Source of the DNA: a virus
Lineage: Duplodnaviria > Heunggongvirae > Uroviricota > Caudoviricetes
Length of the DNA stretch: 64,000 nucleotides
Direction: 5' to 3' (one strand)
Virus record (IMG/VR): IMGVR_UViG_3300011772_000022
Coordinates: 16,259-80,258 of that record
In this document: positions 1 to 64,000 of the stretch, in pieces
Layout of the letters: each line of letters opens with the position of its first letter
How positions within the stretch are numbered: position 1 is the stretch's first letter
Notes under the pieces: generated by a model
Databases searched by the model: none
What the model was told of the DNA's origin: nothing
The model's input: the letters and a program-made list of their open reading frames with translations, nothing else
Position numbers and translations under genes: made by a program

Positions 1-229
1 ACGCCAGATAAGATTTACCACTCGACCTTGGACCTGCAATTAGTGTGATACGTCCTTCAGGATAACCTCCGCCCATCTCACAATCCAAAGAAAGTGAACC
101 AGAAGGAATTCGTTTAAGGTTCATCGCTACGGCTTTACTCGCCACTGTCATAGTACCTTTACCGAATTTCTTGTTAATCGCCTTGATTTGTGCTGCTAAG
201 GTTAATTTTGCATCTTTTTTCTCTGCCAT
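1..229 (-). CDS. RecA/UvsX-like recombinase, N-terminal fragment (gene continues past the left edge)
   Basis: Reverse translation from the ATG at 227-229 gives MAEKKDAKLTLAAQIKAINKKFGKGTMTVASKAVAMNLKRIPSGSLSLDCEMGGGYPEGRITLIAGPRSSGKSYLA. This matches the RecA N-terminus (KQFGKG...IPTGSLSLD...G.P.GRI.EI.GPESSGKTT) through the Walker A motif. Confidence 0.7.
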   Translation of the reverse strand, partial: MAEKKDAKLTLAAQIKAINKKFGKGTMTVASKAVAMNLKRIPSGSLSLDCEMGGGYPEGRITLIAGPRSSGKSYLA

Positions 230-231
230 GT

Positions 232-447
232 TTACCAGTCCTTTCGAGCATGTAAGCTCATCATCATAAATTTTTTGCCTCGTACATGAGAAAATGTTAC
301 TTCATCTACATCATCAAGTGCAGAAGGTGGTACCTGAACCTGTGTGAGTGGTCCTCCCGGTACCTCTTGCGAATATCCTACGCAAGTATCTCCTCGCAAG
401 AATCGAGCAAAGTCATGTTGTTGTAAATAAACAGTGATAGTTGGCAT
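232..447 (-). CDS. hypothetical protein (71 aa)
   Basis: ORF with strong RBS AAGGAGGAACAAGAT before the ATG; its stop abuts the recA-like start. Confidence 0.5.
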   Translation of the reverse strand: MPTITVYLQQHDFARFLRGDTCVGYSQEVPGGPLTQVQVPPSALDDVDEVTFSHVRGKKFMMMSLHARKDW

Positions 448-531
448 ATCTTGTTCCTCCTTGTATGTGTTATATGTGTTATAACCTCTACCTTTATTAT
501 ACCCATCTCGGGGAAGATTGCAACCCCTTTT

Positions 532-777
532 TCAATATTCGTATAAACTATCTAAATAACGGTCGTATGTGCGGTATTCAAGTAGTGATTGGTCAGTACG
601 TAAAGCCACCACTGTCCGCCGTTTCAGATTTATGCAAGTCCCTCCGCTACCACACATATGACAAAAGTTACTATCTACTTCAGCGATAGCCCCGACGAAT
701 CTACAACGAAAACAAAATGGTAATAATTCATCTGGGTCAAATTCAGGTTCCTTTTTAGCAAACAATTTCTTTAACAT
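532..777 (-). CDS. hypothetical Cys-rich protein (start re-assigned to MLKKLF)
   Basis: RBS GGAGATACCGAT before the ATG at 775-777. CxxC...CxxC pattern (FCFRCRF...CHMCGSGG). The longer track start at 840 would run into the conserved repeat element. Confidence 0.45.
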   Translation of the reverse strand: MLKKLFAKKEPEFDPDELLPFCFRCRFVGAIAEVDSNFCHMCGSGGTCINLKRRTVVALRTDQSLLEYRTYDRYLDSLYEY

Positions 778-788
778 ATCGGTATCTC

Positions 789-866
789 CAATCTTTAGTT
801 TATTTCTCTTTCTTTTGTTAGTTAAGAATCTTAACCTCATACTGGTAAAGATTCTTTACCTGATAA
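789..866. repeat. conserved ~78-bp intergenic element, copy A (tandem 15-bp palindromes GTTAAGAATCTTAAC / GTAAAGATTCTTTAC)
   Basis: About 85-90% identical to 30485-30563 and 43289-43370, in the same orientation; lies between two minus-strand genes. Confidence 0.8.
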
Positions 867-945
867 CCTAATTATTGTAAGAAAGTAACTTGTGTTCCTC
901 TCTTATAAAATAGAGGCTATACCTTTACGGTTAGCCTCCTTTGTG

Positions 946-1697
946 TTACTTACAAGACCCATATTTCCATCCTAGTTCGAAATCTGAGATGATTGGGCAA
1001 GATAATTTCACTACGTTATCCATAATGTCTTTCGTTATTTCCATCATCGCAGGACCATTTTCAGGTGTAGATACGGCTAACACCTCATCGTGTACCTGTG
1101 CGATTTGACCTTGCTGATATTCTTCACCCGGCGTATTGATGCGATATTGCTCTCGCTCCATCTTAATCATTGCCATTTTGATGTAATCAGCAGACGACCC
1201 CTGTACCTCGGCATTGAAGGATTGTCGTTTTGCTCTGTTCTTTGTACCGTTATCAATACTAAAAATCTCAGTGATTCGGCGGCGACGTCCCGTAATCGTC
1301 TTCACATAACCATACTTAGAAAGGAATTTATGCGTTTGAGCGATTCGTTTTTCAATACCCGGGAAACCATTGAAGAAGTTATCGATGATTTTCTGAGTCT
1401 TAGTCATGTACGTCTTATTGATTTTACCGAATGGGTCCCTCTGTGTAGGACGTGCAAGCCAGAAATCAGGCTCCTTACCAAACCAATCGACCGCAAAGCC
1501 TCGTGTCGTCTTTCCATAGACAAGACCGAATGATACTGCTTTAGCATCTCGACGTTCTGCCTTCGTAATGTCCTTGATTTCCTTACCTGTTACGATGGAA
1601 GCATTATAGTAATGGATATCGTGACCCGCCACGAAACCTGCAATCATTGTTTCTTCTTGTGCTAAGTGAGCCGTCATACGTAATTCCATTTGACCTA
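946..1697 (-). CDS. DNA polymerase I family (family A), exon 2 (motif A tail ELRMTAHL, motif B RRDAKAVSFGLVYG, motif C QVHDEVL)
   Basis: Aligns with E. coli Pol I from IELRIMAHLS through RRSAKAINFGLIYG to QVHDELVFE. The exon start is inferred, not the ORF-track M. Confidence 0.8.
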
Positions 1698-1950
1698 CAG
1701 TTGTGTTACGGATATACCGTTTCCGTATACCCTCTTATAGTTTCCTATAAGCTCAGACTATATCTTCAGGTTTTACCTGCTCCCCGTTTCGAGTTCACTT
1801 GAACCCTACGTCTCTCGACTAGTCGTTGAACCTTCGTGTATAGGTGTCTCTCGACGACTATAGTTGCTTGGCTGCTGATTACCCTCGACTTTACGTTAGG
1901 GCTTCCCAGACAATTAGAGGAGTTTATAAAGGAGACCTAGTTGTTGGTTA
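1698..1950 (-). other. putative self-splicing group I intron interrupting polymerase motif A (boundaries approximate)
   Basis: The upstream ORF ends ..NWWMTVGDLTNN* (T7-like WVQAGID with the catalytic Asp). The downstream ORF resumes ..GQMELRMTAHL after a ~250-nt gap. Joining after the U of GAT-T and before TA-GGT (following an intron-terminal G) gives WWMTVGD-LGQ-MELR, matching DYSQIELR. ACTGTAGG is present at both junctions. Confidence 0.5.
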
Positions 1951-3481
1951 AATCTCCTACAGTCATCCACCAGTTACGCTGAAGCTCTTGGAATGCATCA
2001 CGAATCTTCCATTGGATTTCATAACCAGTATGTTCCGGAGTACCTTCGTCACATGGTTCGAACTCTTTATCTTTCTCATTGTATCTAACAGGAACAACCG
2101 TAAACATAAACGCTTTCTGGATTGCCACCTCTAAAGCATTCGGGTCATCCTTATGTTCCTCACGTAATGGGTCAACCACCTTGTCATATTCTTCAATTGT
2201 AATGAAGTCCTTGAAGATGGCGCCACTCGGTAGATTCTGAAGGTTCGGTCCAGATGACGATAGACGACCTGTAACCGTACCTGTTTGATGGAAGGAGCCA
2301 TGTACCCGACCATCAATATCGATTGCCTTGATGATTCCTTTTACGTAAGTAGATTCAGTCTTTTTCAGTTTACGATATTTCAAGATTAATTCGATAAGTT
2401 CTAAGCCTTCCATTGTCAGGTCAGCCAGTGTTCGTTCTTCCGCAGCTTCTCGACCCATTTTCAATAACTCTTTTAGTGTAGCAGCATCAACCTTAACTGC
2501 CCCCTTGTCCGTCTTCGCAATGATAGGAAGTTTCTTCTCGGCATGTAGTACCTCTGCTAATTGTGGTCCACTTCCAATAGAGAATTCGTGTCCGGCTAAA
2601 GCGAAGATTTGTTTCTCAAGGATATCCATTTCTTTTAAGCAGCGGGCACCGATTGCTTCCAGTACCTCTTGGTTAACAGGCATACCACGTCGTTCTATCC
2701 CTTGAAGTACCCCAACGAACGGCATCTCCACTCCGAATAGAACATCAATAAGTTTCTGCTTTTGTAACAACGGATAGTATTTGATGAACAGTTTAGCAGT
2801 CGCCACAATATCCATCAGTGCGTACGGTAAGGTTAATGTAGCTGAAGCCTCATGGAACCGAAGTTTCTTCCCGAGAATCTTATCGAGCTTATTCATATCC
2901 ATCCCAAGGTCTTCTTTCGCCACGTACTTCAAACCGAAACGTTGACGTTCTTCTTTTACGAGCCATGCCATTACCTGTGTATCAGCACAGGATGCTCTTT
3001 TTGGTAGCTCTTCAATATGTTTCGCCATTGCTTCTTTCGTTTCCGGAGCCACCCATTTCGGTACACATAATTTCGGTCGTAAATCAATACCAACATTCAA
3101 GAAGATATCAGCATCATATTTCAGGTTGTGGGCAATTATCATCTTGTCGAAGTCCAAGAAGAATTCCTTCAGTGCCTCTACAACCATTTTGCGATTTAAG
3201 TATCCAGTCGTTCCCACAACCTTCTCTTGGTCAAGGTGGTACATCGTTGGAATGTACGCCGCATATTCTAGTTTCGTAATGTCATCGTCGATAATACCAA
3301 TACCGATACCACAAATTTCTGCTTTTAAGAATGATAGGTCAGTAGTCTCTAAATCGTACACAATATATTTTGCTTTCTTCAGCCGTGCTAATAACCTTTC
3401 TAATTGCATATGATACACAAGGATATTCTCAGCGTAATCAGGTAATTCTCTTACAGGTCTCTCCAATACTGGTGCTCCCAT
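1951..3481 (-). CDS. DNA polymerase I family, exon 1 (3'-5' exonuclease motifs YDLETTDL, HNLKYD, YALMD; thumb/fingers ..TGRLSSSGPNLQNLP)
   Basis: Conserved Exo I-III and polymerase motifs. Start set to MGAPVLE (ATG 3479-3481) behind RBS AAGAGGAGGAAACGGAA. Confidence 0.8.
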
Positions 3482-3575
3482 TTCCGTTTCCTCCTCTTTA
3501 AGTGAAAAGAAAGTACGTTCAGGTGTTGCGACCATGACGTACTTTCTTATAAGTGTTAAGTTTTAGTGTGCTAGA

Positions 3576-4511
3576 TTACATGAAACGGATTGGTGTTTCT
3601 CCACCAGTATCAGCAGGGTGTCCATCAAAAGGATTTTGTTGTTGCCCACCTTGTTGACCTTGGTTTGGATTGTAACCTTGGTTCGGATTATAATATGGTT
3701 CACCTTGGTTTTGACCGTAGCCTTGACCTTGTGGATTCCCATAACCCTGCCCCTGAGGTTGACCTTGCGGTTGTCCATAACCTTGCGGTTGGTAACCCTG
3801 TGGCTGATATCCTTGTTGACCATATCCTTGCGGTTGACCACCATAACCTTGTGGTTGACCGTATCCTTGTTGGTAACCACCTTGTTGCTGCTGATTTTGT
3901 TGATTAGGGTTTCGACCTGCTAAAATGTCAGCTAAGTAGCCCGGCTCTTTCGGAGCAATTTGCTTAAACATTTGTTGACGAATCGTTTCAAGCTCTTCAA
4001 CCGTAGGAAGTTTAAGAGTTGCAGTTACGTCCTCTAATGGGACAGGAATGAATGACCATTGAGTCTGTGAGTCACGACCTGTCTTTGTTACTTCCCATGC
4101 ATGATTCAATAAACCACGTTTGCTTTGTTGTGCTTGTAGCGCTTTCAGTGCCTTGATACCAAGTTTCACAATCTTCACCGCATTTTGGCGAGTATGTTTT
4201 TGGTTATCACGTCTAGAAACCCACTCTTCATAACGAGTGTCGATTGCTAAGTAAGCACCTGAAAATGATGGTTTATTACCAGTCGCACATAATGGGCAAT
4301 CCGGTTGTTGTGAGCATGTAAAGTAACGTTTCTGTGGTTTCAGGTAATGTTGGTAGTAGTTAACAGGTTTATCAGTTAAGAATACCAACGTTGCTTCCTC
4401 GTTTTCACCTAAAATGAAATCCGGGATGTAATTACCATTTTGCTCATCTAACTCCTTAGAGCGTTTTTCCACCGCATCGTAACCTTCAGACATCCATGAT
4501 AAATTTGACAT
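3576..4511 (-). CDS. putative ssDNA-binding/DNA-binding protein with Zn-finger ([10 protein letters not shown]) and Q/G/Y-rich disordered C-terminal tail
   Basis: Start MSNLSW behind RBS AAGAGGAGGAAATTTATT. The C-terminal ~90 aa are [14 protein letters not shown]-type repeats, reminiscent of the flexible tails of bacterial SSBs. The SSB assignment is tentative. Confidence 0.4.
3600..3840. repeat. degenerate tandem nucleotide repeats (ccttg(c)ggttg / ccataacc units) encoding the Q/G/Y-rich tail
   Basis: Visible periodicity in the DNA. It generates spurious ORFs on all other frames (3563..3880, 3590..3907, 3618..3923). Confidence 0.6.
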
Positions 4512-4617
4512 AATAAATTTCCTCCTCTTAGTTCGCTCTGTACTCGACAGGCTTTTCCCTTTTAGTTTTCTAAGTATCTCTCTAGTTGTACGCTCTGCCA
4601 TCGGCAGGCAATTTTCG

Positions 4618-4866
4618 TTATTCTGCGTTTACTACCGACAGAATCTTACCGTCTCGACCGTTTTTCACGTTAGACAGTTTCTTCAGTGAAACCATTTGCT
4701 CTCCTACTTCAGCATCGATAATTTTTCGTGCTTGTTGAAGTGCCTCTGCTACATCTTCACCTTCTTGTAACTCTAATTCTACTTCTGCTTCGATTTTCGC
4801 TGATTCATAGTTCCCCATGTTAACAGTGAATCCGCCTCGAAGTGATACTGATTTGACTTTTGCCAT
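4618..4866 (-). CDS. hypothetical protein (82 aa)
   Basis: RBS GTAGGAGGAAATGAC before the ATG; acidic coiled-coil-like. Confidence 0.5.
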
Positions 4867-5078
4867 GTCATTTCCTCCTACATCATCTTAGTTTCCTACG
4901 GGTGTTTGCTTCACCCTCAGAGGTACGGAATTTGAATCACACGTTCTATATCATCACACAATCACACATTTGGAGGTTCCGTACCCCTGAGCAGGAAGCA
5001 AAATGCTTTCCTACCCATCACACAACTTTTGGAGTTATTGAGTTTTATCATGGTAGAAAGAGAATGGCTAGTTCCCTT

Positions 5079-5168
5079 CCTCTCAGAACACCGAGGTTAT
5101 CAAAGGGGGTTATAACGAAAGGAATCAGTTGGTAAACGTTTCGTTATCCTCGATGTTCTGAGAGGAAG
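5079..5168. other. long imperfect inverted repeat (21-bp outer stem, 9-bp inner stem) in a 365-bp non-coding gap
   Basis: cttcctctcagaacaccgagg ... cctcgatgttctgagaggaag enclosing ataacgaaa ... tttcgttat. A second 16-bp pairing joins 4914-4930 to 4978-4994. Confidence 0.5.
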
Positions 5169-5232
5169 AGGGGAATTATTTCGTTCCCGTTCTTTCCCTT
5201 GCCTTTATATTACCTTACCGTAAGCAACTACC

Positions 5233-5457
5233 CTAATTGCTTTTTAAAACCTTTTCTCTTACATATTCGTTCTCAATCATTCGCTTTAATCTAAAAACGT
5301 CGATGATTACGATAATTCCGAAGGTACAGATACAAAGTAACCAGTACCAGAATAAGTAGTGAACCTTTTCTGTAATGTAAATCCTGTGTGCTCCTAATCC
5401 CCCGAGAAAGAGCCATAGTACAAATGCCATCCCAAACGACTTCTGCTCCGTTTTCAT
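5233..5457 (-). CDS. TM2-domain small membrane protein
   Basis: LFLGGLGAHRIY motif between two hydrophobic helices; RBS GGGAGAGGAACAAA. Confidence 0.5.
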   Translation of the reverse strand: MKTEQKSFGMAFVLWLFLGGLGAHRIYITEKVHYLFWYWLLCICTFGIIVIIDVFRLKRMIENEYVREKVLKSN

Positions 5458-5478
5458 TTTGTTCCTCTCCCTATAAGT

Positions 5479-5694
5479 TTATTCCGGGTTTCGAGCAATT
5501 GCGGCGTTTGCCCACATCATTGCTTCCTCAAGTTTCGTTTTAGCAAGTGATAACTCTCTTGAGGGTGGACATAGTGAATCTAGTGTCTGTGCTAAGAATT
5601 GGCATTTATTTCTTACCAATTCATGTGATTGTGCCTTATTTCCAGTTGGTGCATGATAAGCGAAGTTATTTTCATTTGACCCGATTGCCGCCAT
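5479..5694 (-). CDS. hypothetical protein (71 aa)
   Basis: RBS AAAGGGAGAGAAGCAAA before the ATG. Confidence 0.45.
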   Translation of the reverse strand: MAAIGSNENNFAYHAPTGNKAQSHELVRNKCQFLAQTLDSLCPPSRELSLAKTKLEEAMMWANAAIARNPE

Positions 5695-5748
5695 TTTGCT
5701 TCTCTCCCTTTGTTCTTATTTATAGTATATCCGGTGTGTACTAACTAG

Positions 5749-6060
5749 TTAACCGTTATTTTCAGCTTCTTCAAATTTTTCTGTTGCCTCTTCAAAAGCC
5801 TTGAACACCGCTTCTTTAAAACCATCAGGAATTGGTAACCCTTGTTTTAAATCGTAAGCATCCACTGTTCGTTTAATGGCTTTGATTTGGTCAGTTGAGT
5901 ATAATCGTCTTCCAGATTGCGCTCGATATGTTGCAGCAGGGATGATTCCGAGTCTTTCCCATTTGCGAATCGTTTGCCCTTGACGTTCTAGCTTATTAGC
6001 CAGTTCTCCGATAGTATGCAATTCGATGTCTTTACCACCTATAGTGTAGATTTTGCCCAT
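5749..6060 (-). CDS. MerR-family helix-turn-helix DNA-binding protein (start re-assigned to MGKIYTIG)
   Basis: YTIGELANKLERQGQTIRKWERLGIIP is a MerR-type HTH; RBS AAAGGAGGAAAGAAC before ATG 6058-6060. Confidence 0.55.
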   Translation of the reverse strand: MGKIYTIGGKDIELHTIGELANKLERQGQTIRKWERLGIIPAATYRAQSGRRLYSTDQIKAIKRTVDAYDLKQGLPIPDGFKEAVFKAFEEATEKFEEAENNG

Positions 6061-6098
6061 GTTCTTTCCTCCTTTCATGCCCTGCCCGAACGACATCA

Positions 6099-6623
6099 TT
6101 ACTTCTTCTTAGCTACTTTGAAGGCATACGTTACTTCACTTCTTGTAACGTTCTTTAACTCTTCCTCAGAAATTCTCTCTCCAAGGTATGCCTGCTCAAG
6201 TGCCTGTGGTGACACTTCAAATTCTACATCATCAACCAGTTTAGAATTGTAAAGCAGTAGCTCATCTAAAATGGCTTTCGGTTCGATGTTATTGAATTTC
6301 GGTGTCAACAACTTATGAAGTTGACGTTTCTGGAATAACTTAACGCTTTCCTCTTGATTTATTTTGACAGAAGTTCGAGCTTCTTTTTTGATTGATGACC
6401 CATCCTCTAGTTTAATCATGTAAGAACCTTTGTCATCTTGTTTTCCTTCAGCCTCAGCTAAGTCAAATGCACGTAGACGTATGTGTTTTTCGTAGGCTTT
6501 CAATACCTCCGCCAGAGATTTTACTCGCAGAGCATTACGTGAAACCTCCGCTGCTGATAATTCTGTGATGTTCGTATCTAGACCCAATACCTCTAACATT
6601 GCTTTTTCATTTGTTTCAAACAT
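6099..6623 (-). CDS. hypothetical protein (174 aa)
   Basis: RBS TAGGAGGAGACAAATT before the ATG. Confidence 0.5.
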   Translation of the reverse strand: MFETNEKAMLEVLGLDTNITELSAAEVSRNALRVKSLAEVLKAYEKHIRLRAFDLAEAEGKQDDKGSYMIKLEDGSSIKKEARTSVKINQEESVKLFQKRQLHKLLTPKFNNIEPKAILDELLLYNSKLVDDVEFEVSPQALEQAYLGERISEEELKNVTRSEVTYAFKVAKKK

Positions 6624-6728
6624 AATTTGTCTCCTCCTATATTATAAGTATATCTGCAACATCTATTACTTATACATATTATAACAGATGTTTCTCGAAC
6701 TATACAACGTTTTCTTTTTCCATTGCTG

Positions 6729-6998
6729 CTACTTTTCGGATGTCATTTTTTCGTATGTTTCAACCACATCAGTTACATCCATCCATCGGATAGCACAATG
6801 TAATAACTCTTCTGGCATTTTTTCTACCTTGAATACTGCTACATCGATATGAGGTTCTCCTTCTAGGCTTAAAAATGTGATACGTTTTTTGTCTGTTAAT
6901 CCGGCTTCATCTAGAAGTTTTTCTACTGTTCCTGCTCCAACGTTAGCCGCCTTAGCCATGTTATCGATGAAGTATCTTGTATTAATCGTTACGTACAT
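6729..6998 (-). CDS. hypothetical protein (89 aa)
   Basis: RBS AGGAGGGACAGGAA before the ATG. Confidence 0.5.
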   Translation of the reverse strand: MYVTINTRYFIDNMAKAANVGAGTVEKLLDEAGLTDKKRITFLSLEGEPHIDVAVFKVEKMPEELLHCAIRWMDVTDVVETYEKMTSEK

Positions 6999-7016
6999 TT
7001 CCTGTCCCTCCTATTC

Positions 7017-7193
7017 TTAATCGAGATTGTCTTCCACCATGTCTTCTAGCTCCTGTCGTTTTTCATCATCCGTCATTGTATTGACCGGACGACAATCACC
7101 ATAGTAGCTCGTATCTTCTTCGCTGCATGAGTCTGTATCGGAACATCCGACCAGACCGCCAAGTAATAACAGTGATAGTAATATTTTCTTCAT
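7017..7193 (-). CDS. small lipoprotein (start re-assigned to MKKILLSLLLLGGLVGC)
   Basis: Signal peptide plus lipobox LVGC; RBS GGGGGTGTAACA before ATG 7191-7193. Confidence 0.5.
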   Translation of the reverse strand: MKKILLSLLLLGGLVGCSDTDSCSEEDTSYYGDCRPVNTMTDDEKRQELEDMVEDNLD

Positions 7194-7195
7194 TG

Positions 7196-7321
7196 TTACA
7201 CCCCCAGTACCATGAAAGTCCACATTACGAAAGTGGCTCCATATTCTACAACCTTTAACCCGATGAATGGGGAGGCTGCAAGAAGTGCAATCCCCAGACA
7301 CCATTTACCTAATTTATTCAT
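7196..7321 (-). CDS. possible 41-aa hydrophobic peptide (below the ORF-track size cutoff)
   Basis: AGGAGGAAGCGATT RBS, then MNKLGKWCLGIALLAASPFIGLKVVEYGATFVMWTFMVLGV; the stop is adjacent to the lipoprotein start. Confidence 0.3.
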   Translation of the reverse strand: MNKLGKWCLGIALLAASPFIGLKVVEYGATFVMWTFMVLGV

Positions 7322-7333
7322 AATCGCTTCCTC

Positions 7334-7510
7334 CTAGAACGGTAGTACAGTAACAGAGAAGTGGAGCATCAAATCATTTTCTACCTTACAATCAAAGCAG
7401 TTTGCTTTCATGTTCAATATCCCCTCTTTAATTACGTACCCTTCAGGTAGGCGGCTTATATTTCTTGTTTTACATTCCTCACAATGCCACTCAAGGGTAA
7501 TTCGATTCAA
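7334..7510 (-). CDS. possible small Zn-ribbon ORF (TTG start; alternative ATG at 7411)
   Basis: GGGAGGG RBS 7 nt before the TTG; encodes ..EWHCEECKTR..NMKANCFDCKVEND... Confidence 0.2.
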   Translation of the reverse strand: MNRITLEWHCEECKTRNISRLPEGYVIKEGILNMKANCFDCKVENDLMLHFSVTVLPF

Positions 7511-7525
7511 CCTTCTTCCCTCCCA

Positions 7526-8884
7526 CTAATTAGTATGAACAGGATAACCAAGGTCGCCATAGATTCTACATCGTTTGAAGAATTGATTCATGCAAATCTC
7601 TACGCCTGTATCTACAATATCCAGTACCAGTGGTTCACGTTTGGTTGCGTGTAACCTTGTGATTCTGCCCACTCCTTGTTGTATGGTTATTGCATTTGAT
7701 ACAGGTGAAGCAAAGATTGCCGTATCTAATTCCGGGATATCTAAAGCCTCTTTAGCTATATGGTAAGTTGCGAAGAGCACGTTACATTCTTCAGCAACCT
7801 TATCCCTGTCTTCTTGATTCATCTTACCAACATATAGTCCACTAGTGAAGTCGGTATTTTTGGCAAGTTCATTGAATTCCTTGTTCAATAACTCTAGGTG
7901 AGCAACCCGTTCGGAGAATACAATTATCTTCCGACCTGCCTTCACCGCCTGAGCCGTTAAGTTTAATATCAATTGGTTCCGGCGTGGTAATTTACCAAGA
8001 CCTGTGACCAGTTTTGATATGTGGACGTCACCATTGTATTGCTTAAATTCATCAAGATTCATCTGTTCGTAATAATCAACTCGAACAATATTCGGCTTCA
8101 ATTCATCCGCTTTTAGTCGATGGATAACAGGACCGATATGTGAAAGGAATACTTCTTGTAATCCATCACTTCTATCGACCGTTGCCGTTAATCCCCAACG
8201 TCGTCGAGCCGGGAACATTGTTACTACATACGACCATGTATCAGCTGCAACCCTATGAACCTCATCCGATATAACCAGACCGAAGTATTCTAGGAATCCA
8301 TCAGGAATAGAATCCCTACGAGAATATAAGGTTTGTAGCATACCAACCACAATCTTCTTACCTTCCCATTCCCATTTGTCTCCTCGAACTATACCTGCAT
8401 CGTACCCAAGATGTTCCTTGATACGTTCCACCCATTGGTTCTGTAAAAATTCCTTATGTACAAGTATGAGTGTTGTTCGTCCTACGTTTGCGATTGAGGC
8501 TAAAGACATTACTGTTTTCCCTGTACCACATCCGGCTTGCAATATTCCACCAGTGCTCTTCGTTAAATCTTCTACGGCAGGCAATTGGTATTCTCGTAAA
8601 GATGATTGAAATTCAATATCTACTTTATGTCCATCCACCATTTTGTCAGTACAATAGGGTAATAGTTGCATTAATTCATTGTCTAAGTTTCTTGGAACAT
8701 ATACCAATCCATCTTTTTCGTGCCACATGTTAAGATGAGTTGGAATGCCTCTGGTTGAGGCACCCCGCTTCATTGCACTTATGAAGTCTGGATTCGGTAA
8801 GGTCAGAGCATCATACACCTGAGCCGGAATATCTTCTTCCTTATATACTCGGTGTGTTCGCACCAATCCTGTCATAATAACCAT
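7526..8884 (-). CDS. superfamily-2 DNA helicase (DEAH/UvsW/RAD25-like)
   Basis: Walker A AGCGTGKT, DEAH box VISDEVHR, and a helicase C-terminal domain. Confidence 0.8.
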   Translation of the reverse strand: MVIMTGLVRTHRVYKEEDIPAQVYDALTLPNPDFISAMKRGASTRGIPTHLNMWHEKDGLVYVPRNLDNELMQLLPYCTDKMVDGHKVDIEFQSSLREYQLPAVEDLTKSTGGILQAGCGTGKTVMSLASIANVGRTTLILVHKEFLQNQWVERIKEHLGYDAGIVRGDKWEWEGKKIVVGMLQTLYSRRDSIPDGFLEYFGLVISDEVHRVAADTWSYVVTMFPARRRWGLTATVDRSDGLQEVFLSHIGPVIHRLKADELKPNIVRVDYYEQMNLDEFKQYNGDVHISKLVTGLGKLPRRNQLILNLTAQAVKAGRKIIVFSERVAHLELLNKEFNELAKNTDFTSGLYVGKMNQEDRDKVAEECNVLFATYHIAKEALDIPELDTAIFASPVSNAITIQQGVGRITRLHATKREPLVLDIVDTGVEICMNQFFKRCRIYGDLGYPVHTN

Positions 8885-9410
8885 CCTCCTTCAAAATCCC
8901 CTGTAAAATCTGGTATACCTTAATCAGTTTATCTTTCTCGTTTACTTCCTTCACGGTATTTAGTTTGAATACTTCACCCTCCACCGTGTCTTGCTCGTAA
9001 TACATAATTCGGTCATTGTACTCCGTCAGGTATCCAATGATGTATGTCTTGCCATTTAAGTTGAATTTCGTGAACAATCGTAATTTCGTTCGCTGCTCCT
9101 CATCACCGATGATAACAATTTCGTTACCTTTGTGAGTCGGTGGGTAGATGATAACATCCTTTATGAACCCGTTAATCGTCATGGAGTTATCATCATTCTG
9201 TACAATTGAAAGTTGCGGATTATTCGCATGGTCATAAACCATCTTCAGTACGGTTTGTGTTTCTTCCGTATTTAATAATTCGCCTTCGGGAAGTTCTAAG
9301 ATTCTATCCACTATATGAAGAATCGTCGGTGGCTCAGTATGATTCAACCACAAGGCATTATCTTTTAGAAAGGTCTTCACTTGTTGTGATGCTTCGATGC
9401 GGTTCGTCAT
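8841..9410 (-). CDS. hypothetical protein (189 aa)
   Basis: ORF in the operon context. Confidence 0.45.
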   Translation of the reverse strand: MTNRIEASQQVKTFLKDNALWLNHTEPPTILHIVDRILELPEGELLNTEETQTVLKMVYDHANNPQLSIVQNDDNSMTINGFIKDVIIYPPTHKGNEIVIIGDEEQRTKLRLFTKFNLNGKTYIIGYLTEYNDRIMYYEQDTVEGEVFKLNTVKEVNEKDKLIKVYQILQGILKEDGYYDRIGANTPSI

Positions 9411-9628
9411 TCCTGCTCCTCCCTCAATGCTGCTCCTTTTTCATACCATTCTTTCACCATCGGATTCCTTTTGAAGATGTTTTCAAATGGCTCCCCTCGT
9501 AAATCCTTTTCACCACGTCGTCCGTATTCCATTAAGATGTTCTGTGCCGACGGAATGTTTGCTGAATCTAACGCATGTCGATATCGAATAAATAATTCGT
9601 CCGGCGTTAATTTCGTTAAGTCTTCCAC
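9407..9628 (-). CDS. hypothetical protein (73 aa)
   Basis: ORF; overlaps its neighbours by 4 nt. Confidence 0.45.
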   Translation of the reverse strand: MEDLTKLTPDELFIRYRHALDSANIPSAQNILMEYGRRGEKDLRGEPFENIFKRNPMVKEWYEKGAALREEQE

Positions 9629-9999
9629 TATGCTTCCTCCTTTGGTAAGTGTCCTTGAATAAATTGGTTTACTTCTTCTCTTACTTCTTCTTGGTCTTTC
9701 TCTAACTTTCTATCTTTAAGATTCTTCTCACGTATCAGCCTACGTTTTTTCAATGTTTTTTCGAATTCTTCTGCATTTTTCTTGATGCGTTCTTCATTTT
9801 GTTCTTCTTGTCTTGCTATACGTTCATCCATTTCTTCTAGACAGAAATCGCAGTAATAAGGTTCATCATGAGCGTATACTTCTGTGTGTACATGGATGTT
9901 TTGCATCGCTTGATGAACCGCATGTCTGAAACAGAGACCGTCATGTTCATTCGTAAAGTATCTTACTTTGGCTTCGATTCTCATTTCACAATCACCCAA
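9628..9999 (-). CDS. hypothetical Cys/His-containing protein with Lys/Glu-rich tail
   Basis: ORF; CFRH...YYCDFC motif. Confidence 0.45.
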   Translation of the reverse strand: MGDCEMRIEAKVRYFTNEHDGLCFRHAVHQAMQNIHVHTEVYAHDEPYYCDFCLEEMDERIARQEEQNEERIKKNAEEFEKTLKKRRLIREKNLKDRKLEKDQEEVREEVNQFIQGHLPKEEA

Positions 10000-10232
10000 C
10001 CAGTGTCAAGGTTAATTAGTACCAATCGACCGTCCTTAAATTCCACCTTCAGTTCTCGGGAAATTCCATCGTAACCAGTCCCAATGATTTTCTGAACCTT
10101 TAGAGGTCCTTTCGGAATATCCTTGGCGATGTATGCTAAGGCATCATTTGGGTCTGTGAAATTCTTGAAGAAATATCTATCCTCTCCTAATTTTGCATCC
10201 TCGCTTCTATCGATAATAATTGTGATTTGCAT
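9981..10232 (-). CDS. hypothetical protein (83 aa)
   Basis: ORF. Confidence 0.45.
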   Translation of the reverse strand: MQITIIIDRSEDAKLGEDRYFFKNFTDPNDALAYIAKDIPKGPLKVQKIIGTGYDGISRELKVEFKDGRLVLINLDTGWVIVK

Positions 10233-10286
10233 GTGTATCTCCTCCTGTATCTTTATTGTATCTTCATTGTATGTTATCCTTCGAAA

Positions 10287-10682
10287 CTATTGTAATGTAA
10301 TTTCGATTCCCGGTTTTAATCGGTCCACATAGATGTCACCCTCAGGATATCCAGTGTTTGCAGCAATCTGTTTTATCTCATATAGAAATGGGTCATTCGA
10401 GAATACTATTCTCATACCCGGTTTTAATTTCATAATCTGATTCCAAGCCAATACCTTCTTACCCAGTTCCTCATGTCCAACATATGTTTTAAACGTAAGC
10501 TCAACCGTCTCCATAGACATATCTTTTGTCCCCCATTTACATTCGAAGTCAGCAAAGATTTCATTACACTTTGGGCATCTAAAGACGTCGCCGAATTCCA
10601 AGGTTTCCTCATAAGCAATAGAAGGAGTGGTCCAACGCATACAATGAATACATTGAATCGTTGATACCCTCATCTCACACAC
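10287..10682 (-). CDS. hypothetical Zn-finger protein
   Basis: CIHCMRW...CPKCNE motifs. Confidence 0.45.
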   Translation of the reverse strand: MCEMRVSTIQCIHCMRWTTPSIAYEETLEFGDVFRCPKCNEIFADFECKWGTKDMSMETVELTFKTYVGHEELGKKVLAWNQIMKLKPGMRIVFSNDPFLYEIKQIAANTGYPEGDIYVDRLKPGIEITLQ

Positions 10683-10905
10683 CTCTTATCGGAGGTCGTT
10701 TGTCTTTCTGCTTCTTGCCTTTGTAATCGTTATGTCTACCGTGGCGCAAATCCTCTAAACACTCATTGTGATAGAATTGTCCTTGGTATTTTACAACCGC
10801 CCGCTGCCCGAATTTCTTCATACAAATCGTGCAACGAACAGTTGTAACGTTTACTCCGGCGGTTAACTTTCTTCGTTGTTGGTGCTCTCTTCCCGCCATT
10901 GACAT
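10675..10905 (-). CDS. hypothetical Zn-ribbon protein
   Basis: CTICMKK...HNECLEDLRHGRH. Confidence 0.45.
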   Translation of the reverse strand: MSMAGREHQQRRKLTAGVNVTTVRCTICMKKFGQRAVVKYQGQFYHNECLEDLRHGRHNDYKGKKQKDKRPPIRGV

Positions 10906-10918
10906 ATCGCATCACCTC

Positions 10919-11161
10919 TTATAGGTAGTAAGTTTCATCGACTGTATCATCGACAATCTGTTTTAGAATAACCAGTATTGTGTGGTCACTCTTATGAATA
11001 TGAGAAGCCGTATATTCTACTGCTTCATCTCGTACCCGGAATACCTGAGCAGCATCCAGAGCCTCAACCTGCTTTGCCGTCTTCTTGTCACGCTTTAAAA
11101 TACGACCACTCTCCGTAATAAATACAACATCTAATTCTACGATTTCATCAAACCATCCCAT
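10919..11161 (-). CDS. hypothetical protein (start re-assigned to MGWFDEI; TAATG overlap with the primase stop)
   Basis: The start codon overlaps the upstream stop by 1 nt. Confidence 0.4.
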   Translation of the reverse strand: MGWFDEIVELDVVFITESGRILKRDKKTAKQVEALDAAQVFRVRDEAVEYTASHIHKSDHTILVILKQIVDDTVDETYYL

Positions 11162-12231
11162 TATAAAATCCCATCCTTTCGTACTCTTTGTAATAAATGT
11201 GCTACCTGTTCTGGTGTGCATCCACCTAAGTCCTTATTACCATATGAATCAAATGTCCATATCTTGTTCTTTCTTCGTTGTAATTCTTCTCGTAAGAATT
11301 CTGTTCCTGTTGCTCCCGCCTCATCATTGTCGAGACCGAGTATTACATTTTCATACTGAGCAATCTTATCGACGTGCTCCCGAGAAGGTTTAGCTCCCAT
11401 AATAGCTCCAATGTCTATCTTGTCTTGAATGTTATGCATGTAAGCATATGGTACATCCATTGGTGATTCAATTACTAAAATGGTGTCCTTATTGTAAGGG
11501 TCCCATTTGTCTTCGTTGAATACGACATCACCTTTTGGGAAGTCGAGCATCATCTTCCATCCCGGATTCGGGAACATTTCGTCCGGAACACCTACACCAT
11601 ATCGGATAAAGTCATCATCTCGTGTTGCTCTTGAGATAACACCCATTAATCCTTTCTTACCATTGAACACTGGGATTACCGTTCGTTGTGACCGTTCGCA
11701 GTATCCAATTTGGAATACGTCCCGAACCATCTCGACCGATAATACCATTTGCCCATCTCTTCGAAGTGCCTGCGGGTGTAACGCTTTTAAATATTCATCC
11801 AGTACCGCCATGTCATACGTATTGGAATCAGAAATCTCACCCATTAATACCTTCAAGTCGATGGATAGTGCATCTAAGTGGCTCTCTGATTCATCCTCAG
11901 GAAGTAGGTCATGTTCTTCTAACCAAGCATACGCTTCTATGTCATTGACCATTCGACCTGTATTCCGAGATAAGAATTTCGCCGTCAGTTGTTCGAGTGT
12001 AAACCCGCCACATACATAACAGTTGGATGTTCCTGCCGGAGTCCATTGTGACTTTCTTCTTTCCCATATTGCCTTTTCTAAAATCCCGAAGGAACGTTTA
12101 CGGTCACCATTGCCATGTTTACCTTCAAAGTCCGGGCAATGCGCCATTACGTTATCATTTCTTGCTTGTTTGATTCCCTCTACACCGAAGTAGGAAAGAA
12201 ATTTCCATGCATCGAATGCCATTATAATCAC
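11161..12231 (-). CDS. DNA primase (DnaG-like: zinc-binding plus TOPRIM domains)
   Basis: HCPDFEGKHG...CYVCGG zinc finger; TOPRIM ESPMD ... LGLDNDEAG. Confidence 0.8.
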   Translation of the reverse strand: MIIMAFDAWKFLSYFGVEGIKQARNDNVMAHCPDFEGKHGNGDRKRSFGILEKAIWERRKSQWTPAGTSNCYVCGGFTLEQLTAKFLSRNTGRMVNDIEAYAWLEEHDLLPEDESESHLDALSIDLKVLMGEISDSNTYDMAVLDEYLKALHPQALRRDGQMVLSVEMVRDVFQIGYCERSQRTVIPVFNGKKGLMGVISRATRDDDFIRYGVGVPDEMFPNPGWKMMLDFPKGDVVFNEDKWDPYNKDTILVIESPMDVPYAYMHNIQDKIDIGAIMGAKPSREHVDKIAQYENVILGLDNDEAGATGTEFLREELQRRKNKIWTFDSYGNKDLGGCTPEQVAHLLQRVRKDGIL

Positions 12232-12239
12232 CTACATTT

Positions 12240-12635
12240 CTATGTCCATAACTCATGATAACATTCTTCAGACCAGTTACACGCCTCATTTAGTTCGTAT
12301 AAAAATTGATACAGTTTAATATCTTCTGGTAATCCTGATAAGGCATACTTTACATCATCATGCATAAAGCCCATCTTATCGTAGGCTACCATCGGATGAA
12401 GGTCTTTATATGGTTCGCCGTATTCCATGCCGAGTTTACATATTGTACGCAAGTCAGATAAGTTTCCTTCTTCATCCCCAAGGTTTCTTCCGTCTGCTTG
12501 AGATGTTGCTAAAATGTCTACGCCAAGACCAAGGAAGTTATCATGATATGAAGCGTTGAAAACACCCCATCTATTTAATTTGTCATATGCCTTTTTGTTC
12601 TTGATTGGTACGGCACGGAATCCGCCATCAGCCAT
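12240..12635 (-). CDS. hypothetical protein (131 aa)
   Basis: RBS AAGGAGGGATAAAA before the ATG. Confidence 0.5.
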   Translation of the reverse strand: MADGGFRAVPIKNKKAYDKLNRWGVFNASYHDNFLGLGVDILATSQADGRNLGDEEGNLSDLRTICKLGMEYGEPYKDLHPMVAYDKMGFMHDDVKYALSGLPEDIKLYQFLYELNEACNWSEECYHELWT

Positions 12636-12637
12636 TT

Positions 12638-12769
12638 TTATCCCTCCTTATTTTCTTTCGATTCATAACATTTCTTATTGAAACATTTAATACATCTCTC
12701 GTGATATACGTGCCATATGCTGCCGCTTAGTGGCGTACCACAATCGCTGCAATGATATTCTTTTGTCAT
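12638..12769 (-). CDS. small Zn-ribbon protein (43 aa; below the track cutoff)
   Basis: MTKEYHCSDCGTPLSGSIWHVYHERCIKCFNKKCYESKENKEG; ATGA overlap with the upstream gene. Confidence 0.35.
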   Translation of the reverse strand: MTKEYHCSDCGTPLSGSIWHVYHERCIKCFNKKCYESKENKEG

Positions 12770-12996
12770 TGTTCTTCTACCTCTCTGTAAATTAAGATTA
12801 GTTTTGTTTCAAATTCAATTTCATTTCCGTTCCCGAATTGCCCCCAACCGATGTTACTTACCAAAAGATTAACGTATTCAATTCCGGGTTGCTGCAAGAA
12901 GTCTGTTACCTGCTGAGATGTAGTAATTCTTGTTCGACTTTTATCTTCATTGACAATAAGGTTATCTGTAAATTCTTTTACAAGTGGATTACTCAT
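12766..12996 (-). CDS. hypothetical protein (76 aa)
   Basis: ORF. Confidence 0.45.
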   Translation of the reverse strand: MSNPLVKEFTDNLIVNEDKSRTRITTSQQVTDFLQQPGIEYVNLLVSNIGWGQFGNGNEIEFETKLILIYREVEEQ

Positions 12997-13343
12997 TTCT
13001 TTCTCCTTTTCTTCTTGTCGTTTTCTTCAAGAACCTTATCAAGTAAGTCCGATAAGATTTCATCTAGTTGTCGTTGTGTTTCTTGTTTAACAGTTGTTAT
13101 CTTTCCGTTATACCCCTTCATGAAAGAGTACGTCTGTTCATTGAAGAAGATTACAATTGCATAAGTTTCTCCACCAACCGTTATTGTATGTGTTACTTGC
13201 ACCCTGCCTCTGGATGGATTAAATTGATTTGATAAGTCATTAACGTTTTCTACTCTTATTACTTCTACCGGACCTTGTGCTGAGTCTGCGGTGATTTCTT
13301 TAAGTGTCAAAAGTACGTTTACTTTCATGTGATTTTCCTCCAT
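12993..13343 (-). CDS. hypothetical protein (116 aa)
   Basis: RBS ATGGAGGAAAATCAC before the ATG. Confidence 0.5.
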   Translation of the reverse strand: MEENHMKVNVLLTLKEITADSAQGPVEVIRVENVNDLSNQFNPSRGRVQVTHTITVGGETYAIVIFFNEQTYSFMKGYNGKITTVKQETQRQLDEILSDLLDKVLEENDKKKRRKK

Positions 13344-13345
13344 TT

Positions 13346-13364
13346 GTACCTGTTATAATAGGTC
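13346..13364. promoter_or_regulatory. palindromic motif GTACCTGTTATAATAGGTC containing an extended -10 (TGTTATAAT)
   Basis: Intergenic; the same motif recurs at 14283-14303 and 26831-26853. Confidence 0.4.
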
Positions 13365-13418
13365 TTTGTTCGACCATTTTTAGTATACCCCATTTTGAGG
13401 AACTAGTGAAGAAGAGGA

Positions 13419-14165
13419 TTAATACTCTTCTTCACAATCGTCATAATATTTATCAACTTCTTTTGGGTCTAAAATAATCGTCGCTCCTGAGATGTACAGT
13501 TGTAACATGAAGTCATCGAACCCATGTAACCCTGCCATGATTGTTTCGTTCGTAATTTCCTTACCACGAATTGTTAGATTGTTAATTGTACCTGATTTGT
13601 TAACGGATAATCGGTAGCGGCAAGCATAGTTTGATTCATCCTCATTACCGTCAAAGTCAATGAATGCAAGGTTTGAATACTTCTTATAGTAGAAGGCACA
13701 GTCCATACCATCCAGACTCTCCCCATCGTCATCGTGAACTTTTTTCATATATGCTTCTTTCATTTTGTTAATGATTTCGGATAGTTTCCATTCTTTCTTC
13801 TCTACACTCAACATATCTTCCACGGAACTTTTCAACTTATCGATACCATTCAGTTTGATTACTTCGTCAAATTTTTCTTTCAGCATATTCATAACAAGCG
13901 TATTGTATGCACCAAGACCTAGTTCTTCTAAGTTCACATTCAAGTGATTCTTCAGCTCTTCCTTAACCGCCTTACTGAATGTACTGTAAGAACCGAATAC
14001 GTCATCAATAACACTCGCAAGACCTTTCTTCATATGCTTTTCCATCTCTTCTTTAATGAATCCACTTTGTACTAAATCGCTCACCGTTTCCTGCGAAATC
14101 TTTAGTAAGTCCACCGTTCCTTTTACTTCCTCAACCACTGTTACTTCGTCAACCTTCTTTGTCAT
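13419..14165 (-). CDS. hypothetical protein (248 aa)
   Basis: ORF. Confidence 0.5.
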   Translation of the reverse strand: MTKKVDEVTVVEEVKGTVDLLKISQETVSDLVQSGFIKEEMEKHMKKGLASVIDDVFGSYSTFSKAVKEELKNHLNVNLEELGLGAYNTLVMNMLKEKFDEVIKLNGIDKLKSSVEDMLSVEKKEWKLSEIINKMKEAYMKKVHDDDGESLDGMDCAFYYKKYSNLAFIDFDGNEDESNYACRYRLSVNKSGTINNLTIRGKEITNETIMAGLHGFDDFMLQLYISGATIILDPKEVDKYYDDCEEEY

Positions 14166-14282
14166 TGTTATTTCCTCCTTGTGTGTTTGTTTTCCTTATA
14201 AATTAAGTTTATCTCAGTCTGGCAAACTAGTGTACCAGTATTTTACATTTTGTTTTTGTCATGATGTCCTTCACAAATAAAA

Positions 14283-14303
14283 GTGTACCTGTAATAGGTA
14301 CAC
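14283..14303. promoter_or_regulatory. palindromic motif GTGTACCTGTAATAGGTACAC (variant of the 13346/26831 motif)
   Basis: 8-bp perfect arms GTGTACCT/AGGTACAC in an intergenic gap. Confidence 0.35.
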
Positions 14304-14310
14304 TAGTGAA

Positions 14311-14538
14311 TCAGAGTTTTTTAAGTAGTCTATGCAAACGGACATGTGCATCATTTATGTGCCTATAAATATCACGAAAAGATTCACCCTCAGCCGTAGC
14401 AGATACATAGTTAGGATGGTCACTCATTAAGTCTTTTACTTCTTTTAAGTCCTCTTCTACCCGGTTAATCTCAGTAGCAACCTCTACCGCCCCTTGTGCT
14501 AATTGACTAATTTGTATACGTAGTTTGTCATCTCTCAT
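14311..14538 (-). CDS. hypothetical protein (75 aa)
   Basis: RBS TTAGGAGGAGAAAATA before the ATG. Confidence 0.45.
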   Translation of the reverse strand: MRDDKLRIQISQLAQGAVEVATEINRVEEDLKEVKDLMSDHPNYVSATAEGESFRDIYRHINDAHVRLHRLLKKL

Positions 14539-14664
14539 TATTTTCTCCTCCTAAAAAGTCGTGGTAAATGATGTGTAAAGAAGTCTCCTATAATCATAGG
14601 TAGGAAGAGGAGAAATAAGAATACTTTCTCCTTCCAATTATACGGTCCGCCGCCCCACATAAAA

Positions 14665-14892
14665 TCACCTCTTGAATGGTATATAGTGAATCCCTTTCAT
14701 AATAGCAATCTGTCGGCTCAGTTCCGAGATAGCTCCCTCACAACTAACCTTGTTCAATTTATATACTTCAGCCCGGTCGTCACCTTCAGCCCGAGCTAGT
14801 TCTTCCCTGTTTTCCCACATCTCAGCATGACACGTTAGTTCCTCAATTTCTGCTTCGAAGTGTCTGATTAGTTTACGTTTTCTAATGAACAT
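14665..14892 (-). CDS. hypothetical protein (start re-assigned to MFIRKRKL; the track start is a TTG inside the helicase gene)
   Basis: RBS TTAGGAGGATAGAAAGC before ATG 14890-14892. Confidence 0.4.
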   Translation of the reverse strand: MFIRKRKLIRHFEAEIEELTCHAEMWENREELARAEGDDRAEVYKLNKVSCEGAISELSRQIAIMKGIHYIPFKR

Positions 14893-14905
14893 GCTTTCTA
14901 TCCTC

Positions 14906-16249
14906 CTAAGAAAAGATGATTGACCCACTGTCATCGTCCTCCGGCTCATCCATAATAATGTCCTCTGCCAGTCGTCCGAAGTTTTTCGTATTTTCAAAGT
15001 CCCAATGAATAACAACGTTCGGCGTATTACCGTCACGAACAAGCATCAGGTTAATTCCCATTAAGTTCATCGCTCTCATCTCTTCATCACGGAATGGCTC
15101 AATAACCACATCCGAATCCTGTGCAAATGATTGTGCGAATGAGATTGTCGATTGGTCATTCGCTTTACCAACCTTACCAGTCTTCGCCGATAGCTGAGAA
15201 GATTGAATGATTGGTTTACCAGTCTTACGAGCAACACGTTTTAGTTTACGAGTAATGTTTGTAATCTTCTCCCACATTGCCGTTCCACCTTCTTCATCAT
15301 CTAAAAGGTAAGAACCGTCCACGATAACAAGGTCTGGATTGTATTCCTCAATCTTCGCCTGTACCGCTGATACACCATATCCATGTGAATCATCACCAGA
15401 GATAATGAAGTCACCAATGTCTTCATCTTTTAATGCATCCAGTCCGGCAAAGTATTCTTCCTTGTGTGTATCAGAAAGCATACCTTCCTTGTAATGCGTT
15501 GCATTCATCATGAAGTACAGAACATCGGCACGGGTTGCGATTTCATTGTTACCCATCTCTCGGGTAATGAATAAGACACGGAACCCTTGCTTGATTGCAT
15601 AGTTCGAAATTAGTACCTCAAGATACGTTTTACCTGTTTTCGGCATGGCAACAATGGAAATTAATTGCCCATCTTGAATTCCGCCCGTTGCTTTATCGAT
15701 TGGCTCAATACCTGCATAAGAGATACCAATAAGACCAAGACCATCTGCACGTTTGTTATATGCTTCTTTACGCTCTTCAACCTCCGTATTCCAGTGAAGG
15801 TCTTTTGCCACGTTTACTTCAGTTTGGATTTGTGACATCATACGAGTCAGAAGTTTTTCAGTTCCTTCCTCATCTTCCTTCTTCAGCAGCTCAACCGCCT
15901 GCATAATACCATCCGTCAGTTTCTCACGTTTACGTTTACGACGAACCTCTTTCATCCAATACGAAAGTGGCTCCACCGTGTCCGTTAATTTGAATCCCGG
16001 GAAGTATTGGTTAATGATTTCTAAAGATGCCGTCTTCTTATGTTCGTCATAATGTTCGAACAGGAAATGTGCCATCTGCTCTGCCACGGAACCGTCCTTG
16101 AAGAATACGTATCGGTATCCTCCCTCTTGTCGCTTCTCACGTTTTAGAATCTTGTTCTTCGTAAGCTCTCCTATTGCATTACCTCGGATTGCCTCCTTCA
16201 GGAGTTCCATCTCTTCACTCAGCCGTCTTTCTTCCATCATCTTGCTCAC
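14906..16249 (-). CDS. replicative DNA helicase (DnaB family)
   Basis: RecA-like core with Walker A AMPKTGKT, the FITREM motif, and an N-terminal DnaB-like domain. Confidence 0.8.
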   Translation of the reverse strand: MSKMMEERRLSEEMELLKEAIRGNAIGELTKNKILKREKRQEGGYRYVFFKDGSVAEQMAHFLFEHYDEHKKTASLEIINQYFPGFKLTDTVEPLSYWMKEVRRKRKREKLTDGIMQAVELLKKEDEEGTEKLLTRMMSQIQTEVNVAKDLHWNTEVEERKEAYNKRADGLGLIGISYAGIEPIDKATGGIQDGQLISIVAMPKTGKTYLEVLISNYAIKQGFRVLFITREMGNNEIATRADVLYFMMNATHYKEGMLSDTHKEEYFAGLDALKDEDIGDFIISGDDSHGYGVSAVQAKIEEYNPDLVIVDGSYLLDDEEGGTAMWEKITNITRKLKRVARKTGKPIIQSSQLSAKTGKVGKANDQSTISFAQSFAQDSDVVIEPFRDEEMRAMNLMGINLMLVRDGNTPNVVIHWDFENTKNFGRLAEDIIMDEPEDDDSGSIIFS

Positions 16250-16656
16250 TCTCCATAATGATAAATTTCACCTACATGCTGCACCCATTTCTCTTTACGT
16301 TTGTTTTCTACGGAAGCATGTAATGGATTATTATAAAAGTAAAAATGTATATGTCGTCGAGAAAGTAACATTTCTTTCTCCTTATTATCCTTCATAAAGG
16401 ACAACTTGGTATACGGAAAATCAACGTCGTCAAGTTTACCTTGTATGACCGCCTGTTCCTTTTCATCGTAACCGTGCCCGACCAAGTAAACACCAATACC
16501 ACGGTACATGATTGTATCCAACACCGGGACTGACTTCTTGTTCACTCGCAAAGATTTAGCGAACCCAAATAGTTTGGATTCGCTAAGGATGACGAGATTG
16601 TCAAGGTCAATCACAATGGTTGGTGCAAGCTCATTGCTTATGTCACCACCTAGCAT
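16246..16656 (-). CDS. hypothetical protein (136 aa)
   Basis: ORF coupled to its neighbours. Confidence 0.5.
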   Translation of the reverse strand: MLGGDISNELAPTIVIDLDNLVILSESKLFGFAKSLRVNKKSVPVLDTIMYRGIGVYLVGHGYDEKEQAVIQGKLDDVDFPYTKLSFMKDNKEKEMLLSRRHIHFYFYNNPLHASVENKRKEKWVQHVGEIYHYGE

Positions 16657-17358
16657 TTAAACCCCTCCATATTGTTCTCGTATTCTTCTTGCTTCCTGTA
16701 TTTTACGCCAATCCGGAAATGAGGATTGGTCCTCAAAATATAGTTTAATCGTGTTGCCTTCAATTAAAGATGCAACGGATACACCATACGTTTGTGATAA
16801 CATCGTAAGGGAAGCATTTGTCGTAAAGATTGTGGGTAGTAATCGATTGGTACGGTAGCGAATCAGTTCATCAAATACAGATGGAGCTAGTTCGCTGCGC
16901 TCTGATTGGAACCCTTTACCTACATCATCGACAACTAAAAAATCGCTATTCTTCACTCGTTTATCGTACAGGTCTGCTTTGCCGGAATCATACCATGCTC
17001 CTGCATAGAGATTAATGATTCCTGCAAGGTTTGCGAATTGCGTTCGGAATCCCTGCCTGATAGCAGCCTTTTGGACCGATACGGCAAGGTGGGTTTTGCC
17101 CACCCCGTTCATACCGTATAAAAATATTCCAGTACCTTCTTTACGATGGGTACGGATTCTAGCCGCATAATCGACCAGAGTTTGTGCCGTTTCAAAACGT
17201 TTGGGAATGATTACTCCACTATTATCTCGTATAGGGAAAGTTCGAAAATCGGCGGGATAGTATTTTTCTAATATGCCATGTCTTCTTTGTGTTTTAGGTT
17301 CCAAAGGACCGAAGACGTCACTCCCAATTAAAGTTTCCAGTTCCGTCATTGCCATCAT
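16657..17358 (-). CDS. helicase loader, DnaC/IstB-like AAA+ ATPase
   Basis: GMNGVGKTHLAVSV Walker A; FLVVDDVG Walker B. Confidence 0.7.
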   Translation of the reverse strand: MMAMTELETLIGSDVFGPLEPKTQRRHGILEKYYPADFRTFPIRDNSGVIIPKRFETAQTLVDYAARIRTHRKEGTGIFLYGMNGVGKTHLAVSVQKAAIRQGFRTQFANLAGIINLYAGAWYDSGKADLYDKRVKNSDFLVVDDVGKGFQSERSELAPSVFDELIRYRTNRLLPTIFTTNASLTMLSQTYGVSVASLIEGNTIKLYFEDQSSFPDWRKIQEARRIREQYGGV

Positions 17359-18364
17359 TCTTTTTCACCTCTGGTTTGTACTCTCTCGCACTCGATTTCT
17401 TTTGTTTTGCCGCTGAAGGATTCAGCATTTGAGGGATTATCGTGTTTCTATAAGCAAAGAAAACACCGAAGTTAGGGTAACCCTCTGGCAAATACGTGAG
17501 TTGTTTGTAGTTTTGTAGATAGAAGTCAATCGCATCAGCAACCTGTTCTGGCTCATATGCCGTCAGCAAGTTCTTGCATTGTCCTCTGTCCTTGTTCGTT
17601 GAAGCCGGAGATGTAATCCCCAGTTCCAATTTATACATATGTCGGAAGTAGGCAACTAGATGATTCGCATTCCATTTGCTCCGTGGGAGGTCTTGGAATC
17701 CTTTACCTCGTTTGTCCTTCTTCGTCGGTTTTTCTTCTGGTGCATATAGTTCATCTAAAACGTTCGGGATATCTTCTTCCGCTACCTCGTTTGGTTTGTC
17801 GGAAGGCATAACCACTTTAATGTTCTTTAGTCGTTCTGTGTCATCGGTAAAACTCATATCAGGTTCCGCCTCTGTCTTTTTTTCCTGTGGCGGTTCAGGT
17901 ATAGGTTCTTGATTCGGCTTTTGCTTCGGCTCCGGAGGTGGCGGTGGTGTCATACCTTCCTGTGCGACCATGTAAACAGAGGTGTGATTCTCTCTGGTGT
18001 AACCACCAAATGAACCCTTCTTGGTACAGACCACATAACCATCATCCATTGCTCGTTTGACCCCATCACTACATGCAGGTCTTGATAAACCAGTTAGCTT
18101 TTCAAATTGCGACAGGGACACCGCATCTTCTTCCTTGTAGACGGGCGCCCCTGTATCTTGGTCAATATGGCTTACCCACCCGTAAGTTTTACGGAACAAT
18201 GCCAACAAGACCTTTAATTCAGATAAACTTTTAATGTTGGGTAATGCTTCATCGAAAAACTCGTTGGGTATTGAAGTAAACCCTTTCATGTCCAACCGTG
18301 GTTTAAATCCGTTAAATTTGTTTCCCTCTTCCATACGTTTCATCCCCCATGAATATAATGTCAT
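17318..18364 (-). CDS. putative replisome organizer / replication initiation protein (N-terminal DnaD-like HTH, Pro-rich linker)
   Basis: The N-terminus resembles the phage replisome-organizer domain; PPPPPEPK linker. Sits directly upstream of the DnaC/DnaB pair. Confidence 0.45.
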   Translation of the reverse strand: MTLYSWGMKRMEEGNKFNGFKPRLDMKGFTSIPNEFFDEALPNIKSLSELKVLLALFRKTYGWVSHIDQDTGAPVYKEEDAVSLSQFEKLTGLSRPACSDGVKRAMDDGYVVCTKKGSFGGYTRENHTSVYMVAQEGMTPPPPPEPKQKPNQEPIPEPPQEKKTEAEPDMSFTDDTERLKNIKVVMPSDKPNEVAEEDIPNVLDELYAPEEKPTKKDKRGKGFQDLPRSKWNANHLVAYFRHMYKLELGITSPASTNKDRGQCKNLLTAYEPEQVADAIDFYLQNYKQLTYLPEGYPNFGVFFAYRNTIIPQMLNPSAAKQKKSSAREYKPEVKKNDGNDGTGNFNWE

Positions 18365-18413
18365 GGTCTAGTGTATCATAATAATTTGTCCTTGGGACAG
18401 TCCTATTATGAGA

Positions 18414-18821
18414 TTACTGGTAAGAATATTCATACCATTTCGCAAGCATTAAGTCTTTCGAGAAGTTTTGACCAGTTAATGTCCAATTCTGTTTGATTTC
18501 ATCAAATGATTGAAGGTCACCAATCGTTCCCGGAGCCTTACGGTATTGCGTTAAAATCTTTACTCCACCTTCCATGCGTTCAGCAACAAAGACAACATTT
18601 TCTTCAGTAGATAATCGAGTTAACACTTCAGAAACAGGTACATACAATGGGTCCAGAGTCCACGTTTTTTGAATGTACTCTTCCATTAATGGTAGCACGT
18701 TACCCGTACTAGTAAACACCACACCTACTTTATCACGTTTGATGTTCACACCATCGTTTGATGTTGCACCTTGACCTGCCTTCATTTTTACCAAGATTTC
18801 TAATAAATTCATTATTAACAC
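18414..18821 (-). CDS. hypothetical protein (135 aa)
   Basis: ORF. Confidence 0.5.
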   Translation of the reverse strand: MLIMNLLEILVKMKAGQGATSNDGVNIKRDKVGVVFTSTGNVLPLMEEYIQKTWTLDPLYVPVSEVLTRLSTEENVVFVAERMEGGVKILTQYRKAPGTIGDLQSFDEIKQNWTLTGQNFSKDLMLAKWYEYSYQ

Positions 18822-18890
18822 CTCCTTATCCTATTATATCAAATTACTAATGGGAAGTGGTACTAATTGCGACAAAATCTGTCAGAATTG

Positions 18891-19277
18891 TTACTTCTTT
18901 TTCTCTTCCTCTTTCTGAATAAGTTCAAGTACCTTATCGGCATATGGTTCATCTTTGTTTACTACATAATAAGATGGTTCCGGGTCTCGACCACCGAATT
19001 TTCGCAGTTCCATTACACGGCGAATGATTTCTTCTAGTTGGTCAAATTCATCAGAGCCTTCTAAAACACGATTGATTTCATCCCATTTTAGTACAAGGAA
19101 TTTGTTGTACATCTCATGTGGATAATCTTTGAAGTCACCAATATCCATTTCCGTGTCCTTGTAACTCTCTCGTGTTACATCCCAACAATCTTTACACATG
19201 CTCGCTGCACCGTCCGCCATAAATGGAGATGGTCTTACTTCTGGTCTTAATTCATCACAATAGTTACATAGTTTCAT
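18891..19277 (-). CDS. hypothetical protein (128 aa)
   Basis: RBS TTAGGAGGGTATAAT before the ATG. Confidence 0.5.
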   Translation of the reverse strand: MKLCNYCDELRPEVRPSPFMADGAASMCKDCWDVTRESYKDTEMDIGDFKDYPHEMYNKFLVLKWDEINRVLEGSDEFDQLEEIIRRVMELRKFGGRDPEPSYYVVNKDEPYADKVLELIQKEEEKKK

Positions 19278-19278
19278 A

Positions 19279-19551
19279 TTATACCCTCCTAATGTATCCT
19301 TGGCATATTAATGTATTAAACATTGAGGCTAGTGTGTATTTAATCTCTGCCTTCACATGAGGCATCATCGGTTGGAATAAAAACTCATTTTCCAATAGTG
19401 TTTTTACATCGAACAAAATCATTTCCTTCGTAGTGCTGATATCGATTACCTCTACGTTGTTATTCAGTATCGAGGCAACGTTTACTGACACGTCTCCACG
19501 TAATCCGTCTGTTAGTATAATAAAATCCGATTCATCAAATAGTTCTCTCAT
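19279..19551 (-). CDS. hypothetical protein (90 aa)
   Basis: ORF. Confidence 0.45.
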   Translation of the reverse strand: MRELFDESDFIILTDGLRGDVSVNVASILNNNVEVIDISTTKEMILFDVKTLLENEFLFQPMMPHVKAEIKYTLASMFNTLICQGYIRRV

Positions 19552-19554
19552 GAT

Positions 19555-19869
19555 TTACCACCCTCTTACAATATCGACGACCATGAACCCTAGTTTCACT
19601 TTTGATTGTCCTCGACCTTGATTCTTTACTGAAAGGTCATACAATGGAAGAGCATAGTCATCGTCAGGGGTAGCATATAATATCCACTTACCATCCTGCA
19701 ACCCAATGTATCCATTCTTTCGGGCATCACCATAGATTCTTGTGCGCTGCCTATAAGTTGTATCATCCCCTTTCCTCATGATGAGTGTTACCTTTTCCCC
19801 ATAACTGAAAGATTTAATCTTATCTAAAAGATTCCTGATTACATCTAGCGCCTCTTCCTTTGTTCTCAT
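19555..19869 (-). CDS. hypothetical protein (104 aa)
   Basis: ORF. Confidence 0.45.
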   Translation of the reverse strand: MRTKEEALDVIRNLLDKIKSFSYGEKVTLIMRKGDDTTYRQRTRIYGDARKNGYIGLQDGKWILYATPDDDYALPLYDLSVKNQGRGQSKVKLGFMVVDIVRGW

Positions 19870-20417
19870 GCTTGCATCTCCTTTAATTGAGTGGTTAATG
19901 TTTTAGCTAGTTCTAAGTTGTTTTCATCTAGTGCCATATCAATAGCCGCTTTAACATTGGAACGTTCCATATGACGAAGGAATCGATTCAGTTGCTTATG
20001 GTCGATGTCCAATAGTTCCGTGCGGAGCATTGATTCTGTGTCTGGTAGTTCTTCGATGAGTGCAAGGTTTGGGTCTCTCCCCATATCTTCATATACAATC
20101 GAGATAGATAAGTCCTTATATTCCTGTCCTTTGCTACGTAATGTTTGAAAAATTATTTCTGCATTGTTACTCTGTACTTTCCCATTTTGATACCAAGCAA
20201 CAGGACCCGGGTATTTATTCCTTTCCGAAGAAGATAAGCCACGAGAAATTATCTGGATGCATACGCCTTGTTGTGGAATATTTCTCACGACTTTTACTCT
20301 TTTAAGTAATGTTTCAGAACCTAAGAAGTATCGAATCACATCGCCACCTGTTTGTAATGCAGGCGGATATTTCTTTAATACATCCGTTAAAAATTTCTTT
20401 TTCTCAGTGTTTCCCAT
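19866..20417 (-). CDS. hypothetical protein (183 aa)
   Basis: RBS GGGGAGGAGAGGCTATC before the ATG. Confidence 0.5.
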   Translation of the reverse strand: MGNTEKKKFLTDVLKKYPPALQTGGDVIRYFLGSETLLKRVKVVRNIPQQGVCIQIISRGLSSSERNKYPGPVAWYQNGKVQSNNAEIIFQTLRSKGQEYKDLSISIVYEDMGRDPNLALIEELPDTESMLRTELLDIDHKQLNRFLRHMERSNVKAAIDMALDENNLELAKTLTTQLKEMQA

Positions 20418-20518
20418 GATAGCCTCTCCTCCCCTTCTCGGTATATGTTTATATTATTCTATCCTTGGAAACTGGTAAATTAGTATTTAATTCTCCAAGA
20501 ATACCCAAAGTCCTTTTA

Positions 20519-20917
20519 TTATACAAGTCTTCCTGCATACCAGAATTCAGCTAACGAGAAACATCCAACATAGCGGTCACATTTCTTATTTACAAATAAG
20601 TCGAACACTCTTCGCTTAGAGCACACGTTATAGGCGTAGCCAATCATGTCACCATTAGTCACCAGTTGCCCATCCCTTGGGTCGGTACTTAATCTGAAGT
20701 TATCAATGGCAATAGCAGTAAGCACGTTATCCCTAGTAGGTCCATATTTGTTGTAGATTTCTCTAGCATTCAGATAATCTTCATCCTTCTTAAAATGTTT
20801 ATCTGGTTTGTCAGCCAATAACAAACCTAGTATACGGGATGTAGGATAGTTCTTTTCTTTCATCTGTTTCGCCCATTCAATGACAGGCATATGTTCAGGT
20901 AGTAATGTAGGATACAT
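20519..20917 (-). CDS. hypothetical protein (start re-assigned to MYPTLLPEH)
   Basis: RBS AATAGGAGGAAATCAA before ATG 20915-20917. Confidence 0.45.
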   Translation of the reverse strand: MYPTLLPEHMPVIEWAKQMKEKNYPTSRILGLLLADKPDKHFKKDEDYLNAREIYNKYGPTRDNVLTAIAIDNFRLSTDPRDGQLVTNGDMIGYAYNVCSKRRVFDLFVNKKCDRYVGCFSLAEFWYAGRLV

Positions 20918-20928
20918 TTGATTTCCTC

Positions 20929-21309
20929 CTATTGAATCCAGTACCAGTTTGGATTCGTTAATATTGTTAGTGCCTGCATCAGGCGGTCCGTGTAGAAGTG
21001 TCCGAAATGACATTCCGATTGAGGTATCTGCATTATCCATGCCAACCTCCTATAGGCTTCACTTCGACTTAACTGGTTACTCTTCCACACGTCGTCGAAT
21101 AATTCATGACACGCTTTCTTTAGTACCCGCATTTCTCTTGTAGCTAAAACGCCAAGAGGGTTCTTTGTTCCATTATGCACACCAACACTCGCCATGCAGT
21201 TCCGACAAAGGTAACACTTCCCATTCCCGTATTCTTTTCCGTATATTTCTTTGTTTGATGTAAATACAACTTCGTGCCCACAAAACGTACATATTGTTGG
21301 CGGCTGCAT
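20929..21309 (-). CDS. hypothetical Zn-finger protein (CTFCGH...CYLCRNC)
   Basis: RBS AGGAGGGATATT before the ATG. Confidence 0.5.
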   Translation of the reverse strand: MQPPTICTFCGHEVVFTSNKEIYGKEYGNGKCYLCRNCMASVGVHNGTKNPLGVLATREMRVLKKACHELFDDVWKSNQLSRSEAYRRLAWIMQIPQSECHFGHFYTDRLMQALTILTNPNWYWIQ

Positions 21310-21320
21310 AATATCCCTCC

Positions 21321-21497
21321 TTATTCGTCCCAGTCGCTCATAATTTGTTCGATACCATCGTCAATCTTTTCTACTATCTCGTAAGCTCTAGAATTTACAT
21401 CCAAGTTACCTCTTCCATGAAGAAGACCATTACGTAAAGCCTCTGCTTCTTCATAGGTTAATTCCAGTATCACTTTTCGCACTGTTTTTACGTCCAT
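21321..21497 (-). CDS. small hypothetical protein (58 aa; below the track cutoff)
   Basis: ATGA overlap with the upstream gene; MDVKTVRKVILELTYEEAEALRNG... Confidence 0.3.
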   Translation of the reverse strand: MDVKTVRKVILELTYEEAEALRNGLLHGRGNLDVNSRAYEIVEKIDDGIEQIMSDWDE

Positions 21498-21733
21498 CAA
21501 TATTCCTCCTCTTTAAGTGCCATTCCCTCTGGTCTCTTCATGATGTGGGCGTAATGACCGTCATTGAAATAGAAGTATTCATAACCAAATCCATTACGAT
21601 GCAAGATATCAATTGCCGTCTGTTTCGTCTTCGCCAAAATGTCAGCGTGACCTTGTGTTAGTAATTGTACTTCCATCTCTTCTTCTGTTTCTTGTATGAA
21701 TACAATATCGCCGCAGTAACCAATTGTTTTCAT
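21497..21733 (-). CDS. hypothetical protein (78 aa)
   Basis: ORF. Confidence 0.45.
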   Translation of the reverse strand: MKTIGYCGDIVFIQETEEEMEVQLLTQGHADILAKTKQTAIDILHRNGFGYEYFYFNDGHYAHIMKRPEGMALKEEEY

Positions 21734-21862
21734 CTTAATACCCCCTCTGATTTTCTTTTTCTAATAGTTCCATACACCGTGAATAAACTTCCCACGTAAT
21801 TTCACCTTTCTCGTACTGCTCCTTGAATCTCCTTTTCATGAATTCATATTTTTCGCCATTCA

Positions 21863-22063
21863 TCAGGATTCCCCCAATCGTTGCACCCAGTAATTAACCG
21901 TTACATCATTTAGTGAAACACTGAATGATTTACCTGTAATAACGTAAGTGTTTCCTTTGATATCAATACGGCTTTGCTTCTCCATATCCGGGAAAGGATA
22001 TTTATTCACCAATGACATAATCTCACCTACATGATTATCATGAAAAACAACGAAGTATTTCAT
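21863..22063 (-). CDS. hypothetical protein (start re-assigned to MKYFVVF; the track start overlaps the upstream gene)
   Basis: The start overlaps the stop of 22063..22293 by 1 nt. Confidence 0.35.
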   Translation of the reverse strand: MKYFVVFHDNHVGEIMSLVNKYPFPDMEKQSRIDIKGNTYVITGKSFSVSLNDVTVNYWVQRLGES

Positions 22064-22293
22064 TACCACCACATCCACCCTCTTTTCTCGAAGTCTTCCC
22101 ATTCTTCTCTCAGGATTGTCATTCGTCTCTCTTGCTCCTGTCCGTAACATTCTAAAAGGACCACTACTCTCACACGCTCTTTTTCAATCAGGTTCTCCTC
22201 TTTCCACGGTAGACCTTGGGGGAGAAGTTTTATAGAATCCATCGGCAGTACACTGATAACCTTTTTAATGTGCGCTCTTACTTCTAAGCCCAT
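22063..22293 (-). CDS. hypothetical protein (76 aa)
   Basis: ORF. Confidence 0.4.
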   Translation of the reverse strand: MGLEVRAHIKKVISVLPMDSIKLLPQGLPWKEENLIEKERVRVVVLLECYGQEQERRMTILREEWEDFEKRGWMWW

Positions 22294-22305
22294 GATTGTT
22301 TCCTC

Positions 22306-22503
22306 CTATGCCATAAAGTATCCTTGCTTCTTGATTTGCTCCCATTGCGCTTTATCCCAAACATTCGTGTATTCTTGAATACCGCCATAACAATTTGCGA
22401 GTACCTTTACCTCAACAAATTCTTTATCCCATTTCTTTGTCCAATCCTCCGTATAAGGCTCCACGGAAATTACTTCTTTAATGTAGTGTTCTAAAATGTT
22501 CAT
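22306..22503 (-). CDS. hypothetical protein (65 aa)
   Basis: ORF. Confidence 0.4.
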   Translation of the reverse strand: MNILEHYIKEVISVEPYTEDWTKKWDKEFVEVKVLANCYGGIQEYTNVWDKAQWEQIKKQGYFMA

Positions 22504-22628
22504 TCTTCTTCCTCCTCAATAGGTTCTTCTGTCATATCCTTCTCACAGTTTACGCAATAGTAGTAAACTATACCATCTGTACCTCCTATCGGAGCAATGT
22601 CTGTATGTTTGCAGTTATTCATCGCCAT
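22500..22628 (-). CDS. small Zn-ribbon protein (42 aa; below the track cutoff)
   Basis: MAMNNCKHTDIAPIGGTDGIVYYYCVNCEKDMTEEPIEEEEE; ATGA coupling at both ends. Confidence 0.3.
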   Translation of the reverse strand: MAMNNCKHTDIAPIGGTDGIVYYYCVNCEKDMTEEPIEEEEE

Positions 22629-22857
22629 CTAACTCCTCTATTTCATCTGCTACTTCACATCTTCCCTCTTGGTAAACCCAACATTGAGGACCACAACCAC
22701 CCCATATTCCAACTTTATGACAGTCAGATGTTGATAAGGACCCGAATAGCCCTTCTTCAATTCTTACACTAATTTCGAAATCCCTATCCATAGTCATCCT
22801 CCTAGTATGGTGTATATACTTTCTTCCCTTGTTTGAAATCTTCATGCGCCAAAACAA
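22615..22857 (-). CDS. hypothetical Cys-rich protein (80 aa)
   Basis: ORF. Confidence 0.4.
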   Translation of the reverse strand: MFWRMKISNKGRKYIHHTRRMTMDRDFEISVRIEEGLFGSLSTSDCHKVGIWGGCGPQCWVYQEGRCEVADEIEELDGDE

Positions 22858-23044
22858 CCTTTAGAAATTTCCTACATTCGTCATTAATATCCCGTAAGTT
22901 ACCACCTACTAAGTCTCGATGACATCTTACAATTGTATGATTAATTTTCTTGTTCTCTTCAATTGATTCTTTGAGGTGCCAAGGGAGGTCAATCTCCCTC
23001 TTCACCACATCAAAGTCTAAGTCTGTTGCTTCTCTATAAAACAT
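22802..23044 (-). CDS. hypothetical protein (start re-assigned to MFYREATD)
   Basis: RBS TATAGGAGGGGTTCAG before ATG 23042-23044. Confidence 0.45.
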   Translation of the reverse strand: MFYREATDLDFDVVKREIDLPWHLKESIEENKKINHTIVRCHRDLVGGNLRDINDECRKFLKVVLAHEDFKQGKKVYTPY

Positions 23045-23055
23045 CTGAACCCCTC

Positions 23056-23379
23056 CTATAAATCTAATAATCGGATAACGTCTTCGCTCGTATGTCCGTC
23101 CCAAGCAGGTGCAGTAGGTAATTCATCTACCTCGAATTTCTCCCAGTCGTCCTTGTGATAATGGTAAGTAAATTGACCCTCTGGTGTTTCAATCCCAACA
23201 ATGAAGTAATCGTCAAACATTGTGCCGTCGTCATGGAGCCATGATTTCCATGCATGTTCTTTATGTGCCTTACATACGACTGCAAATAATATCAGACGTT
23301 GATAATATAGTTCATCAAATGTGTGGTACCCATCACTGATTAAACCTTTTCTTTATACATCAAATTCAAATTTTGGCAT
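23056..23379 (-). pseudogene. possible degraded gene: strong RBS plus ATG, an in-frame TAA after 8 codons, then ~75 open codons and an apparent frame change
   Basis: AGGAGGAAGAATAAG ATG CCA AAA TTT GAA TTT GAT GTA TAA, then an open frame. No ATG/GTG/TTG-initiated ORF of 60 aa or more covers this 330-bp gap in an otherwise gap-free region. Read by hand and may contain errors. Confidence 0.25.
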
Positions 23380-23380
23380 C

Positions 23381-23611
23381 TTATTCTTCCTCCTCAGTTA
23401 TGAATATAGGAAGCTCTGTATCGATATGTACAGGTTTCCCTCCGATTACATTAATACCTAAATCCTTCTCGCCTTTTTCATTCAGTTTCATAGAGAATAT
23501 TACTGCTGCATTGTTACATGTATATATGAAGTCATCTCCCACTTCCATCTGCCTACCATTCAATTCCTTCTTCAGCGCCTCGAAAAATAAACTTAAATCA
23601 AGTCCCTTCAT
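23381..23611 (-). CDS. hypothetical protein (76 aa)
   Basis: ORF. Confidence 0.45.
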   Translation of the reverse strand: MKGLDLSLFFEALKKELNGRQMEVGDDFIYTCNNAAVIFSMKLNEKGEKDLGINVIGGKPVHIDTELPIFITEEEE

Positions 23612-23787
23612 TTCGCATCCTCCTTTACTAATTCATGTTCCATTAACCAAGTTTCCGGTTTTTCTACAATGTTATACTGATATCCGAATGGCGGACAATT
23701 CAATGCATACCACCAAGAGTCAATCGTAACAATCTCACCCGTCGCTTTAATGCGAACTGTTTCTCCGTCTTCAAATAAGTTTTTCAT
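23608..23787 (-). CDS. small hypothetical protein (59 aa; below the track cutoff)
   Basis: MKNLFEDGETVRIKATGEIVTIDSWWYALNCPPFGYQYNIVEKPETWLMEHELVKEDAK; ATGA/TAATG overlaps on both sides. Confidence 0.4.
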   Translation of the reverse strand: MKNLFEDGETVRIKATGEIVTIDSWWYALNCPPFGYQYNIVEKPETWLMEHELVKEDAK

Positions 23788-24047
23788 TATTCCTCATCCT
23801 CCTCGTGGTAACTATCCCATTCTTTTACACGACCTCTTGTGTGTTCCCAAATCCCATTTTTCTCTAATCGTAGTAACGTAATTTCTACTGGAACATAATT
23901 AACGGATAATTCATTTTCAATAACCTGTTCCGCCAGTTCCTTTGTTGGTAGGAAACATGTTTCAGTTATCGACATTGTATCTTCACCTGCTGCAACATCA
24001 TAGAATGCATCTTCTTCATACTTATAAGCAATCGCCCAAAATTTCAC
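23787..24047 (-). CDS. hypothetical protein (86 aa; GTG start)
   Basis: RBS AGGAGGAAGAAGA before the GTG. Confidence 0.45.
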   Translation of the reverse strand: MKFWAIAYKYEEDAFYDVAAGEDTMSITETCFLPTKELAEQVIENELSVNYVPVEITLLRLEKNGIWEHTRGRVKEWDSYHEEDEE

Positions 24048-24208
24048 TCTTCTTCCTCCTTATTAAACCCACGTTTCTTTAGTTCTACGCCCATAAAATC
24101 CACCCCATCAGTAATCCTAGTAGGAATATTGGAATTCCTACCGGAAGTAACGCTTTTAGCATCTCCCATTTGTAGTACCAGATAAATTCCATCATATCTT
24201 TGAAGCTC

Positions 24209-24445
24209 TTAGGACCCCACATCTTCTGTGCTCCCTTCTACAATCCATCCGTTTCGCAGTGCATATTTATACTTTCTTGAGTATCGGTATTTCCATTCAT
24301 CCCACTCTTTTCGATGACCCGTTACTGCATGGGGGTTACCTTCTCTTTTCTTTACTAAAATGTCCGCAACCCATTGAGGGATTACAGGTTTATATAATGG
24401 TTCCATGTTCAGTCCTCCTTTATTACTGTTGCACCCTTGAGCCAC
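24209..24445 (-). CDS. hypothetical protein (78 aa)
   Basis: ORF. Confidence 0.45.
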   Translation of the reverse strand: MAQGCNSNKGGLNMEPLYKPVIPQWVADILVKKREGNPHAVTGHRKEWDEWKYRYSRKYKYALRNGWIVEGSTEDVGS

Positions 24446-24918
24446 TTTAGGAAGATAGGTGTACTCTCACCTACAACATCCTTAGAAGAAGGCTTTCTAT
24501 AATAAACAAACATCGCATCAATACCAAGGAATGTCCGTTTTCGTTTTCCCTTTTGTAGTACCGTTCCTGTTTTCATACCGTCCAAGTCTCTTAATGTTAG
24601 TTCGTTCTCGTCTTTCTGTTTTTCTAATGCCGCACACATTACTTTGTAACGAGTTCTCCCTTCTCTTTTTACTTTCTTTGTACCTTGGTAATGCTCACAA
24701 GTTGGAATCATATGCACCCCACCATGATAACCGCTACGATAAATACATTGGCACTCATGCAGTACAGGATTTTCTCTACCTTCTGGAACGGATAGATATT
24801 TATTACGTGTACGTTGTGTATCTTTTCGTTTAATCGGGCAATCCTCTACTAACACATGTACATCTTCTGTGCCATCTGTCCCAAATGCACAACAACTCGA
24901 TATTATTTCTTTTTTCAT
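24409..24918 (-). CDS. hypothetical Cys/His-rich protein (169 aa)
   Basis: RBS TAGGAGGAAGAGGGAA before the ATG; several CxxC/H motifs. Confidence 0.5.
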   Translation of the reverse strand: MKKEIISSCCAFGTDGTEDVHVLVEDCPIKRKDTQRTRNKYLSVPEGRENPVLHECQCIYRSGYHGGVHMIPTCEHYQGTKKVKREGRTRYKVMCAALEKQKDENELTLRDLDGMKTGTVLQKGKRKRTFLGIDAMFVYYRKPSSKDVVGESTPIFLKWLKGATVIKED

Positions 24919-24942
24919 TTCCCTCTTCCTCCTAGTAAGGTA

Positions 24943-24958
24943 AGGGGCTTTCGCCCCT
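24943..24958 (-). other. GC-rich hairpin with a GNRA tetraloop (AGGGGC-GAAA-GCCCCT on the mRNA) directly upstream of the RBS of 24409..24918
   Basis: Perfect 6-bp GC stem, GAAA loop, not followed by a T-run. Possibly an RNA stability or processing element. Confidence 0.35.
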
Positions 24959-24959
24959 C

Positions 24960-25364
24960 CTATATAAAGTCACTCTGTCTCATACCATTCATAACATCCT
25001 TTGCATCCGCTTCCTGTTCACGGCGAAGGTCTATGATGTCATGTACAATACTTCGCATTTCTTTCCATTTGTTAATGTACATATAATCGTGAATCCATTC
25101 GTACATTCCTGTCGGTAAGTTCTTCAGGTGGATGTCGTCTTCTGATTGATACATATTATCTAAAATGTCATCAAGCATCTTCACCCAGTCTTGGTCATCG
25201 AATTCCCCCGGAGCAAATCGTTGAGGGTCCTCCAAACCTTTTCTTCTCATTTCTTCTAAGATGTTACTGATAATCCCGTCTGACTTTAGTTGTTTGAAAT
25301 GCGCCTTCAATATCATCTTGTTCATGTGTGATTCCTCCTTATGTTTACAGTATAGGCAATGCAC
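24960..25364 (-). CDS. hypothetical protein (134 aa)
   Basis: ORF. Confidence 0.5.
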   Translation of the reverse strand: MHCLYCKHKEESHMNKMILKAHFKQLKSDGIISNILEEMRRKGLEDPQRFAPGEFDDQDWVKMLDDILDNMYQSEDDIHLKNLPTGMYEWIHDYMYINKWKEMRSIVHDIIDLRREQEADAKDVMNGMRQSDFI

Positions 25365-25377
25365 CGAAACGAGGGTA

Positions 25378-26796
25378 TTAACGTTTTTTGATGTCTAATA
25401 AATTCATAATCATATCAGAGTAGCCCGTGATAAGTTTCTGTGGCTCCCCGTTCTCCTTTGTTTTCCAACGTAGTCCTTCATGGATTAATACCTTTGTCAT
25501 TTCATATAGGTCTTCACTTAAAGTCTCATCAATATAGATAACATCATCCCCAAAGTGATATAGACCTTTTACGGCGATACCATTGCTTTCTAATTCTGAA
25601 GCGAATCTAACAGGGGGTAAATCATCTTTTCGTTCCAAGCCTAATACCTTTGCTGCTTTTTCTTCTGCTACCTCTAAGTCTAGGACAGGAGCAGACGTTG
25701 CAGCAGTTGTAGATTGTTTAACTTTAGACGTGTTCTTAATCACATCATCTACTTTCGGGAATCCAATGCTACCTAAGAAGTATCTCCATGCAGTAGGAAG
25801 TTCGATTAAGTGGTAACCCATATTTTCAGCTTCCTTATTCTTATCATTGTTTTCCAGAGAGGAAAGCATTAGCTTCTCTACGTCTACTGAATGACATTCT
25901 GCTACCGCCTGCTTCCATAGAGAGCGCATTGTATCCAAGTCTGTATCGCAATCATAGGCAACCATTGGTCCTTCACGAAGGTCAGCATATTTAGAAGCCT
26001 TCTCTTTATCCATCGCACCGTAAATGAAGTTCTCGATAAATTGCGTATCATATTCCATTTCTTTAAATACAACTCTTCCGATTTTCATTAATGCATCTGA
26101 GATGTTTACTTTCGTTCTATCTCGGTTCATCAGAGAGCGGTCTGTCAGATTGTATGCATATTTAATTTCCAGTGGGCTTTCGAAGCCAAAGAATTCTTCC
26201 TTCTTGATTTCTCCAATAAGAACCCCACGAATCCATAACTCATGATAGCGACCCGGTAGTACGGAATTACGAACCACATCATCTTGGTCAATATCTTCAA
26301 ATGGAGCAAACCCTTTAACGGCATGTAAGAATTCTTCTTCAGATACCTTCGCTTCAACCAGTGTTCCAACCCCTCGGTCATTCGGTTCGACTTCAATAGT
26401 CAAGACGTTTGTGTTGTGCTCTGTTTGCACCATTACGCCTTTGAATGTGTAGCCTACCGTTTCGACTTTGTGTTCGATATTATTTCTCGCCATTGCTAAA
26501 AGAAATAATTTCCACCCTTCACCGAAGTTACCTAATCCGTCTTCGTCATCTCGTTGTTCAGATTCTCCAATGTATAGATATCGTTTATCGAATCCTGTGT
26601 GTTGGTCTTTCAGTACGCCTACGCCTCTTTCATTGTCATAGAACAGTGTAGCCTTCTTACCAGATTTAACAGTTCCATATGCGATGTTTTGTGCTGCTTC
26701 TCGAAGTCCTTCCATTGCGCCCCAGTAGCTCACATAGTTTTCTGTTAGTCCCGTTGGAATAATTTCGTTACAAATCTCTAATTTATCAGTTGTCAT
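25378..26796 (-). CDS. hypothetical 472-aa protein with a weak GHKL-ATPase-like N-terminal signature
   Basis: EGLREAAQNIAYG / YDNERGVGV / DGLGNFGEGWK loosely resemble the N, G1 and G2 boxes of the Bergerat fold. Tentative. Confidence 0.5.
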   Translation of the reverse strand: MTTDKLEICNEIIPTGLTENYVSYWGAMEGLREAAQNIAYGTVKSGKKATLFYDNERGVGVLKDQHTGFDKRYLYIGESEQRDDEDGLGNFGEGWKLFLLAMARNNIEHKVETVGYTFKGVMVQTEHNTNVLTIEVEPNDRGVGTLVEAKVSEEEFLHAVKGFAPFEDIDQDDVVRNSVLPGRYHELWIRGVLIGEIKKEEFFGFESPLEIKYAYNLTDRSLMNRDRTKVNISDALMKIGRVVFKEMEYDTQFIENFIYGAMDKEKASKYADLREGPMVAYDCDTDLDTMRSLWKQAVAECHSVDVEKLMLSSLENNDKNKEAENMGYHLIELPTAWRYFLGSIGFPKVDDVIKNTSKVKQSTTAATSAPVLDLEVAEEKAAKVLGLERKDDLPPVRFASELESNGIAVKGLYHFGDDVIYIDETLSEDLYEMTKVLIHEGLRWKTKENGEPQKLITGYSDMIMNLLDIKKR

Positions 26797-26837
26797 TTTA
26801 AGCCCTCCAATAGTTTTATATGTGTGAAGTAATACCT

Positions 26838-26845
26838 GTTATAAT
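26838..26845 (+). promoter_or_regulatory. extended -10 promoter element TGTTATAAT (plus strand) inside the palindromic motif AATACCTGTTATAATAGGTATGT
   Basis: TGn plus TATAAT consensus; third copy of the 13346 motif. Confidence 0.35.
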
Positions 26846-26851
26846 AGGTAT

Positions 26852-27090
26852 GTCGTTCGATGTACCCTTATGTTAACCCATATTGGGGAAGATGTAAAGA
26901 GGTTTACCGAAACTATTGGTTTGCTTTTTGTTTACCAAAAATCAACAGTGACAAAAGCAAAAAATATATGGTAAGTTTGTATCATATTATGTGTCGAGTC
27001 GCATAATATAGATTAAGGATTGAATCTCTGGTTCGTCGTTAAGACCCATATCTTATAAAGTCTACCCTCGGTTGGGGTAGACCTTTTTCT
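26852..27090 (+). ncRNA. candidate plus-strand non-coding RNA (~240 nt) between the extended -10 promoter and the intrinsic terminator
   Basis: No RBS-preceded ORF. Bounded by the TGTTATAAT promoter (26838-26845) and the hairpin GTCTACCC-TCGGTT-GGGTAGAC plus T5 (27059-27090). It is the only long non-coding stretch in the replication region. Confidence 0.3.
27059..27090. terminator. bidirectional rho-independent terminator (8-bp stem; T-run on plus, TTTATAA on minus)
   Basis: aaagtctaccctcggttggggtagacctttttctt. Confidence 0.5.
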
Positions 27091-27155
27091 TGGTTTGATG
27101 TATACTAGGCAGGCGAGTAAATCACGCTAACCTTTTTCCTTTTTATCAACACGGT

Positions 27156-27191
27156 AAAGACCACCCCTATTCGGAGTGGTCTTCTTTTTCG
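27156..27191. terminator. hairpin AGACCAC..GTGGTCT plus TCTTTTTC overlapping the stop of the FtsK-like gene
   Basis: aaagaccacccctattcggagtggtcttctttttcg. Confidence 0.4.
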
Positions 27192-28639
27192 TTCAAGTCT
27201 TCAGCTCTGAGAATGTGAAAGGTTGAGTCGCCCAAGTCTTCTGGAAATTCAATCGGAGGTGTGTCGATTGGAGGAAGAGAAGATTCGAACACCTCTCTGT
27301 CATATTGTACCCGCATTTCCTCCATATATTCATGTGCCTTCTTCGTAGATAAAAATGGTACCTGAACCTCCGTTGTTAGATGACCAGATTGCAGGATAGC
27401 CCGCCCGGGAATATTCGGATTCAATTTAGCAGCTCCATCCTCTTGTTCACCTAGTAAGATTCGAGAGTTCAATTCATTCCGTACCCTGAATGCAACCGTT
27501 ATCGGGATATTGGCTTTACTATCACCCGGAAGTACCTTTGCATCCGGACGTTGAGTTGCCACGAATAAATGTATCCCTAATGCTCTTGCTAATCGTAGCA
27601 GCCTGTTAATCATGGAATGGGTGTATTCTAAAAGGTCTTTGGCTTTCATCATTCCCTTAGGTGGAGCCGAATTACCTTTAGTAGGTACAATGTTCAATCC
27701 ATAGATATAATCCTGCAAGTGTTCCGGGATGTTCCATAGCTCACTCTTCCCTACGCTTTCTGGTGAGAGTTCCGCCAGTTCATCGATAACCAACAAAATG
27801 TATGGTAGGTGCCCGACTGCTTCACGATACTCTCGAATGTTTGTGACCCCTGCATTGTAGAAGTCAGCCTGACGTTTATCCATTTCGGCTTCCACCGTTC
27901 GTAGCACTTCAAATGCTGAGAAGGCTTCCTTTGAGATTTCCCTGACATGTGGAGCATTTTTAAATAATTGAAATTCAAGACCTCCCTTTAAATCAATCAT
28001 ATAAATTTCTAAGTCGGTCGGTGTCTTCAGTGACATGAGTGATGTAAGAGCCTGCCGTACGAATACGGATTTACCTCCACCAGTTTCCCCACCGACCAAG
28101 ATGTGTGGACGTTTACCTAAGTCAACAATCTGTAAACCTTTCTTGCTCTCTCCTATAATGATAGGAAGTTCCATTCCTTCGGCTCCATCAAATCGTCTCG
28201 TGCTGAAAGTTTCTTGATGTTTTAAATGACCAGTTGAAATTTCCATTACGCAATACTCATCCTCCTGATACGTTCCAATCTCGGCATTGAGGTTTAGTTC
28301 AATAGCCGGAAGTTTACGGTTAATATCATCGATAGACATACCTGCGGGAAGTTTAAAATAGGCTTTGTATAAATAGTCCTCCTTTCTCTCCTCTTTTATA
28401 TAAGAAGGCGTGTATCTTTTGGTCTCACCTAAAAGCGGTTTGTGTTCCTTGTATAATCCGAATGACTCCCAGTTGTTAGCCAAGCGATAAGTTAACGGTG
28501 ATTTGAAGCGGTGGGTCTGATAAATTTTAAACCCCGCATAAGATGTTAAAGCAATGCCACCAACCTTAAATACATTTGCACCAACAATTTTCATAGCGGT
28601 TCCCAATACCGCCGGAGTAAGAATACTCATCAGTCCCAC
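27167..28639 (-). CDS. FtsK/SpoIIIE-family DNA-translocase-like ATPase with an N-terminal membrane anchor
   Basis: N-terminal hydrophobic segment; Walker A VGGETGGGKS; Walker B LLVIDE; the conserved ATQRP motif of the FtsK family. Confidence 0.75.
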   Translation of the reverse strand: MGLMSILTPAVLGTAMKIVGANVFKVGGIALTSYAGFKIYQTHRFKSPLTYRLANNWESFGLYKEHKPLLGETKRYTPSYIKEERKEDYLYKAYFKLPAGMSIDDINRKLPAIELNLNAEIGTYQEDEYCVMEISTGHLKHQETFSTRRFDGAEGMELPIIIGESKKGLQIVDLGKRPHILVGGETGGGKSVFVRQALTSLMSLKTPTDLEIYMIDLKGGLEFQLFKNAPHVREISKEAFSAFEVLRTVEAEMDKRQADFYNAGVTNIREYREAVGHLPYILLVIDELAELSPESVGKSELWNIPEHLQDYIYGLNIVPTKGNSAPPKGMMKAKDLLEYTHSMINRLLRLARALGIHLFVATQRPDAKVLPGDSKANIPITVAFRVRNELNSRILLGEQEDGAAKLNPNIPGRAILQSGHLTTEVQVPFLSTKKAHEYMEEMRVQYDREVFESSLPPIDTPPIEFPEDLGDSTFHILRAEDLNEKEDHSE

Positions 28640-28640
28640 C

Positions 28641-28838
28641 TCACAAGAATAAGTTTAATACAGGTAACATGAAGGCAACCTCTTTGGCTAGAATGTACCA
28701 AAGAATCGTAATGGTACCAACCCGAATCCATTTGACAAGTTTAGTCTTATTCTGGGTGATAGCAAATTTCTCACCAAGCCATCCTCCGAATATTGCCCCA
28801 GAACCTTTTGCTACGATAATCGATATTGTCTCAACCAT
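28641..28838 (-). CDS. small membrane protein (65 aa, 2 TM helices)
   Basis: Hydrophobic; immediately upstream of and coupled to the FtsK-like gene. Confidence 0.45.
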   Translation of the reverse strand: MVETISIIVAKGSGAIFGGWLGEKFAITQNKTKLVKWIRVGTITILWYILAKEVAFMLPVLNLFL

Positions 28839-28936
28839 GTCTATCCTCTCCTTATGGACAAGTTTGTTATACCCATATACTCTAGGTAGCCTCCGGCGAT
28901 TTTTCGTTAGGAAAAATCCGTTACCTAGAGTATATG

Positions 28937-29236
28937 CTATGAGGTTGCCTGTGTTACGTAAGGGACAGGTTCCTCATCAGAATGGGCTTCACCTTGAAAG
29001 TGCCCCTCCATTTCCATGTACATTTCTTGCAGCTCAACTGCTTCATTAATTAACAGGCTTACATATAATCGGTATTTATCGGAAGTTGTTGGCATGAGTT
29101 CTGGTTTTGTTGCTAAATCCTCCTTCAATTTCTTGATTGTCTTCAGTGCCGTATCGATGTTCTTATCGTACGCTTGAAACCATTTTAAATCTTTATCAGT
29201 ATATGAAGTATGCATTCTAAAATCTCCGCCTTTCAT
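28937..29236 (-). CDS. hypothetical protein (99 aa)
   Basis: ORF. Confidence 0.45.
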   Translation of the reverse strand: MKGGDFRMHTSYTDKDLKWFQAYDKNIDTALKTIKKLKEDLATKPELMPTTSDKYRLYVSLLINEAVELQEMYMEMEGHFQGEAHSDEEPVPYVTQATS

Positions 29237-29241
29237 CCTAG

Positions 29242-29382
29242 TTATTTATTAGTCTTTTTAACGGTAGCAATTGCTCTCCGATTGACCCATACCTGCGTTA
29301 CCTTTCCTGCTTCGAACATGACCCTGAATTCCGCCACCTTCATTAGGTCATCAAGGATTGTAATTTTCGTTGGTTTATTCAT
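29242..29382 (-). CDS. small hypothetical protein (46 aa; below the track cutoff)
   Basis: RBS ATAGGGGAGATTGACG before the ATG; MNKPTKITILDDLMKVAEFRVMFEAGKVTQVWVNRRAIATVKKTNK. Confidence 0.3.
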   Translation of the reverse strand: MNKPTKITILDDLMKVAEFRVMFEAGKVTQVWVNRRAIATVKKTNK

Positions 29383-29496
29383 CGTCAATCTCCCCTATCA
29401 TTCTGGTGTGTTTTGTTTCTTAGTCTAATATATGTTATATGTGTTATTTAATGTCTGTCCGGACCTGAACTATTTAATTTTCTGCACAACGAAAAA

Positions 29497-29523
29497 AGAC
29501 ACCCTATCGCAAAGTGTCTTTTT
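29497..29523. terminator. bidirectional rho-independent terminator (AGACAC..GTGTCT flanked by an A-run and a T-run)
   Basis: gaaaaaagacaccctatcgcaaagtgtctttttaag. Confidence 0.55.
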
Positions 29524-29958
29524 AAGATGAACTTATTTAGAAAGAGGACGACTTATGAAACGGAATCCATAAGCAGTCAGATATACAAGTGGTGAGTAGG
29601 CACCTGTATGTCATGATTCAAGTTTAGGATGAAGCTGCATTATACCCCATTGGAAGAAATCCCATAGAAAAGAGTTACCCTTAGGAATATTATACTATGA
29701 ATTCGTTTTATTGCCAACATTTTCTTGTATGAGCCTTACGAATTTTCGCTCCTCTTCCTTTACCTGTTCAATCATTCTTTGAAAATACTTATCTGGCAAT
29801 TCGTATTCCCCCTCAGTGTTTTGTTTTACAGTATATGAGTTAGTAGACAAGTTTATTCATCCTTTCGTTTTGTAATGGATGGACAACCTTCTTGTACCAT
29901 ACATTCCGCCGAGTCTCGCCCCAAGGCGAAGGGAGCGGAATGTATGCTTTCTATATAC

Positions 29959-30435
29959 CTATGACGTGACTAGTAAGTAGGTGAATACGACTCCTGTAAG
30001 GACAAAGATGACAGCCTCAGATATTTTCCCTGTTCTATATGTGATAGGTGCTTTGTATTTCTTTTTACTAAATGGTGCAAGTAAGGGTACCCCTGATTTG
30101 GAGAAGTAATCCCCTAGTATATGAGAGGCGTATCCGAATATTAATCCCGCCGAAAAGGATAATGGTAATACAATTGCGGGGATTAATGCTAATGCTCCTA
30201 CGATTAATGTACACGGAATGGAATGAGTGAATCCTCGATGACCACATAATTTATTAACCAATTTGGATATCGGTTTTAATCTTCTTCCTATATAAGAATT
30301 AGGATGGTCAATGTCAGGTAATGTTGAACCTAAAATCACTCCGCCGTAAAACCCAATCGAGAATGGGGCATTTGCTACTCTCATTACTCCTTGCGCCAAG
30401 GTAACCGATGTAAGCATATGAGTTTGATACAACAT
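29959..30435 (-). CDS. YdjM/DUF457-family membrane-bound metal-dependent hydrolase
   Basis: Multi-TM with HRGFTHS and HILGD motifs; RBS AAAGGTGGGATTTTT before the ATG. Confidence 0.6.
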   Translation of the reverse strand: MLYQTHMLTSVTLAQGVMRVANAPFSIGFYGGVILGSTLPDIDHPNSYIGRRLKPISKLVNKLCGHRGFTHSIPCTLIVGALALIPAIVLPLSFSAGLIFGYASHILGDYFSKSGVPLLAPFSKKKYKAPITYRTGKISEAVIFVLTGVVFTYLLVTS

Positions 30436-30484
30436 AAAAATCCCACCTTTCTACAGTATAGTCAGAAGGGTAGGATTTAACACC

Positions 30485-30563
30485 GCAATCTTTAGTTTAT
30501 TTATAGCTTTATATTGTTAGTTAAAATTCTTAACCTCATGTGGTAAAGAATCTTTACCTCATT
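30485..30563. repeat. conserved ~78-bp intergenic element, copy B
   Basis: gcaatctttagtttatttatagctttatattgttagttaaaattcttaacctcatgtggtaaagaatctttacctcat; same orientation as copies A and C. Confidence 0.8.
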
Positions 30564-30843
30564 CACTCTTTTTGTGTATCTCACCTGTCATCGTTATTTC
30601 CCAGATAGTCGGTTGAATCAAGAAATAATATTCAGGTGTCGCAAGCGGATTCGGTATGCATTTAGTACGCAGAGTCCATTTGATTGAATAGTTATCAAGA
30701 GGGACACCTTTATCTTCGAAGTATCCCGTAATGGCATGTTGCATCCGATTTGTTTCTAGATGTATCTGGTCATCCGTCGGTGCCTCAGTGCATCCCCATC
30801 TGGTCGATAACATTGCGCTGCTACCTATGAATTCATCTCTCAA
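30559..30843 (-). CDS. hypothetical protein (94 aa); its 3' end overlaps repeat copy B
   Basis: ATGA coupling with the upstream gene supports it, but the C-terminus runs into the repeat. Confidence 0.35.
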   Translation of the reverse strand: MRDEFIGSSAMLSTRWGCTEAPTDDQIHLETNRMQHAITGYFEDKGVPLDNYSIKWTLRTKCIPNPLATPEYYFLIQPTIWEITMTGEIHKKSE

Positions 30844-31199
30844 AAGTCATCTTCCTTTCGTGGTTCATTATCTGTATACACCGTAGCGCATAACATAAAG
30901 CGAATAGGGAGTAGTGATTCGTAGCGTAGTTCGCTTGAAACGAATTCCGGTACATCATCTTCAGGGGCATGTTTCTTATACATGAAATCACCAAGGAATA
31001 AGTTAAGGTGGGTACGTCTCCTGCCATCCGTTCTAAAATCCGTGAATGCTATCATAAGTTCATGCTTCAATGCGTGTTTTATACTATCTATGAATCGTGG
31101 GTCGTCTCCATGTAATGCTAATGCTTCTCGGCTTACATCTCTATACGCCGTTAGGGTCTCAATTTTCTCAACTGCTTTCAGGTCATCTCGTCTTTTCAT
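30840..31199 (-). CDS. hypothetical protein (start re-assigned to MKRRDDL)
   Basis: RBS TAGGAGGAGAAAGAGG before ATG 31197-31199. Confidence 0.45.
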   Translation of the reverse strand: MKRRDDLKAVEKIETLTAYRDVSREALALHGDDPRFIDSIKHALKHELMIAFTDFRTDGRRRTHLNLFLGDFMYKKHAPEDDVPEFVSSELRYESLLPIRFMLCATVYTDNEPRKEDDF

Positions 31200-31220
31200 C
31201 CTCTTTCTCCTCCTATAGAA

Positions 31221-31245
31221 AAAGCAGACAATTAAGTCTGCTTTA
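31221..31245 (-). terminator. rho-independent terminator (AAAGCAGAC..GTCTGCTTT plus TTTCTATAGG on the minus strand)
   Basis: aaagcagacaattaagtctgcttt overlapping the stop of 31243..31539. Confidence 0.45.
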
Positions 31246-31539
31246 CTTTTGTAGTTTGGTAATCTCTCTTGTATCATGACGTAAGCTCAAGTTCGGTTCC
31301 TTCGCAATCGGAATATTATACTTCGCACGAATCTCATTCCACCATGCTTCATCCTCTTTCATAAGTTCAGCACGTTGGTCTTCAATCTGCTTCAGCATAT
31401 CGTTGTTCGCTTTACGTCTGTAATTAATAGCGATAATTTCCTTTAGTTCACCCTTACTAATAACCGCAAGAGTTTCTACAGAAGTGTCAGGACCGTTACC
31501 TAAATCCATGCCGATAATTTCTTTTTTCTCTTCAGCCAT
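31243..31539 (-). CDS. hypothetical protein (98 aa)
   Basis: ATGA-coupled to the SPFH gene. Confidence 0.45.
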   Translation of the reverse strand: MAEEKKEIIGMDLGNGPDTSVETLAVISKGELKEIIAINYRRKANNDMLKQIEDQRAELMKEDEAWWNEIRAKYNIPIAKEPNLSLRHDTREITKLQK

Positions 31540-32420
31540 TACTTCTTCACCTCACCTTTCAATAATTCGCTTGGCATGTTAATGATTGAGCTTCCACCAC
31601 TTACAAGCGGTTGCTTACCATCCCATTTCTTAGCGATTTCATAGTTGATGATGTCAGGAGATAATGATTGTTGTAACTCTTTATTGGCTTTCGCTTCACC
31701 TTGAGCAGCGATAACCTTTTTATCTGCCTCACCTTGAGCCTCTGCACGTTTCTTATCGGCTTCAACCTTAGCAGTTTCTAATGCTACCTTCATAGTTTCT
31801 TGTGCCTGTTGAGCATCTACTTTCGTATTGATTGCTTTCATAGCACCTTCGTCAGGTCGGATTTCACCAAGTGTAAATTTCTCAAGGTTGATACCATCTA
31901 CCTTTAATCGTTTTGCTAGGTTGTCCTGTACCTGTGTTTGAATCTCACCACGTTTTTCACCATATACTTCTAAAATGCCATATTTAGACGTTACTAATTG
32001 TATTGCATCCTGAAGTTGAGATTTGATATATGTTGCTTCAATCTGTTCTGAGGTTTGACGTTTGAACTTCGTGAAGATGTGTGGCAGCTTTGAAGCCTCC
32101 ATATTGTACGAATACATCACATCCAAGTTCACTGGCTTACCTTCAGAAGTGGATACGTTTAATGAATGGTCTTCATCTTTCGTCTTCTTTAGGTATACAG
32201 TTTCAGTCGATACCGGATAAGCCGTTACTGACTTCCACGGTAGAACAGGTTTCAAACCTTGTCCGAGTGTTTCTTCTTCGAGTCCACCCATCTTATTGTA
32301 TACAACACCTGCATACCCCGGGGTAATTTGTACTGAGCAAGCAGCGAATCCTCCGACCGCCAATGCAATTGTGCCACCGATTACGGCAGCGCCTCTTTTC
32401 CAAGTTTTAAATGGATTCAT
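31539..32420 (-). CDS. SPFH/band-7 (stomatin/prohibitin/HflKC-like) membrane protein
   Basis: N-terminal TM helix, SPFH domain, and a long Ala/Gln/Glu/Lys-rich coiled-coil (KVDAQQAQETMKVALETAKVEADKKRAEAQGEADKK). Confidence 0.75.
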   Translation of the reverse strand: MNPFKTWKRGAAVIGGTIALAVGGFAACSVQITPGYAGVVYNKMGGLEEETLGQGLKPVLPWKSVTAYPVSTETVYLKKTKDEDHSLNVSTSEGKPVNLDVMYSYNMEASKLPHIFTKFKRQTSEQIEATYIKSQLQDAIQLVTSKYGILEVYGEKRGEIQTQVQDNLAKRLKVDGINLEKFTLGEIRPDEGAMKAINTKVDAQQAQETMKVALETAKVEADKKRAEAQGEADKKVIAAQGEAKANKELQQSLSPDIINYEIAKKWDGKQPLVSGGSSIINMPSELLKGEVKK

Positions 32421-32562
32421 CCTTCTTTTCCTCCTCGTCCTCTTTTGAGATTCGAGGGGTTAGAAGATTCTTAGTCTTTTCTCCTACAACCTCGCCGAAA
32501 AATTTGGATAATACCCACCACAAACAAATCGCAGAAATGATTATAAATAGAATCCAAGCCAT
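32407..32562 (-). CDS. small membrane peptide (start re-assigned to MAWILFIII), coupled upstream partner of the SPFH gene
   Basis: RBS GAGAGGTGGTGAGAAGAAA before the ATG; one TM helix plus an acidic tail; overlaps the SPFH start. Confidence 0.4.
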   Translation of the reverse strand: MAWILFIIISAICLWWVLSKFFGEVVGEKTKNLLTPRISKEDEEEKKDESI

Positions 32563-32969
32563 TTTCTTCTCACCACCTCTCGTCCTAATACCTATTATAA
32601 GATGTATTAGCAAATATTACAAGACATAAAAAAGAAACCTACCACATATAATGATAGATTCCTCTTTTAACTTAATTGTGTATCGCCTTTAGGCTTTTGA
32701 TTTTTTGGTTTTTTGGGTGTAACACATCGACGTGCGACGAAGGATAAAGGTCTATGCTAATCTATAAACCAAAGATGCGGTACGGTTCTTAGCTCCACCG
32801 TGGAGAAATACGTTATCCTGCGTATCCAAACCTCCTAGTTGCGTTAAGAGGTTTCATAGAGATGAGTAAAGAGGGTTCAGTACCCTCTAACTCATGCAAT
32901 TATCGCCGCATGGGGTCGTTGTAATTACAAACTAATTGTACCACATATTTCCTGCCTGTACAATCCCTA

Positions 32970-32998
32970 TAGACAACGGTTCTTCCAACCGCTATAAT
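32970..32998 (+). promoter_or_regulatory. sigma-A-type promoter for the HNH gene: -35 TAGACA, 17-bp spacer, -10 TATAAT
   Basis: tAGACAacggttcttccaaccgcTATAATga, about 20 nt upstream of the HNH ATG. Confidence 0.5.
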
Positions 32999-33015
32999 GA
33001 AATAAAATATGTAGG

Positions 33016-33543
33016 ATGGAGGAACACAAGTTGGCTTCATGGAATATTGGTGACCAAGTATTTTATTTTACTATCTTAGAAAAAACAAATGAAAAGAAAA
33101 GAGGGTATTATCTTTTTAGAGCAAGATGTGTATGTGGAAAAGAAGAGTTAATTCACAAAGGACAGATATTCCCAGACAGAAAAACATCATGTGGTTGTAT
33201 TCGACATAACAAATTAGTGGCAAGAAATAAGTCACATGGTCTTTCTAAACATCCGTTATACGCTCGATGGAAGCAAATTCGTAATCGATGTCACAATCCT
33301 AATTCAGATAAGTACATATTCTATGGAGCAAGAGGTATCGAGATGTGTGAAGAATGGAGGTCGAACCCACAAGCGTTCTTTGATTGGTATTTGAGTAAAA
33401 CAGATGACCTTTCATTAACCGTAGACCGTAAAGATAATAATGGTAATTATGAACCTGATAATTGTCGTCTCATTACCATACAGGAACAACAAAGAAATAG
33501 GAGACCTCGTTCCTGTTATAGAAGAGAAAAGGATGCTCAGTGA
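33016..33543 (+). CDS. free-standing HNH homing-endonuclease-like protein (only plus-strand gene in the window)
   Basis: SKHPLYARWKQIRNRCHNPNSDKYIFYGARGIEMCEEWRSNPQAFFDWY is the phage HNH_3/AP2-type endonuclease signature; it has its own promoter and terminator. Confidence 0.75.
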   Translation: MEEHKLASWNIGDQVFYFTILEKTNEKKRGYYLFRARCVCGKEELIHKGQIFPDRKTSCGCIRHNKLVARNKSHGLSKHPLYARWKQIRNRCHNPNSDKYIFYGARGIEMCEEWRSNPQAFFDWYLSKTDDLSLTVDRKDNNGNYEPDNCRLITIQEQQRNRRPRSCYRREKDAQ

Positions 33544-33558
33544 GCATCCTCTTTTTAT
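33531..33558. terminator. bidirectional rho-independent terminator shared by the HNH gene (plus) and the holin gene (minus)
   Basis: aaaaggatgctcagtgagcatcctctttttat; T-runs on both strands. Confidence 0.55.
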
Positions 33559-33776
33559 AGCAAGTTGTTATCTTTTAATACTTCTTTTTGAGCAATGCCC
33601 TTCGAAGTTAGGTACGTATTCTTCCACCCACAATAAAGGATGTACACACCAGATACAACCGCAACAATATTGTTCGCTAAACCTTCGTCGATAGTTTGAT
33701 AACCTACTAAGTTAAGAACGGAGTTAATTACTGCAATAACTAAAAGGATGTAGCGTGAGATTGAAGCCTTGTCCAT
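33555..33776 (-). CDS. holin (start re-assigned to MDKASISRY; the track M is a GTG)
   Basis: RBS GGAGGTGGGAATT before the ATG; ~73 aa, one or two TM helices, charged C-terminus; immediately upstream of the endolysin. Confidence 0.6.
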   Translation of the reverse strand: MDKASISRYILLVIAVINSVLNLVGYQTIDEGLANNIVAVVSGVYILYCGWKNTYLTSKGIAQKEVLKDNNLL

Positions 33777-33797
33777 AATTCCCACCTCCTTTCAATA

Positions 33798-34604
33798 TTA
33801 CTCTTTGATTTGGCAGTACCAACCGTTGTCATCCATGAATTTCTTGAATTCAGAAATTGCAGGTTCAGACAGTCCGCCAGTAACGAAGAACATGTCTCCA
33901 CGACCAGTGAATTCAGCTCGTGCCCACCATTTACGGTCAAGCATGTATTTAGAAACCTTAGCAATCGCTTCAGCATCATTGAATCCACCTGTTTCGAAAT
34001 ACTTAGGCTTTGCATCCTGACCAAGGAACCAAGCAAGGTCTTTGTCACCTACTAATTTATTACGGTCCACTTTGCCGATACCATCCATCCAACCGCCTGT
34101 TTCGCCATCAGCACATTGCCAGATGTCACAAGGGTAGGCAGGTTTTGGTCCGCCGTAACGTGGAATCCATAAGAAGTCAGCCTTCAAGTTATTCAAACCA
34201 TACTTCGGATACATATGGTGAGAAATGTACACGCCGACTTTCCAACCTTTAGATTTACAACGGTCAATGAATGCCTGAGATGCAGCAGCTAGATTAGTAG
34301 CTCCACAAGATGCTAATGTGTCATCCTCAACATCTAACACTAAGAACTTAGCATGAGGATTCGTTCTAGCCATGAAATCATCTGCTTCAATGATTGCATC
34401 TTTAACAGATACATAACATCCGTAAGCGTAAGCAGCATGAGGTACATTACGAGCTTCTAAAGCTGCAACGTATTCTTTGTACTTCTCGTCGATTTTGTTA
34501 GAGCCATATTGCACACGACAAATTACAAGACCGACCTGAGGAGCGACCTTATCCCAGTTTGGATTACCATTCCATTTGGAAACATCAATAATTTCGTCAC
34601 CCAT
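33798..34604 (-). CDS. endolysin, glycoside hydrolase family 25 muramidase with a C-terminal cell-wall-binding region
   Basis: IIDVSKWNGNPNWDKVAPQVGLVICRVQYG and the acidic catalytic residues of GH25; start MGDEIIDV behind RBS GAGAGGTGGAATTTAAA. Confidence 0.75.
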   Translation of the reverse strand: MGDEIIDVSKWNGNPNWDKVAPQVGLVICRVQYGSNKIDEKYKEYVAALEARNVPHAAYAYGCYVSVKDAIIEADDFMARTNPHAKFLVLDVEDDTLASCGATNLAAASQAFIDRCKSKGWKVGVYISHHMYPKYGLNNLKADFLWIPRYGGPKPAYPCDIWQCADGETGGWMDGIGKVDRNKLVGDKDLAWFLGQDAKPKYFETGGFNDAEAIAKVSKYMLDRKWWARAEFTGRGDMFFVTGGLSEPAISEFKKFMDDNGWYCQIKE

Positions 34605-34627
34605 TTTAAATTCCACCTCTCAAAATA

Positions 34628-34987
34628 TTATTGGAAAAACGGTACGATTTTCGTGATACCGAAAGCAGCGAGTACAATTGTTCCGAGGATTGTAACGGAG
34701 CCAATGATGAGTTTACGATAGAAGATTTTTTCTGCATTCCCATCTTCAGTAGACTTGTCCAATGCAGTCATGACTAATTTCATCATTTCATTACGAATCT
34801 CCTTCGTGTCCGATTGCACTAGTAATATTGTACTCTGTACAGTCTCCATCATCTTCTCCATTTTGGCATCCTGAACAGACTTTTCTTTCAGTTCCACTCG
34901 AATCTCTTCTACGGACCCCTCAACTTTGTTCAATCGTTCAACAACGTTTTCAAAATCCCTATCTGTAAATACATGCGGTTCCTGCAT
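34628..34987 (-). CDS. XhlA-like lysis-associated membrane protein (haemolysin XhlA family)
   Basis: N-terminal coiled-coil, single C-terminal TM helix (IIGSVTILGTIVLAAFGI); sits next to the holin/endolysin pair as in Bacillus PBSX-like lysis cassettes. Confidence 0.5.
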   Translation of the reverse strand: MQEPHVFTDRDFENVVERLNKVEGSVEEIRVELKEKSVQDAKMEKMMETVQSTILLVQSDTKEIRNEMMKLVMTALDKSTEDGNAEKIFYRKLIIGSVTILGTIVLAAFGITKIVPFFQ

Positions 34988-35174
34988 GTTAATACCCCCT
35001 TATAATCACCTCCTGAATTCTATCCCGTATGTTTCTCTCGTTGGTTGTACGTTAAGACCGCTTTCAATCGGTTGTCTATTTGTATGAGAACCCCTTCCTG
35101 AAACGAAAGGGGTTACACTCTAATGATACTTTAAAATAGGTAAATTTTCTATAACTTAGCAAAGTTTACCCTAC

Positions 35175-36233
35175 TTATTTTAGCTCTAGTATTCTATAAC
35201 CAGATTTAGCTGCAACGAATACTTCATTACCATTCCATGAATAAGCAGATACATTATCTAAAATGGCTGATTCCATTCGTGTCACGGAGAAATGGTTCCC
35301 GTCTTTAAATTTTCTCATGTCATTAAAGATGAGTGAATACCCTTGATAATCTAAGCAATGGTATAATGCACCCGGTTGAATAACACTTTCATAGGCATAC
35401 TTTACAACACGGTCACGATACAATTTTACTTCACTTGTTGGTGGTACGGTTATTTGGTCTAGTTTAAGTAGTGTGTTAGTTGTGATATCTACGATTTGAA
35501 CCCCTAATTCCCAACTATTCTGGCTATTAAATTCAGTTTTTTCTCGGGTTATAATAAGATACTTATTTCTATAGAGTCTCCTATCTGTACCACCTAGTTG
35601 AGAACCACCTGTTAGAACGCTTGTACCTGTATTCAAATCATACGTCTTCAGTCCATATAAGAATCCGTTATAAATAGGGAAATTATTACTTGTATGAGAA
35701 TTAGATTCTAATGGATAATCCTGTATAGTGGTTTCTAGAAATTTATAAGAAGTAACATTAAAGTTACTATCTAATTTCGCTATTCCATTTTTCAAAACCA
35801 CATATAATGTATCCGTTGCTGCATCTAAAGAGAACGCATAGACATAAGTGAAACTCGGGTGTGATGAAGCGTTAAGTGTCTTAAATAAAGATAAGTCAGA
35901 CTCATTATATACATAACAATCGATTTCATCTTTAACCGTTACAAGTACCTTATCTTTATATACTGAGAGGCAACGTCCTGCATAACGAGGTACCTTAACT
36001 CTCTTTATCTCTGTTAGGGTCGTCCGATGCAGCTTAACAAGGTAGGATTCCATATTACCTGACGAACCTTGCTGATTCCATAACATATAAATGGCATCAG
36101 ATGTCATACATACTTCTCTTACCCCCGAGCTAGTTCCTGCTAGTATCCCTCGTTCTACTTTCTTTACAAGTGTCCCTTGTGTAATACCCAATCTTGAATT
36201 TCCACCTAATCCATGTATCGGTAAGTTTGGCAT
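35175..36233 (-). CDS. paralog 1 of a tandem 3-gene family (352 aa; N-terminal MPNLPIHGLGG), putative tail/receptor-binding protein
   Basis: Shares the N-terminal motif MP.L..HGIG and RBS context with 36247..37359 and 37551..38654; Ser/Thr/Asn/Tyr-rich beta-type composition. Confidence 0.5.
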   Translation of the reverse strand: MPNLPIHGLGGNSRLGITQGTLVKKVERGILAGTSSGVREVCMTSDAIYMLWNQQGSSGNMESYLVKLHRTTLTEIKRVKVPRYAGRCLSVYKDKVLVTVKDEIDCYVYNESDLSLFKTLNASSHPSFTYVYAFSLDAATDTLYVVLKNGIAKLDSNFNVTSYKFLETTIQDYPLESNSHTSNNFPIYNGFLYGLKTYDLNTGTSVLTGGSQLGGTDRRLYRNKYLIITREKTEFNSQNSWELGVQIVDITTNTLLKLDQITVPPTSEVKLYRDRVVKYAYESVIQPGALYHCLDYQGYSLIFNDMRKFKDGNHFSVTRMESAILDNVSAYSWNGNEVFVAAKSGYRILELK

Positions 36234-36246
36234 TTCATTTCACCTC

Positions 36247-37359
36247 TTAGTTTATTTTGTATAATCTCAGACTTGCTTCACCACCAAAGTAAGCAGGTCG
36301 TGGGGTATACAGGAGAAAGTATTTGTCATCCATCATATACCGATTGTCTGTGAAATCATAAAGTTTAGGTGAAACAATCTCATTAAATGTCATTACCTTA
36401 CCCGGTTGGAATCCTGACATGTCTTTATAAAGGAAGGTATAATAGTTATACGGGAATACAGTTAGGACATTTGTTGGTGTAAGCGTATTTTGAAGTACCG
36501 CAGTCTTAACTCCACCTTCTAATTGTTTATCTCTTAAATAACCATCAGTATAATATGGGTCGAGGTTAACTCGACTGCCAGTTGTTAAATCATAACATCC
36601 TAGACGTAAAGTACGTAATCCCTCGTTTTCACCATCATTCCTCTCAGTGTATGCAAAGAGATATCTATCCTGAATTAATGACACACTAATAACTCTCGCT
36701 AACTGTTCCGCTGCGTAAACAAACCCTCTAGTTTTAGTTCCAGTGGCTAAATCGTATTCATTAACCACGTCGGAGTACGAAGGGACGTATATCTTATTAT
36801 TGTGTATCACATAATTTTGTCTATCTCTACCGCACCGATAACTGTAATTGGTAGGGAAATCAGTAACTGTCATATTAATTTCTCGTACAATATCAAAGGA
36901 GGAATTCAACTCTTTAATATGACTATAATAAATAAGATAATACTTATCTGTAACTTTATCGTAACTATACGTGTAGCAGTATGATGTAGTATTCGGTGGG
37001 AGTGTATGTTTTTTAATAACCGATAGATTAGAAGTATCAAAGATGTACCCAACGTCATACGTAAACGTAAGGAACAGTTTACCTTTTTTATATTGCATCG
37101 AGGTTGCGCCATTTGCATTCGTATACTTTTCTACGAACGTATAGGATGCTACCTCTGTATAGGAAGGCAAAGTGAATTTCTTTAAAACAAATGGTTTGTC
37201 TTGGTCACTGAATAAGATATATAAGTGACCGTCACCAACACAAGCAAAGTCTATCGCAGGAGACATTGTGTAGGTCTTCTCGAAAACAAACTCAAATGAT
37301 ATATTCTCCATTGCCTTTTTATTGCTCATTCCAATTCCATGTTCTTCTAATGATGGCAT
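36247..37359 (-). CDS. paralog 2 of the tandem family (start re-assigned to MPSLEEHGIG)
   Basis: RBS GCGAGGTGCCTCAATA before ATG 37357-37359, matching the RBS of the other paralogs. Confidence 0.5.
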   Translation of the reverse strand: MPSLEEHGIGMSNKKAMENISFEFVFEKTYTMSPAIDFACVGDGHLYILFSDQDKPFVLKKFTLPSYTEVASYTFVEKYTNANGATSMQYKKGKLFLTFTYDVGYIFDTSNLSVIKKHTLPPNTTSYCYTYSYDKVTDKYYLIYYSHIKELNSSFDIVREINMTVTDFPTNYSYRCGRDRQNYVIHNNKIYVPSYSDVVNEYDLATGTKTRGFVYAAEQLARVISVSLIQDRYLFAYTERNDGENEGLRTLRLGCYDLTTGSRVNLDPYYTDGYLRDKQLEGGVKTAVLQNTLTPTNVLTVFPYNYYTFLYKDMSGFQPGKVMTFNEIVSPKLYDFTDNRYMMDDKYFLLYTPRPAYFGGEASLRLYKIN

Positions 37360-37550
37360 TATTGAGGCACCTCGCTTCCAAGATGCCCCGCAATTGTTGT
37401 TCTGTTTTCTTCGTGATTTAGCATCGTTCCCATCCCCTTTAGTAATAATTTTACTAATTGGAAACGAGTAATCGTTCATAGTTGTGTTTCCTAGTTGTCT
37501 GTTACTCTGTTTCTGTTGTCTGTAATATTATACCATCTTTCTTACACATC

Positions 37551-38654
37551 TTACCAGTATCTTCCGTAGCTTTCATACGGTCCCTTCCACTTTCTAAAAG
37601 TTCCACGATGCCCACGGTCGAGACCTGATATCATTCCCGTTGTAGGTGGATATACAAGTACAGGGAAGTTAACATCTGACTTACTATATTTCATAAGTCT
37701 AACCGCCTCTGTATCTACGGCTTCAAGTGCATAGAAGAATGAGTCGTCTACGTCCACAAGACTGACCGATGTATCCCATACTTCCTTTGAGTCCGTCTGT
37801 TGTAGGTTTGCATTTACTTTCACCAGTGTTTTTTGCGTACCACTCGAAGGGAATAAAACATAATAAATTTCATCTCGATAGTGTCCTACGTATCGGCGCC
37901 AAACGTTGCTTGCTACCTCAGGAGAAGATTTCGTTCCAGTAACCGTTCTTGTTGCATAATTGATTTGAAGGCTCTTTAAGAATGGTGTTGCGATTCTTAT
38001 ATCCCCAATGTATACAAGTAAGTCACCATTAGGTAAGAAGTCGGCGAATTGACCATCACTCCCAAGGGTATAAGTTGATTTGAGCACCAGTTGTCGGTCA
38101 TAAAGTTGAATGACTCCTTCTTTACGTTCAAACACCGCAATTGTATTTCGCTTACTACTAACAATGACGTCCCCTGAACCACCATTAGGAGTCTGGCGTA
38201 TATTTGTTGTATTTGATTTCTTCAGGACACCGTTTTTATCGAACAGTTCTAAAGAAGGTGCGGCTTGGTTCAAGACAACAAAATCTCCATTCGTGAACGT
38301 ATCAACATGAAGGTCATTGTAATCAACCTGATATGATTTCTCCCAGAAGGTGTTCTTCATTACATCATGTTTCATAACAATCTGTCGTGAAGTTGTTTCT
38401 CTTGTAACGGTTAACATATACCCTTGAGTCGGGCATGTTGTTGAACGTATTCTGTCTCGGTGAATCTGATAAGAGTCCTGACGAAACAATTTCAGTAATG
38501 GGTCAAGGAAGTAAATGTTACTGTTAAAGTTGCTATAGAAATCTAGCTTATCTTTATTCTTAATCTTGTATAAATTATCAAGAGACCCTATCCCGTGAGA
38601 GATAGGGTTTGTACCATCGCTGATAATTCCTAGATGTTTTTCTATGAATGGCAT
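37551..38654 (-). CDS. paralog 3 of the tandem family (367 aa; MPFIEKHLGI...HGIG)
   Basis: RBS ACGAGGTGCTTTCATA before the ATG; ATGA coupling with the upstream tail-fibre gene. Confidence 0.5.
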   Translation of the reverse strand: MPFIEKHLGIISDGTNPISHGIGSLDNLYKIKNKDKLDFYSNFNSNIYFLDPLLKLFRQDSYQIHRDRIRSTTCPTQGYMLTVTRETTSRQIVMKHDVMKNTFWEKSYQVDYNDLHVDTFTNGDFVVLNQAAPSLELFDKNGVLKKSNTTNIRQTPNGGSGDVIVSSKRNTIAVFERKEGVIQLYDRQLVLKSTYTLGSDGQFADFLPNGDLLVYIGDIRIATPFLKSLQINYATRTVTGTKSSPEVASNVWRRYVGHYRDEIYYVLFPSSGTQKTLVKVNANLQQTDSKEVWDTSVSLVDVDDSFFYALEAVDTEAVRLMKYSKSDVNFPVLVYPPTTGMISGLDRGHRGTFRKWKGPYESYGRYW

Positions 38655-40756
38655 TATGAAAGCACCTCGTTTACTAAGGCTCCGTCCGCATCGTACGAAA
38701 GCGTATAATTTTCTGTTTTTGATAGTGCACCCGCAATAGTGTAAATCTGGATTGTCTGTTTTGTATAGTTACCATTTGCATCAGGTACAGAAAGTGTAGA
38801 ACGTTTACGAATTGTTCCACTCTTCTCTTTCCACTCAACTACTGTGAAGATACCATTCGCATCTTTGTTTGCACGGTATACGTTGTACGTACCTGAAAGG
38901 TTGTCCTCCGTATCAGTCAGTTTGCGCCATTGGTTCCAACCTGCATTCTGATTGTAACCACCTCGAACGTATACATCACCTTTGCTATGTGTTGTATAAC
39001 GTTGGAATACACCTGTACCCGGAGTGTTTACTGTTTCGAGTACGCCGAATGCGTAAGCGTGAGGTGTTGGACCATTTGCACCTTTTACCCCATCGTTAAC
39101 TTGATAGAATCCAGTCGTTAGTAACGTATTCCAATCAGTTGTTGCCGTAACCATCGTTGTTTGACGATTAAAGATGTCAGCAAGATGTGTAGCATTTAGA
39201 ACATCATTTCCATTATGCTTCAATCCAGATGTAGTAAAGTTGACCTCATTTGCATCTCGTGAATATGCCCAGATTTGTCTACTTTTCTCCCAGTCATATG
39301 CCCCTAAGAAATCTTTTTTGAAGTAGAAGCCTGAGTGGTTGACCGTCGAACGTCCTTTAATCTGGTATTCTGTTTGTCCTGCTATATCTAAGTCTACGGC
39401 TCCATTAATGAATTTTGTAACTCCTGTCATCTCAATTCCATTCGAGAAGTCTTTAGTGAAGTTAAGTACAAGTTTATCTCCATCCGCAGTTGCGTAACCA
39501 ACCATAGCTCGTTTGTTGTGTACTAAAAAGTCACGAGTACCAAATCCCCATTGCCCGAAATCGGATAGGAGTGCATGACGTTCCCAAGGAGTCCATACCG
39601 CCCCGGCTCTTTTACGAGTATACATATGCGGAGTTAATGCCGTATTTAAACAGTAAGCGATTTGCATACAAGCAAAAGCATTATCATCGTGAGCATTCAC
39701 AATCACATAGAACCATGAATCATTCGTAGGTCCGTTTACTGGATTATTCACTCGGTAGAAACCTGTTAAGATAACGTCATTTAGGTTCGTACCCGGAGTT
39801 AACAAGTTACTTCGTCCATTATCATCCGTTACTTTGTGCTTCTGTTTGAAAGGAACATTACTTCCAGTTTCATAGAAACTACCTGCTACAAGAGAACCAT
39901 CGTCCTTGAATCGAACCATTTTTGTCCAGTCCCACGTTGTCCCATCAATAGCAGTTGAAGGAGCAATAACGAAGTCTGCATCCGTAGTTGTATTTGCAAG
40001 TACCCACGATTTCTTACCTGCCAATTTACTAATAAGTGGTTGTGTGTTCGTGCTAGTAAGTGGACCAGTCATTGTATCCCCAGAATTCTTCACATACGTA
40101 TTATCATGGTTATGGTCAGAACGGGCTACTGTTGTTGCGGAACCTGTACCTAAAAAGTTCACGGTTAACGTTCTATCCGCCGTTAAGTCTCCACCGCCTG
40201 TAAGACCTGCCCCCGGATTTACTTTACGAGCAGTATCCGCTTTTGTAGATGGATTGAAGTTACCTGAATGATAAACAGTCCATCCTCTGTAAGTAAACGT
40301 TGTAGCATTTACGAGTAGTGTTGCTCCGGCATTACCGATATGGAAATCACCATCTGTTCTCACAAGGGAATTCCCAAAGTAAACACCAGAAGAGTGAGTT
40401 GGTGTTGTACCTGCACCATTAATACGTAGCCATGCATCATTTGTATTAATGACACTCCCTTTCGTACCCTTCATTTCTAGAACATTGTCGATTACGTTAC
40501 CTGATAAGTCTAGTGCCGCCGTTATTGTTATTTTTGATGATGTAAATTTAGCAACGACTTTATTATTTGCCAGTACATCAAATTCACCATCTTTAATCCA
40601 GTTGAAACCAGTATCAGAATCTCCGATACCTACTGTGATGGTTGAAGCATTGAATCCGGAACCCGCCGTTGTAAATAAGACGGGTCCAGTGAATGGATTT
40701 GAACCATCGGTAAAAGCTATGTCAGAGGCACGATAAATGTCGCCACGTTTTGGCAT
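38654..40756 (-). CDS. tail fibre protein (700 aa) with an NHD motif
   Basis: ARSDHNHDNTYVKNSGDTMTGPLT is shared with the fibre at 44607..46553; Gly/Thr/Asn-rich beta-rich composition. Confidence 0.6.
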   Translation of the reverse strand: MPKRGDIYRASDIAFTDGSNPFTGPVLFTTAGSGFNASTITVGIGDSDTGFNWIKDGEFDVLANNKVVAKFTSSKITITAALDLSGNVIDNVLEMKGTKGSVINTNDAWLRINGAGTTPTHSSGVYFGNSLVRTDGDFHIGNAGATLLVNATTFTYRGWTVYHSGNFNPSTKADTARKVNPGAGLTGGGDLTADRTLTVNFLGTGSATTVARSDHNHDNTYVKNSGDTMTGPLTSTNTQPLISKLAGKKSWVLANTTTDADFVIAPSTAIDGTTWDWTKMVRFKDDGSLVAGSFYETGSNVPFKQKHKVTDDNGRSNLLTPGTNLNDVILTGFYRVNNPVNGPTNDSWFYVIVNAHDDNAFACMQIAYCLNTALTPHMYTRKRAGAVWTPWERHALLSDFGQWGFGTRDFLVHNKRAMVGYATADGDKLVLNFTKDFSNGIEMTGVTKFINGAVDLDIAGQTEYQIKGRSTVNHSGFYFKKDFLGAYDWEKSRQIWAYSRDANEVNFTTSGLKHNGNDVLNATHLADIFNRQTTMVTATTDWNTLLTTGFYQVNDGVKGANGPTPHAYAFGVLETVNTPGTGVFQRYTTHSKGDVYVRGGYNQNAGWNQWRKLTDTEDNLSGTYNVYRANKDANGIFTVVEWKEKSGTIRKRSTLSVPDANGNYTKQTIQIYTIAGALSKTENYTLSYDADGALVNEVLS

Positions 40757-40795
40757 ATGAATAACCTCCCTTTGTTTCCTTAATTATACTATATT

Positions 40796-41989
40796 TTACG
40801 AGTATACCCTATGGATTCCTCGTGGATAAAACGGTGATTGTGAGCCGTACCAAGCGATAAGCTCTTCATCTGTTCGAGCCACTTTATCAATACGAAGTTC
40901 ATCGTAAATCATATTAGTGAATGGTGATAAGAAGAAGCTCGTTATCGCTCCAAGGTAATTATCATTCGTATTAGATATATCGTATTTACGACCTTCATGG
41001 AAGATAGTAACAGTCATCTTATTACCTTGTCTTCGTAAAGCAAGAGCGTATTCACTATAGGCTTCTGACGGAGTTGGAACACCTCCATAAGAGTATTGAA
41101 TGGTGCTATCCAACATAAATCCCCAGTCATCTGTCCAACCATTAAATACACTAAGGTTCGGTTTTCCCGGTCTCTTGAATGTTAGGAATCTACGGATTGT
41201 ATTCGTTACTTTATACCCTTTAATGTATAAAAATGCAGTAAAATCTCCCTCGATAAGGAGTGGATATTCTACGTTTGCAATACCTCTTATTCCTTGGGTA
41301 AAGGACGTAGGGTATGTTTTTTCCTCTACCTGTGGCATCGCTGCATGGATAGTAGCCGCCGCAGGGAGATTTCGAATCGCTACACCAAAACCACCTGTAC
41401 CGGATATTGTCTCTTTAGATGGATTTACTGACTCGAAACGTTTCCAATCTGTTGAAATACCTTGTGTAGTCACACCCGTTTGGTCTGTTACTTGGTGTTG
41501 ACCTCCGGCATTCGAGTTCAAATATAATTCAACCCGTACATCATCTAGAGGAATATCTGATTTTAAATAGATAGACCGAGCGTAAGAAGAGTCCTTCGTA
41601 AATGATAATGGGTAATACAAAAAGAGAAAAGCCGTTGCCAAGTCTGTTGCGTTCTGCCCACGAAACACCTTGCCCATAATAGGGTCATCGTACTGTGTTC
41701 GGGTTGCTTGCTTCCAATAAGTTGCATTATTGTAATGAGACCATTTCGACCAATCTTGTGATACGTTATTACCCTGAGTATCTAAAAGGTTTTCGGTTCC
41801 TGCTTCGACCGCAAGACCTCCTCCGAACTTCCCTTCAAAGCGACGTAGCGTTGAGACGCCCGAGATTGGCGTTATACCGCTTAGAGACTCGTCCTGAGTC
41901 ACATCGTAGTGAGCAAGGAATATCGTCTTGTCATCAGCCGGAAAACACGTTTTAATGGGTAGTATCATTCCTGAGTGTGCAATTCCCAT
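40796..41989 (-). CDS. LamG/concanavalin-like tail protein, paralog 1 (397 aa)
   Basis: Jelly-roll-like region; C-terminal motif EELIAWYGSQSPFYP shared with 42001.. and 43376... Confidence 0.5.
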   Translation of the reverse strand: MGIAHSGMILPIKTCFPADDKTIFLAHYDVTQDESLSGITPISGVSTLRRFEGKFGGGLAVEAGTENLLDTQGNNVSQDWSKWSHYNNATYWKQATRTQYDDPIMGKVFRGQNATDLATAFLFLYYPLSFTKDSSYARSIYLKSDIPLDDVRVELYLNSNAGGQHQVTDQTGVTTQGISTDWKRFESVNPSKETISGTGGFGVAIRNLPAAATIHAAMPQVEEKTYPTSFTQGIRGIANVEYPLLIEGDFTAFLYIKGYKVTNTIRRFLTFKRPGKPNLSVFNGWTDDWGFMLDSTIQYSYGGVPTPSEAYSEYALALRRQGNKMTVTIFHEGRKYDISNTNDNYLGAITSFFLSPFTNMIYDELRIDKVARTDEELIAWYGSQSPFYPRGIHRVYS

Positions 41990-42000
41990 GATTCCACCTC

Positions 42001-43248
42001 CTAGTAATAGTTAAATTGGTCTCGACCGTCAAAGAATGGAGCGTTTGATTCGTACCATAATTGAATCTCTTCCGCCGAGAATGTTTTAGATGGATGTATC
42101 GCCAAGTGTTCAAATAATGTATTTGGAGTTAACCCGGTATCGTCCCATCCAATTCGCATATACTTCATTGTGTAGTCAGAAAGGATATCTGTTTTGGCAG
42201 CTGCAATTAGCGTTCCATTGAAATAGACCTCTTTGTTATTTCCATTCGCCATCCCTTGTTTATCCCACTGAATAACAACGTGACACCAGTTACCAACATT
42301 TGCGTAAGTGCTGATAATCTGAGGGAATTGTAAGTCATGATTTGTAAATGTTTTATCAGCATTTGTCTTTCGTGTCCAGAAGTTAAGTCGCCTAGCACCA
42401 TTCATCATGAAGTTGATTGTATCTCCATAAATTGCTCCACTATTATCAGGTCTGTTTGTCCCGAATTTTACGGTGTACACATTGTTACCTGATTTTGCAT
42501 TGAAGAACGAATCAGTCAGATACATCCAGAATGATGCACAACCTCTGTCTTTCATGTTTAATTGGGAAACATCCCAAGTCGCACTAAGAGTCGGTCGATT
42601 ATCTTTTACGTAAGACGTACTAAATTTCAGCTCTTCTAACTGTGGGTGCCATACATAACAAGGTGTAGTAGTCCCTGCGAAACCACCTGCCCACATAATA
42701 GCCCGTACCGCCGTCCGAGTATTTGTAGCAGTGAAGATACACGTTACATCATAACGTTTCCACTCTACTGACACATCGAAGGTTGTCGAGGTTGCTTCTA
42801 CGTTATTGGTATCTTGAACCTTAACAGTCACCTTAGAGGGTACATCCGAACGTAACCATACAGATAGTGTAAAAGGTCGATTCGCTATAGCAGTTGTTGC
42901 ATAGTCCGTATATAAATCCTGACTAATAGCGGTTGGACTAATCTTAAAAGCGGTTTGCCCACCTTCAGGGTCTAGATGACCTTTTGTTACTGTCGATACC
43001 GCCATACCTGTCCATTTCGTTAAGTCCTCAGGAAAGGGAATTAGGTTTACGGTACTTCTATCGATTGCTAGAGATTCACGGAATTTCTTTTCATCCTTTC
43101 GATATACCTCAGGTCCCGTCGAAAGAATAGGAATTGTATCTGTCGTATCTCGCAATGTTCCTGCTAATGGAAATAAGAACATTCCAGTTGGTAGATTTGG
43201 AGCATGTTTTTGCAGTTGCAAAAATGAACCATCATGAGCCATTACCAT
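42001..43248 (-). CDS. LamG/concanavalin-like tail protein, paralog 2 (start re-assigned to MVMAHDG)
   Basis: RBS AAGGTAGGTGATTTTAGT before the ATG; C-terminal EEIQLWYESNAPFFDG. Confidence 0.5.
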   Translation of the reverse strand: MVMAHDGSFLQLQKHAPNLPTGMFLFPLAGTLRDTTDTIPILSTGPEVYRKDEKKFRESLAIDRSTVNLIPFPEDLTKWTGMAVSTVTKGHLDPEGGQTAFKISPTAISQDLYTDYATTAIANRPFTLSVWLRSDVPSKVTVKVQDTNNVEATSTTFDVSVEWKRYDVTCIFTATNTRTAVRAIMWAGGFAGTTTPCYVWHPQLEELKFSTSYVKDNRPTLSATWDVSQLNMKDRGCASFWMYLTDSFFNAKSGNNVYTVKFGTNRPDNSGAIYGDTINFMMNGARRLNFWTRKTNADKTFTNHDLQFPQIISTYANVGNWCHVVIQWDKQGMANGNNKEVYFNGTLIAAAKTDILSDYTMKYMRIGWDDTGLTPNTLFEHLAIHPSKTFSAEEIQLWYESNAPFFDGRDQFNYY

Positions 43249-43288
43249 ACTAAAATCACCTACCTTAAAAGTTACTAAAAAGTGCATT

Positions 43289-43370
43289 GCAATCTTTAGT
43301 TTATTTCTCTTTATATTGTTAGTTAAGATTCTTTACCTCATAGAAGTAAAGAATCTTTACCTGATATAAC
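43289..43370. repeat. conserved ~78-bp intergenic element, copy C (tandem palindromes GTTAAGATTCTTTAC / GTAAAGAATCTTTAC)
   Basis: gcaatctttagtttatttctctttatattgttagttaagattctttacctcatagaagtaaagaatctttacctgat. Confidence 0.8.
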
Positions 43371-43375
43371 CAGAA

Positions 43376-44590
43376 TTATCCATATATGATGGAATAATCG
43401 TATGGGTCATACATGCGTTTTCCATAGGCAAACCACGTTGAAATCTCGTAATCTGGTACAACTCTCGGACAAATTAATAGGTCGGCATATTTCGCCCTAC
43501 TATCTTTTAGCTCAACGAACTCTACTATTCCAAGTTTCGTGATAATGTTACCTGTCCAGAAGACACCATTTCGATAGAATCGGAAAGCATTCTCCGCAGC
43601 TGAGAACGTAATCGTTAACATTTCCCACTCGCCCGGAACAAATTTCTTTGTCGAAATCAAGTCCGTATATTGGCGGGAGCCAGAAGCATTACTCCCAAAG
43701 TCAGCAATTAATCTTCTGTTCGATACGTCATCAGTTGTTGGATTGTATCTCCATAACTTCAACATCGCCGTACCTGTATCTTCCCCGAAGCTAATGATTC
43801 GAGAGTAAGAATTCTGTCCAAGTACATTCTCATTAAAGGAAATCCAAAAGTTAATCGTGAAATCTTTCGGGGGAAGTAGCTCTTTCGGATACTTAACATG
43901 CCCTGTTTTTTGAGTAGTTTCTGTGAATTCCGTTAATGTACCTTCTTCAAGTTTTGCTTTACGTAAGTACATGTAAGACACATTCTTCAGCTTTAACGAC
44001 TCATCACCCGGAATCATTAGGTCTAACGCACGTACCGTCGTAACACCTTCAGGCATGGTGAATGTTGCTGATGCTCGATACCATCCGTCCTGTAAAGGAA
44101 CAACCTTTGCATCAAGAATGTTATGCCCAATGTTTGTTAGGAAGAAAGAAATATTCATCTTTCCGGGTTGGTCACCATCAGTACGAAATTCGACACTCTC
44201 TGTATACGTTTTTCCTGCAACAACTGGAAATGCTTTAGCAACTGTATACTCAGTTCGAACCGTTCCATCAGCAGTTATCATTGGGATACGAACCGTTCTA
44301 AAACCGTCCACCATTCCAAGGTCCTCAGCATTAGATTGGTCTTTATTTGGGTAGTACCCATAAACAGAAAGTAGATGATTTTCAGGGAGCATGTTTGTTG
44401 TTTGCTCCTCGATTGCTACGACCTTTCCGAATCTTGGGTCCGGAACCATTAGTGCCGTATTCACATCTGGATGGATTCCTCTTGCCGAAGAAGTGTGCCA
44501 ATAAAACGGGAATAAAACGTCTTCGGAATTGACAGGGAGAATAATATCTCCCGCCATTCCTAAGGGTGAACCATAATGTGATTTATTCAT
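43376..44590 (-). CDS. LamG/concanavalin-like tail protein, paralog 3 (404 aa)
   Basis: FTINFWISFNENVLGQNSYSRIISFGED... jelly-roll; C-terminal ISTWFAYGKRMYDPYDY. Confidence 0.5.
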   Translation of the reverse strand: MNKSHYGSPLGMAGDIILPVNSEDVLFPFYWHTSSARGIHPDVNTALMVPDPRFGKVVAIEEQTTNMLPENHLLSVYGYYPNKDQSNAEDLGMVDGFRTVRIPMITADGTVRTEYTVAKAFPVVAGKTYTESVEFRTDGDQPGKMNISFFLTNIGHNILDAKVVPLQDGWYRASATFTMPEGVTTVRALDLMIPGDESLKLKNVSYMYLRKAKLEEGTLTEFTETTQKTGHVKYPKELLPPKDFTINFWISFNENVLGQNSYSRIISFGEDTGTAMLKLWRYNPTTDDVSNRRLIADFGSNASGSRQYTDLISTKKFVPGEWEMLTITFSAAENAFRFYRNGVFWTGNIITKLGIVEFVELKDSRAKYADLLICPRVVPDYEISTWFAYGKRMYDPYDYSIIYG

Positions 44591-44606
44591 TTTTTATGCA
44601 CTCCTT

Positions 44607-46553
44607 TTAGTACGTCCAAGAGCCAACCATCAAGACATCGACAAGGATTGTTCCACCCATATACGGAGAATCAAGTACGATATCAAGTGTATTGTTCGTC
44701 TTATTCTCCCATGCCACATGTCGAGCAACTGAGTTTGCACCAAGAGCTGCCTGATATTGAACGCTACCGATATTATGAGTAATCGTTTTTCTAGTCTCTC
44801 CCGGAGCAAATGACACTTGAGCCGTAGATTTATTTGAGTGTAAATATCCTTTTGTGCGAATGTTACCACCAACGTCGAGGTTACCTGAGGTAGATGCGTT
44901 AGAATCTCCTACCTTTAAGTAACGTTGGTCACTCAATGTTTTCGTATAATAATCAGTGTCATGATTGTGCACCGAGGGTGCGAATGTAGTTGGTTTGTTT
45001 GCTACGTTTGCCCATGTAATCTCATCTAAAAAGGCAATCTTTCGAGCCGCCGCCCAAGTATCAGAATTGTGTGCTCCTTGTCGTAGGTAAAGTCGTTCTT
45101 CTGTCTTTGCCGCTAAGATAGCATTAATTTTACCACCACCGCTATCTGAATACGTACTAAGCATTAAACCGTCTGCGTAATCATTTCCTGTACTTACATT
45201 CGCTATCGTAGTAAACATAAATTGCACTTCACGAGTAGTAGTAGACAGTTCTTTCGGTGTTACAGTTCTTTTATCTGCTGCGGCTACACTATAATTCTGT
45301 GTTCCTCGGTATGCGTAAGCAGAATCATGGTTATGGACGAATGCTGCCACTTTCGTAAAGTCTACACTTAACGTTCTATCTGCGCCAAGAGTCCCTCCAC
45401 CAGTTAAACCGTTACCCGCATTAATGTTTACTGCCTTACTAGCGTACTTGTTCGCAAGTGTTGTACCACCTTCGGAGAGTTCTCCCTGAACATTTACCTT
45501 TGTTGCATATAAATCCAAGTTAGCAAGTAACACTCCGTTGTAACCACTAAGCACTAAATCTCTCGTCTTATCGTCAGAAGTTCCACTTTGAATGTAGTTC
45601 TTATCATTTGTGAATGGGAGGAATCTAATTTTACCGTTACCATTCTCAGCGATAAGTGGTGGTTCTGTCGTAGACGATAACTTGATGCTTAGTGGACCTG
45701 TCATCGTGTCTCCGAGTTTTTTCACATAGGAACTGTCATGGTTGTGGGTATCGAAAGAATTCTTGAATGTAGAAATCTTTACGCCATCCACGTTACCCGT
45801 AACTGAGATGTCACCTGTTACCGATGCCCCATTCTTCAATGTAGTTGCACCTGTAACTTCTAAGCCCGCTTTAGCCCGGAAGATAATAAGTGAATTAATT
45901 TCCGAGAATTTTGCTTCGAAAGTATCTTTTGTTGTACTAGAATAAGTAGCACGGATAACAAAGTAATCAGGGTCTCCATCATCAGCCGTGTGAATAACAA
46001 GACGTGTACTATTCGCTGCATATTGCTCAGAATAGATTTTGTGGTTGTCTGTTACACCAGTAAAAACAATACCATTACCTGCTGCGCCGACTGTACCCGG
46101 AATTCCGAATGTTAAATCAGATGTTGCCGTACGTCTCATAAATACTGATTCTTGGAAACCATCTAGTAAATCAGCATCAAGACCTGAGCCAACACCATCG
46201 TTACCAGATGTCCAGACCTTATCGCCATTCCATGTCACATCCCCTGTTTTCGGAATAATGAAGTTACCTCCACCATCAATCCATAAACGAATTGAGTCTT
46301 GGTATCTATCAAGATGCCCCTTATTTGCTGCGAAAGCTCCTGCACCTTCAAGAACGACTTCTCCACCTTCGTTGGTCGCATCTTGAGGTTTCATTGTTAG
46401 GTTTGCTAATGTTGATAATCCATCAACGGTAAGTGTCCCATTTACCTTAGCAGTTCCAAGGGCTTCAAAGGCTCCTGAAATCTTGGCTCCACTTAATGCT
46501 TCTAAAAGCCCGCCAATTTGGGCTATCGTATCAATTTGAAACTTTTTAGCCAT
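44607..46553 (-). CDS. tail fibre protein (648 aa) with three NHD repeats
   Basis: FDTHNHDSSYVKKLGDTMTGPL, VHNHDSAYAYRG, VHNHDTDYYTKT. Confidence 0.6.
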   Translation of the reverse strand: MAKKFQIDTIAQIGGLLEALSGAKISGAFEALGTAKVNGTLTVDGLSTLANLTMKPQDATNEGGEVVLEGAGAFAANKGHLDRYQDSIRLWIDGGGNFIIPKTGDVTWNGDKVWTSGNDGVGSGLDADLLDGFQESVFMRRTATSDLTFGIPGTVGAAGNGIVFTGVTDNHKIYSEQYAANSTRLVIHTADDGDPDYFVIRATYSSTTKDTFEAKFSEINSLIIFRAKAGLEVTGATTLKNGASVTGDISVTGNVDGVKISTFKNSFDTHNHDSSYVKKLGDTMTGPLSIKLSSTTEPPLIAENGNGKIRFLPFTNDKNYIQSGTSDDKTRDLVLSGYNGVLLANLDLYATKVNVQGELSEGGTTLANKYASKAVNINAGNGLTGGGTLGADRTLSVDFTKVAAFVHNHDSAYAYRGTQNYSVAAADKRTVTPKELSTTTREVQFMFTTIANVSTGNDYADGLMLSTYSDSGGGKINAILAAKTEERLYLRQGAHNSDTWAAARKIAFLDEITWANVANKPTTFAPSVHNHDTDYYTKTLSDQRYLKVGDSNASTSGNLDVGGNIRTKGYLHSNKSTAQVSFAPGETRKTITHNIGSVQYQAALGANSVARHVAWENKTNNTLDIVLDSPYMGGTILVDVLMVGSWTY

Positions 46554-46567
46554 TGACCCTCACCTCC

Positions 46568-47764
46568 TTAATAAACGTCGTAAGCGATTAGTTCCACATA
46601 CATAATTGTTATTTCCCCCGCACCTGCGTAGTTGCCTGCTGCATTCTGAATTTGCGCTTGTAAGACATAATGGTCTAAGTTGTCCGCAGCAGTAAATTCA
46701 GGAGACACTGCGAAACGTCTGCTACTATCATTTGCTCCTTGAACGTATCCTAGAGAGAACTTTGTAAGCTCTGACGATTTCGTTTTATTATACAGACGGA
46801 CATATCCATTGGCACCTGCTGCAACACCTGAATCACTGAATGCAATCTGCAATTTATATTTACGAGTTGCACCAGATGGAACAGACGGCAATGCGTAAGT
46901 TGTTGAAAATAGACTGTATAAATTTGCAGTTACATCTTCCCAAGCCTTAGCATCCGATTGGTATTGTAAGTCTCCTGCAATACCGAAGATTGGCATTCTC
47001 CCAACCTCCATCAATTTACCCTTCTGAGTAAGACCACCAGTTAGATAAAGACCACCTGTAATTTCCACATCATCATCTAAGTAGATACGACCACCGAAAG
47101 TAGTTCCGGGATTCTTCACTCGACCACGAACCGCAATAATATCTGATTCGTCATCCCCAAGTGTTACAGAACCTTTTACATCGAATCCATCACCTTCGAA
47201 GGTCGCCTTTACAGAACGTTTGTCTACAATGTTTGCATTTGTAATCGCATTGTTGTTTGCCGTACGATTAACCTCAGCAATCTTGTAGTACGTTGCAGTT
47301 GCCGTATCTAAAGGGACAGTTGCTCCTACTTTCACGGCACTAGATATTTGTATACGACGAGTCGGTTCCAATGTCAGACGTGGATGTTTAATCTCTGGGT
47401 CTTTTACACTGTCAATCTCTTGCTCTGTTACCTCGATGTATACCATATCAACACGAGTCCCGCTTGTTGGAGCCGCAGGTAATGTAACAGTTACATCCTG
47501 CCCAACGTATACACGATAACCAGAAATATATAGGGCACCTTTAGAAACCAAGATTGTATTATTCGGAGTAGCAGCCTGTGTACAACGGAATGCATCTCCA
47601 ATCGCACCATCACCCATAAGCTCCTTAATAATACGTCGTAACTTTAATCGTTGAATGTCCTGCATCTCATTGAAGTCGTAATCCGTAACTGGCACACCTT
47701 GCTGCAAGATAACCTTGTCATATTGTTTTGATTCGTTAAAACTATTTCGTGAAATATTCGCCAC
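46568..47764 (-). CDS. tail fibre/baseplate-distal structural protein (398 aa; at the gpH position of a P2-like order)
   Basis: Sits between the gpI-like gene and the fibre gene; beta-rich composition. Confidence 0.45.
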   Translation of the reverse strand: MANISRNSFNESKQYDKVILQQGVPVTDYDFNEMQDIQRLKLRRIIKELMGDGAIGDAFRCTQAATPNNTILVSKGALYISGYRVYVGQDVTVTLPAAPTSGTRVDMVYIEVTEQEIDSVKDPEIKHPRLTLEPTRRIQISSAVKVGATVPLDTATATYYKIAEVNRTANNNAITNANIVDKRSVKATFEGDGFDVKGSVTLGDDESDIIAVRGRVKNPGTTFGGRIYLDDDVEITGGLYLTGGLTQKGKLMEVGRMPIFGIAGDLQYQSDAKAWEDVTANLYSLFSTTYALPSVPSGATRKYKLQIAFSDSGVAAGANGYVRLYNKTKSSELTKFSLGYVQGANDSSRRFAVSPEFTAADNLDHYVLQAQIQNAAGNYAGAGEITIMYVELIAYDVY

Positions 47765-47778
47765 GGTAAAACCTCCTC

Positions 47779-48879
47779 TTAGTAAACATCAATATCGAAT
47801 TTCGACCCTGCCGGAGAGAATCGCTTCAATAGTTTTGTTAATCGGTATTTCATTTGTTCTTCCTCTTCTTCGGTAATCGGATGAGTTTTTCGAACGTATG
47901 CTACAAATCGCTCCTCACTCTGACGTGAATCAGCAGCAAAGTCGAATGTGTATTTCAATGGGTCTCCTGCTTGACCTATTAATGACAAGTCATCTCCACC
48001 TTGGTTTACAGGTCTAAAATCAGGCGTTCCTGTCTCATGGTCCCTCAGTAATTCAAAGTCATAATAACCGAAGTATGTGGAGTTCAATACAAGACCACGA
48101 CTCTCTGTTACCCCTGAACTATTCGGGAATCCTGAGTTCGTCTTAACCAGAATATCTAACCCAATCTTCGTACCCGCCATACGGTAAACGTTGATGGCAT
48201 TTTTAAGTGCCTGTCGCTGAGACGAGATTGGTAATGTACTATCCAGTTCCCAGTCCAATTCTTTAGCGATGTAAGGTAGATACTCAGGAGGACATTTATC
48301 GATGTCCATTAGTAGAGACATATTCTGCGCCTTCGTCATGAGGTAGTCTAGAGAATGCCCAATGACCTGTATATAACGCTTTAATTCATAGCTCTGTTTT
48401 GTATCTTCTCGACGATATACGTCCGGGAAATATTGTTGGTACAGGACATCACCTAATCCATGATTACGAGACGGCATCCCAGAAATTCGTGTTGCATTAG
48501 AGAAGTGATGTTTCCCATCTTTATCTACAGAGAATATAGTATAGTAATATAATGTCTCTGCATCCAATGGGTCCGGTATCTTACCTACGAATCTACTTTC
48601 GTATTGCACCCAGTCACCAATGATTGCTTGTCGTACAACCTTATAATCTTCAGTAGCAGGTTTCGATAATGAGTAATCATATATTTGTTCTGCCGTTCCT
48701 GAGTAGACCAATTGGGAGTACGAATCTAAAGGATTTGTACAGAAGTCATTTATCTTTCTGTATACCGCCACATGGTCAAAGGTTTTCTCACTTGAATTCC
48801 GCCAGTTCAGGCGGATGACTCCCGGAAGTAAATCCATATGTGACTCTACCGAGGTAGCGAACAAACGGCTTGTCTCCAT
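47779..48879 (-). CDS. baseplate protein, P2 gpI-like
   Basis: QRQALKNAINVYRMAGTKIGL matches the gpI signature (..AL..A...HR.KGT); lies next to the gpJ-like gene. Confidence 0.55.
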   Translation of the reverse strand: METSRLFATSVESHMDLLPGVIRLNWRNSSEKTFDHVAVYRKINDFCTNPLDSYSQLVYSGTAEQIYDYSLSKPATEDYKVVRQAIIGDWVQYESRFVGKIPDPLDAETLYYYTIFSVDKDGKHHFSNATRISGMPSRNHGLGDVLYQQYFPDVYRREDTKQSYELKRYIQVIGHSLDYLMTKAQNMSLLMDIDKCPPEYLPYIAKELDWELDSTLPISSQRQALKNAINVYRMAGTKIGLDILVKTNSGFPNSSGVTESRGLVLNSTYFGYYDFELLRDHETGTPDFRPVNQGGDDLSLIGQAGDPLKYTFDFAADSRQSEERFVAYVRKTHPITEEEEEQMKYRLTKLLKRFSPAGSKFDIDVY

Positions 48880-50636
48880 TAGCCACGACCTCCTGTAACA
48901 GTAATCTGTAAGTCATCCTCCGCCAGAACCAGTAATTCATGAGGCTCAATTGCAATGTTCGATAGATATGGGAACGTTTTGAATTTCCAGTTGTCTCCCG
49001 GAGCACATGGTACAGTACCCGCAGTAATTGTAAAGGAAATCATATTGCCTGTATCCGTAAACTTAGTCCCCATTGTTCCAGTACCTTTTGGCACCAATAC
49101 CTCTTTACCAGACGAATCGTATGACAATTGGTTAACCGTAAAAGCAGTTGGAGATGTCATTACAACTTTCCATTTTCCTTCATACGTAGCAGTTGTTTTA
49201 ATTTCAACCGGACCGAATGTTGGATTACCACTAACAATCGTACCCTCTACTAATGGTACAGTAGTTAATCTCCGAACATTAACAGAATAAACGGAGTCAA
49301 TGTTCATTAATTCACGGTAGATACGAGAAATTGGAACCCCTTCACCAAAGCTGATTGTGTCAAAGTCGAACAAATCTCGAAGCGCCTGTGTAACAAACGT
49401 TTTAGTCTCCATGTTATTTGCAGACTCATACGCTTCAACCTCTAGGGTCATTAAAGCACCGATATATTTTGGAGCCTCTAAAATAACCTTCGTCGTTAAT
49501 ACTTTCACGGCATCTATCGTTTGGAACACTAAGTTGATAAGAGCGGGTGAGGGTTGTCCACCACCGATAGGAGCGACCGTCAATTTAACGGCATTCGTTT
49601 GCTTTTCGTCAGCAACCGCTCTCGCCTTAGCTACCCCGATAACAGAACGGGAAATGTTTTCATAATCCTCCATTGTTACGGCACGGTTTTGTGTTTTGAA
49701 TAGCTTCGGAGCATTTACCTTAGCCTGCTCAATTGTTTCCATGTCTGTACCATCGATTGAAGGAGTCGGGTTATTTACTTCTACGATTCCTGCCTTTGCA
49801 TCTAGAAGGGTATTAATCGTATTCGCACCAACGTTTTTGTCTCGACCACCACCTACACGATATGATGCAGCAATATTACTGAAACCTACAGTAGGAATTT
49901 TACCTCGAAGACCATCCCCGAAAACAATCCATGTGAAACCATTTTCATCTAATTCACGCTGATAGAATTTACCGTCAAGAGTTGTACCAATTGGGTCATC
50001 TGTCATGTCAGCCCACAATTCATCTCCTGTACCTTCGTTGACATAAACACGAACACTGTCCGTAAGAACATCAGCATATTTTAGAGCAAAGCGCATATTC
50101 GGTTGAGCAGAAGAAGCACCGATAATGTCACGAGGAATTGTGATACCTTGGATGACATCAACCAAGTATAGATAATTCCCTTGTGCATCTTTCTCATTAC
50201 CCTTGGCTCCTTGTGGGATGAACAAATCTTGTACCGTTTCAAACTGAATGCTAGGTTCATAGTCAGTTGGTTTTGTCCCGATAGCGAATCCCTTAGGTAC
50301 AACAAAACCTCCGGCAGGGGCAGGAGTTGCTAGTGTGAAGTACACCTTTGTACGGGATGCGGTAGCAGTCTTCAACTGGTAACCTAGCATCTTACTAATA
50401 TCTAATACTGATTTAAGTTGTGTGGCAGTTGGTAAGTATACTTCATTTGCTCGTCTGTCTTGGTAGTAAGATAGAATGTCCCCCATGTATGCGAACGCTT
50501 CAATCATCATAATACCTGCATCTGATTCTGAGTAATCTGTGTATGTAGGCAGGATTTGAGGTATCAAGTTAATCATGTCATTTCTAAAGCCCTCATAGTC
50601 TTTAGATGTGTAATCAATCTGTGGTTTTTTCATCAT
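48879..50636 (-). CDS. baseplate protein J-like (gp6/gpJ family)
   Basis: Size (585 aa) and position between the gp25-like and gpI-like genes; ATGA-coupled. Confidence 0.6.
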   Translation of the reverse strand: MMKKPQIDYTSKDYEGFRNDMINLIPQILPTYTDYSESDAGIMMIEAFAYMGDILSYYQDRRANEVYLPTATQLKSVLDISKMLGYQLKTATASRTKVYFTLATPAPAGGFVVPKGFAIGTKPTDYEPSIQFETVQDLFIPQGAKGNEKDAQGNYLYLVDVIQGITIPRDIIGASSAQPNMRFALKYADVLTDSVRVYVNEGTGDELWADMTDDPIGTTLDGKFYQRELDENGFTWIVFGDGLRGKIPTVGFSNIAASYRVGGGRDKNVGANTINTLLDAKAGIVEVNNPTPSIDGTDMETIEQAKVNAPKLFKTQNRAVTMEDYENISRSVIGVAKARAVADEKQTNAVKLTVAPIGGGQPSPALINLVFQTIDAVKVLTTKVILEAPKYIGALMTLEVEAYESANNMETKTFVTQALRDLFDFDTISFGEGVPISRIYRELMNIDSVYSVNVRRLTTVPLVEGTIVSGNPTFGPVEIKTTATYEGKWKVVMTSPTAFTVNQLSYDSSGKEVLVPKGTGTMGTKFTDTGNMISFTITAGTVPCAPGDNWKFKTFPYLSNIAIEPHELLVLAEDDLQITVTGGRG

Positions 50637-50637
50637 T

Positions 50638-51021
50638 TTATGAACCTCCTACTCTTACAGTGGCGCTTGATTCCACTTTCGTACTAATTACCGTGTAATC
50701 CACGGTCACATACGCCGTACTTTCATCTGTAACAACCCTTACATCATCAACCTTGATTCTAGGCTCATATATTTTCAGGGCTTCAGTAATTGTATACTTA
50801 ATCATATTTGCAATTCCCGGGTCCAAGTTCTCGAAGAGAGCATCTTGTAAGTTGCACCCGAAGTTTACAAGGTTTACCCGTTCACCTTTTCGGGTGAGGA
50901 TAATTTGTCGAATTGATTCATTAATGTGGGAATAGTCAGTATCAGAAGTTGTAGACATTACAACACCGCCTTTTGACCCAATCCGAAATGGGAAAGAGAC
51001 CCCAGTGAATCCTTGTGTCAT
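50638..51021 (-). CDS. gp25/GPW-family baseplate wedge protein (start re-assigned to MTQGFTG)
   Basis: INESIRQIILTRKGERVNLVNFGCNL..ALFENLD matches the GPW_gp25 signature; RBS AAGGGGGATTAGAGCG before the ATG. Confidence 0.65.
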   Translation of the reverse strand: MTQGFTGVSFPFRIGSKGGVVMSTTSDTDYSHINESIRQIILTRKGERVNLVNFGCNLQDALFENLDPGIANMIKYTITEALKIYEPRIKVDDVRVVTDESTAYVTVDYTVISTKVESSATVRVGGS

Positions 51022-51096
51022 CGCTCTAATCCCCCTTGTCAAGACTATTTTCTAAAGATTTTAACTATACTTATTATACTATGAAAAATATAGTAA

Positions 51097-51122
51097 AGGA
51101 AGGCATTTATGGAAGCCTTCCT
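51097..51122 (-). terminator. rho-independent terminator (AGGAAGGC..GCCTTCCT plus T-rich on the minus strand) downstream of the gpV-like gene
   Basis: aggaaggcatttatggaagccttcct, then TTACTATATTTTTCAT on the minus strand. Confidence 0.4.
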
Positions 51123-51408
51123 ACTTCACAACCCCGCACCAGATAGGCTTTGTTGGGTCTCCTTGTTGGAATTCAATCCAGACCATTGTACCCACCGGAG
51201 GTACCTTAATAAATTGTTCATGCTGCTCGATGTAAGGCACACATGCTTCACACCACGGGCTATCATATTCTCCATAGATTTCTTTACACGTTACTTGAAC
51301 CTGCATACCTTGTGTTTTCACGACAGACCCTTTGTACTTGCCGAAGTATTGTTTGGAATGAATATTCGGCTTGGCTTGCATCATGAAAGTCCCTCTCATC
51401 GTCCTCAC
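51121..51408 (-). CDS. small baseplate spike/plug protein, gpV/gp5 N-terminal OB-fold-like (95 aa)
   Basis: VKTQGMQVQVTCKE...PPVGTMVWIEFQQGDPTKPIWCG matches the Phage_base_V pattern P.VG..V.V.F..GD...P...G. Confidence 0.45.
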   Translation of the reverse strand: MRTMRGTFMMQAKPNIHSKQYFGKYKGSVVKTQGMQVQVTCKEIYGEYDSPWCEACVPYIEQHEQFIKVPPVGTMVWIEFQQGDPTKPIWCGVVK

Positions 51409-51411
51409 TCC

Positions 51412-52032
51412 TTACGGTATTATTATCTTAGTGCCTCCGTGTATCCAGTGTCCTTCATCCCCACTATTTCGTTTATCACGATTCATCAGAATGTCCCTAT
51501 TCGCATCCCAGATTCTCCGCCATTTAGAACCTGCTCCATAATATGCACGGGAAATATCCCAGAGCGTATCACCTTGCTTAATGACATATTCTTTTCCTGT
51601 ATTAGGTGTTTCAACAGGCATCTTCCCATTCCCTGAAGCAGGTGAAGGTTGGTACGTTTGCAACCCAAACTTATCTGTTTTCACTTCGATTTGCAATGTG
51701 TACCCACTCGATTTACTCCATGTGTGTGTAACCTTTTCCATATAATACATAGTCGATAATTGAGCGCCTAACCCATAGATACCAACCATCTTATTAGCTC
51801 GCAGAATTGGAGAGCCAATCACATCTATTGTACCTTCAAGCATGAATTCCTCTTCAATCTTCTTTACCTCACTACTTCTATTAACAGAAGCAAATTGACC
51901 TGCTTCAGCAACGGCAGGTAATCTCTCTTCCAATTCTGCTAAAGCACGACGACTTCCTGACCCTTTAGCAGGAGATTCATAGTGGACAATTTCATTACCT
52001 CGGGCATCATATTGTTTATAGGCTCCACTCAT
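51412..52032 (-). CDS. LysM-domain tail/baseplate protein (206 aa)
   Basis: C-terminal YVIKQGDTLWDISRAYYGAGSKWRRIWDAN is a LysM domain. Confidence 0.55.
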   Translation of the reverse strand: MSGAYKQYDARGNEIVHYESPAKGSGSRRALAELEERLPAVAEAGQFASVNRSSEVKKIEEEFMLEGTIDVIGSPILRANKMVGIYGLGAQLSTMYYMEKVTHTWSKSSGYTLQIEVKTDKFGLQTYQPSPASGNGKMPVETPNTGKEYVIKQGDTLWDISRAYYGAGSKWRRIWDANRDILMNRDKRNSGDEGHWIHGGTKIIIP

Positions 52033-52047
52033 GGTAATCCCTCCTAC

Positions 52048-52827
52048 CTACTTTTTACTCTTTGCTTTCTCTTCTTTTTTCGCTGCTTTTTCGGCTTCTT
52101 TTTCTTCCTCATTTTCCCAAGGTGCCTTTACTTTTTCTTTCACAACCACACGGATATCAGCACTCAAGATATCGAATCCGTAGATAGGTTGTACAGGGTT
52201 ACGACCTCGGTAAACGTAGTTCACATAAGGTAACGTTTCATATGCACGTTCAATAAACCAGAGCATGTCATGAGATACAGAGATAAGGAAGTTGATGTCT
52301 TCCGCAAGTTGCTGAATGAATTGCATATCTGTTTGTTCAGATTGAGTGATGTCTTCCTCAACCTTACCTGACCATTCCGTCCATTGCCCTTTGTATACCA
52401 TCCCGTATTCCTGACAAATTTTCTTTACAATATCAAAGCGACTCATATTCTTCCAGTTACGAGTTATTTTTTCTCGGTTAAAAATCTGTGAGTAGTCGAG
52501 AATGTTCAGAACAAGTTGTGGTGTACCATCATCAGGGAATTGATAGTCTACCGTGGATATAAAACCACGCATCTTTTCTTCACTCCAACCATAGTAACCA
52601 CCTACCAATTTGAAAGGAGCATTCTGAACAAATAATTTATTATCCACCAGTTTTCGTAATGGGTCGTTGATTGTAACGGTACAGATTCGAGCGCCTGAAG
52701 CAACATCCTCGAATCGTACCTCTTCAATTAAATCATGCATCCAACCCGGTAGCTCTTTGTTACCAATCGTGATTCTGAAGTAAGGCATTTGGTGCCACGG
52801 ATTATCATTAAAACGCATTTGTTCCAC
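52048..52827 (-). CDS. baseplate/tail assembly protein (259 aa; gpD-like position), Lys/Glu-rich C-terminus
   Basis: Context within the baseplate operon. Confidence 0.4.
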   Translation of the reverse strand: MEQMRFNDNPWHQMPYFRITIGNKELPGWMHDLIEEVRFEDVASGARICTVTINDPLRKLVDNKLFVQNAPFKLVGGYYGWSEEKMRGFISTVDYQFPDDGTPQLVLNILDYSQIFNREKITRNWKNMSRFDIVKKICQEYGMVYKGQWTEWSGKVEEDITQSEQTDMQFIQQLAEDINFLISVSHDMLWFIERAYETLPYVNYVYRGRNPVQPIYGFDILSADIRVVVKEKVKAPWENEEEKEAEKAAKKEEKAKSKK

Positions 52828-53131
52828 CCCGCATTGATTTAGGTATTGACGTCGGAATTGCTAAAACGTCGCCTATCTTTATGTCAAGAGAAGAAAGGTA
52901 TCTAGGGTTCGCATCCATAATAACCCACCACAATTGTTCGTCCCCATAGTATCGTGCAGCTAAGATATCGATTCGGTCTCCTAGCTTCCATTGGTGGGAA
53001 ATACCACGGTCGTCTTTCTCTACTTCCAAGTCACGACGAGGGATGGTATTAATACCAATCTCCCCGCCCTTTACTTCTTGGAAGTGCTTATACATTCTGA
53101 TAACCTCATATCTTGAGCCTACATATATCAT
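52808..53131 (-). CDS. LysM-like tail protein (gpX-like, 107 aa)
   Basis: KLGDRIDILAARYYGDEQLWWVIMDANP is a LysM-type motif. Confidence 0.45.
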   Translation of the reverse strand: MIYVGSRYEVIRMYKHFQEVKGGEIGINTIPRRDLEVEKDDRGISHQWKLGDRIDILAARYYGDEQLWWVIMDANPRYLSSLDIKIGDVLAIPTSIPKSMRGGTNAF

Positions 53132-53141
53132 ATAGCACCTC

Positions 53142-53591
53142 CTACTGAATTTTCATTAGTTCTACATCTACCGTAGCCTGAATTGCCTTTAAATCTCGGT
53201 CGAACATTGTACGATTTACTGTCATCGTTTTTAATACACATCTCTCCATGTATGGTCCAAAGCAGAACAGTAATGGAGGTGGTGGTGAATAAAGATAATC
53301 CTGATTACCTGAACCCGGAAGGAAACTCTTTAGAAATTCAATTGATTTCTCAACGTCCTGTTTCCCGGGTGACCTACCATTTATAAATAAAGTGAAGGAA
53401 ATAGGAGAGGAATTCCCCCCAACGTATGAGAACGTTGGGTAGGACATTCCGGGAGATTGTATTTCCTTAAACTCTACTGAAAAGGTTTCTGAGAATTCTT
53501 CGGGGTTATATTCGAATGCCATTCGACGTAGGACGTTTCCTGCTTCGGCAATATAACCCTTTTGAAGTTTCCCTGTTAAATTGTACTGCAT
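53142..53591 (-). CDS. tail protein (149 aa; gpU-like position downstream of the tape measure)
   Basis: Context. Confidence 0.4.
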   Translation of the reverse strand: MQYNLTGKLQKGYIAEAGNVLRRMAFEYNPEEFSETFSVEFKEIQSPGMSYPTFSYVGGNSSPISFTLFINGRSPGKQDVEKSIEFLKSFLPGSGNQDYLYSPPPPLLFCFGPYMERCVLKTMTVNRTMFDRDLKAIQATVDVELMKIQ

Positions 53592-53604
53592 CGTCTATAC
53601 CCCC

Positions 53605-56600
53605 TTAGTTACCTTGACGGTTTCCGTAGTTACGGATATTCTCAATTTCCATCATCTTCTTGAACTTCTCGAACAATTGTCTTGCTCCCTTATCTGTCTC
53701 AGCAGGGTCAGATAGGTTGTCTACGTGGATTTGAACCGCTCCTTGAGCAAATGTAATAGTCGTTGCTCCTCCGCCTTGTCCAGAGCCTTGTGGAGCTTCT
53801 GATACAGGTGTCGGAACAGGCATTGGGATTGCAACCTTTCTAGGAGAACTAGACCCCGCACTTAAAGCTGATTCGACAGAAGAGTCTCCTTCACTCATAC
53901 GTTTCTTCATAGCCGTAATAAAGTTGTCAGAGGAACCCATAATGCTTCGAGCAAATTGTGCCTCACTCTTAGTAAGAACCATTTCACCACCATGAAGACG
54001 AGCAACATAATCGTCCTTTGGAACTTTATAAAGACCAGTACGGTGACCCATAAGACCACCAATGAAATCTCCTGCTGCTCCGATGCCATCACCTACAGTT
54101 TTAACAACCTTAGTAACCGTTTGTACGATTGGGTTGTTCATAACGTAAGATTTAGCATCGTCCCAAGCCGATTTAATAGGAGCGAATAGGTCAGCTAAAT
54201 ACGCCTGAGCATCGGATACCATGCTATTGAACGCATCTACCGCCCATTGTTTCGTATTTTCCCAAGCCTCTTGAGCCTTTTGAACAATCCAGTCCCAGAT
54301 TGCCTGTAATAATTCTTGACCGCTAGTTACCATATAGTTCCATGCATCTGTTGCCATTGTTTTAGCAGTTTCCCACACCCAAGGTAATGCAGTACCAGTA
54401 ATCCAGTTCCACAAGTTACCTAAGAGAGTCATACCGTCAGTACAAATCCAATTCCATGCATCTGCCGCAAGTGTCTTCGCAGTTTCCCAAACCCAAGGCA
54501 TTGCCGTTCCTGTAATCCAATTCCATAAGTTTCCTAGAATTGTCATACCATCCGTGCAAATCCAGTTCCAAGCATTTGAAGCTGCCGTTTTCACCCATTC
54601 CCAAGCAGCCGCAGCCCATATAGGAAGGTTGTTCCAGAATTGACCTAACAGTGCAACACCGTCAGTACAAATCCAGTTCCACGCCGCCGAAGCTACGCTT
54701 TTTACCCATTCCCAAGCCTGACCTGCCCAGATAGGAAGGTTGTTCCAGAATTGTCCTAGTAATGCGACACCCTCTGTGGAAATCCAAGTCCAAGCATTTG
54801 AAGCAGTAGTTTTAATCCACTCCCAAGCGGTAGCCGCTCCTGCTTTAATAGAATCCCAGTTTGAGAATATCATGCTGATTGCATCCCAAGCTAAGAGCGC
54901 CCAACCTACGATAGGGATTGCTCTCATTAGACCTTTACCTACTAAGGAAAGACCCATCATAAGACCTTTACCTAACATACCTCCGGCTTTCGGTCCTAAC
55001 AGTGCGAATCCTTTTAGTAAGCTACCACCTACTTTACCTCCGGCTCCAAACATCTTACCTACACCAGAGAACATCTTACTTACAATTCCGCCACCTGCTC
55101 TCGCCGTAGTTGCGCCACCTCTAGATGCTGCACGAGTTAATCCTGCCGCTGCTCCGCCTGCTCTTACTGCACCACCCGCACCTGCACGAGTTGCCGCTCC
55201 TGCACCACCACGAACTGCTCCACCTGCTGCAACCCTAGTTCCTGCACGAGCCGCTTCTTGACGTTGGAATGAGCTAAAAGGCATCATCATTGATGTATTA
55301 CCTGCAACCCCCATACGTTGTGAACGGTTTTTAGAACCAACCACTGCTGCTTTAATACTTCTAGCCCAGTGACCTTTACGTTGACGGGAATCCGTGTAGT
55401 TCATTCCTGCATCGACGAAGTTTCTAGCATTCATGTAACGTCTACGTTGAGCCATCGTTTGCCTAGCCCCACGAGTTGCGTTACCGATACGACCCGGAAT
55501 ACCCATGATAGAAGCACCGAATCCTTTCACCTTGTTCCATGCATTAGAAGGACCACTACGTACAGAAGGAGGAATACTTCTTGTAACTGCTTGTCGAGCG
55601 CCACCCATTTTCTCACGCATCGTACGAATTGGAGAGAATAAGAAGTCACGTAAGCCACCAGTGTATCGATTCTGTCCTCGGACTCGACCGTTCGCATCTG
55701 ATAATGTGTTATGTCCACGTCTTGTACGGATACGGTTTTGCATGTTTCCATTTCGAGTAATTTGACGGTCAGGTAGATATTGGTCACCTCTCCATAAACG
55801 CTGCATGAAACCTTTGAAACCTTGGTTACGAACACGTCTAGATGATTCACCATTTCTACCTTGTCTTGCTAACGTCCCGCCTTGTCCGTAAACAATACGG
55901 CGGTTACCATTCTCATCTCGTTCAACACGAGTATTTAATCGAGTATGGAGACCTTCGTTTCTACGACGTCTTGCTCTATCATTAACATCCATCGCACGGT
56001 TATAACCACCCGCAGCACGTCTTCTATCAGCCTCAGGAACAAGTAATCTAGCAGCACCTCGACCAGTAGCTCTAGCACCACGACCGACCATGCCCATCAT
56101 TCCACCTTGACGGTAGCTATCTCGCATTCCTCGACCCATCTTACCTACGCCGCCCATTAATTTACCCATTAACTTCAATGGAGCAAGAGCAGTACGAATT
56201 GCTTTTGACCATAGGAAGATTGCGCCTCGAATTGCAAGAGCAAGACCTAATGCAACACCGAGATTTTGACCCATCGCTTTGAATCCTGTTGCGTTGTCGT
56301 CAATGCCATCGAAGAACCCAAGAGCTTTAGATAATTCTAAAAGTTTTTCTTTCACCCAACCTAGTATTTCTACCAGAGGAGAAACAAAGACTTTCAGCAT
56401 CTCGAATCCATCTTTCAGACCACCAATGAAGCCATCCCAGAACTGCTTAACGTTTTCAATAGCGTGTACAATGCTGATAAACGATTGGTCTACACCAACC
56501 ATTTGCATTTGTTGCATATTGACAACGTTCTTATTGTCGCCCTTGTCTGTACTATAGTAATCTTTTAAAGATTTCTTCAAGATTTGTGCTTTAACAATCG

Positions 56601-58422
56601 CATTAGACAGTTTACCTTCAATGCCGCCTAACGCATCATTCTGACGGAACTGCTCCTTGAATAAGAAGTCGTTGTTACCTAATAAGCCCATCGTCTTCTT
56701 CGCACGTTTCATTCCTCGGTCTACTTCATTAACCCAACCTGTTACCGCCGTTTTCATTCCTAAGAAGTCATGAGTCCAAGCGATATAAGCAAAGCCAGAT
56801 AAAGCAGATAACCAAAGCAATTTCTTACCCATCATTAATAATGGACCCATTGTTTGGCTTCGGAAGATTTGACCCATTGTACTGAATCCTCGTCCGGCGA
56901 CCTCCGCACTGTTACCTAATGCACCGAGCGTTACCGCAGCAGAAGCAATAGAACCGTACATCGACATTAATGCCCCTACGAAGATAAGAATTCCACCGAC
57001 AACCATTGTTAATGCCCCGGCTACAAGACCAGTCATTGCAACGAATTTCGTCAATTGTGGATGTTGTTGTGCAAATTTACCGATAGCTGCAAGACCATCA
57101 GCCACACCTTTTAGAACCTTATTAACCGGACCTAAAACGGATAGACCCATGATAGTCATTAAGGTTTCCTTCGCACCTTCGAGAATTTTCTGCGTACCGT
57201 AAGTGGTATTCATCATCTCTTCCATGTACTTATCGGAATACCCTTTTGAGCCTTTACCTAATTGGTCACGGAGGTTGAATGGGTCAATGCCTGATTCCTT
57301 GTACTTATCCATCATCTGAATAACAGGTAAACCTTCTACCCCGAATAAGTCAATCAGTTTTTCCTCACGAGCCTTCGTGTTACCCCATAGTTCTTTCGAC
57401 TTTGTATTGATTTTGTCGAATACCTTTAAGATGTCATCTTCTTTCTCAAGGTCGATACCCAAAGCAGCCCATAATCCTCCACGCTTAGATTCTGGTGAAG
57501 ACCCCATCGCCTGTAACATACCACGAGACATAGAGTTCATCATCATACCTGAAGCACGAGGTTGGAATTGCGTTGACATCATACCCATTAAAGTTAAGAA
57601 TGAATCTTCCCCTGTTTCCGAACGTCTTAATCCCATGTTGTCATATGCAGCACGAGTAGACTGGAAAGCACGGTTAATTCCATCGATATCAGTTGTGAAT
57701 AAATCGGCAGTTTTTGCTACTTTATCCAGTGCGGTTTTAGCGTAATCTACGTCTTTACCAGTTGTCTTCAAGTAACCGTTCAAGAATTTAACCGATTCCG
57801 CTTCGTCCATTTTTCCGCCAGATAAGAATGCCATCTCTGTAACAGGTTTTAACATTTTCATGGCTTTATTGTAGTCGTAACCTGCACGTTGGATTTCTAC
57901 CAGACCTTCAGCAACCTTTTGGTTTGTAGTAGGCATCGCCATACCGAGTTCTTGGACCTGACGAGTCGCTTCTGCTAATTGCGAATTATCTAATTGTCCT
58001 AAAAACTTAACCTCTTTCATCGTTTTCTCAAATTTTGATGCCATAGAAATCGCTTCAGTAAAAAAGCCCGTAATTGCACGACCCGCATTCATGAAGCCAA
58101 CCCCAGTCATGGAGGTAGCTACCCCTGCCATGACGACAGAGTTGAGTTCGTTCTGCAAATTACGGACTTGATATTGGAACCTCTGCATGTTACCACGCAT
58201 CTGCTCCATATTTTGATTGACACGACCAGTTGTGTTTGAAAGTATGTTATTAAAACGATTGAAAGGGGCGGCAAGAGCTGAATCCCAGTTACGGGGTACC
58301 TCTTGTGCGAATCTTCGGGAATCTTGAATTAGGCGCATTTGCTGCTGCCCTAATTGTTGAAACCCACGAACCGCATCTCCTACATCTGCATAAACGTGAA
58401 TACCATTGTTTATCAGGTTCAT
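53605..58422 (-). CDS. tail tape measure protein (1605 aa)
   Basis: Position after the chaperone pair. N-terminal coiled-coil, central hydrophobic segments, five tandem ~41-aa repeats (WEWVKTAASNAWNWICTDG..LLGQFWNNLPIWA; DNA 54255-54870) and an Arg/Gly-rich low-complexity segment (DNA 55032-56082). Confidence 0.8.
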   Translation of the reverse strand: MNLINNGIHVYADVGDAVRGFQQLGQQQMRLIQDSRRFAQEVPRNWDSALAAPFNRFNNILSNTTGRVNQNMEQMRGNMQRFQYQVRNLQNELNSVVMAGVATSMTGVGFMNAGRAITGFFTEAISMASKFEKTMKEVKFLGQLDNSQLAEATRQVQELGMAMPTTNQKVAEGLVEIQRAGYDYNKAMKMLKPVTEMAFLSGGKMDEAESVKFLNGYLKTTGKDVDYAKTALDKVAKTADLFTTDIDGINRAFQSTRAAYDNMGLRRSETGEDSFLTLMGMMSTQFQPRASGMMMNSMSRGMLQAMGSSPESKRGGLWAALGIDLEKEDDILKVFDKINTKSKELWGNTKAREEKLIDLFGVEGLPVIQMMDKYKESGIDPFNLRDQLGKGSKGYSDKYMEEMMNTTYGTQKILEGAKETLMTIMGLSVLGPVNKVLKGVADGLAAIGKFAQQHPQLTKFVAMTGLVAGALTMVVGGILIFVGALMSMYGSIASAAVTLGALGNSAEVAGRGFSTMGQIFRSQTMGPLLMMGKKLLWLSALSGFAYIAWTHDFLGMKTAVTGWVNEVDRGMKRAKKTMGLLGNNDFLFKEQFRQNDALGGIEGKLSNAIVKAQILKKSLKDYYSTDKGDNKNVVNMQQMQMVGVDQSFISIVHAIENVKQFWDGFIGGLKDGFEMLKVFVSPLVEILGWVKEKLLELSKALGFFDGIDDNATGFKAMGQNLGVALGLALAIRGAIFLWSKAIRTALAPLKLMGKLMGGVGKMGRGMRDSYRQGGMMGMVGRGARATGRGAARLLVPEADRRRAAGGYNRAMDVNDRARRRRNEGLHTRLNTRVERDENGNRRIVYGQGGTLARQGRNGESSRRVRNQGFKGFMQRLWRGDQYLPDRQITRNGNMQNRIRTRRGHNTLSDANGRVRGQNRYTGGLRDFLFSPIRTMREKMGGARQAVTRSIPPSVRSGPSNAWNKVKGFGASIMGIPGRIGNATRGARQTMAQRRRYMNARNFVDAGMNYTDSRQRKGHWARSIKAAVVGSKNRSQRMGVAGNTSMMMPFSSFQRQEAARAGTRVAAGGAVRGGAGAATRAGAGGAVRAGGAAAGLTRAASRGGATTARAGGGIVSKMFSGVGKMFGAGGKVGGSLLKGFALLGPKAGGMLGKGLMMGLSLVGKGLMRAIPIVGWALLAWDAISMIFSNWDSIKAGAATAWEWIKTTASNAWTWISTEGVALLGQFWNNLPIWAGQAWEWVKSVASAAWNWICTDGVALLGQFWNNLPIWAAAAWEWVKTAASNAWNWICTDGMTILGNLWNWITGTAMPWVWETAKTLAADAWNWICTDGMTLLGNLWNWITGTALPWVWETAKTMATDAWNYMVTSGQELLQAIWDWIVQKAQEAWENTKQWAVDAFNSMVSDAQAYLADLFAPIKSAWDDAKSYVMNNPIVQTVTKVVKTVGDGIGAAGDFIGGLMGHRTGLYKVPKDDYVARLHGGEMVLTKSEAQFARSIMGSSDNFITAMKKRMSEGDSSVESALSAGSSSPRKVAIPMPVPTPVSEAPQGSGQGGGATTITFAQGAVQIHVDNLSDPAETDKGARQLFEKFKKMMEIENIRNYGNRQGN

Positions 58423-58428
58423 AGGAAT

Positions 58429-58605
58429 CTACACCTCTTTCGCATTATTCTCCATTTGTACATGTTCAATTATAAATTCAACCCATCGTTTTCGCTCTCG
58501 TGGCGGTAAATTTAGTAACGTATTTCTATCCCAATGGTAGTAATACGCTATAAGATGCATTTCATGGAACGGGTCTGTGGTTAGAAACCTGAACATATCT
58601 GCCAT
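58429..58605 (-). CDS. tail assembly chaperone, -1 frameshift extension ORF (gpT/E'-analog)
   Basis: Open in the -1 frame for 14 codons upstream of its ATG, overlapping the last 7 codons of 58626..59402. The slippery heptamer A_AAT_TTT lies at the very end of the upstream ORF. Confidence 0.45.
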   Translation of the reverse strand: MADMFRFLTTDPFHEMHLIAYYYHWDRNTLLNLPPRERKRWVEFIIEHVQMENNAKEV

Positions 58606-58625
58606 GAAATACTCACTTATAGTGC

Positions 58626-59402
58626 TTATAGAAAATTTACTGGGTTAACACCAACATCGAACGTAGCACCGCAAGATGGGCAATCGATTTCGATTTTAAA
58701 GTTAGGACCAAAGTGGCTCTCACCGATTAAGACAACCAGTTTCTCACGGTCAGCAACACTCATGTCTTTGAACGTTTTAGCAGATAACTTCACTGTACCC
58801 AAGTCTTTTACACAACGAGTAATTAATGAAGTATTTGCTTGACCCATGTTCTTACGAGCAATTGAGTCTAAAAGTTCTTGGTCTTCACCAGTTGGTAATC
58901 GTAATGTACCGTGTTTAATAAGGTTACCCTCTTTGTCACGTACACCACGTTTCAGTTCGAATGGAATGTTATGAGGACTCACATCTAGTTCGTCAATCTC
59001 AAGTTCGTCCCACTCTAGGATGTGCTTACCTTTTTGCTTGCACTCTGGGTTTTGGCATTGGAACGGTAATTCCACATCGCCGCCGTAAGTTAATTTACGA
59101 ATTTCCATTAACAGTAAATCACGGTCACCTAAGTATAAGCTCTTAACGACTTTTTCCCATTGAGCAGGTTTCATGTCCTTGCTCGTATATGGACCAATTT
59201 TCGTTACACAACCTACTAATAATGAAGTTACAAGGCGACCAATGTTCGAGCGGTTTTCAGTTTTCTGAACCATCTCTTCGTCTACCCCTAACATCTCACG
59301 AATGACTGCATCCGTATGTGTTACACCTGCTTCGTCAGTATATCCCGCTAATAGAGTTACCTCTTGTGTTTCAAAAATTTGCTCTTCGTTTGCTTTTGCC
59401 AT
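58626..59402 (-). CDS. tail assembly chaperone (gpG/E-analog, 258 aa) with CxxC...CPSCG zinc ribbon
   Basis: Position between the tail tube and tape-measure genes. Confidence 0.5.
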   Translation of the reverse strand: MAKANEEQIFETQEVTLLAGYTDEAGVTHTDAVIREMLGVDEEMVQKTENRSNIGRLVTSLLVGCVTKIGPYTSKDMKPAQWEKVVKSLYLGDRDLLLMEIRKLTYGGDVELPFQCQNPECKQKGKHILEWDELEIDELDVSPHNIPFELKRGVRDKEGNLIKHGTLRLPTGEDQELLDSIARKNMGQANTSLITRCVKDLGTVKLSAKTFKDMSVADREKLVVLIGESHFGPNFKIEIDCPSCGATFDVGVNPVNFL

Positions 59403-59467
59403 TTCTGTTTCCTCCTCAAATCTATTTTTTCTGCTCTATATTCGTCCTCCACCGATTGAAAAAGATT

Positions 59468-59492
59468 GGGAGAGAGCTGCCTTCCCTCTCCC
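59468..59492 (-). terminator. rho-independent terminator (GGGAGAG..CTCTCCC plus AATCTTTTTC on the minus strand) between the tail tube and chaperone genes
   Basis: gggagagagctgccttccctctccc; T-run on the minus-strand transcript. Confidence 0.5.
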
Positions 59493-59499
59493 AGTCCCA

Positions 59500-59925
59500 T
59501 TAAGCTAACTCTTCGAATTGAATCTCTACAGACTCAACCGCTACGTCAGAAGAAGATGCGTCTAATTCTGGCGCTGCCACTTTAGATGCCCATGCTTCGA
59601 ACAGTGTCCAAGTACGCATGTCACGACCTAAATGGTCTTGCTCCGTAATTGTAATTGTCTTACGGAAGTTTTCTTGAGTTAACACTTGTTTGAACCATGT
59701 GAACAAGTGCTTGTCTTTGAATGAACCACGTTCAAGAGTTACTGTACCAGTCTTCTCTTGACCCGGGATTTTACGCATACGGTTATATCCGCCTTCACGG
59801 TATTCCGTAACCTCGATTTCAGATTCAAGACCAGAAGCCTTTTGGAATCCGATACCAGTGATTCCTTCAATCGAAATCTTAAATCGGTATTGTTGAGTTG
59901 GGTCTTCAGCAAGTGTACGTCCCAT
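59500..59925 (-). CDS. tail tube protein (contractile tail, gp19/FII-like)
   Basis: YRFKISIEGITGIGFQKASGLESEIEVTEYREGG...KIPGQEKTGTVTLERG is the classic tail-tube signature. Confidence 0.8.
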   Translation of the reverse strand: MGRTLAEDPTQQYRFKISIEGITGIGFQKASGLESEIEVTEYREGGYNRMRKIPGQEKTGTVTLERGSFKDKHLFTWFKQVLTQENFRKTITITEQDHLGRDMRTWTLFEAWASKVAAPELDASSSDVAVESVEIQFEELA

Positions 59926-59971
59926 AATTAGTAGCCTCCTTTATAGTTAAGCCGGAAGTAACCCCGAAGGA

Positions 59972-61420
59972 TTACTTACCTGCGCTTTTTTGAGATAATT
60001 CGATAACAACGAATTCACCCGGACGGTTGATTGCTACACCAACCTGAGCTTTTACGAATCCTGCATCGATTGAATCTGGTGTGTTTAACTCAGCATCACA
60101 TTTTACGAAGAATGCATCCTCAACTTTATCGCCTTGGAACATACCTTTCGAAAATTCGTTTCGTAGGAAACCGCCAAGTGAAGCAGTTAAACGACCCCAT
60201 AAATCTTTGTTGTTTGGCTCAAATACTGCCCAACGTGTACCTTCTTGCATTGAAGAAGCAAGGTATAATAATGAACGCTTAACGTTCAGATATTTTGTGT
60301 TAGGGTTTGGAGAAATCGTACGAGCGCCCCACATTACTAATCCTGCACCAGAAATTAAACGGATAACGTTGATTCCTTTAGGATTTAGTAAGTCTTGGTC
60401 GTTGTCCTCGATTTTCACCTTAACATCTAAAGCACCTTTGATTCCTGCTTCAATTCCCGCAGGAGCTTTGTGTACTCCACGAGTACCATCGATACGAGCA
60501 ATCAATCCTGCATAGTGACCACAAGCAGGTAACCAACGAGATTTATCACGAGAGCGTGATAATGGGTCAGATACCTTAATCCAAGGGAAGCACATTGCAG
60601 TATTTTCAGAACCGTATTTCTCACGTTCAGTAAGAATTGATTCTTTCGTAGCATCCGCAGGTCCCTCTAAGATGAATGTTGCACGACGTTTTTCCGCATA
60701 AGCGTAAGCCGCCTTGTTAACTGCATCAGATTGAGATTCTGGGATAGCCAGTAAGTTAAAGCTCGTACCATCTAATTTTGCTAGAGCAGCAATTAATTCA
60801 GTATCAGATGCACCAGAGATTCCATCAGAACCGCCCGCAAGAGCAATTTCTTTGTCCTCATCCGTTGGGTCGATAGCAGGAGATGGAACCACTACTTTAA
60901 CCTCTACGAATTTGCTTGCACCGTTTACTACGTACTCGATGAAAGTATCTTTAGAAGCATCAAGTGATACGTCATAAGATTCTACGACTTTACCTTTATA
61001 TGACACTGTGAAGATAGCAGGTTTTGAAGCATCAGTTTTCAGTTTAACTTTTACGTCGTTACCGAATGACCCTGCTTCAACCGCAGTAACAGTGATGATT
61101 GCATCAACACCAGTTTTCTTGTACGTATAAGTAGCAGCTTTCATGTCTTTACCTGCACGTACGATTTTTGCCTTAGTTCCGCCGTTTTGGAAGAATCCAT
61201 ATACTGCGTAAGCTAAGTTAGCATTTGGAACGAACGCTGAGTCCAAACCATATGCACAACGGTCAACGAATTCTGTCCAAGAAGTAATTGACATTGCTTC
61301 CTGTGAACCACGTTTTAAGTAACCGATAAATGCAGCTTCAGATGTACCTACACCTTCGATTGGCGCTGCACCGTTATTAGTTTCTAATACGGTAACGCCG
61401 GGATGTAAAATTTCAGCCAT
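59972..61420 (-). CDS. tail sheath protein
   Basis: N-terminal MAEILHPGVTVLETNNGAAPIEGVGTSEAAFIGY matches the sheath N-terminus (PGV..E.....P...V.TS.A.FIG); 482 aa; directly upstream of the tube gene. Confidence 0.8.
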   Translation of the reverse strand: MAEILHPGVTVLETNNGAAPIEGVGTSEAAFIGYLKRGSQEAMSITSWTEFVDRCAYGLDSAFVPNANLAYAVYGFFQNGGTKAKIVRAGKDMKAATYTYKKTGVDAIITVTAVEAGSFGNDVKVKLKTDASKPAIFTVSYKGKVVESYDVSLDASKDTFIEYVVNGASKFVEVKVVVPSPAIDPTDEDKEIALAGGSDGISGASDTELIAALAKLDGTSFNLLAIPESQSDAVNKAAYAYAEKRRATFILEGPADATKESILTEREKYGSENTAMCFPWIKVSDPLSRSRDKSRWLPACGHYAGLIARIDGTRGVHKAPAGIEAGIKGALDVKVKIEDNDQDLLNPKGINVIRLISGAGLVMWGARTISPNPNTKYLNVKRSLLYLASSMQEGTRWAVFEPNNKDLWGRLTASLGGFLRNEFSKGMFQGDKVEDAFFVKCDAELNTPDSIDAGFVKAQVGVAINRPGEFVVIELSQKSAGK

Positions 61421-61432
61421 CAGTAATCCCTC

Positions 61433-61714
61433 CTATTTTTGTTCTTTCGAACCACGTTTTCTTTTCGGTTGTTCCACTACCTCTTCTACAACAACAGGTT
61501 CAGGTTGGAAAACCTCAGCTGCCATCGTTTCTACAGGTTGTGGGCTATAGCTTATGATTATCAGATGTTCATTTCTTGCGAAACTCTCATCGTCAATCGC
61601 TCCTATAGGTAGGTGTTTTACCTCTCTTGGTTCAAAGCGATATGATTCGCCTTGGAGAGTAACCTGAGTCTGATAGAAGAGGGTATTAAATACCTCGACC
61701 GTTCTCTCAGCCAC
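61433..61714 (-). CDS. hypothetical structural protein (93 aa)
   Basis: ORF upstream of the sheath gene. Confidence 0.45.
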   Translation of the reverse strand: MAERTVEVFNTLFYQTQVTLQGESYRFEPREVKHLPIGAIDDESFARNEHLIIISYSPQPVETMAAEVFQPEPVVVEEVVEQPKRKRGSKEQK

Positions 61715-62330
61715 GTTGATTCCCCCTATCCTGTTTATCTTTTATATCTGCATCGATAGCCACTTCTTTAACACGTTTGTAACGTTGAATAGAAGCAGTA
61801 TCTAGTCGAGCATTCACACAGTAGCGGAAGATTCGTCTAAAGAAGCGTTGGTCAGAGTATTTCGACCCTGTATCCCATAACTTCGTATCACCATTCTTGA
61901 AGTGTTTTAGTTCGACGAATGCTCCATAATCTTCTCCGTTGGAATCAGCTACAATCAATGTCCCGAAAGCCGGGATTAATGCTTGCAGTTGGTGAGTCAT
62001 CGTAATGATGTCTTCCTGCCAATCGGACCAGATATCAATTTGGTAATAGACCTTATACGGCATAGCAGGTTTCTTTAACTCTGCATCACCTTGTAAATCC
62101 CCAATATCGATGGTGTAATCAGATTCAAGACGTCCTTTATCAGGTAGTAGGTCGTATTGAAACAGTGATACCATCGATTGACCTGCCATGTCTGGCATCC
62201 CTTCCCCTTCAGGTAGATGGAATGTGACAGGACAAGGTATCTTTTCGCCTTTATCGTTCTTGACGAAGATTTTGCCTGTTAACAGGGTCATTAGAGCTTC
62301 GTCCAGTTGGTCAATAAAAACAGAAGACAT
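61707..62330 (-). CDS. hypothetical tail/neck protein (207 aa)
   Basis: ORF in the structural operon. Confidence 0.45.
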   Translation of the reverse strand: MSSVFIDQLDEALMTLLTGKIFVKNDKGEKIPCPVTFHLPEGEGMPDMAGQSMVSLFQYDLLPDKGRLESDYTIDIGDLQGDAELKKPAMPYKVYYQIDIWSDWQEDIITMTHQLQALIPAFGTLIVADSNGEDYGAFVELKHFKNGDTKLWDTGSKYSDQRFFRRIFRYCVNARLDTASIQRYKRVKEVAIDADIKDKQDRGNQRG

Positions 62331-62334
62331 GTTA

Positions 62335-62832
62335 TCACCCTCTCAATACGCCTTTACCGATAGAATTTAGAATCTTGTTAATCTGAGGGCTTACCCTCTC
62401 GAATGCCGGAGAAATCAATGGTCTAGCTGAGTCTAGCTTGTCTACTAATTGGGATATACTGTACCCCGAGTAGTGACTGCCATTGCTAAATCCTGCCCAA
62501 GCACGGAAACGTAAATTACCATCTTGAGTGATTTCAGTCGTTAGATGTCCTAGTAAATCACCTTTATAGATATAAGGAGAGTTCGGGCTACCACCAAGCA
62601 TAGCCTTCTTCTTTTTATACCAAAGTGTATCTAGGTTCCATAGCCCCATACCATCGCCTGCAATGAAGTTTTCAATGCTTTCTTGGTACAGGATTGCAGC
62701 ATCTAACGTTGCTTCTTTCGCCTCATTGGATAATTGCTCACCCGCAACCTGAAAGGTATGGCGATTGTTGTACAAAGACCCAGAATACTTTACGCTACTT
62801 GCCACGGTTCTGAGACCTCCTTTGACACCCAA
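62335..62832 (-). CDS. hypothetical tail/neck protein (165 aa)
   Basis: ORF. Confidence 0.45.
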   Translation of the reverse strand: MGVKGGLRTVASSVKYSGSLYNNRHTFQVAGEQLSNEAKEATLDAAILYQESIENFIAGDGMGLWNLDTLWYKKKKAMLGGSPNSPYIYKGDLLGHLTTEITQDGNLRFRAWAGFSNGSHYSGYSISQLVDKLDSARPLISPAFERVSPQINKILNSIGKGVLRG

Positions 62833-63196
62833 CCCTCACTAATAGTGGGTCGCCGCCAACGATTCCCTTCTGTTGAAGAGAAGTGATGAAATAACGAAAG
62901 TCCTTAATGTCTATTGCATCATCGACATTGAGTTCGATACCCGCTTTCATCGCTACGTGCAGCGGAACTTTCACGACGATATCAACATTCTCTTTGTCGA
63001 ATCCGTATTCCTCTAGCTCCTCCGCTGAAGGGTCATATTTGACGAAAGCCGTAATCGGAATCGGGTCATACTCTTTCACCTTGCTCTCACCGTATCGGTT
63101 TTTCTCGGACGGTTTATACTTTTGGTATATAACCGGGCTACCAACACGTTCTAGCACTCTATCGATTGACCCTTGATAATAAGTGCGATTCAACAT
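62795..63196 (-). CDS. hypothetical head-tail connector-region protein (133 aa)
   Basis: ORF. Confidence 0.45.
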   Translation of the reverse strand: MLNRTYYQGSIDRVLERVGSPVIYQKYKPSEKNRYGESKVKEYDPIPITAFVKYDPSAEELEEYGFDKENVDIVVKVPLHVAMKAGIELNVDDAIDIKDFRYFITSLQQKGIVGGDPLLVRVGCQRRSQNRGK

Positions 63197-63648
63197 TAGT
63201 AAGCACTCCCATCAGGTTTCGGGACCATGCGGTTGTCTGAGACACGCCACCTTGATGCATCCGAAACAGTAATAGTGTCTACTTTTGCTGCAAGCTCCTC
63301 ATCAAGTGATTTCTCTAAAGCCGTTGCCAGTTTTAGATAGTTAGAGGCAGTATGTTGTTGGTGAACCTCCAAGTCTCCCTCAATACGGAAGCGGTGGAAT
63401 CGAGCATGTTTTCCTGCTAAGTTATAATAGCCGTTCTTCTGAGCGACCTTTAATACTAACGGGATATACTCACGAGGCAGTTTTTCAATCGGTACTTCTC
63501 CATATGGATACCCCACTTCTGATAGCGCATCGACAATTAAATCTTGCAGCTCTTCATCGGTAGGTGGAAACACTTCATCGTCTACTCTAGCTTTCAGTCT
63601 ATTGACCAAGAATTCGAGTGTTATAGGTTGAAGGTCCATCAGGCTCAC
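63196..63648 (-). CDS. hypothetical head-tail connector-region protein (150 aa)
   Basis: ORF; ATGA coupling. Confidence 0.45.
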   Translation of the reverse strand: MSLMDLQPITLEFLVNRLKARVDDEVFPPTDEELQDLIVDALSEVGYPYGEVPIEKLPREYIPLVLKVAQKNGYYNLAGKHARFHRFRIEGDLEVHQQHTASNYLKLATALEKSLDEELAAKVDTITVSDASRWRVSDNRMVPKPDGSAY

Positions 63649-63652
63649 CGCC

Positions 63653-63868
63653 TTAAATGTAAATTGCTTTCGCTTCTAAAAGAACACGTTTCGCATCTTG
63701 TGATACTTCCGTCTCTTTACCTGCAACGAAATCATACCAGTCAGCACCGATTTTACGTTTACCTGTAAATTTCGGAGTAACCTTCGTTAATTTATCCTGT
63801 ACGACTACAGGTGCTTTCTCCCTCTTAGGAGTAGCTTCTTTTACTTCCTCATTCCCTTTTGTCGCCAT
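63653..63868 (-). CDS. hypothetical protein (71 aa), Lys-rich
   Basis: ORF. Confidence 0.45.
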   Translation of the reverse strand: MATKGNEEVKEATPKREKAPVVVQDKLTKVTPKFTGKRKIGADWYDFVAGKETEVSQDAKRVLLEAKAIYI

Positions 63869-64000
63869 ACGTAACTCATCTCCTCTGAGCTTCTTAATTG
63901 TTCAGGAGTCGGTTTGTTAGGATTGTAGTTATCCCACACTCCCGGTTGCGCCTTAACCTCAACGGAAACGGCTTTTTCAGCTTTCTCTCCATCTTTGTCA
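63841..64000 (-). CDS. C-terminal fragment of a gene continuing past the right edge
   Basis: Open minus-strand frame ..DKDGEKAEKAVSVEVKAQPGVWDNYNPNKPTPEQLRSSEEMSYVWRQKGMRK* ending at the TAA at 63841-63843. Confidence 0.3.
   Translation of the reverse strand, partial: DKDGEKAEKAVSVEVKAQPGVWDNYNPNKPTPEQLRSSEEMSYVWRQKGMRK

Follow-up and report, generated by a model that had tools for sequence, protein, structure and literature searches.

Dispersed intergenic cassettes of paired palindromes and AT-rich DNA in a myovirus lineage resemble the iteron arrays of phage initiator genes

The window, a stretch of 64,000 nucleotides taken from the IMG/VR record IMGVR_UViG_3300011772_000022 (positions 16,259 to 80,258), carries nearly all of its genes on the minus strand. 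Close to its start lies the second exon of a DNA polymerase A gene, which encodes the C-terminal part of the enzyme (946..1689, minus strand; PF00476, 9e-50), and 3' of the polymerase stop codon comes a stable terminator-like hairpin followed by UAUUUUAU (912..939, minus strand; -16.4 kcal/mol, z -4.3). Downstream of the hairpin is the 78-bp element that is the subject of this study, here called copy A (788..866, minus strand), and after it a small gene (532..777, minus strand) for an 81-aa protein of the CxxC...CxxC type. A reading of the sequence alone had put the element, at 789-866, between the 3' end of the polymerase gene and a small Cys-rich gene, and the polymerase domain match and the cysteine pattern of the product agree with this. 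The same reading had the element immediately upstream of the ribosome binding site of 532..777, and its 3' end, GATTGGAG, does run into that Shine-Dalgarno sequence, 9 nt before the ATG at 777. The preference for a start at 777 over a longer frame from 840 was also well founded, as in a related phage, MTEU01003794.1, the upstream frame of the orthologue is closed by a stop codon within the element, and the ORF from 840 is thus not real. Copy A consists of a first site, P1 (844..860, GGTAAAGAATCTTTACC), which is a perfect 17-bp palindrome and a putative dimer site for an initiator, a spacer, a second site, P2 (820..836, GGTTAAGATTCTTAACT), with a perfect core of 15 bp and its centre 24 bp from that of P1, and a tract with 78% A+T (788..819, minus strand, AACAAAAGAAAGAGAAATAAACTAAAGATTG; the window has 59%) which is a putative unwinding element.

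The claim that this element is common to the replication region and the tail and accessory regions was right, and the repetition is far beyond chance. The window has three copies that are almost identical, copy A among them. A repeat search of the window gave 789-865 and 43290-43366 as a pair of 77 nt with 90% identity, and the third copy, around 30486-30562, came up through a shorter repeat family near 30507. With a profile made from all copies, exactly three full cassettes are found in the window (788-864, 30485-30562 and 43289-43365, all on the minus strand, E 4e-21 to 6e-19), with no diverged or partial copies in addition. The 18-mer TTAACTAACAATATAAAG occurs three times in the window with at most three mismatches, 0.14 occurrences being expected and none of the shuffles reaching three, and palindromes with 0-1 mismatch are confined, within the window, to the three cassettes. 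Copy B (30485..30562, minus strand) is located upstream of a YdjM-like gene (29959..30435) and copy C (43289..43366, minus strand) between two tail-fibre-like paralogues with Laminin_G_3 domains. Aligned in coding (minus) orientation the three copies have a common block of about 78 nt and unrelated flanks.

A fourth cassette of the window phage, copy E, was found about 260 bp past the right edge of the window (L042:8933-9009), where it follows the major head protein gene directly and provides, with its 3' end, the Shine-Dalgarno sequence of the next gene. The related phage MTEU01003794.1 (107.9 kb), which is 78-93% identical to the window phage across the compared regions, was detected by searching metagenome contigs for the two-palindrome pattern, and has four cassettes: orthologues of A, B and C, and a copy D with flanks that are absent from the window. 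The aligned set hence comprises eight copies, A, B, C and E of the window phage and A, B, C and D of MTEU01003794.1. All of them are intergenic and oriented as the genes around them, with a start codon 11-50 nt downstream, and in three a GGAG(G) at the 3' end serves as Shine-Dalgarno sequence. An assembly contig from sample SRR1749594 breaks exactly inside copy A, which is expected at a dispersed repeat. Other collections were poorer in matches. The two-palindrome pattern had none in IMG/VR, a low-stringency blastn search with the cassette gave chance matches only in annotated phage and plasmid collections (one of them, H9, was inspected and rejected), and megablast of positions 1-6000 of the window against phages gave no match. 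An exact 17-mer of the 3' box had 22 matches in IMG/VR, all of which we regard as chance and none with palindromes, and a search of IMG/VR with the polymerase exon, the product of which is not on record, gave distant matches only.

The eight copies are all built in the same way, with two dyad-symmetric sites of 17 bp (GGTWAAGAWTCTTWAC), centres 23-24 bp apart, and then about 35 bp of AT-rich DNA. On the coding strand the consensus of P1 is GGTAAAGA-W-TCTTTACC, the spacer between the sites has 6-7 nt with TGA at its end, the consensus of P2 is GGTWAAGA-W-TCTTAACT, and the AT-rich half reads AACAAWAKAAAG, 1-4 variable nt and AAATAAACTAAAGATTG. The 32-38 nt on the 3' side of P2 have an A+T content of 78-82% against the 59% of the window, and this tract adjoins the last site on one side only. 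The polarity is the same in all copies, sites first and AT-rich DNA after them, along the direction of transcription, an order that the arrays inside initiator genes also have.

Since each site is a palindrome, P1 can pair with P2 as well, and the two can be drawn either as two separate palindromes, in which case 96.9% of the cells are paired over the eight copies, or as one long P1:P2 hairpin, in which case 86.2% are paired and the covariation is not significant (115 of 500 shuffles reach the observed score). The long hairpin was rejected as a general structure, since the covariation seen at the centres of the three window copies vanished when the five further copies were included, with A/A and T/T centres. 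The copies form two kinds in this respect. Those of subtypes A, B and D have a perfect P1 self-palindrome and 3-5 mismatches in the long stem; those of subtypes C and E, from the structural region, are imperfect self-palindromes with a 19-bp P1:P2 stem that has one mismatch in C and none in E. Where C and E differ from A, B and D, the self-palindromes are disrupted but the long stem is completed, and its loop has 3 nt instead of 7. The 19-bp stem of copy E is perfect (-26.3 kcal/mol, z -5.5), and the near-perfect hairpin of copy C has -24.5 kcal/mol (z -5.1).

Stems of this quality raise the question whether the element works in the RNA, the hairpin in the polycistronic minus-strand mRNA being an RNase III site or a structure that stabilises or insulates the transcript. 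The R sites of phage T7 are RNase III processing hairpins in polycistronic mRNA. Like these and the Bacillus RNase III sites in the early mRNA of phage SP82, which are on record as hairpins conserved between cistrons (cited in PMC4838370), the cassettes are conserved, intercistronic and repeated in one phage, the stems of C and E are about 19 bp long, and the host is apparently one of the Bacillales. That C and E follow structural genes, and that E has the position of a terminator in a relative, would also fit. The remaining copies are harder to reconcile with such a role: A, B and D do not have a good long stem, the unstructured 3' half of 35 nt is conserved as well and would be left unexplained together with the identity to DNA iterons described below, and there is no sequence relation to the SP82 and T7 hairpins. 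Hairpins between iterons arise automatically wherever palindromes are repeated, as noted for lambda (PMC7466680). The cassette matches no Rfam family; in Rfam 15 the only match of the window at gathering score is a group I intron, and a permissive scan of 700-1000 gave sub-threshold noise only. We consider an RNA-level function of the cassettes in general improbable, and an RNA-hairpin role plausible in C and E alone.

Between the window phage and MTEU01003794.1 the cassettes are 96% (A), 94% (B) and 100% (C) identical, and the adjacent coding DNA 77%, 93% and 85%, respectively. The few changes fall at the palindrome centres, in the spacer between the sites and in the variable spacer, and we conclude that the cassette is under constraint at the level of its sequence. 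When the type of the 5' flank is set against the type of the first box, all four combinations are present among the copies, which indicates recombination or gene conversion between them. The homology between the two phages ends at the upstream edge of copies A and B, MTEU01003794.1 having an extra gene of about 78 codons at the copy A locus, and copy C is collinear. The cassettes thus mark mosaic boundaries and have signs of recombination between copies, an observation that bears on module exchange in phages outside the T4 group.

Cassettes that recombine and that are dispersed in one lineage only, with no copies in IMG/VR or the annotated phage and plasmid collections, could in principle be selfish or decaying repeats, i.e. 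fragments of an origin that were spread by illegitimate or homologous recombination and have no present function. The mosaic characters are consistent with this. It is difficult, however, to see why a functionless repeat should be better conserved (94-100%) than the genes that flank it (77-93%), with its changes confined to positions where a dimer site should tolerate them, or why three orthologous positions and a single orientation should have been kept throughout; there are also no target-site duplications and no terminal inverted repeats of the transposon type. We find this very hard to believe.

A clue to the nature of the cassette came from outside the lineage. The exact two-palindrome pattern, with 30 specified bases, matched in metagenome contigs only the related phage and two unrelated contigs. 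L028, which is GC-rich, has five palindromes with a period of 23 nt that make up an AT-rich island inside a gene of the HTH_36 family, followed by an IstB/DnaC-like gene, and L032, from a Crocinitomicaceae MAG and with a RecT/exonuclease module, has four palindromes inside another HTH_36 gene; the arrays of 4-5 copies have a period of 22-23 bp. The layout recurs in cultured Bacteroidota phages, whose homologous HTH_36 genes have palindromes of their own and then an AT-rich tract, e.g. ACACAATAAAGATAGA. In IMG/VR the single palindrome occurs at 65 loci, 40 of which are arrays of 2-7 sites, mostly with a period of 22-24 bp. Every one of these 40 lies inside a long ORF just past the winged-helix domain, in proteins that form 13 groups below 60% identity, and every one is followed by an AT-rich tract that begins with CAAYAAWA. 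The other 25 loci are single sites in unrelated ORFs, at about the number expected by chance. The palindrome, the spacing and the AT-rich continuation of the cassette are in other words the same as in intragenic arrays of 42 unrelated initiator genes of the HTH_36 and Phage_rep_O families. Most of the array carriers are HTH_36 in Pfam, and two (L069 and L098) are Phage_rep_O above the cutoff. In L098 the tract (ACCAACAAAAGAAACAGAAA...) nearly matches that of copy A, and the last iteron together with the tract (TTTACCAACAAAAGAAACAGAAA...AAATAAC) is nearly the same as in copy A (TTAACTAACAAAAGAAAGAGAAATAAAC).

The arrays are read in different frames (as GKESLP or VKNLY, for example) and the window copies are non-coding, so the conservation is at the level of the DNA. 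By analogy with the lambda origin in gene O, whose architecture is well established (PMC7466680), the intragenic arrays would be the iterons of the initiators in which they are encoded. The GGTAAAGAWTCTTTACC arrays agree with the cassettes in their palindrome, in a period of 22-24 bp and in the CAAYAAWA with which the AT-rich tract opens; they differ in that they consist of 3-7 copies, are translated within a gene and occur once per genome, whereas the cassettes of the window phage are non-coding pairs and dispersed. Neither the GGTAAAGAWTCTTTACC iteron sequence nor the GKESLP peptide footprint was found in the literature searched. This iteron, which is apparently undescribed, is shared by many HTH_36 and Phage_rep_O initiators that have diverged from each other. 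It could help in the annotation of origins in metagenomic phages, and one may ask why the DNA site should be conserved when the proteins are not.

The window phage has a suitable initiator. Together with its extensions, L041 and L042, the window represents a myovirus of about 110 kb, with genes for a terminase, an SPP1-type portal, a capsid protein of the N4-gp56 type, a sheath, a tube and a tape measure protein of 1605 aa. The replication block comprises a PolA gene that is split by a group I intron, an SNF2-type helicase, a Toprim primase (11161..12231, minus strand; PF13155, 2.8e-8), a DnaB-type replicative helicase (14906..16249, minus strand; PF03796, 3.5e-24), a DnaC/IstB-like helicase loader (16657..17358, minus strand; PF01695, 4.7e-13) and an O-like replication initiator (17318..18364, minus strand; 338 aa from the probable true start), and genes for RecA-like, RNR and ThyA proteins lie beyond the left edge of the window. 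The closest cellular homologues of the YdjM-like gene are those of Aneurinibacillus, Bacillus and Anoxybacillus, and the phage genes have strong Shine-Dalgarno sequences, both of which suggest that the host is probably a member of the Bacillales. The YdjM homologues were also tried as a route to relatives of the phage, and led to three contigs which were all bacterial chromosomes.

The O-like gene, which is followed by the DnaC-like and DnaB genes, encodes our candidate for the P1/P2-binding protein. Its product falls below the gathering cutoff of Phage_rep_O (PF04492; 25 against 28.7 bits). Most of its homologues carry a precomputed PF04492 match, it matches the PHROG 'replication initiation O-like' (phrog_678, 4.8e-18), it is related to annotated O proteins of Acinetobacter and Pasteurella phages (tblastn 3e-6), and its DNA-binding domain is similar to that of L098 (BLASTP 4e-11), which itself has 41.6 bits with PF04492. 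Towards the HTH_36 set the relation is moderate (54% probability in profile comparison); phmmer found no homologue of the L028 and L032 HTH_36 proteins in the window, and the one weak profile match led to the O-like gene. There are no repeats or iterons inside 17318..18364 and no other iteron-like arrays in the window. A conventional origin could lie in the approximately 25 kb of genome beyond the sequence examined.

Distant relatives suggest where the cassette came from. In the window phage the recognition helix of the O-like initiator begins with S-R-P-A (SRPACSDGVKRA). Carriers of GGTAAAG-type iterons mostly have S/T-K/R-P-T at this place, and DKST, SRQT and SKNT are found in three phages whose iterons are different. 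L045, whose helix (SQPSCVDGVKRA) is similar to that of the window phage, has three palindromes of the GGTWAAG type and an AT-rich tract at the very position of copy B, with a clear terminator before the array and a YdjM homologue after it. L037, with another helix (SLGSIASGITKA), has three CTCTAAAATTTAGAG palindromes, an AT-rich tract like that of the cassette and one more palindrome after it, in a place 1.3 kb upstream of the O-like gene. Judging from three data points in the O-like family, the site appears to change when the recognition helix changes. We had predicted that a phage of the L037 type would carry its own palindrome after the capsid gene, but that place is occupied by a canonical terminator; the L037-type palindrome had five single matches in IMG/VR, which is at chance level. 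No dispersed copies of the palindrome were present in the 42 kb examined of an L037-type relative, so the dispersal is lineage-specific and the argument from co-variation cannot be extended in that way. The distant relatives thus have either a single intergenic array (L045 and L037) or an ordinary terminator at the position after the capsid gene (L122), and dispersed copies occur in the lineage of the window phage and MTEU01003794.1 only. This fits the common insertion history that had been offered as one explanation for the shared element. Copy B, which sits where L045 has its array, is on this comparison the likely ancestral origin, the extra copies specific to the lineage being A, C, D and E.

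The other explanation offered was a common regulatory input. A shared trans-acting factor is indeed likely, but the evidence points to the replication initiator and not to a regulator of transcription: palindromes, spacing and AT-rich continuation all match the iteron arrays in the initiator genes of many unrelated phages, which suggests the initiator as the common factor. Similarly, the cassette stands as a shared, non-coding cis element of the replication and structural modules, but its implied use as a common promoter or other transcriptional control element finds no support, since there is no strong -10 box, the hexamers are weak with a variable spacer, and the five downstream genes do not form one coherent temporal class.

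A role in transcription is nevertheless the main competitor to a role in replication. PeSLs (promoter-early stem-loops), the composite terminator/promoter cassettes at indel boundaries of T4-type phages, are likewise stem-loop cassettes of about 70-80 bp that are intergenic and oriented as the genes (PMC2839356, PMC4122927). On this model the P1:P2 hairpin would end or attenuate the upstream transcript. The AT-rich half would hold a promoter that is weak and depends on a factor (TTAACT, 16-19 nt, TAAACT), P1 and P2, centred near -62 and -38, would be its operators or activator sites, the 3' end would be leader and Shine-Dalgarno sequence of the next gene, and recombination between copies would shuffle the neighbouring genes. 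Much in the arrangement of the copies speaks for it. They are located 11-50 nt before start codons, three supply the Shine-Dalgarno sequence, copy A follows a terminator-like hairpin and the L045 array a clear terminator, so that the gene downstream would need a promoter, and copy E replaces the terminator of a relative. The breaks in homology at the upstream edges of A and B, the extra gene at copy A in the relative and the four combinations of characters would be what shuffling leaves behind. The signals themselves, however, are poor. The cassettes do not have the strong TATAAT, often with TGGG before it, that is seen in other intergenic promoters of this phage; the best hexamers of sigma-A type, TTAACT and TAAACT, have 8 of 12 matches and a spacer that varies by 3 nt between copies; and a -10 box at TAAACT would start the transcripts inside or at the Shine-Dalgarno sequence in A, D and E. 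The stems are AT-rich with no U-tract after the hairpin, and a terminator scan found none. The downstream genes belong to different modules, and among about 45 window proteins scanned there is no sigma factor, RNA polymerase or dedicated regulator. A Bacteroidetes-type promoter, a T4 late promoter (TATAAATA), a DnaA box and an IHF site were looked for by eye and are not conserved. Compared with PeSLs, the cassettes thus have dispersed copies at mosaic boundaries in common, but no recognisable canonical promoter or terminator; their arms are iterons of the initiator type, the phage group and host are others and the copies are far fewer. The match to intragenic origins in 42 unrelated initiator genes would also be left without explanation. 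The position just before start codons, the mosaic boundaries and the terminator of the L037-type phage at the place of copy E are what favour a promoter/terminator-like role, and we think of it as possible but rather unlikely.

We hypothesize instead that the cassette is a compact origin module of the lambda/SPP1 type, which has moved out of the initiator gene and multiplied in this lineage. This is the reading with the most support, and from the sequence comparisons we regard the case for it as evenly balanced. Dimers of the O-like initiator (17318..18364) would bind P1 and P2, the AT-rich tract beside them would melt, with AACAAAAGAAAG...AAACTAAAG as the putative unwinding segment, and at this point the DnaB helicase of the phage would be loaded by the DnaC-like protein. 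The extra copies (A, C, D and E) might be additional origins, or act through fork stalling at the bound initiator, titration of the initiator or punctuation of transcription; the binding of the O-like protein and the role of each copy are what we infer from this model. What the analysis supports directly is the anatomy of the cassette, its sequence constraint, the homology of both its halves to intragenic iteron origins, the presence of an initiator module and the lack of another array in the window.

Lambda-type origins normally occur once per genome and inside the initiator gene, which makes the cassettes unusual. The resemblance to the lambda origin is otherwise close, with at least two dyad-symmetric repeats of 17-19 bp about two helical turns apart, an AT-rich tract directly after them on one side, the same polarity along transcription, and an O-type initiator and a helicase loader in the same genome. 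The iterons of lambda are inverted repeats of about 19 bp, and the smallest unit that suffices for unwinding and for replication in vitro consists of two of them and the AT-rich tract beside them (PMC7466680). The cassettes differ from ori-lambda in being intergenic and outside the initiator gene, in having two iterons per copy and at least 4-5 copies per genome (at least four in each phage), and in the iteron sequence, and they belong to a virulent-type myovirus of about 110 kb with DnaB, primase and PolA of its own. SPP1 offers a precedent for the dispersal. Its initiator binds repeats and an AT-rich unwinding element at two places, in gene 38 (oriL) and between genes of the late region (oriR), a second copy of the origin at which the bound initiator has been proposed to stall forks (PMC6316719). 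Both phages have initiator repeats and AT-rich DNA together at two or more loci, of which at least one is intergenic, within the late genes and with transcription signals on either side; in the window phage C and E are located in the tail and head regions and A and B in the replication and accessory modules. A host related to Bacillus, an initiator/loader/DnaB module and an extra copy that could be a fork barrier (PMC6316719) are further features in common. The differences are that SPP1 has two copies with direct repeats, one of them inside gene 38, and the window phage 4-5 palindromic copies, none of them in the initiator gene. Phage searches gave no sequence similarity or match to SPP1 (gp38 or its boxes).

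Several features do not sit easily with an origin. Five intergenic copies of two iterons, three of them fused to a Shine-Dalgarno sequence, correspond to no known origin arrangement; the 3' box AAATAAACTAAAGATTG hardly varies between copies, a degree of conservation beyond what mere unwinding would require; the hairpins of C and E and the terminator at the position of E in a relative suggest a role in transcription or in the RNA; and the O-like protein, as given above, is sub-threshold in Pfam and only moderately related to HTH_36. Origins of iterons and AT-rich DNA, and a second intergenic origin copy, are already known, and it is the removal from the gene and the multiplication that would be the new part, as searches of IMG/VR, of the annotated phage and plasmid collections and of the literature gave no other origin modules of two iterons multiplied at gene boundaries. 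In its widest form our proposal would be that a lineage of Bacillales myoviruses of about 110 kb has at least five co-oriented mini-origins, at head, tail, accessory and replication boundaries, that combine replication start or fork control with punctuation of transcription, and that use an iteron, GGTAAAGAWTCTTTACC, common to at least 13 diverged initiator families in phages of different phyla. Taken as a whole this is speculative, and we would sooner expect some part of it to fail.

If it were true, replication initiation would be physically coupled to the control of gene boundaries. Active copies would mean several initiator-dependent origins that are co-oriented with transcription, or initiator-bound barriers to forks and transcription, and the idea behind the oriR of SPP1 would then apply to an entire genome. 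Few uncultured large phages have a known origin, and the cassettes provide a concrete candidate, with its cognate initiator, in myoviruses of about 100 kb that are widespread; homologues of their capsid protein number more than 4,000 at E below 1e-20.

The coding sequence of the family A DNA polymerase is interrupted by a group I intron at 1734-1991 of the window (minus strand; RF00028 in Rfam, 80.7 bits), with exon ORFs at 946..1689 and 1937..3535. The counterpart of this intron in the related MTEU phage (contig MTEU01003794.1) carries an HNH homing-endonuclease ORF of 158 aa (L027:1859-2335), whereas the window intron is without it. The DnaC-like and DnaB gene region of another relative, ERZ15185572 NODE_390 (L043), is interrupted by LAGLIDADG endonuclease ORFs (2871-3638, 5781-6542 and 6700-7386), and the replication module appears to be a hotspot of homing elements in this phage group. 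The window also has a free-standing HNH endonuclease gene (33016-33543; phrog_374, 3e-44), which is the only clear plus-strand gene in it and lies between the structural and accessory modules with large non-coding regions on both sides.

Close to the polymerase, the MTEU phage differs from the window by one additional ORF, about 78 codons long, that separates the polymerase hairpin from copy A of the 78-bp cassette (L027:3200-3437). The window retains only the ribosome-binding site and the first and last few bases of this ORF, suggesting a clean indel the size of a gene adjoining the copy A cassette. A promoter at ~523, a short distance 3' of the gene following copy A, belongs to a class of sigma-A-type promoters that were found in intergenic gaps on the minus strand, the others being at ~6700, ~13410, ~18830, ~26880, ~29640 and ~37530 of the window. 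They have a strong -10 box, and several have TGGG upstream of it (e.g. ATGGGGTATAAT).

Copy D, a further cassette of the MTEU phage, is flanked by ORFs that match one and the same PHROG, phrog_887 (queuine tRNA-ribosyltransferase/DpdA-like; L029:76-984 and 1768-2382), one in its N-terminal and the other in its C-terminal part, with three small ORFs between them. The locus may represent a DNA-modification gene that has been split or interrupted. The position that copy E holds in the window phage, after the major head protein gene, is instead occupied in the more distant L037-type relative by a canonical GC-rich intrinsic terminator directly 3' of the major capsid gene (L122:10907-10980).

The intragenic iteron GGTAAAGAWTCTTTACC is widespread, and was found in 40 viral loci from IMG/VR that fall into 13 groups of initiator proteins (HTH_36 and Phage_rep_O) with less than 60% identity, as well as in a GC-rich contig (L028:330-433) and a Bacteroidota MAG (L032:16-120). 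The iterons read as the peptide GKESLP or VKNLY; neither the sequence nor its peptide was found in the literature searched. The DNA site is thereby shared by initiator proteins that have diverged from one another.

Other repeats were also seen in the window. The gap 4866..5232 (366 nt), which is among the largest non-coding ones, contains a 29-nt inverted repeat, 86% complementary and with arms 35 nt apart (5076-5104 and 5140-5168), for which Rfam gave no match at the gathering score. The 341-aa product of 3576-4601 (minus strand) weakly matches SSB (phrog_14578, 2.5e-7) and includes a region of low-complexity repeats encoded by periodic DNA repeats of 18-45 nt (3600-3900), and the tape measure gene (53605..58422, 1605 aa) contains tandem repeats of 111/114 nt that are 68-75% identical (54319-54853).

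Follow-up and report, generated by a model that had tools for sequence, protein, structure and literature searches.

A 253-nt group I intron without an endonuclease gene in motif A of a phage family-A DNA polymerase

Gene callers report two neighboring ORFs, of 514 aa and about 233-247 aa, on the minus strand of the phage DNA analyzed here, and each resembles a part of a family-A DNA polymerase. The locus raises the question of whether these are two working polypeptides, the pieces of a dead gene, or a single polymerase gene whose coding sequence is rejoined in the RNA and, if the last is the case, what kind of element divides it and how that element came to be there. We call the whole 64-kb stretch of DNA that was analyzed the window, and all positions refer to it unless another record is named. 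An earlier note on this DNA had proposed that the polymerase is interrupted inside motif A by a putative group I intron of ~250 nt that has no homing-endonuclease ORF.

A polymerase gene cut in two within motif A

Exon 1 extends on the minus strand from an AUG at 3481 to position 1951 (ORF list and translation), and its start codon is preceded by a strong ribosome-binding site, AAAGAGGAGG, at a spacing of N7; the ribosome-binding sites in this DNA belong to the Gram-positive type. Exon 1 encodes the 3'-5' exonuclease domain and the N-terminal part of the polymerase domain, matching Pfam DNA_pol_A_exo1 and DNA_pol_A profile positions 2-133, and its product is identical to a database protein of 514 aa (P0001). 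Exon 2 (1697..946, minus strand), which lies in a different frame from the exon 1 ORF, matches DNA_pol_A profile positions 162-379 and contains the rest of motif A (..L-GQMELR, within GQMELRMTAHL), motif B (RRDAKAVSFGLVYG), and motif C (QVHDEVL). Since the DNA_pol_A profile is shared out over both ORFs, they represent one family-A polymerase cut in two in the palm domain.

The last complete codon of exon 1 is the motif A Asp codon, GAU, and it is followed by a single U, the first base of the codon for Leu511. In an alignment with the Klenow fragment, D510 falls on chain residue 382, where the motif reads DYSQIELR; we take this residue to be D705 of E. coli Pol I, assuming that the 605-residue chain begins at 324. 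This numbering places the insertion site at D705/Y706 of E. coli Pol I, one base past the codon for the catalytic Asp of motif A. The interruption lies inside motif A, as the earlier note had claimed, and the exon and intron coordinates given there are correct to the base. Read without splicing, exon 1 continues to ..QRNWWMTVGDLTNN and is ended by a UAG (1939-1937) that lies within the internal guide sequence, the intron having contributed five codons by then.

The interruption is a group I intron

The interruption is exactly 253 nt long (1950..1698, minus strand). An Rfam covariance search, which the earlier note had suggested for this region, returned a full-length match to RF00028 on the minus strand (1734-1991, model positions 1-253) that scores 80.7 bits (gathering threshold 50; E 6.8e-21). 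By the same search the window holds one group I intron only, and no other Rfam family scored above threshold anywhere in the 64 kb. There is no sense-strand ORF of at least 30 aa within 1698-1950, the only ORFs inside the intron being two antisense ones of 34-35 aa. The intron has an MFE z-score of -2.59, and its J3/4 (AAUUG), J6/7 with P7 (UCAACGACUA), and J8/7 with the returning P7 strand (AAGAUAUAGUCU) follow the Rfam consensus nearly letter for letter.

We placed the helices on window coordinates (minus strand) and checked each string. P1 has as its 5' strand the 7 nt that end exon 1, GGAGAUU (1951..1957), which pair with GGUCUCC (1937-1931) of the internal guide sequence (1931..1940); the 5' splice site is marked by the U•G pair of the final U. 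The other part of the guide, CUA (1940-1938), forms a 3-bp P10 with UAG, the first three nucleotides of exon 2. The 5' strand of P3, CUCCUC (1917..1922), pairs with GGGGAG at 1785-1780. The P4-P5 domain (1873..1912) consists of P4, UG(U)CUGG/UCAGCA, and P5, CCCU/AGGG, and is followed by P6 with an extended P6a/P6b hairpin (1830..1872; UAUAG/CUAUA and GUC-GAGA-GAC with a GAGA cap). The consensus J6/7, UCAAC, directly precedes the 5' strand of P7, GACUA (1820..1824), which pairs with UAGUC at 1760-1756 and so makes the P3/P7 pseudoknot. Two peripheral hairpins occupy the region 1791..1819 between P7 and the 3' strand of P3, namely P7.1 (GUC-GAGA-GAC, 1819-1810) and P7.2 (GGGUUC-AAGU-GAACUC, 1806-1791). 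P8 is a minimal 13-nt hairpin (CAGGU-AAA-ACCUG, 1767..1779); J8/7 with the 3' strand of P7, AAGAUAUAGUC (1756..1766), is identical to the Rfam consensus; and P9 (CUUAUAG-GAAA-CUAUAAG) and P9.1 (GGGUAUAC..GUAUAUCC) together span 1710..1751. A 12-nt tail (1698..1709) completes the intron, with the terminal G at 1698 as the 3' splice site.

The conserved core of P3 through P9 is therefore present, including the P3/P7 pseudoknot, and P1 was located as well. No P2 helix was found in the window intron, where the spacer between P1 and P3 is only 8 nt (UUUAUAAA) and the Rfam alignment deletes the P2 positions. P7.1 and P7.2 hairpins are a hallmark of subgroup IA, as in the IA2-type phage introns of T4 td and SPO1, and by these two hairpins the window intron is IA-like. 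Absence of P2 is unusual for textbook IA2 introns.

Relatives interrupted at the same place

Among 5.8 billion proteins searched, only nine belong to this polymerase clade; five of them are uninterrupted and three, besides the window protein, are truncated at this place. All three of the corresponding loci (L001, L002, and L003) contain Rfam-positive introns (59.9-72.1 bits), likewise lack P2, keep the terminal G, and are likewise called as split genes. When IMG/VR, one genome per GTDB species, and JGI metagenomes were searched for further members, only MTEU01003794.1, which is L001 itself, was close, and the remaining matches were bacterial Pol I proteins at 25-30% identity. In a megablast comparison with 50,697 phage records, the gene had no match beyond 57 nt of the intron core. 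Scanning IMG/VR for the P7.2-P3' motif gave nine contigs, five of them Rfam-positive, which we left unused because in none of them does the motif lie in this polymerase. A syntenic intronless locus (L035), which reads GTAGGGGACTTGTCGCAGATGGAA at the site, has no Rfam match.

The extra DNA of the three related introns lies in the P8 loop each time. The L001 intron (MTEU01003794.1, 7532-8217) is 686 nt long and carries a 139-aa HNH_3 gene, and the 689-nt intron of L003 carries a 134-aa HNH_3 gene, the two HNH proteins being 64% identical. The 524-nt intron of L002 contains a 67-aa ORF that matches only the N-terminal part of these HNH proteins (E 6e-9) and has no HNH domain, so we regard it as a truncated remnant. 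L001 is the most similar to the window, with 87% protein identity in the polymerase, the same splice sites (GAUU|UAACC ... ACUG|UAGG), and the same P1, P3, P7, P7.2, P9, and P9.1. It differs in having the HNH_3 gene in its P8 loop, where the window has a 13-nt hairpin, and in its P4-P6 domain, which is 66% identical and shorter by 23 nt, the window intron being longer in the P6 region.

Several further features of these relatives were observed. The L003 intron (7474-8162) lies one nucleotide upstream of the site used in the window, L001, and L002 (GAU|UAC, phase 0, versus GAUU|UA, phase 1), and its own P1 and 6-bp P10 suit the shifted position. L003 has two more Rfam-positive group I introns, at 10495-10787 and 12931-13210, in recA-like and ribonucleotide-reductase genes, and at 1522-3295 a split ResIII helicase with weak intein-splicing Pfam matches. 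The P8 loops of L001 (~7690-7745), L002 (~5300-5340), and L003 (~7630-7685) all open with the conserved element CUCCAU..N..AUGGAAUUA, after which come GGGAGG and the endonuclease start codon; this element may be a signal for endonuclease expression.

Covariation among the four introns

The window, L001, L002, and L003 introns were compared after trimming the P8 inserts. RNAalifold recovered P3, P4, P5, P7.1, P7.2, P8, P9, and P9.1, with compensatory double changes in 18 of its 52 pairs. Because P1, P9 of L002, and the 5' strand of P4 were out of register in the MAFFT alignment, we also built a helix table by hand, which agrees with RNAalifold and adds P1, P7, and P10. Compensatory changes support P1, P3, P4, P7.1, P7.2, P8, P9, P9.1, and P10. 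The P1 pairing GGAGAUU/GGUCUCC of the window becomes AGUGAUU/GGUCACU in L002 and GGGGAU/GUCCCC in L003; P3 changes at two positions (2 and 3, with U-A and C-G swapped) and P4 at several; P7.1 goes from GUC/GAC in the window to GCC/GGC in L001; P7.2 reads GGGUCC/GGACUC in L002; and L002 and L003 have compensatory changes in both P9 and P9.1, those in P9.1 affecting three consecutive pairs. P10 follows the sequence of exon 2, being CUA/UAG in the window and L001, GGCUUA/UAAGUC in L002, and UCCGUA/UACGGA in L003 (6 bp in the last two versus 3 bp in the window), a pattern that directly supports the 3' splice sites. P7 does not vary among the four introns and is thus uninformative for covariation. 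With four sequences, of which the window and L001 are nearly identical outside P4-P6, these counts serve as supporting evidence rather than statistical proof.

Predicted splicing and its product

The intron is preceded by a U (1951) and ends in ..ACUG with its terminal G at 1698, both as the earlier note had described. Joining 1951 to 1697 gives the predicted ligated-exon junction GGAGAUU|UAGGUCAAAUGG (junction 24-mer GTAGGAGATTTAGGTCAAATGGAA) and rebuilds Leu511 from U and UA, yielding a 760-aa protein that reads ..WWMTVGD-L-GQMELRMTAHL.. across the junction. This protein aligns without gaps to the five intronless homologs (~55% identity), which have WWLVVGDLSQMELRMTAHL or WWLIVGDYGQMELRMTAHL at the junction (VGDLSQMELR, VGDYGQMELR) with the same spacing, and it is likewise colinear with DYSQIELR of the Klenow fragment. 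The proposal of splicing after GAU-U and before UA-GGU fits the P1 U•G pair, the 3-bp P10, and the terminal G, and the predicted VGD-L-GQMELR has the spacing that had been claimed for it.

The ribozyme, its helices, its splice geometry, the colinearity of the joined product, and the endonuclease-bearing relatives are established by this analysis, and they make it very probable that the polymerase is expressed from one pre-mRNA from which the 253-nt ribozyme removes itself, restoring the 760-aa protein. By analogy with the standard group I pathway, splicing would depend on guanosine. The gene would be transcribed as a single pre-mRNA, in which GGAGAUU at the end of exon 1 would pair with GGUCUCC of the guide to form P1, and a free guanosine bound at P7 would attack after the U at 1951. 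The guide CUA would then hold UAG, the first bases of exon 2, in P10, and the freed 3'-OH of exon 1 would attack behind the terminal G (1698). The ligated exons would contain the complete Leu511 codon (U+UA) and encode the 760-aa polymerase, whose motif A (VGD-L-GQMELR) would be intact, and any RNA left unspliced would be translated only into the 514-aa product that ends at the UAG in the guide sequence. For annotation, the two called ORFs would then be read as one replicative polymerase of 760 aa.

It is very improbable, in our judgment, that the insert is instead a decayed relic that no longer splices, with the polymerase working as two associating polypeptides or the gene being dead. Such a relic might be expected from the missing endonuclease gene and P2 helix, from a competing helix between P6a and P7 in the MFE fold, and from the in-frame AUG at 1689 with which exon 2 opens, as well as from the two ORFs of the gene callers. 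However, every core element fits the Rfam consensus at 80.7 bits, the helix pairing has been kept by compensatory changes, and both exons are intact, with 87-89% protein identity to L001. Neither half alone carries a complete motif A, because the cut lies one base past the catalytic Asp codon. The only signal upstream of the AUG at 1689 is an AGG 4 nt away, as opposed to the AAAGAGGAGG that precedes exon 1, which makes independent translation of exon 2 unlikely.

The competing helix arises from repeats within the intron. The 10-nt sequence of the P7.1 hairpin, GUCGAGAGAC (1810-1819), recurs exactly in the enlarged P6 (1846-1855), and beside this copy UAGUCGUCGA is 90% complementary to the J6/7 and P7 5' strand sequence, forming an inverted repeat with arms at 1820-1829 and 1851-1860. 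The MFE fold prefers to pair UAGUCGU of P6a (intron positions 92-98) with ACGACUA of J6/7 and the P7 5' strand, and this helix, once formed, would block P7. On the strength of the predicted fold, the RNA could conceivably have two states and make splicing, and hence polymerase synthesis, conditional on, for example, temperature, Mg2+, or ribosome position, which we think improbable. If the RNA did behave in this way, the ORF-less intron would be a domesticated regulator rather than a spent selfish element.

A different objection to self-splicing comes from the octamer ACTGTAGG, which the earlier note had pointed out at both junctions. It is indeed present at both, at 1956-1963 and 1694-1701, and one could read it as a target-site duplication or recombination scar, the insert being some other mobile element and not an intron. 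We give this practically no credence. The closest relative, L001, shares the intron and its splice sites but has ACCGTGGG in exon 1, so the repeat is not conserved; the window contains four copies of the octamer against 1.55 expected, a number reached in 8 of 100 shuffles and thus within chance; and the two junction copies are placed differently, one 5-12 nt upstream of the 5' site and the other straddling the 3' site. The Rfam match and the covariation, moreover, identify the insert as a ribozyme. Group I homing leaves no target-site duplication, and we know of no role for an octamer repeat in group I splicing or homing. Not conserved in the closest relative and within chance in copy number, the octamer was rejected as a functional repeat, and we treat it as a chance occurrence.

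Probable loss of the endonuclease and history of the intron

With no endonuclease in it, the window intron is unable to home on its own. We also considered a free-standing endonuclease that might mobilize it in trans and rejected this candidate: the HNH proteins of the relatives had no tblastn match in the window, and Pfam found no HNH, GIY-YIG, or LAGLIDADG domain among 30 ORFs of the replication module (0.5 to 25 kb of the window). At this single site the clade includes empty alleles, HNH-bearing introns, one intron with a decayed endonuclease, and the ORF-less intron of the window.

The window intron most likely descends from an HNH-bearing intron at the same site by loss of the P8-loop insert, with the direction of change read from sequence comparison. 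A single loss is the most parsimonious account, because the endonucleases of the relatives are homologous and sit in the same helix, and because the window polymerase is sister to that of the endonuclease-bearing L001. The case for loss is one of parsimony, since the P8 regions of the window and L001 differ too strongly to reveal a simple deletion, and no clean scar of one can be seen.

This last point would also fit a different history of the same ribozyme, in which the ORF-less state is ancestral. So would the closeness of the window's P3-P5 segment to the ORF-less polymerase intron of Bacillus phage Belinda, closer than to L001, and the documented convergence of ORF-less introns and free-standing endonucleases on one site (PMC3984707). 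We consider an ancestral ORF-less state possible but somewhat doubtful. Against it, the HNH genes of L001 and L003, 64% identical, occupy the same helix in distant clade members, with host polymerases ~52% identical to that of the window, L002 keeps an endonuclease remnant, and, with the window polymerase sister to that of L001 at 87% identity, one loss is simpler than several gains. The window also contains no free-standing homolog of these endonucleases, and its 30 examined ORFs no HNH or GIY-YIG domain.

The window intron looks mosaic when its segments are compared. Whereas the exons of the window and L001 share 84-85% DNA identity, the last 69 nt of their introns are 100% identical, which points to constraint or recent exchange; the first 38 nt are 95% identical, and P4-P6 is 66% identical, with the 23 extra nucleotides in the window. 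The P3-P5 segment (1868-1922) matches the Belinda intron (L036) at 48 of 54 positions and the same-site intron of L001 at 43 of 51 with gaps, and its closer match to introns of other Bacillus phages suggests exchange with them. With its range of alleles at one position, this small and rarely sampled phage clade offers a compact natural series of the cycle of gain, decay, and loss proposed for homing elements, and it could serve for studies of that cycle.

Neighboring genes and assembly

Directly upstream of the polymerase, at 3576-4601 (minus strand), lies a 341-aa ORF with no Pfam match and a CPLC motif. It also has a ~110-residue repeat region rich in Gln, Gly, Tyr, and Pro (GYGQPQGY..) that ends in ..GETPIRFM, and it may resemble single-strand-binding proteins whose tail is flexible. 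Farther upstream, at 5479-5694 (minus strand), a 71-aa ORF has a precomputed Pfam match to PF24729 (Acb2_Tad1_hairpin), a family of sponge proteins with which phages counter CBASS and Thoeris. On its two sides lie a TM2-domain ORF and a MerR-like regulator (5233-5457, 5749-6099), and the same trio is found upstream of the L001 polymerase.

The Logan contig SRR1749594_622 (86,552 nt) encodes a protein identical to that of exon 1 and ends at about window position 811, past which the window goes on (region 1-810) to a recA-like gene. This might reflect a circularly permuted genome, or the window might derive from a different assembly of this phage.

Comparison with known phage polymerase introns

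The earlier note had stated that group I introns at this position of the polymerase gene are established for SPO1-type phages, which does not hold. In E. coli Pol I numbering, the introns of SPO1, SP82, Bastille, and Pf-WMP3 are at residue 674, that of phiL7 is at residue 676, and those of PhiI and W31 are at residue 881; the Pf-WMP3 intron has been described as IA2 (PMC3428280). In the Klenow alignment P674 falls on P412 of the window protein, inside the intact exon 1 (GRLSSSGPNLQNLP), so the window intron at D705/Y706 occupies a different site. Like it, the introns of SPO1, SP82, Bastille, and Pf-WMP3 (I-HmuI, I-HmuII, I-BasI, and I-PfoP3I) are group I introns in a conserved motif of a phage family-A polymerase, but they lie at residue 674 (..SSxxPNLQN..) and encode HNH nicking endonucleases, whereas the window intron, at 705/706, has no ORF. 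For the PhiI/W31 intron, Bonocora and Shub are said to have placed the HNH ORF in P6a in 2004. The introns of these two T7-like phages differ from that of the window in their site (881, motif C) and in having an HNH ORF (I-TslI in W31; PMC3428280).

Nor is the window intron unusually small, as had been supposed. ORF-less introns are a recognized class (PMC3984707), and those in the polymerase genes of Belinda (260 nt) and BOESR1 (245 nt; L037, 2898-3142) are comparably small and Rfam-positive (96.4 and 91.4 bits), each splitting a family-A polymerase that is annotated as two CDSs. With splice sites assigned solely by reading frame and the U/G rule, the Belinda intron lies at the SPO1 site (..RLSSAGP|NLQNLP..) and the BOESR1 intron in motif B (..FIYGFL|YGAG..), in contrast to the motif A site of the window.

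Motif B introns also occur in Wphvirus-related phages. The polymerase of Bacillus phage Darren (L038) is split into two CDSs in motif B (..VVYG|E..) by an insert that scores below the Rfam threshold, and DIGNKC and Kida are likely further cases. Candidates for a motif A intron among Bastillevirinae polymerases were rejected, Darren's second intron being in motif B and the split gene of Bacillus phage Tomato an assembly artifact. The Tomato record (L039, MT584805.1, ~107500-107620) has the Illumina adapter CAAGCAGAAGACGGCATACGAGAT.. and a run of N inside the polymerase gene, together with a duplicated polymerase segment, which mimics a split gene.

A literature search found no published description of a motif A intron site in a polymerase gene. 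Motif A may be an undescribed insertion site, as it is absent from the 2012 list of residues 674, 676, and 881 (PMC3428280). The window intron itself is an ORF-less, IA-like group I element of the ordinary phage kind and leaves the current understanding of group I introns unchanged. Taken together, the sites in the window, in BOESR1 and Darren, and in PhiI and W31 suggest that group I introns can be accommodated in all three catalytic motifs of family-A polymerases.

Follow-up and report, generated by a model that had tools for sequence, protein, structure and literature searches.

Coliphage 186 reportedly relies on a switch built from face-to-face promoters, pR and pL, and Gram-positive bacteria possess promoters of the extended -10 (TGn or '-16 region') class. 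In phage lambda, where PR and PRE also converge, a fast-binding repressor that is not a strong roadblock relieves interference (Hao et al. 2016, PMC5001618). In the Ecl18kI (SsoII-type) restriction-modification system, the facing sigma-70-type promoters Pm and Pr compete directly for polymerase (Protsenko et al. 2009, PMC2760811). One of these promoters carries TATAAT and no -35 element; when a protein occupies the operator at one of the pair, that promoter is shut and the other rises as a result (PMC2760811).

Here we describe an imperfect dyad of 20 bp that occurs four times in a stretch of viral DNA of 64,000 nucleotides (IMGVR_UViG_3300011772_000022:16259-80258; hereafter the window) and that combines a -10 hexamer with symmetric arms. 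As in Ecl18kI, two of its copies are predicted to place a TATAAT lacking a -35 opposite another promoter, with an operator at one member of the pair. The transcription starts of Ecl18kI, however, are 50 bp apart and were mapped experimentally, whereas those predicted here give transcripts that overlap by 10-12 nt; the regulator there is a methyltransferase, and here it is a candidate known from its sequence. The pR/pL and PR-PRE pairs share with our locus the use of convergent promoters in phage development, in which a repressor of the interfering promoter regulates its target indirectly. They are lysis-lysogeny switches with two coding transcripts and interference that arises mostly from elongation over 60-300 bp, whereas nothing is encoded antisense at our locus and interference would result from the mutual exclusion of initiation complexes.

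Three further comparisons involve single elements. A TGnTATAAT sequence with a weak or absent -35 is what the extended -10 promoters of Gram-positive bacteria display, and one of our copies (copy 3) is evidently such a promoter, predicted in the sense direction; the two copies flagged at the outset differ in facing away from every gene and in having symmetric flanks, which a promoter can do without. Downstream operators of the lac O1 type and phage operators that overlap the -10 are likewise dyads of ~20 bp, placed over the -10 or near +20 and present in several copies per genome, but the dyad described here is systematically broken, keeps a one-way TATAAT, and has a cognate repressor that is only a candidate. 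MerR-family operators are dyads of ~18-22 bp with ACC..GGT-type arms, and a MerR-family protein is encoded next to one of our copies. Their defining place is the spacer of 19-20 bp between -35 and -10, whereas our dyad either has the -10 at its centre or follows the promoter.

The phage and its relatives

The window is part of a phage genome of ~107 kb with ~40% G+C, in which structural genes, lysis genes and a long early/replication region follow each other on essentially one strand, the minus strand, and ribosome-binding sites are of the GGAGG type. The original prediction had placed all genes surrounding the motif on the minus strand, and this is the orientation of nearly all genes of the window. 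The only convincing plus-strand gene encodes an HNH endonuclease (33016-33543; phrog_374, E 3e-44) and lies within a unit at 32970-33543 (+) with its own near-consensus promoter, TAGACA-17-TATAAT, at 32970-32998.

Megablast revealed no close DNA relatives among known phages. The nearest cultured phage is Bacillus phage BCD7, with ~30-38% amino-acid identity in single proteins, and public assemblies hold one close relative of 107.9 kb (MTEU01003794.1 / MTEW01000974.1). When the neighbouring genes were used to find protein relatives in IMG/VR, searches with a single protein returned none and a profile returned one distant locus. A literature search found no paper on the motif sequence.

Recurrence and anatomy of the dyad

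Three intergenic palindromes sharing ACCT..AGGT arms around a TTATAA core had originally been grouped as one motif. Site 1 (GTACCTGTTATAATAGGTC, 13346-13364) and site 3 (AATACCTGTTATAATAGGTATGT, 26831-26853) are as described, and both carry on the plus strand the extended -10 sequence TGTTATAAT (13351-13359 and 26837-26845), in agreement with its assignment to two of the three sites. Site 2 (GTGTACCTGTAATAGGTACAC) was also found in its place at 14283-14303, but it lacks the three central bases (ATA), has no TATAAT, and was wrongly classed with the others as a -10/operator; it is an intrinsic terminator (see below).

The 16-mer ACCTGTTATAATAGGT has exact copies at 13348-13363 and 26834-26849. 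Allowing up to three mismatches, it gives 7 strand-matches against 0.79 expected, a count that none of 100 shuffles reached, so that the motif is more frequent than chance would have it. The 20-mer of site 3, scanned through the window with up to three mismatches, marks four loci against 0.00 expected, and a scan with a degenerate dyad gives 4 matches against 0.25. Two members of the family (6672-6691 and 32588-32607) had escaped the original prediction; they have 17-18 of 20 positions in common with the site-3 20-mer and belong to promoters that are not paralogous. All four copies are intergenic in a window of which ~8% (8.1%) is intergenic, and the four-copy feature is real, non-random and promoter-associated.

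Copy 1 (site 1) occupies 13346..13365 on the plus strand (20-mer GTACCTGTTATAATAGGTCT), with the 16-mer core at 13348-13363 and TGTTATAAT at 13351-13359. Copy 2 (site 3) is the plus-strand 20-mer ATACCTGTTATAATAGGTAT at 26832..26851, with TGTTATAAT at 26837-26845. Copies 3 and 4 are in sense orientation on the minus strand: copy 3 (ACATCTGTTATAATATGTAT, 6672..6691) has TGTTATAAT at 6686..6678 as its -10, and copy 4 (ATACATCTTATAATAGGTAT, 32588..32607) has TATAAT at 32599..32594. Their consensus is ATAC[C/A]T-N-TTATAA-N-A[G/T]GTAT, and aligned on the TATAAT strand the four read A-T-A-C-(C/A)-T-(G/C)-T-TATAAT-A-(G/T)-G-T-A-T.

The centre of the dyad is the sigma-A -10 hexamer TATAAT itself. The core is symmetric at 14 of its 16 positions and the site-3 20-mer at 18 of 20, and each of the eight half-sites matches ATACCT at 4-6 of 6 positions, a symmetry not needed by a -10 element alone. 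The dyad is broken at one and the same place in all four copies. Symmetry would require an A there, but the TATAAT strand has G or C, and consequently the opposite strand reads TATAA(C/G), which lacks the essential final T. A perfect dyad would present TATAAT on both strands or TATAAC on both, and the observed form is a one-way -10. At sites 1 and 3 a single T-to-C change (at 13359 and 26845) would make the dyad perfect at the cost of the antisense -10; the antisense T has been kept in both paralogues although their flanks diverged.

The plus strand of sites 1 and 3 thus carries the TGnTATAAT of an extended -10 promoter, but the -35 hexamer expected 16-18 bp upstream is absent (GATTTT/TGATTT at site 1, TATATG/TTATAT at site 3), and the promoter scan called a plus-strand promoter at neither. 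A -35 hexamer is helpful, not obligatory, in this class. TG is present in copies 1, 2 and 3, where the -35 is poor, and missing from copy 4, where it is good, and such compensation for a poor -35 by TG is usual in real promoters. Perfect TGNTATAAT occurs six times in 128 kb (both strands), five of them within the 8.1% of DNA that is intergenic (binomial estimate ~2e-5); its two intergenic plus-strand cases are exactly sites 1 and 3.

Copy 3 completes the promoter TTGTAT-18-TGTTATAAT at 6707..6678, with a weak -35 (TTGTAT, 6707..6702) and a spacer of 18 bp. This is the sole good promoter in a gap of 105 nt; it heads an operon of a 174-aa protein and a MerR-like protein, and conservation with the close relative begins ~15 nt upstream of its -35. 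It went uncalled in the promoter scan, since its -35 matches at 3 of 6 positions. The promoter of copy 4, TTGTAA-17-TATAAT (32622..32594), directly follows a strong terminator (-24 kcal/mol) and is conserved in the relative. We predict that copies 3 and 4 act as the -10 of early sense promoters that drive, between them, the operon of an SPFH protein and that of the MerR-like regulator and an Acb2/Tad1-like protein.

As expected of a palindromic operator, the dyad recurs at several promoters, each copy lying at or just downstream of a predicted one. The proposal that the motif is an operator overlapping a promoter therefore finds sequence evidence that fits it, namely a dyad on a perfect -10 hexamer, its repetition in four promoter regions and a TATAAT confined to one strand, and the overlap itself is a predicted one. 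In our judgement the motif is probably a regulatory module that acts at the DNA level and is tied to promoters.

Conservation

Copies 1 and 2 are fully conserved in the close relative, as is the terminator at site 2. Both leaders are identical there from the -35 through the start codon, while adjacent coding sequence falls to 56% amino-acid identity, and at site 1 conservation starts exactly at the -35, the upstream coding end having diverged. Overall, whole intergenic regions are 96-100% identical against 56-89% in neighbouring proteins, a pattern that argues for constraint on regulatory regions as blocks; for the same reason footprinting yields no per-base information. No further copies of the module were found in the relative's sequence beyond the low end of the window.

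Among related phages, the motif is shared by this one relative, at both orthologous sites, and missing from more distant ones: the relatives at ~40% identity and BCD7 contain no comparable palindrome or antisense TGNTATAAT and confirm only the second promoter type described below. A composite of TCGAAC, a spacer of N3-6 and the palindrome gave metagenome matches in the same close relative alone, at both orthologous sites, and was absent from IMG/VR. The bare 17-mer had 20 matches in IMG/VR, all single copies in unrelated contexts and mostly in coding sequence, which we treated as chance and did not admit to the family. In two of these unrelated contigs (L013 1225-1241 and L022 1242-1258) the 17-mer stands directly upstream of GGAGG and ATG with TGTTATAAT in the sense direction, an independent case of this sequence placed as an ordinary promoter -10.

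Predicted facing promoters at sites 1 and 3

Sites 1 and 3 lie within paralogous promoter-leader segments of ~70 nt each, a context absent from the original prediction. On the minus strand these segments comprise a sigma-A-type promoter, an invariant TCGAAC, the palindrome and a ribosome-binding site, in that order. The predicted sense promoter facing copy 1 (13382..13410, minus strand) is TTCACT-17-TATACT, with ATGGGG just upstream of the -10 and a start at ~13375; its paralogue facing copy 2 (26870..26898, minus strand) is TTTACA-17-TAACAT, with a start at ~26863. The TCGAAC box is found on the minus strand at 13368..13373 in the site-1 leader and at 26855..26860 in the site-3 leader, in the same position relative to both -10 hexamers, and its TCGA falls within 1 bp of the midpoint between them. 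With the start taken as 7 nt after the -10, copy 1, which reads ACCTATTATAACAGGT on the minus strand, occupies ~+13..+28 of its predicted sense transcript, 6 nt upstream of the GGAGG of ORF 12993-13328. Copy 2 occupies ~+13..+32, upstream of the 472-aa gene at 25378-26796. The core 16-mer corresponds to +13..+28 at site 1 and +15..+30 at site 3.

The facing -10 hexamers are 22 bp apart at site 1 (13354-13359 on the plus strand, 13387..13382 on the minus strand) and 24 bp apart at site 3 (26840-26845 and 26875..26870). Predicted starts are at ~13366(+) and ~13375(-), and at ~26852(+) and ~26863(-), so that the 5' ends of the predicted transcripts overlap by 10-12 nt at both sites. Opposite-strand promoters would thus point at each other within one polymerase footprint, by prediction, and two initiation complexes could not coexist. 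The alternative originally offered, a bidirectional promoter element, does not describe sites 1 and 3, since the plus-strand -10 converges on the predicted minus-strand promoter instead of standing back-to-back with it, and no plus-strand gene lies downstream of either site.

The minus-strand promoters belong to a type with ATGGG before the -10 and an inverted repeat of the GGGG/CCCC kind around the -35, which has further examples in the window and in a relative at 40% identity, all of them sense-oriented and ahead of genes. This second promoter type (GGGG...CCCC-type repeat around the -35, then (T)GGGTATA(A/C)T) was observed in the window at 496-531, 13382-13436, 26870-26905 and 29639-29670, and in L003 at 9056-9090, 9928-9960, 11880-11915 and 17060-17094; it is conserved across the phage clade. 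At 13406-13436 the repeat forms a hairpin of 11 bp (-18.4 kcal/mol), whose pairing the relative keeps with different bases (-14.1 kcal/mol).

The paralogy of the two segments raises the question of whether the palindrome has a function of its own or was carried along when a whole promoter-leader segment was duplicated. The occurrence of sites 1 and 3 in paralogous segments of ~70 nt is what such a passenger would show, and the single relative that carries the sites is too close to inform. The flanks, however, have fallen to ~50-60% identity around a 17-mer, a TCGAAC box and promoter hexamer regions that stayed intact, and copies 3 and 4 share their 17-18 of 20 positions at promoters that are not paralogous, all of which makes a passenger improbable.

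Possible antisense transcription from the inverted copies

Downstream of site 3, a hairpin at 27060..27082 is a two-way terminator, followed on the plus strand by CTTTTTCTTG, and lies ~230 nt from the predicted plus-strand start of copy 2, where it would bound a possible antisense or small RNA. The gap that contains it is unusually long (370 nt) and 96% conserved. The putative plus-strand RNA of 240 nt folds with z -2.9, against z -2.7 for the other strand, and so the signal does not discriminate between strands. No plus-strand terminator was found after site 1, and no plus-strand gene or obvious antisense target follows the inverted copies.

These observations bear on the view that sites 1 and 3 are extended -10 promoters and nothing else, producing an RNA of ~230 nt from ~26852 to 27060-27082 and, at site 1, a transcript antisense to the 3' end of gene 13419-14165, with arms that have no binding role. 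The perfect TGNTATAAT, the terminator with its CTTTTTCTTG and the long, conserved, structured gap would all suit that view. It is nevertheless unlikely: both strands give the same structure signal, Rfam offers no match, site 1 has no plus-strand terminator, and the arms ATACCT/AGGTAT, common to two sense copies, would go unexplained.

Site 2 and RNA-level alternatives

On the minus strand, site 2 (14282..14304) reads AGTGTACCTATTACAGGTACACT followed by TTTATTTGTG. It forms a stem of 9 bp (-12.1 kcal/mol, z -4.9) and sits directly after the stop codon of ORF 14311-14538, features which identify it as an intrinsic terminator and not as a copy of the module. Its likeness to sites 1 and 3 is nonetheless real and more than chance as judged from sequence: ACCTATT...ACAGGT occurs only at these three sites, and the chance of a third match is estimated at ~0.01. 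Three minus-strand copies of the heptamer CACTAGT lie in the intergenic gaps flanking gene 13419-14165: one adjoins the site-2 terminator (14302-14308), one lies 70 nt downstream of it (14226-14232) and one falls in the -35 of the promoter at 13410 (13402-13408). Pairing with the left arm of the terminator would be possible for the copy at 14226-14236.

Sites 1 and 3 show no such properties. Their sense-strand hairpins are weak (-3.0 and -4.9 kcal/mol), contain an A.C mismatch and lack a U tract; the antisense strand pairs better, and the best fold of the site-1 leader omits the palindrome hairpin altogether. At and near the sites, Rfam searches with gathering and permissive thresholds gave no match reaching the gathering score, only chance-level matches at E > 0.1. 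Nor were any tRNAs found in the analysis.

An element acting in the sense RNA was considered in this light. A hairpin ACCU-AUUAUAAC-AGGU after a linear box UCGAAC could, like boxA/boxB of the lambda nut site or HK022 put, load an antitermination or processing factor that carries transcription past terminators such as site 2. Its appeal lies in the arrangement, with two copies in the same orientation early in long operons that contain terminators, an order of box, spacer of 4-5 nt and hairpin, and a real terminator, site 2, that shares the top of the stem and part of the loop sequence. An element of the nut or put kind calls for a stable hairpin in every transcribed leader, which is not what the folds above reveal, and two of the four family members sit at a -10, upstream of their own start and thus outside the sense RNA. 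Taken together with the better pairing of the antisense strand, this renders the leader element highly improbable.

Least credible of all is a sigma-dependent promoter-proximal pause, in which TATTAT on the non-template strand at ~+17..+22 would recapture sigma-A, as at lambda PR' before Q loads. TATTAT, which matches at 5 of 6 positions including the key A and T, is indeed present on the sense strand of both leaders. The better hexamer, however, is on the other strand, the arms and the two sense-promoter copies stay unexplained, the operons concerned are replication operons and not a late one, and the recorded Pfam hits include no Q-like protein.

A candidate regulator

The operon driven by copy 3 encodes a MerR-family winged-helix protein of 103 aa (5749..6060, minus strand), which matches Pfam MerR_1 at 28.5 bits against a cut-off of 21.6 and among solved structures matches MerR 4ua1 best. 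The Pfam hits recorded for the early region of the phage and its relative include no other DNA-binding regulator, and neither Pfam nor PHROGs revealed a DNA-binding domain in the first genes downstream of the sites (111, 76, 134 and 472 aa). We name it as a lead, not a result, and its binding to the dyad is guesswork. A MerR-type operator would place the dyad within a spacer of 19-20 bp between -35 and -10; in the sense copies 3 and 4 the dyad has the -10 itself at its centre, with spacers of 18 and 17 bp. An alternative reading with a MerR-like spacer, TCGAAC-19/20-TACAAA/TATTAC, was rejected for its poor hexamers without a final T. No homologues of the protein were close enough for a co-occurrence test.

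Other regulator boxes were compared with the sites by eye. The LexA/Cheo box was matched in its CGAAC half only, the Spo0A box at 5-6 of 7 positions, and the CtsR, TnrA/GlnR and Fur/PerR boxes did not fit; all were set aside.

A second family of palindromes, unrelated to the flagged motif, is present in the window as an intergenic element of ~77 nt with three copies of 88-100% identity (788-865, 30485-30562 and 43289-43366). On the minus strand it consists of two 15-bp palindromes (GTAAAGAWTCTTTAC) 24 bp apart, followed by AACAATATAAAG...AAATAAACTAAAGATTGC. It lies upstream of genes starting at 840, 30435 and 43287 and looks like a second operator/promoter family, which counts against linking the MerR-like protein to the flagged motif.

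Possible mechanisms: promoter competition or operator

The most economical mechanism would be promoter competition. We infer that the phage uses one -10/operator module four times, with a -10 functional on one strand only. In copies 3 and 4 the TATAAT would run along the genes as the -10 of early sense promoters; copies 1 and 2 would be inverted uses of the same module, 22-24 bp downstream of the -10 of the second, weaker promoter type. The promoters facing them are predicted to head two replication operons, one running from the 472-aa gene to DnaB and the other from the 111-aa gene to primase and helicase. If host RNA polymerase occupied the inverted extended -10 (TGTTATAAT, which lacks a -35), it would be directed against the sense promoter; as the predicted starts are 10-12 bp apart, the complexes could not coexist, and competition would hold the sense promoter down. 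A short antisense RNA may be a further product of this polymerase. If a dimeric phage protein, for which the MerR-like protein is the only visible candidate, occupied the dyad, all four -10 cores would be shut together, the early sense operons turned off and the replication operons relieved of interference.

We hold this facing-promoter mechanism at sites 1 and 3, a promoter core and operator competing with the sense promoters, tentatively, as a serious possibility that falls somewhat short of an even chance. Against it stand the inverted copies without any -35 (GATTTT, TTATAT), the want of a plus-strand gene or obvious antisense target and the missing plus-strand terminator after site 1. The flagged copies are also paralogous, and their shared asymmetry could be inherited and not selected; the motif is present in two genomes only and identical in them, which leaves no per-base evolutionary test. 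Moreover, a protein sitting at +13..+30 might be an obstacle to sense transcription in its own right, which makes the sign of the regulation uncertain.

In a plainer account, the dyad is the site of a dimeric repressor and nothing more. At +13..+30 the repressor would block initiation, escape or elongation, at copies 3 and 4 it would overlap the -10, and the plus-strand TGTTATAAT would be an inactive by-product of an operator centred on TTATAA. The degree of dyad symmetry given above, the occurrence of four copies at classical repressor positions, a MerR-family DNA-binding protein encoded in one of the controlled operons and the inverted copies without a -35 all accord with it. What it does not explain is that all four copies break the dyad at the same position and so leave TATAAT on one strand, or that the leader copies keep the antisense T though C would improve symmetry; furthermore, a perfect extended -10 in AT-rich intergenic DNA likely binds polymerase, 'intended' or not. 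Taken on its own, the operator account is somewhat doubtful; an operator downstream of the promoter, its TATAAT incidental, is nonetheless nearly as probable as the facing-promoter mechanism.

Should promoter competition apply, the module may be seen as a timing device. A 20-bp '-10 plus operator' cassette, used in both orientations by a new clade of ~107-kb phages, would drive immediate-early operons (anti-defence genes and a regulator) in its forward orientation; reversed, in the leaders of two replication operons, it would keep those off and make a short antisense or small RNA, until a single early dyad-binding protein flipped early off and replication on in one step. This scenario is speculative and, taken whole, rather unlikely. 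If the facing-promoter reading itself is right, it would supply a compact wiring diagram, open to test, of the early-to-middle switch in a clade of phages without a characterised member. The diagram comprises four defined sites, one candidate regulator and a pair of point mutations that part 'operator' from 'antisense promoter', and the few facing-promoter systems known would gain a case of promoter competition in which the starts overlap. If that reading is wrong, the sites would still be the best-defined regulatory landmarks of the early region, useful for annotating transcription units.

Other features of the window

Several features elsewhere in the window were noted in passing. A group I intron (1734-1991, minus strand; Rfam RF00028, 80.7 bits, E 6e-19) separates the exons of DNA polymerase A (ORFs 1937-3535 and 946-1689), a gap that in the relative contains an HNH_3 endonuclease ORF (L030 8376-8795). 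The intergenic region at 4867-5232 (minus strand, 366 nt) carries long inverted repeats (e.g. CCTCTTCCTCTCAGAACATCGAGG ... CCTCGGTGTTCTGAGAGGAAGGG) and GTGTGAT repeats, and may be a structured RNA or an origin-like region. Two accessory genes on the minus strand encode an Acb2/Tad1-hairpin family protein (5479-5694; anti-CBASS/Thoeris sponge family) and an FtsK/SpoIIIE-like ATPase (27167-28639). Finally, a noncoding transcription unit at 32627-32962 (minus strand) is equipped with a promoter of its own that includes TG (TGTACA-16-TACAAT) and, at 32669..32627, with a strong terminator (-24 kcal/mol). It has no Rfam match, and its ~330 nt are near-identical in the relative save for one variable patch of ~20 nt; this unit is a candidate structured RNA.
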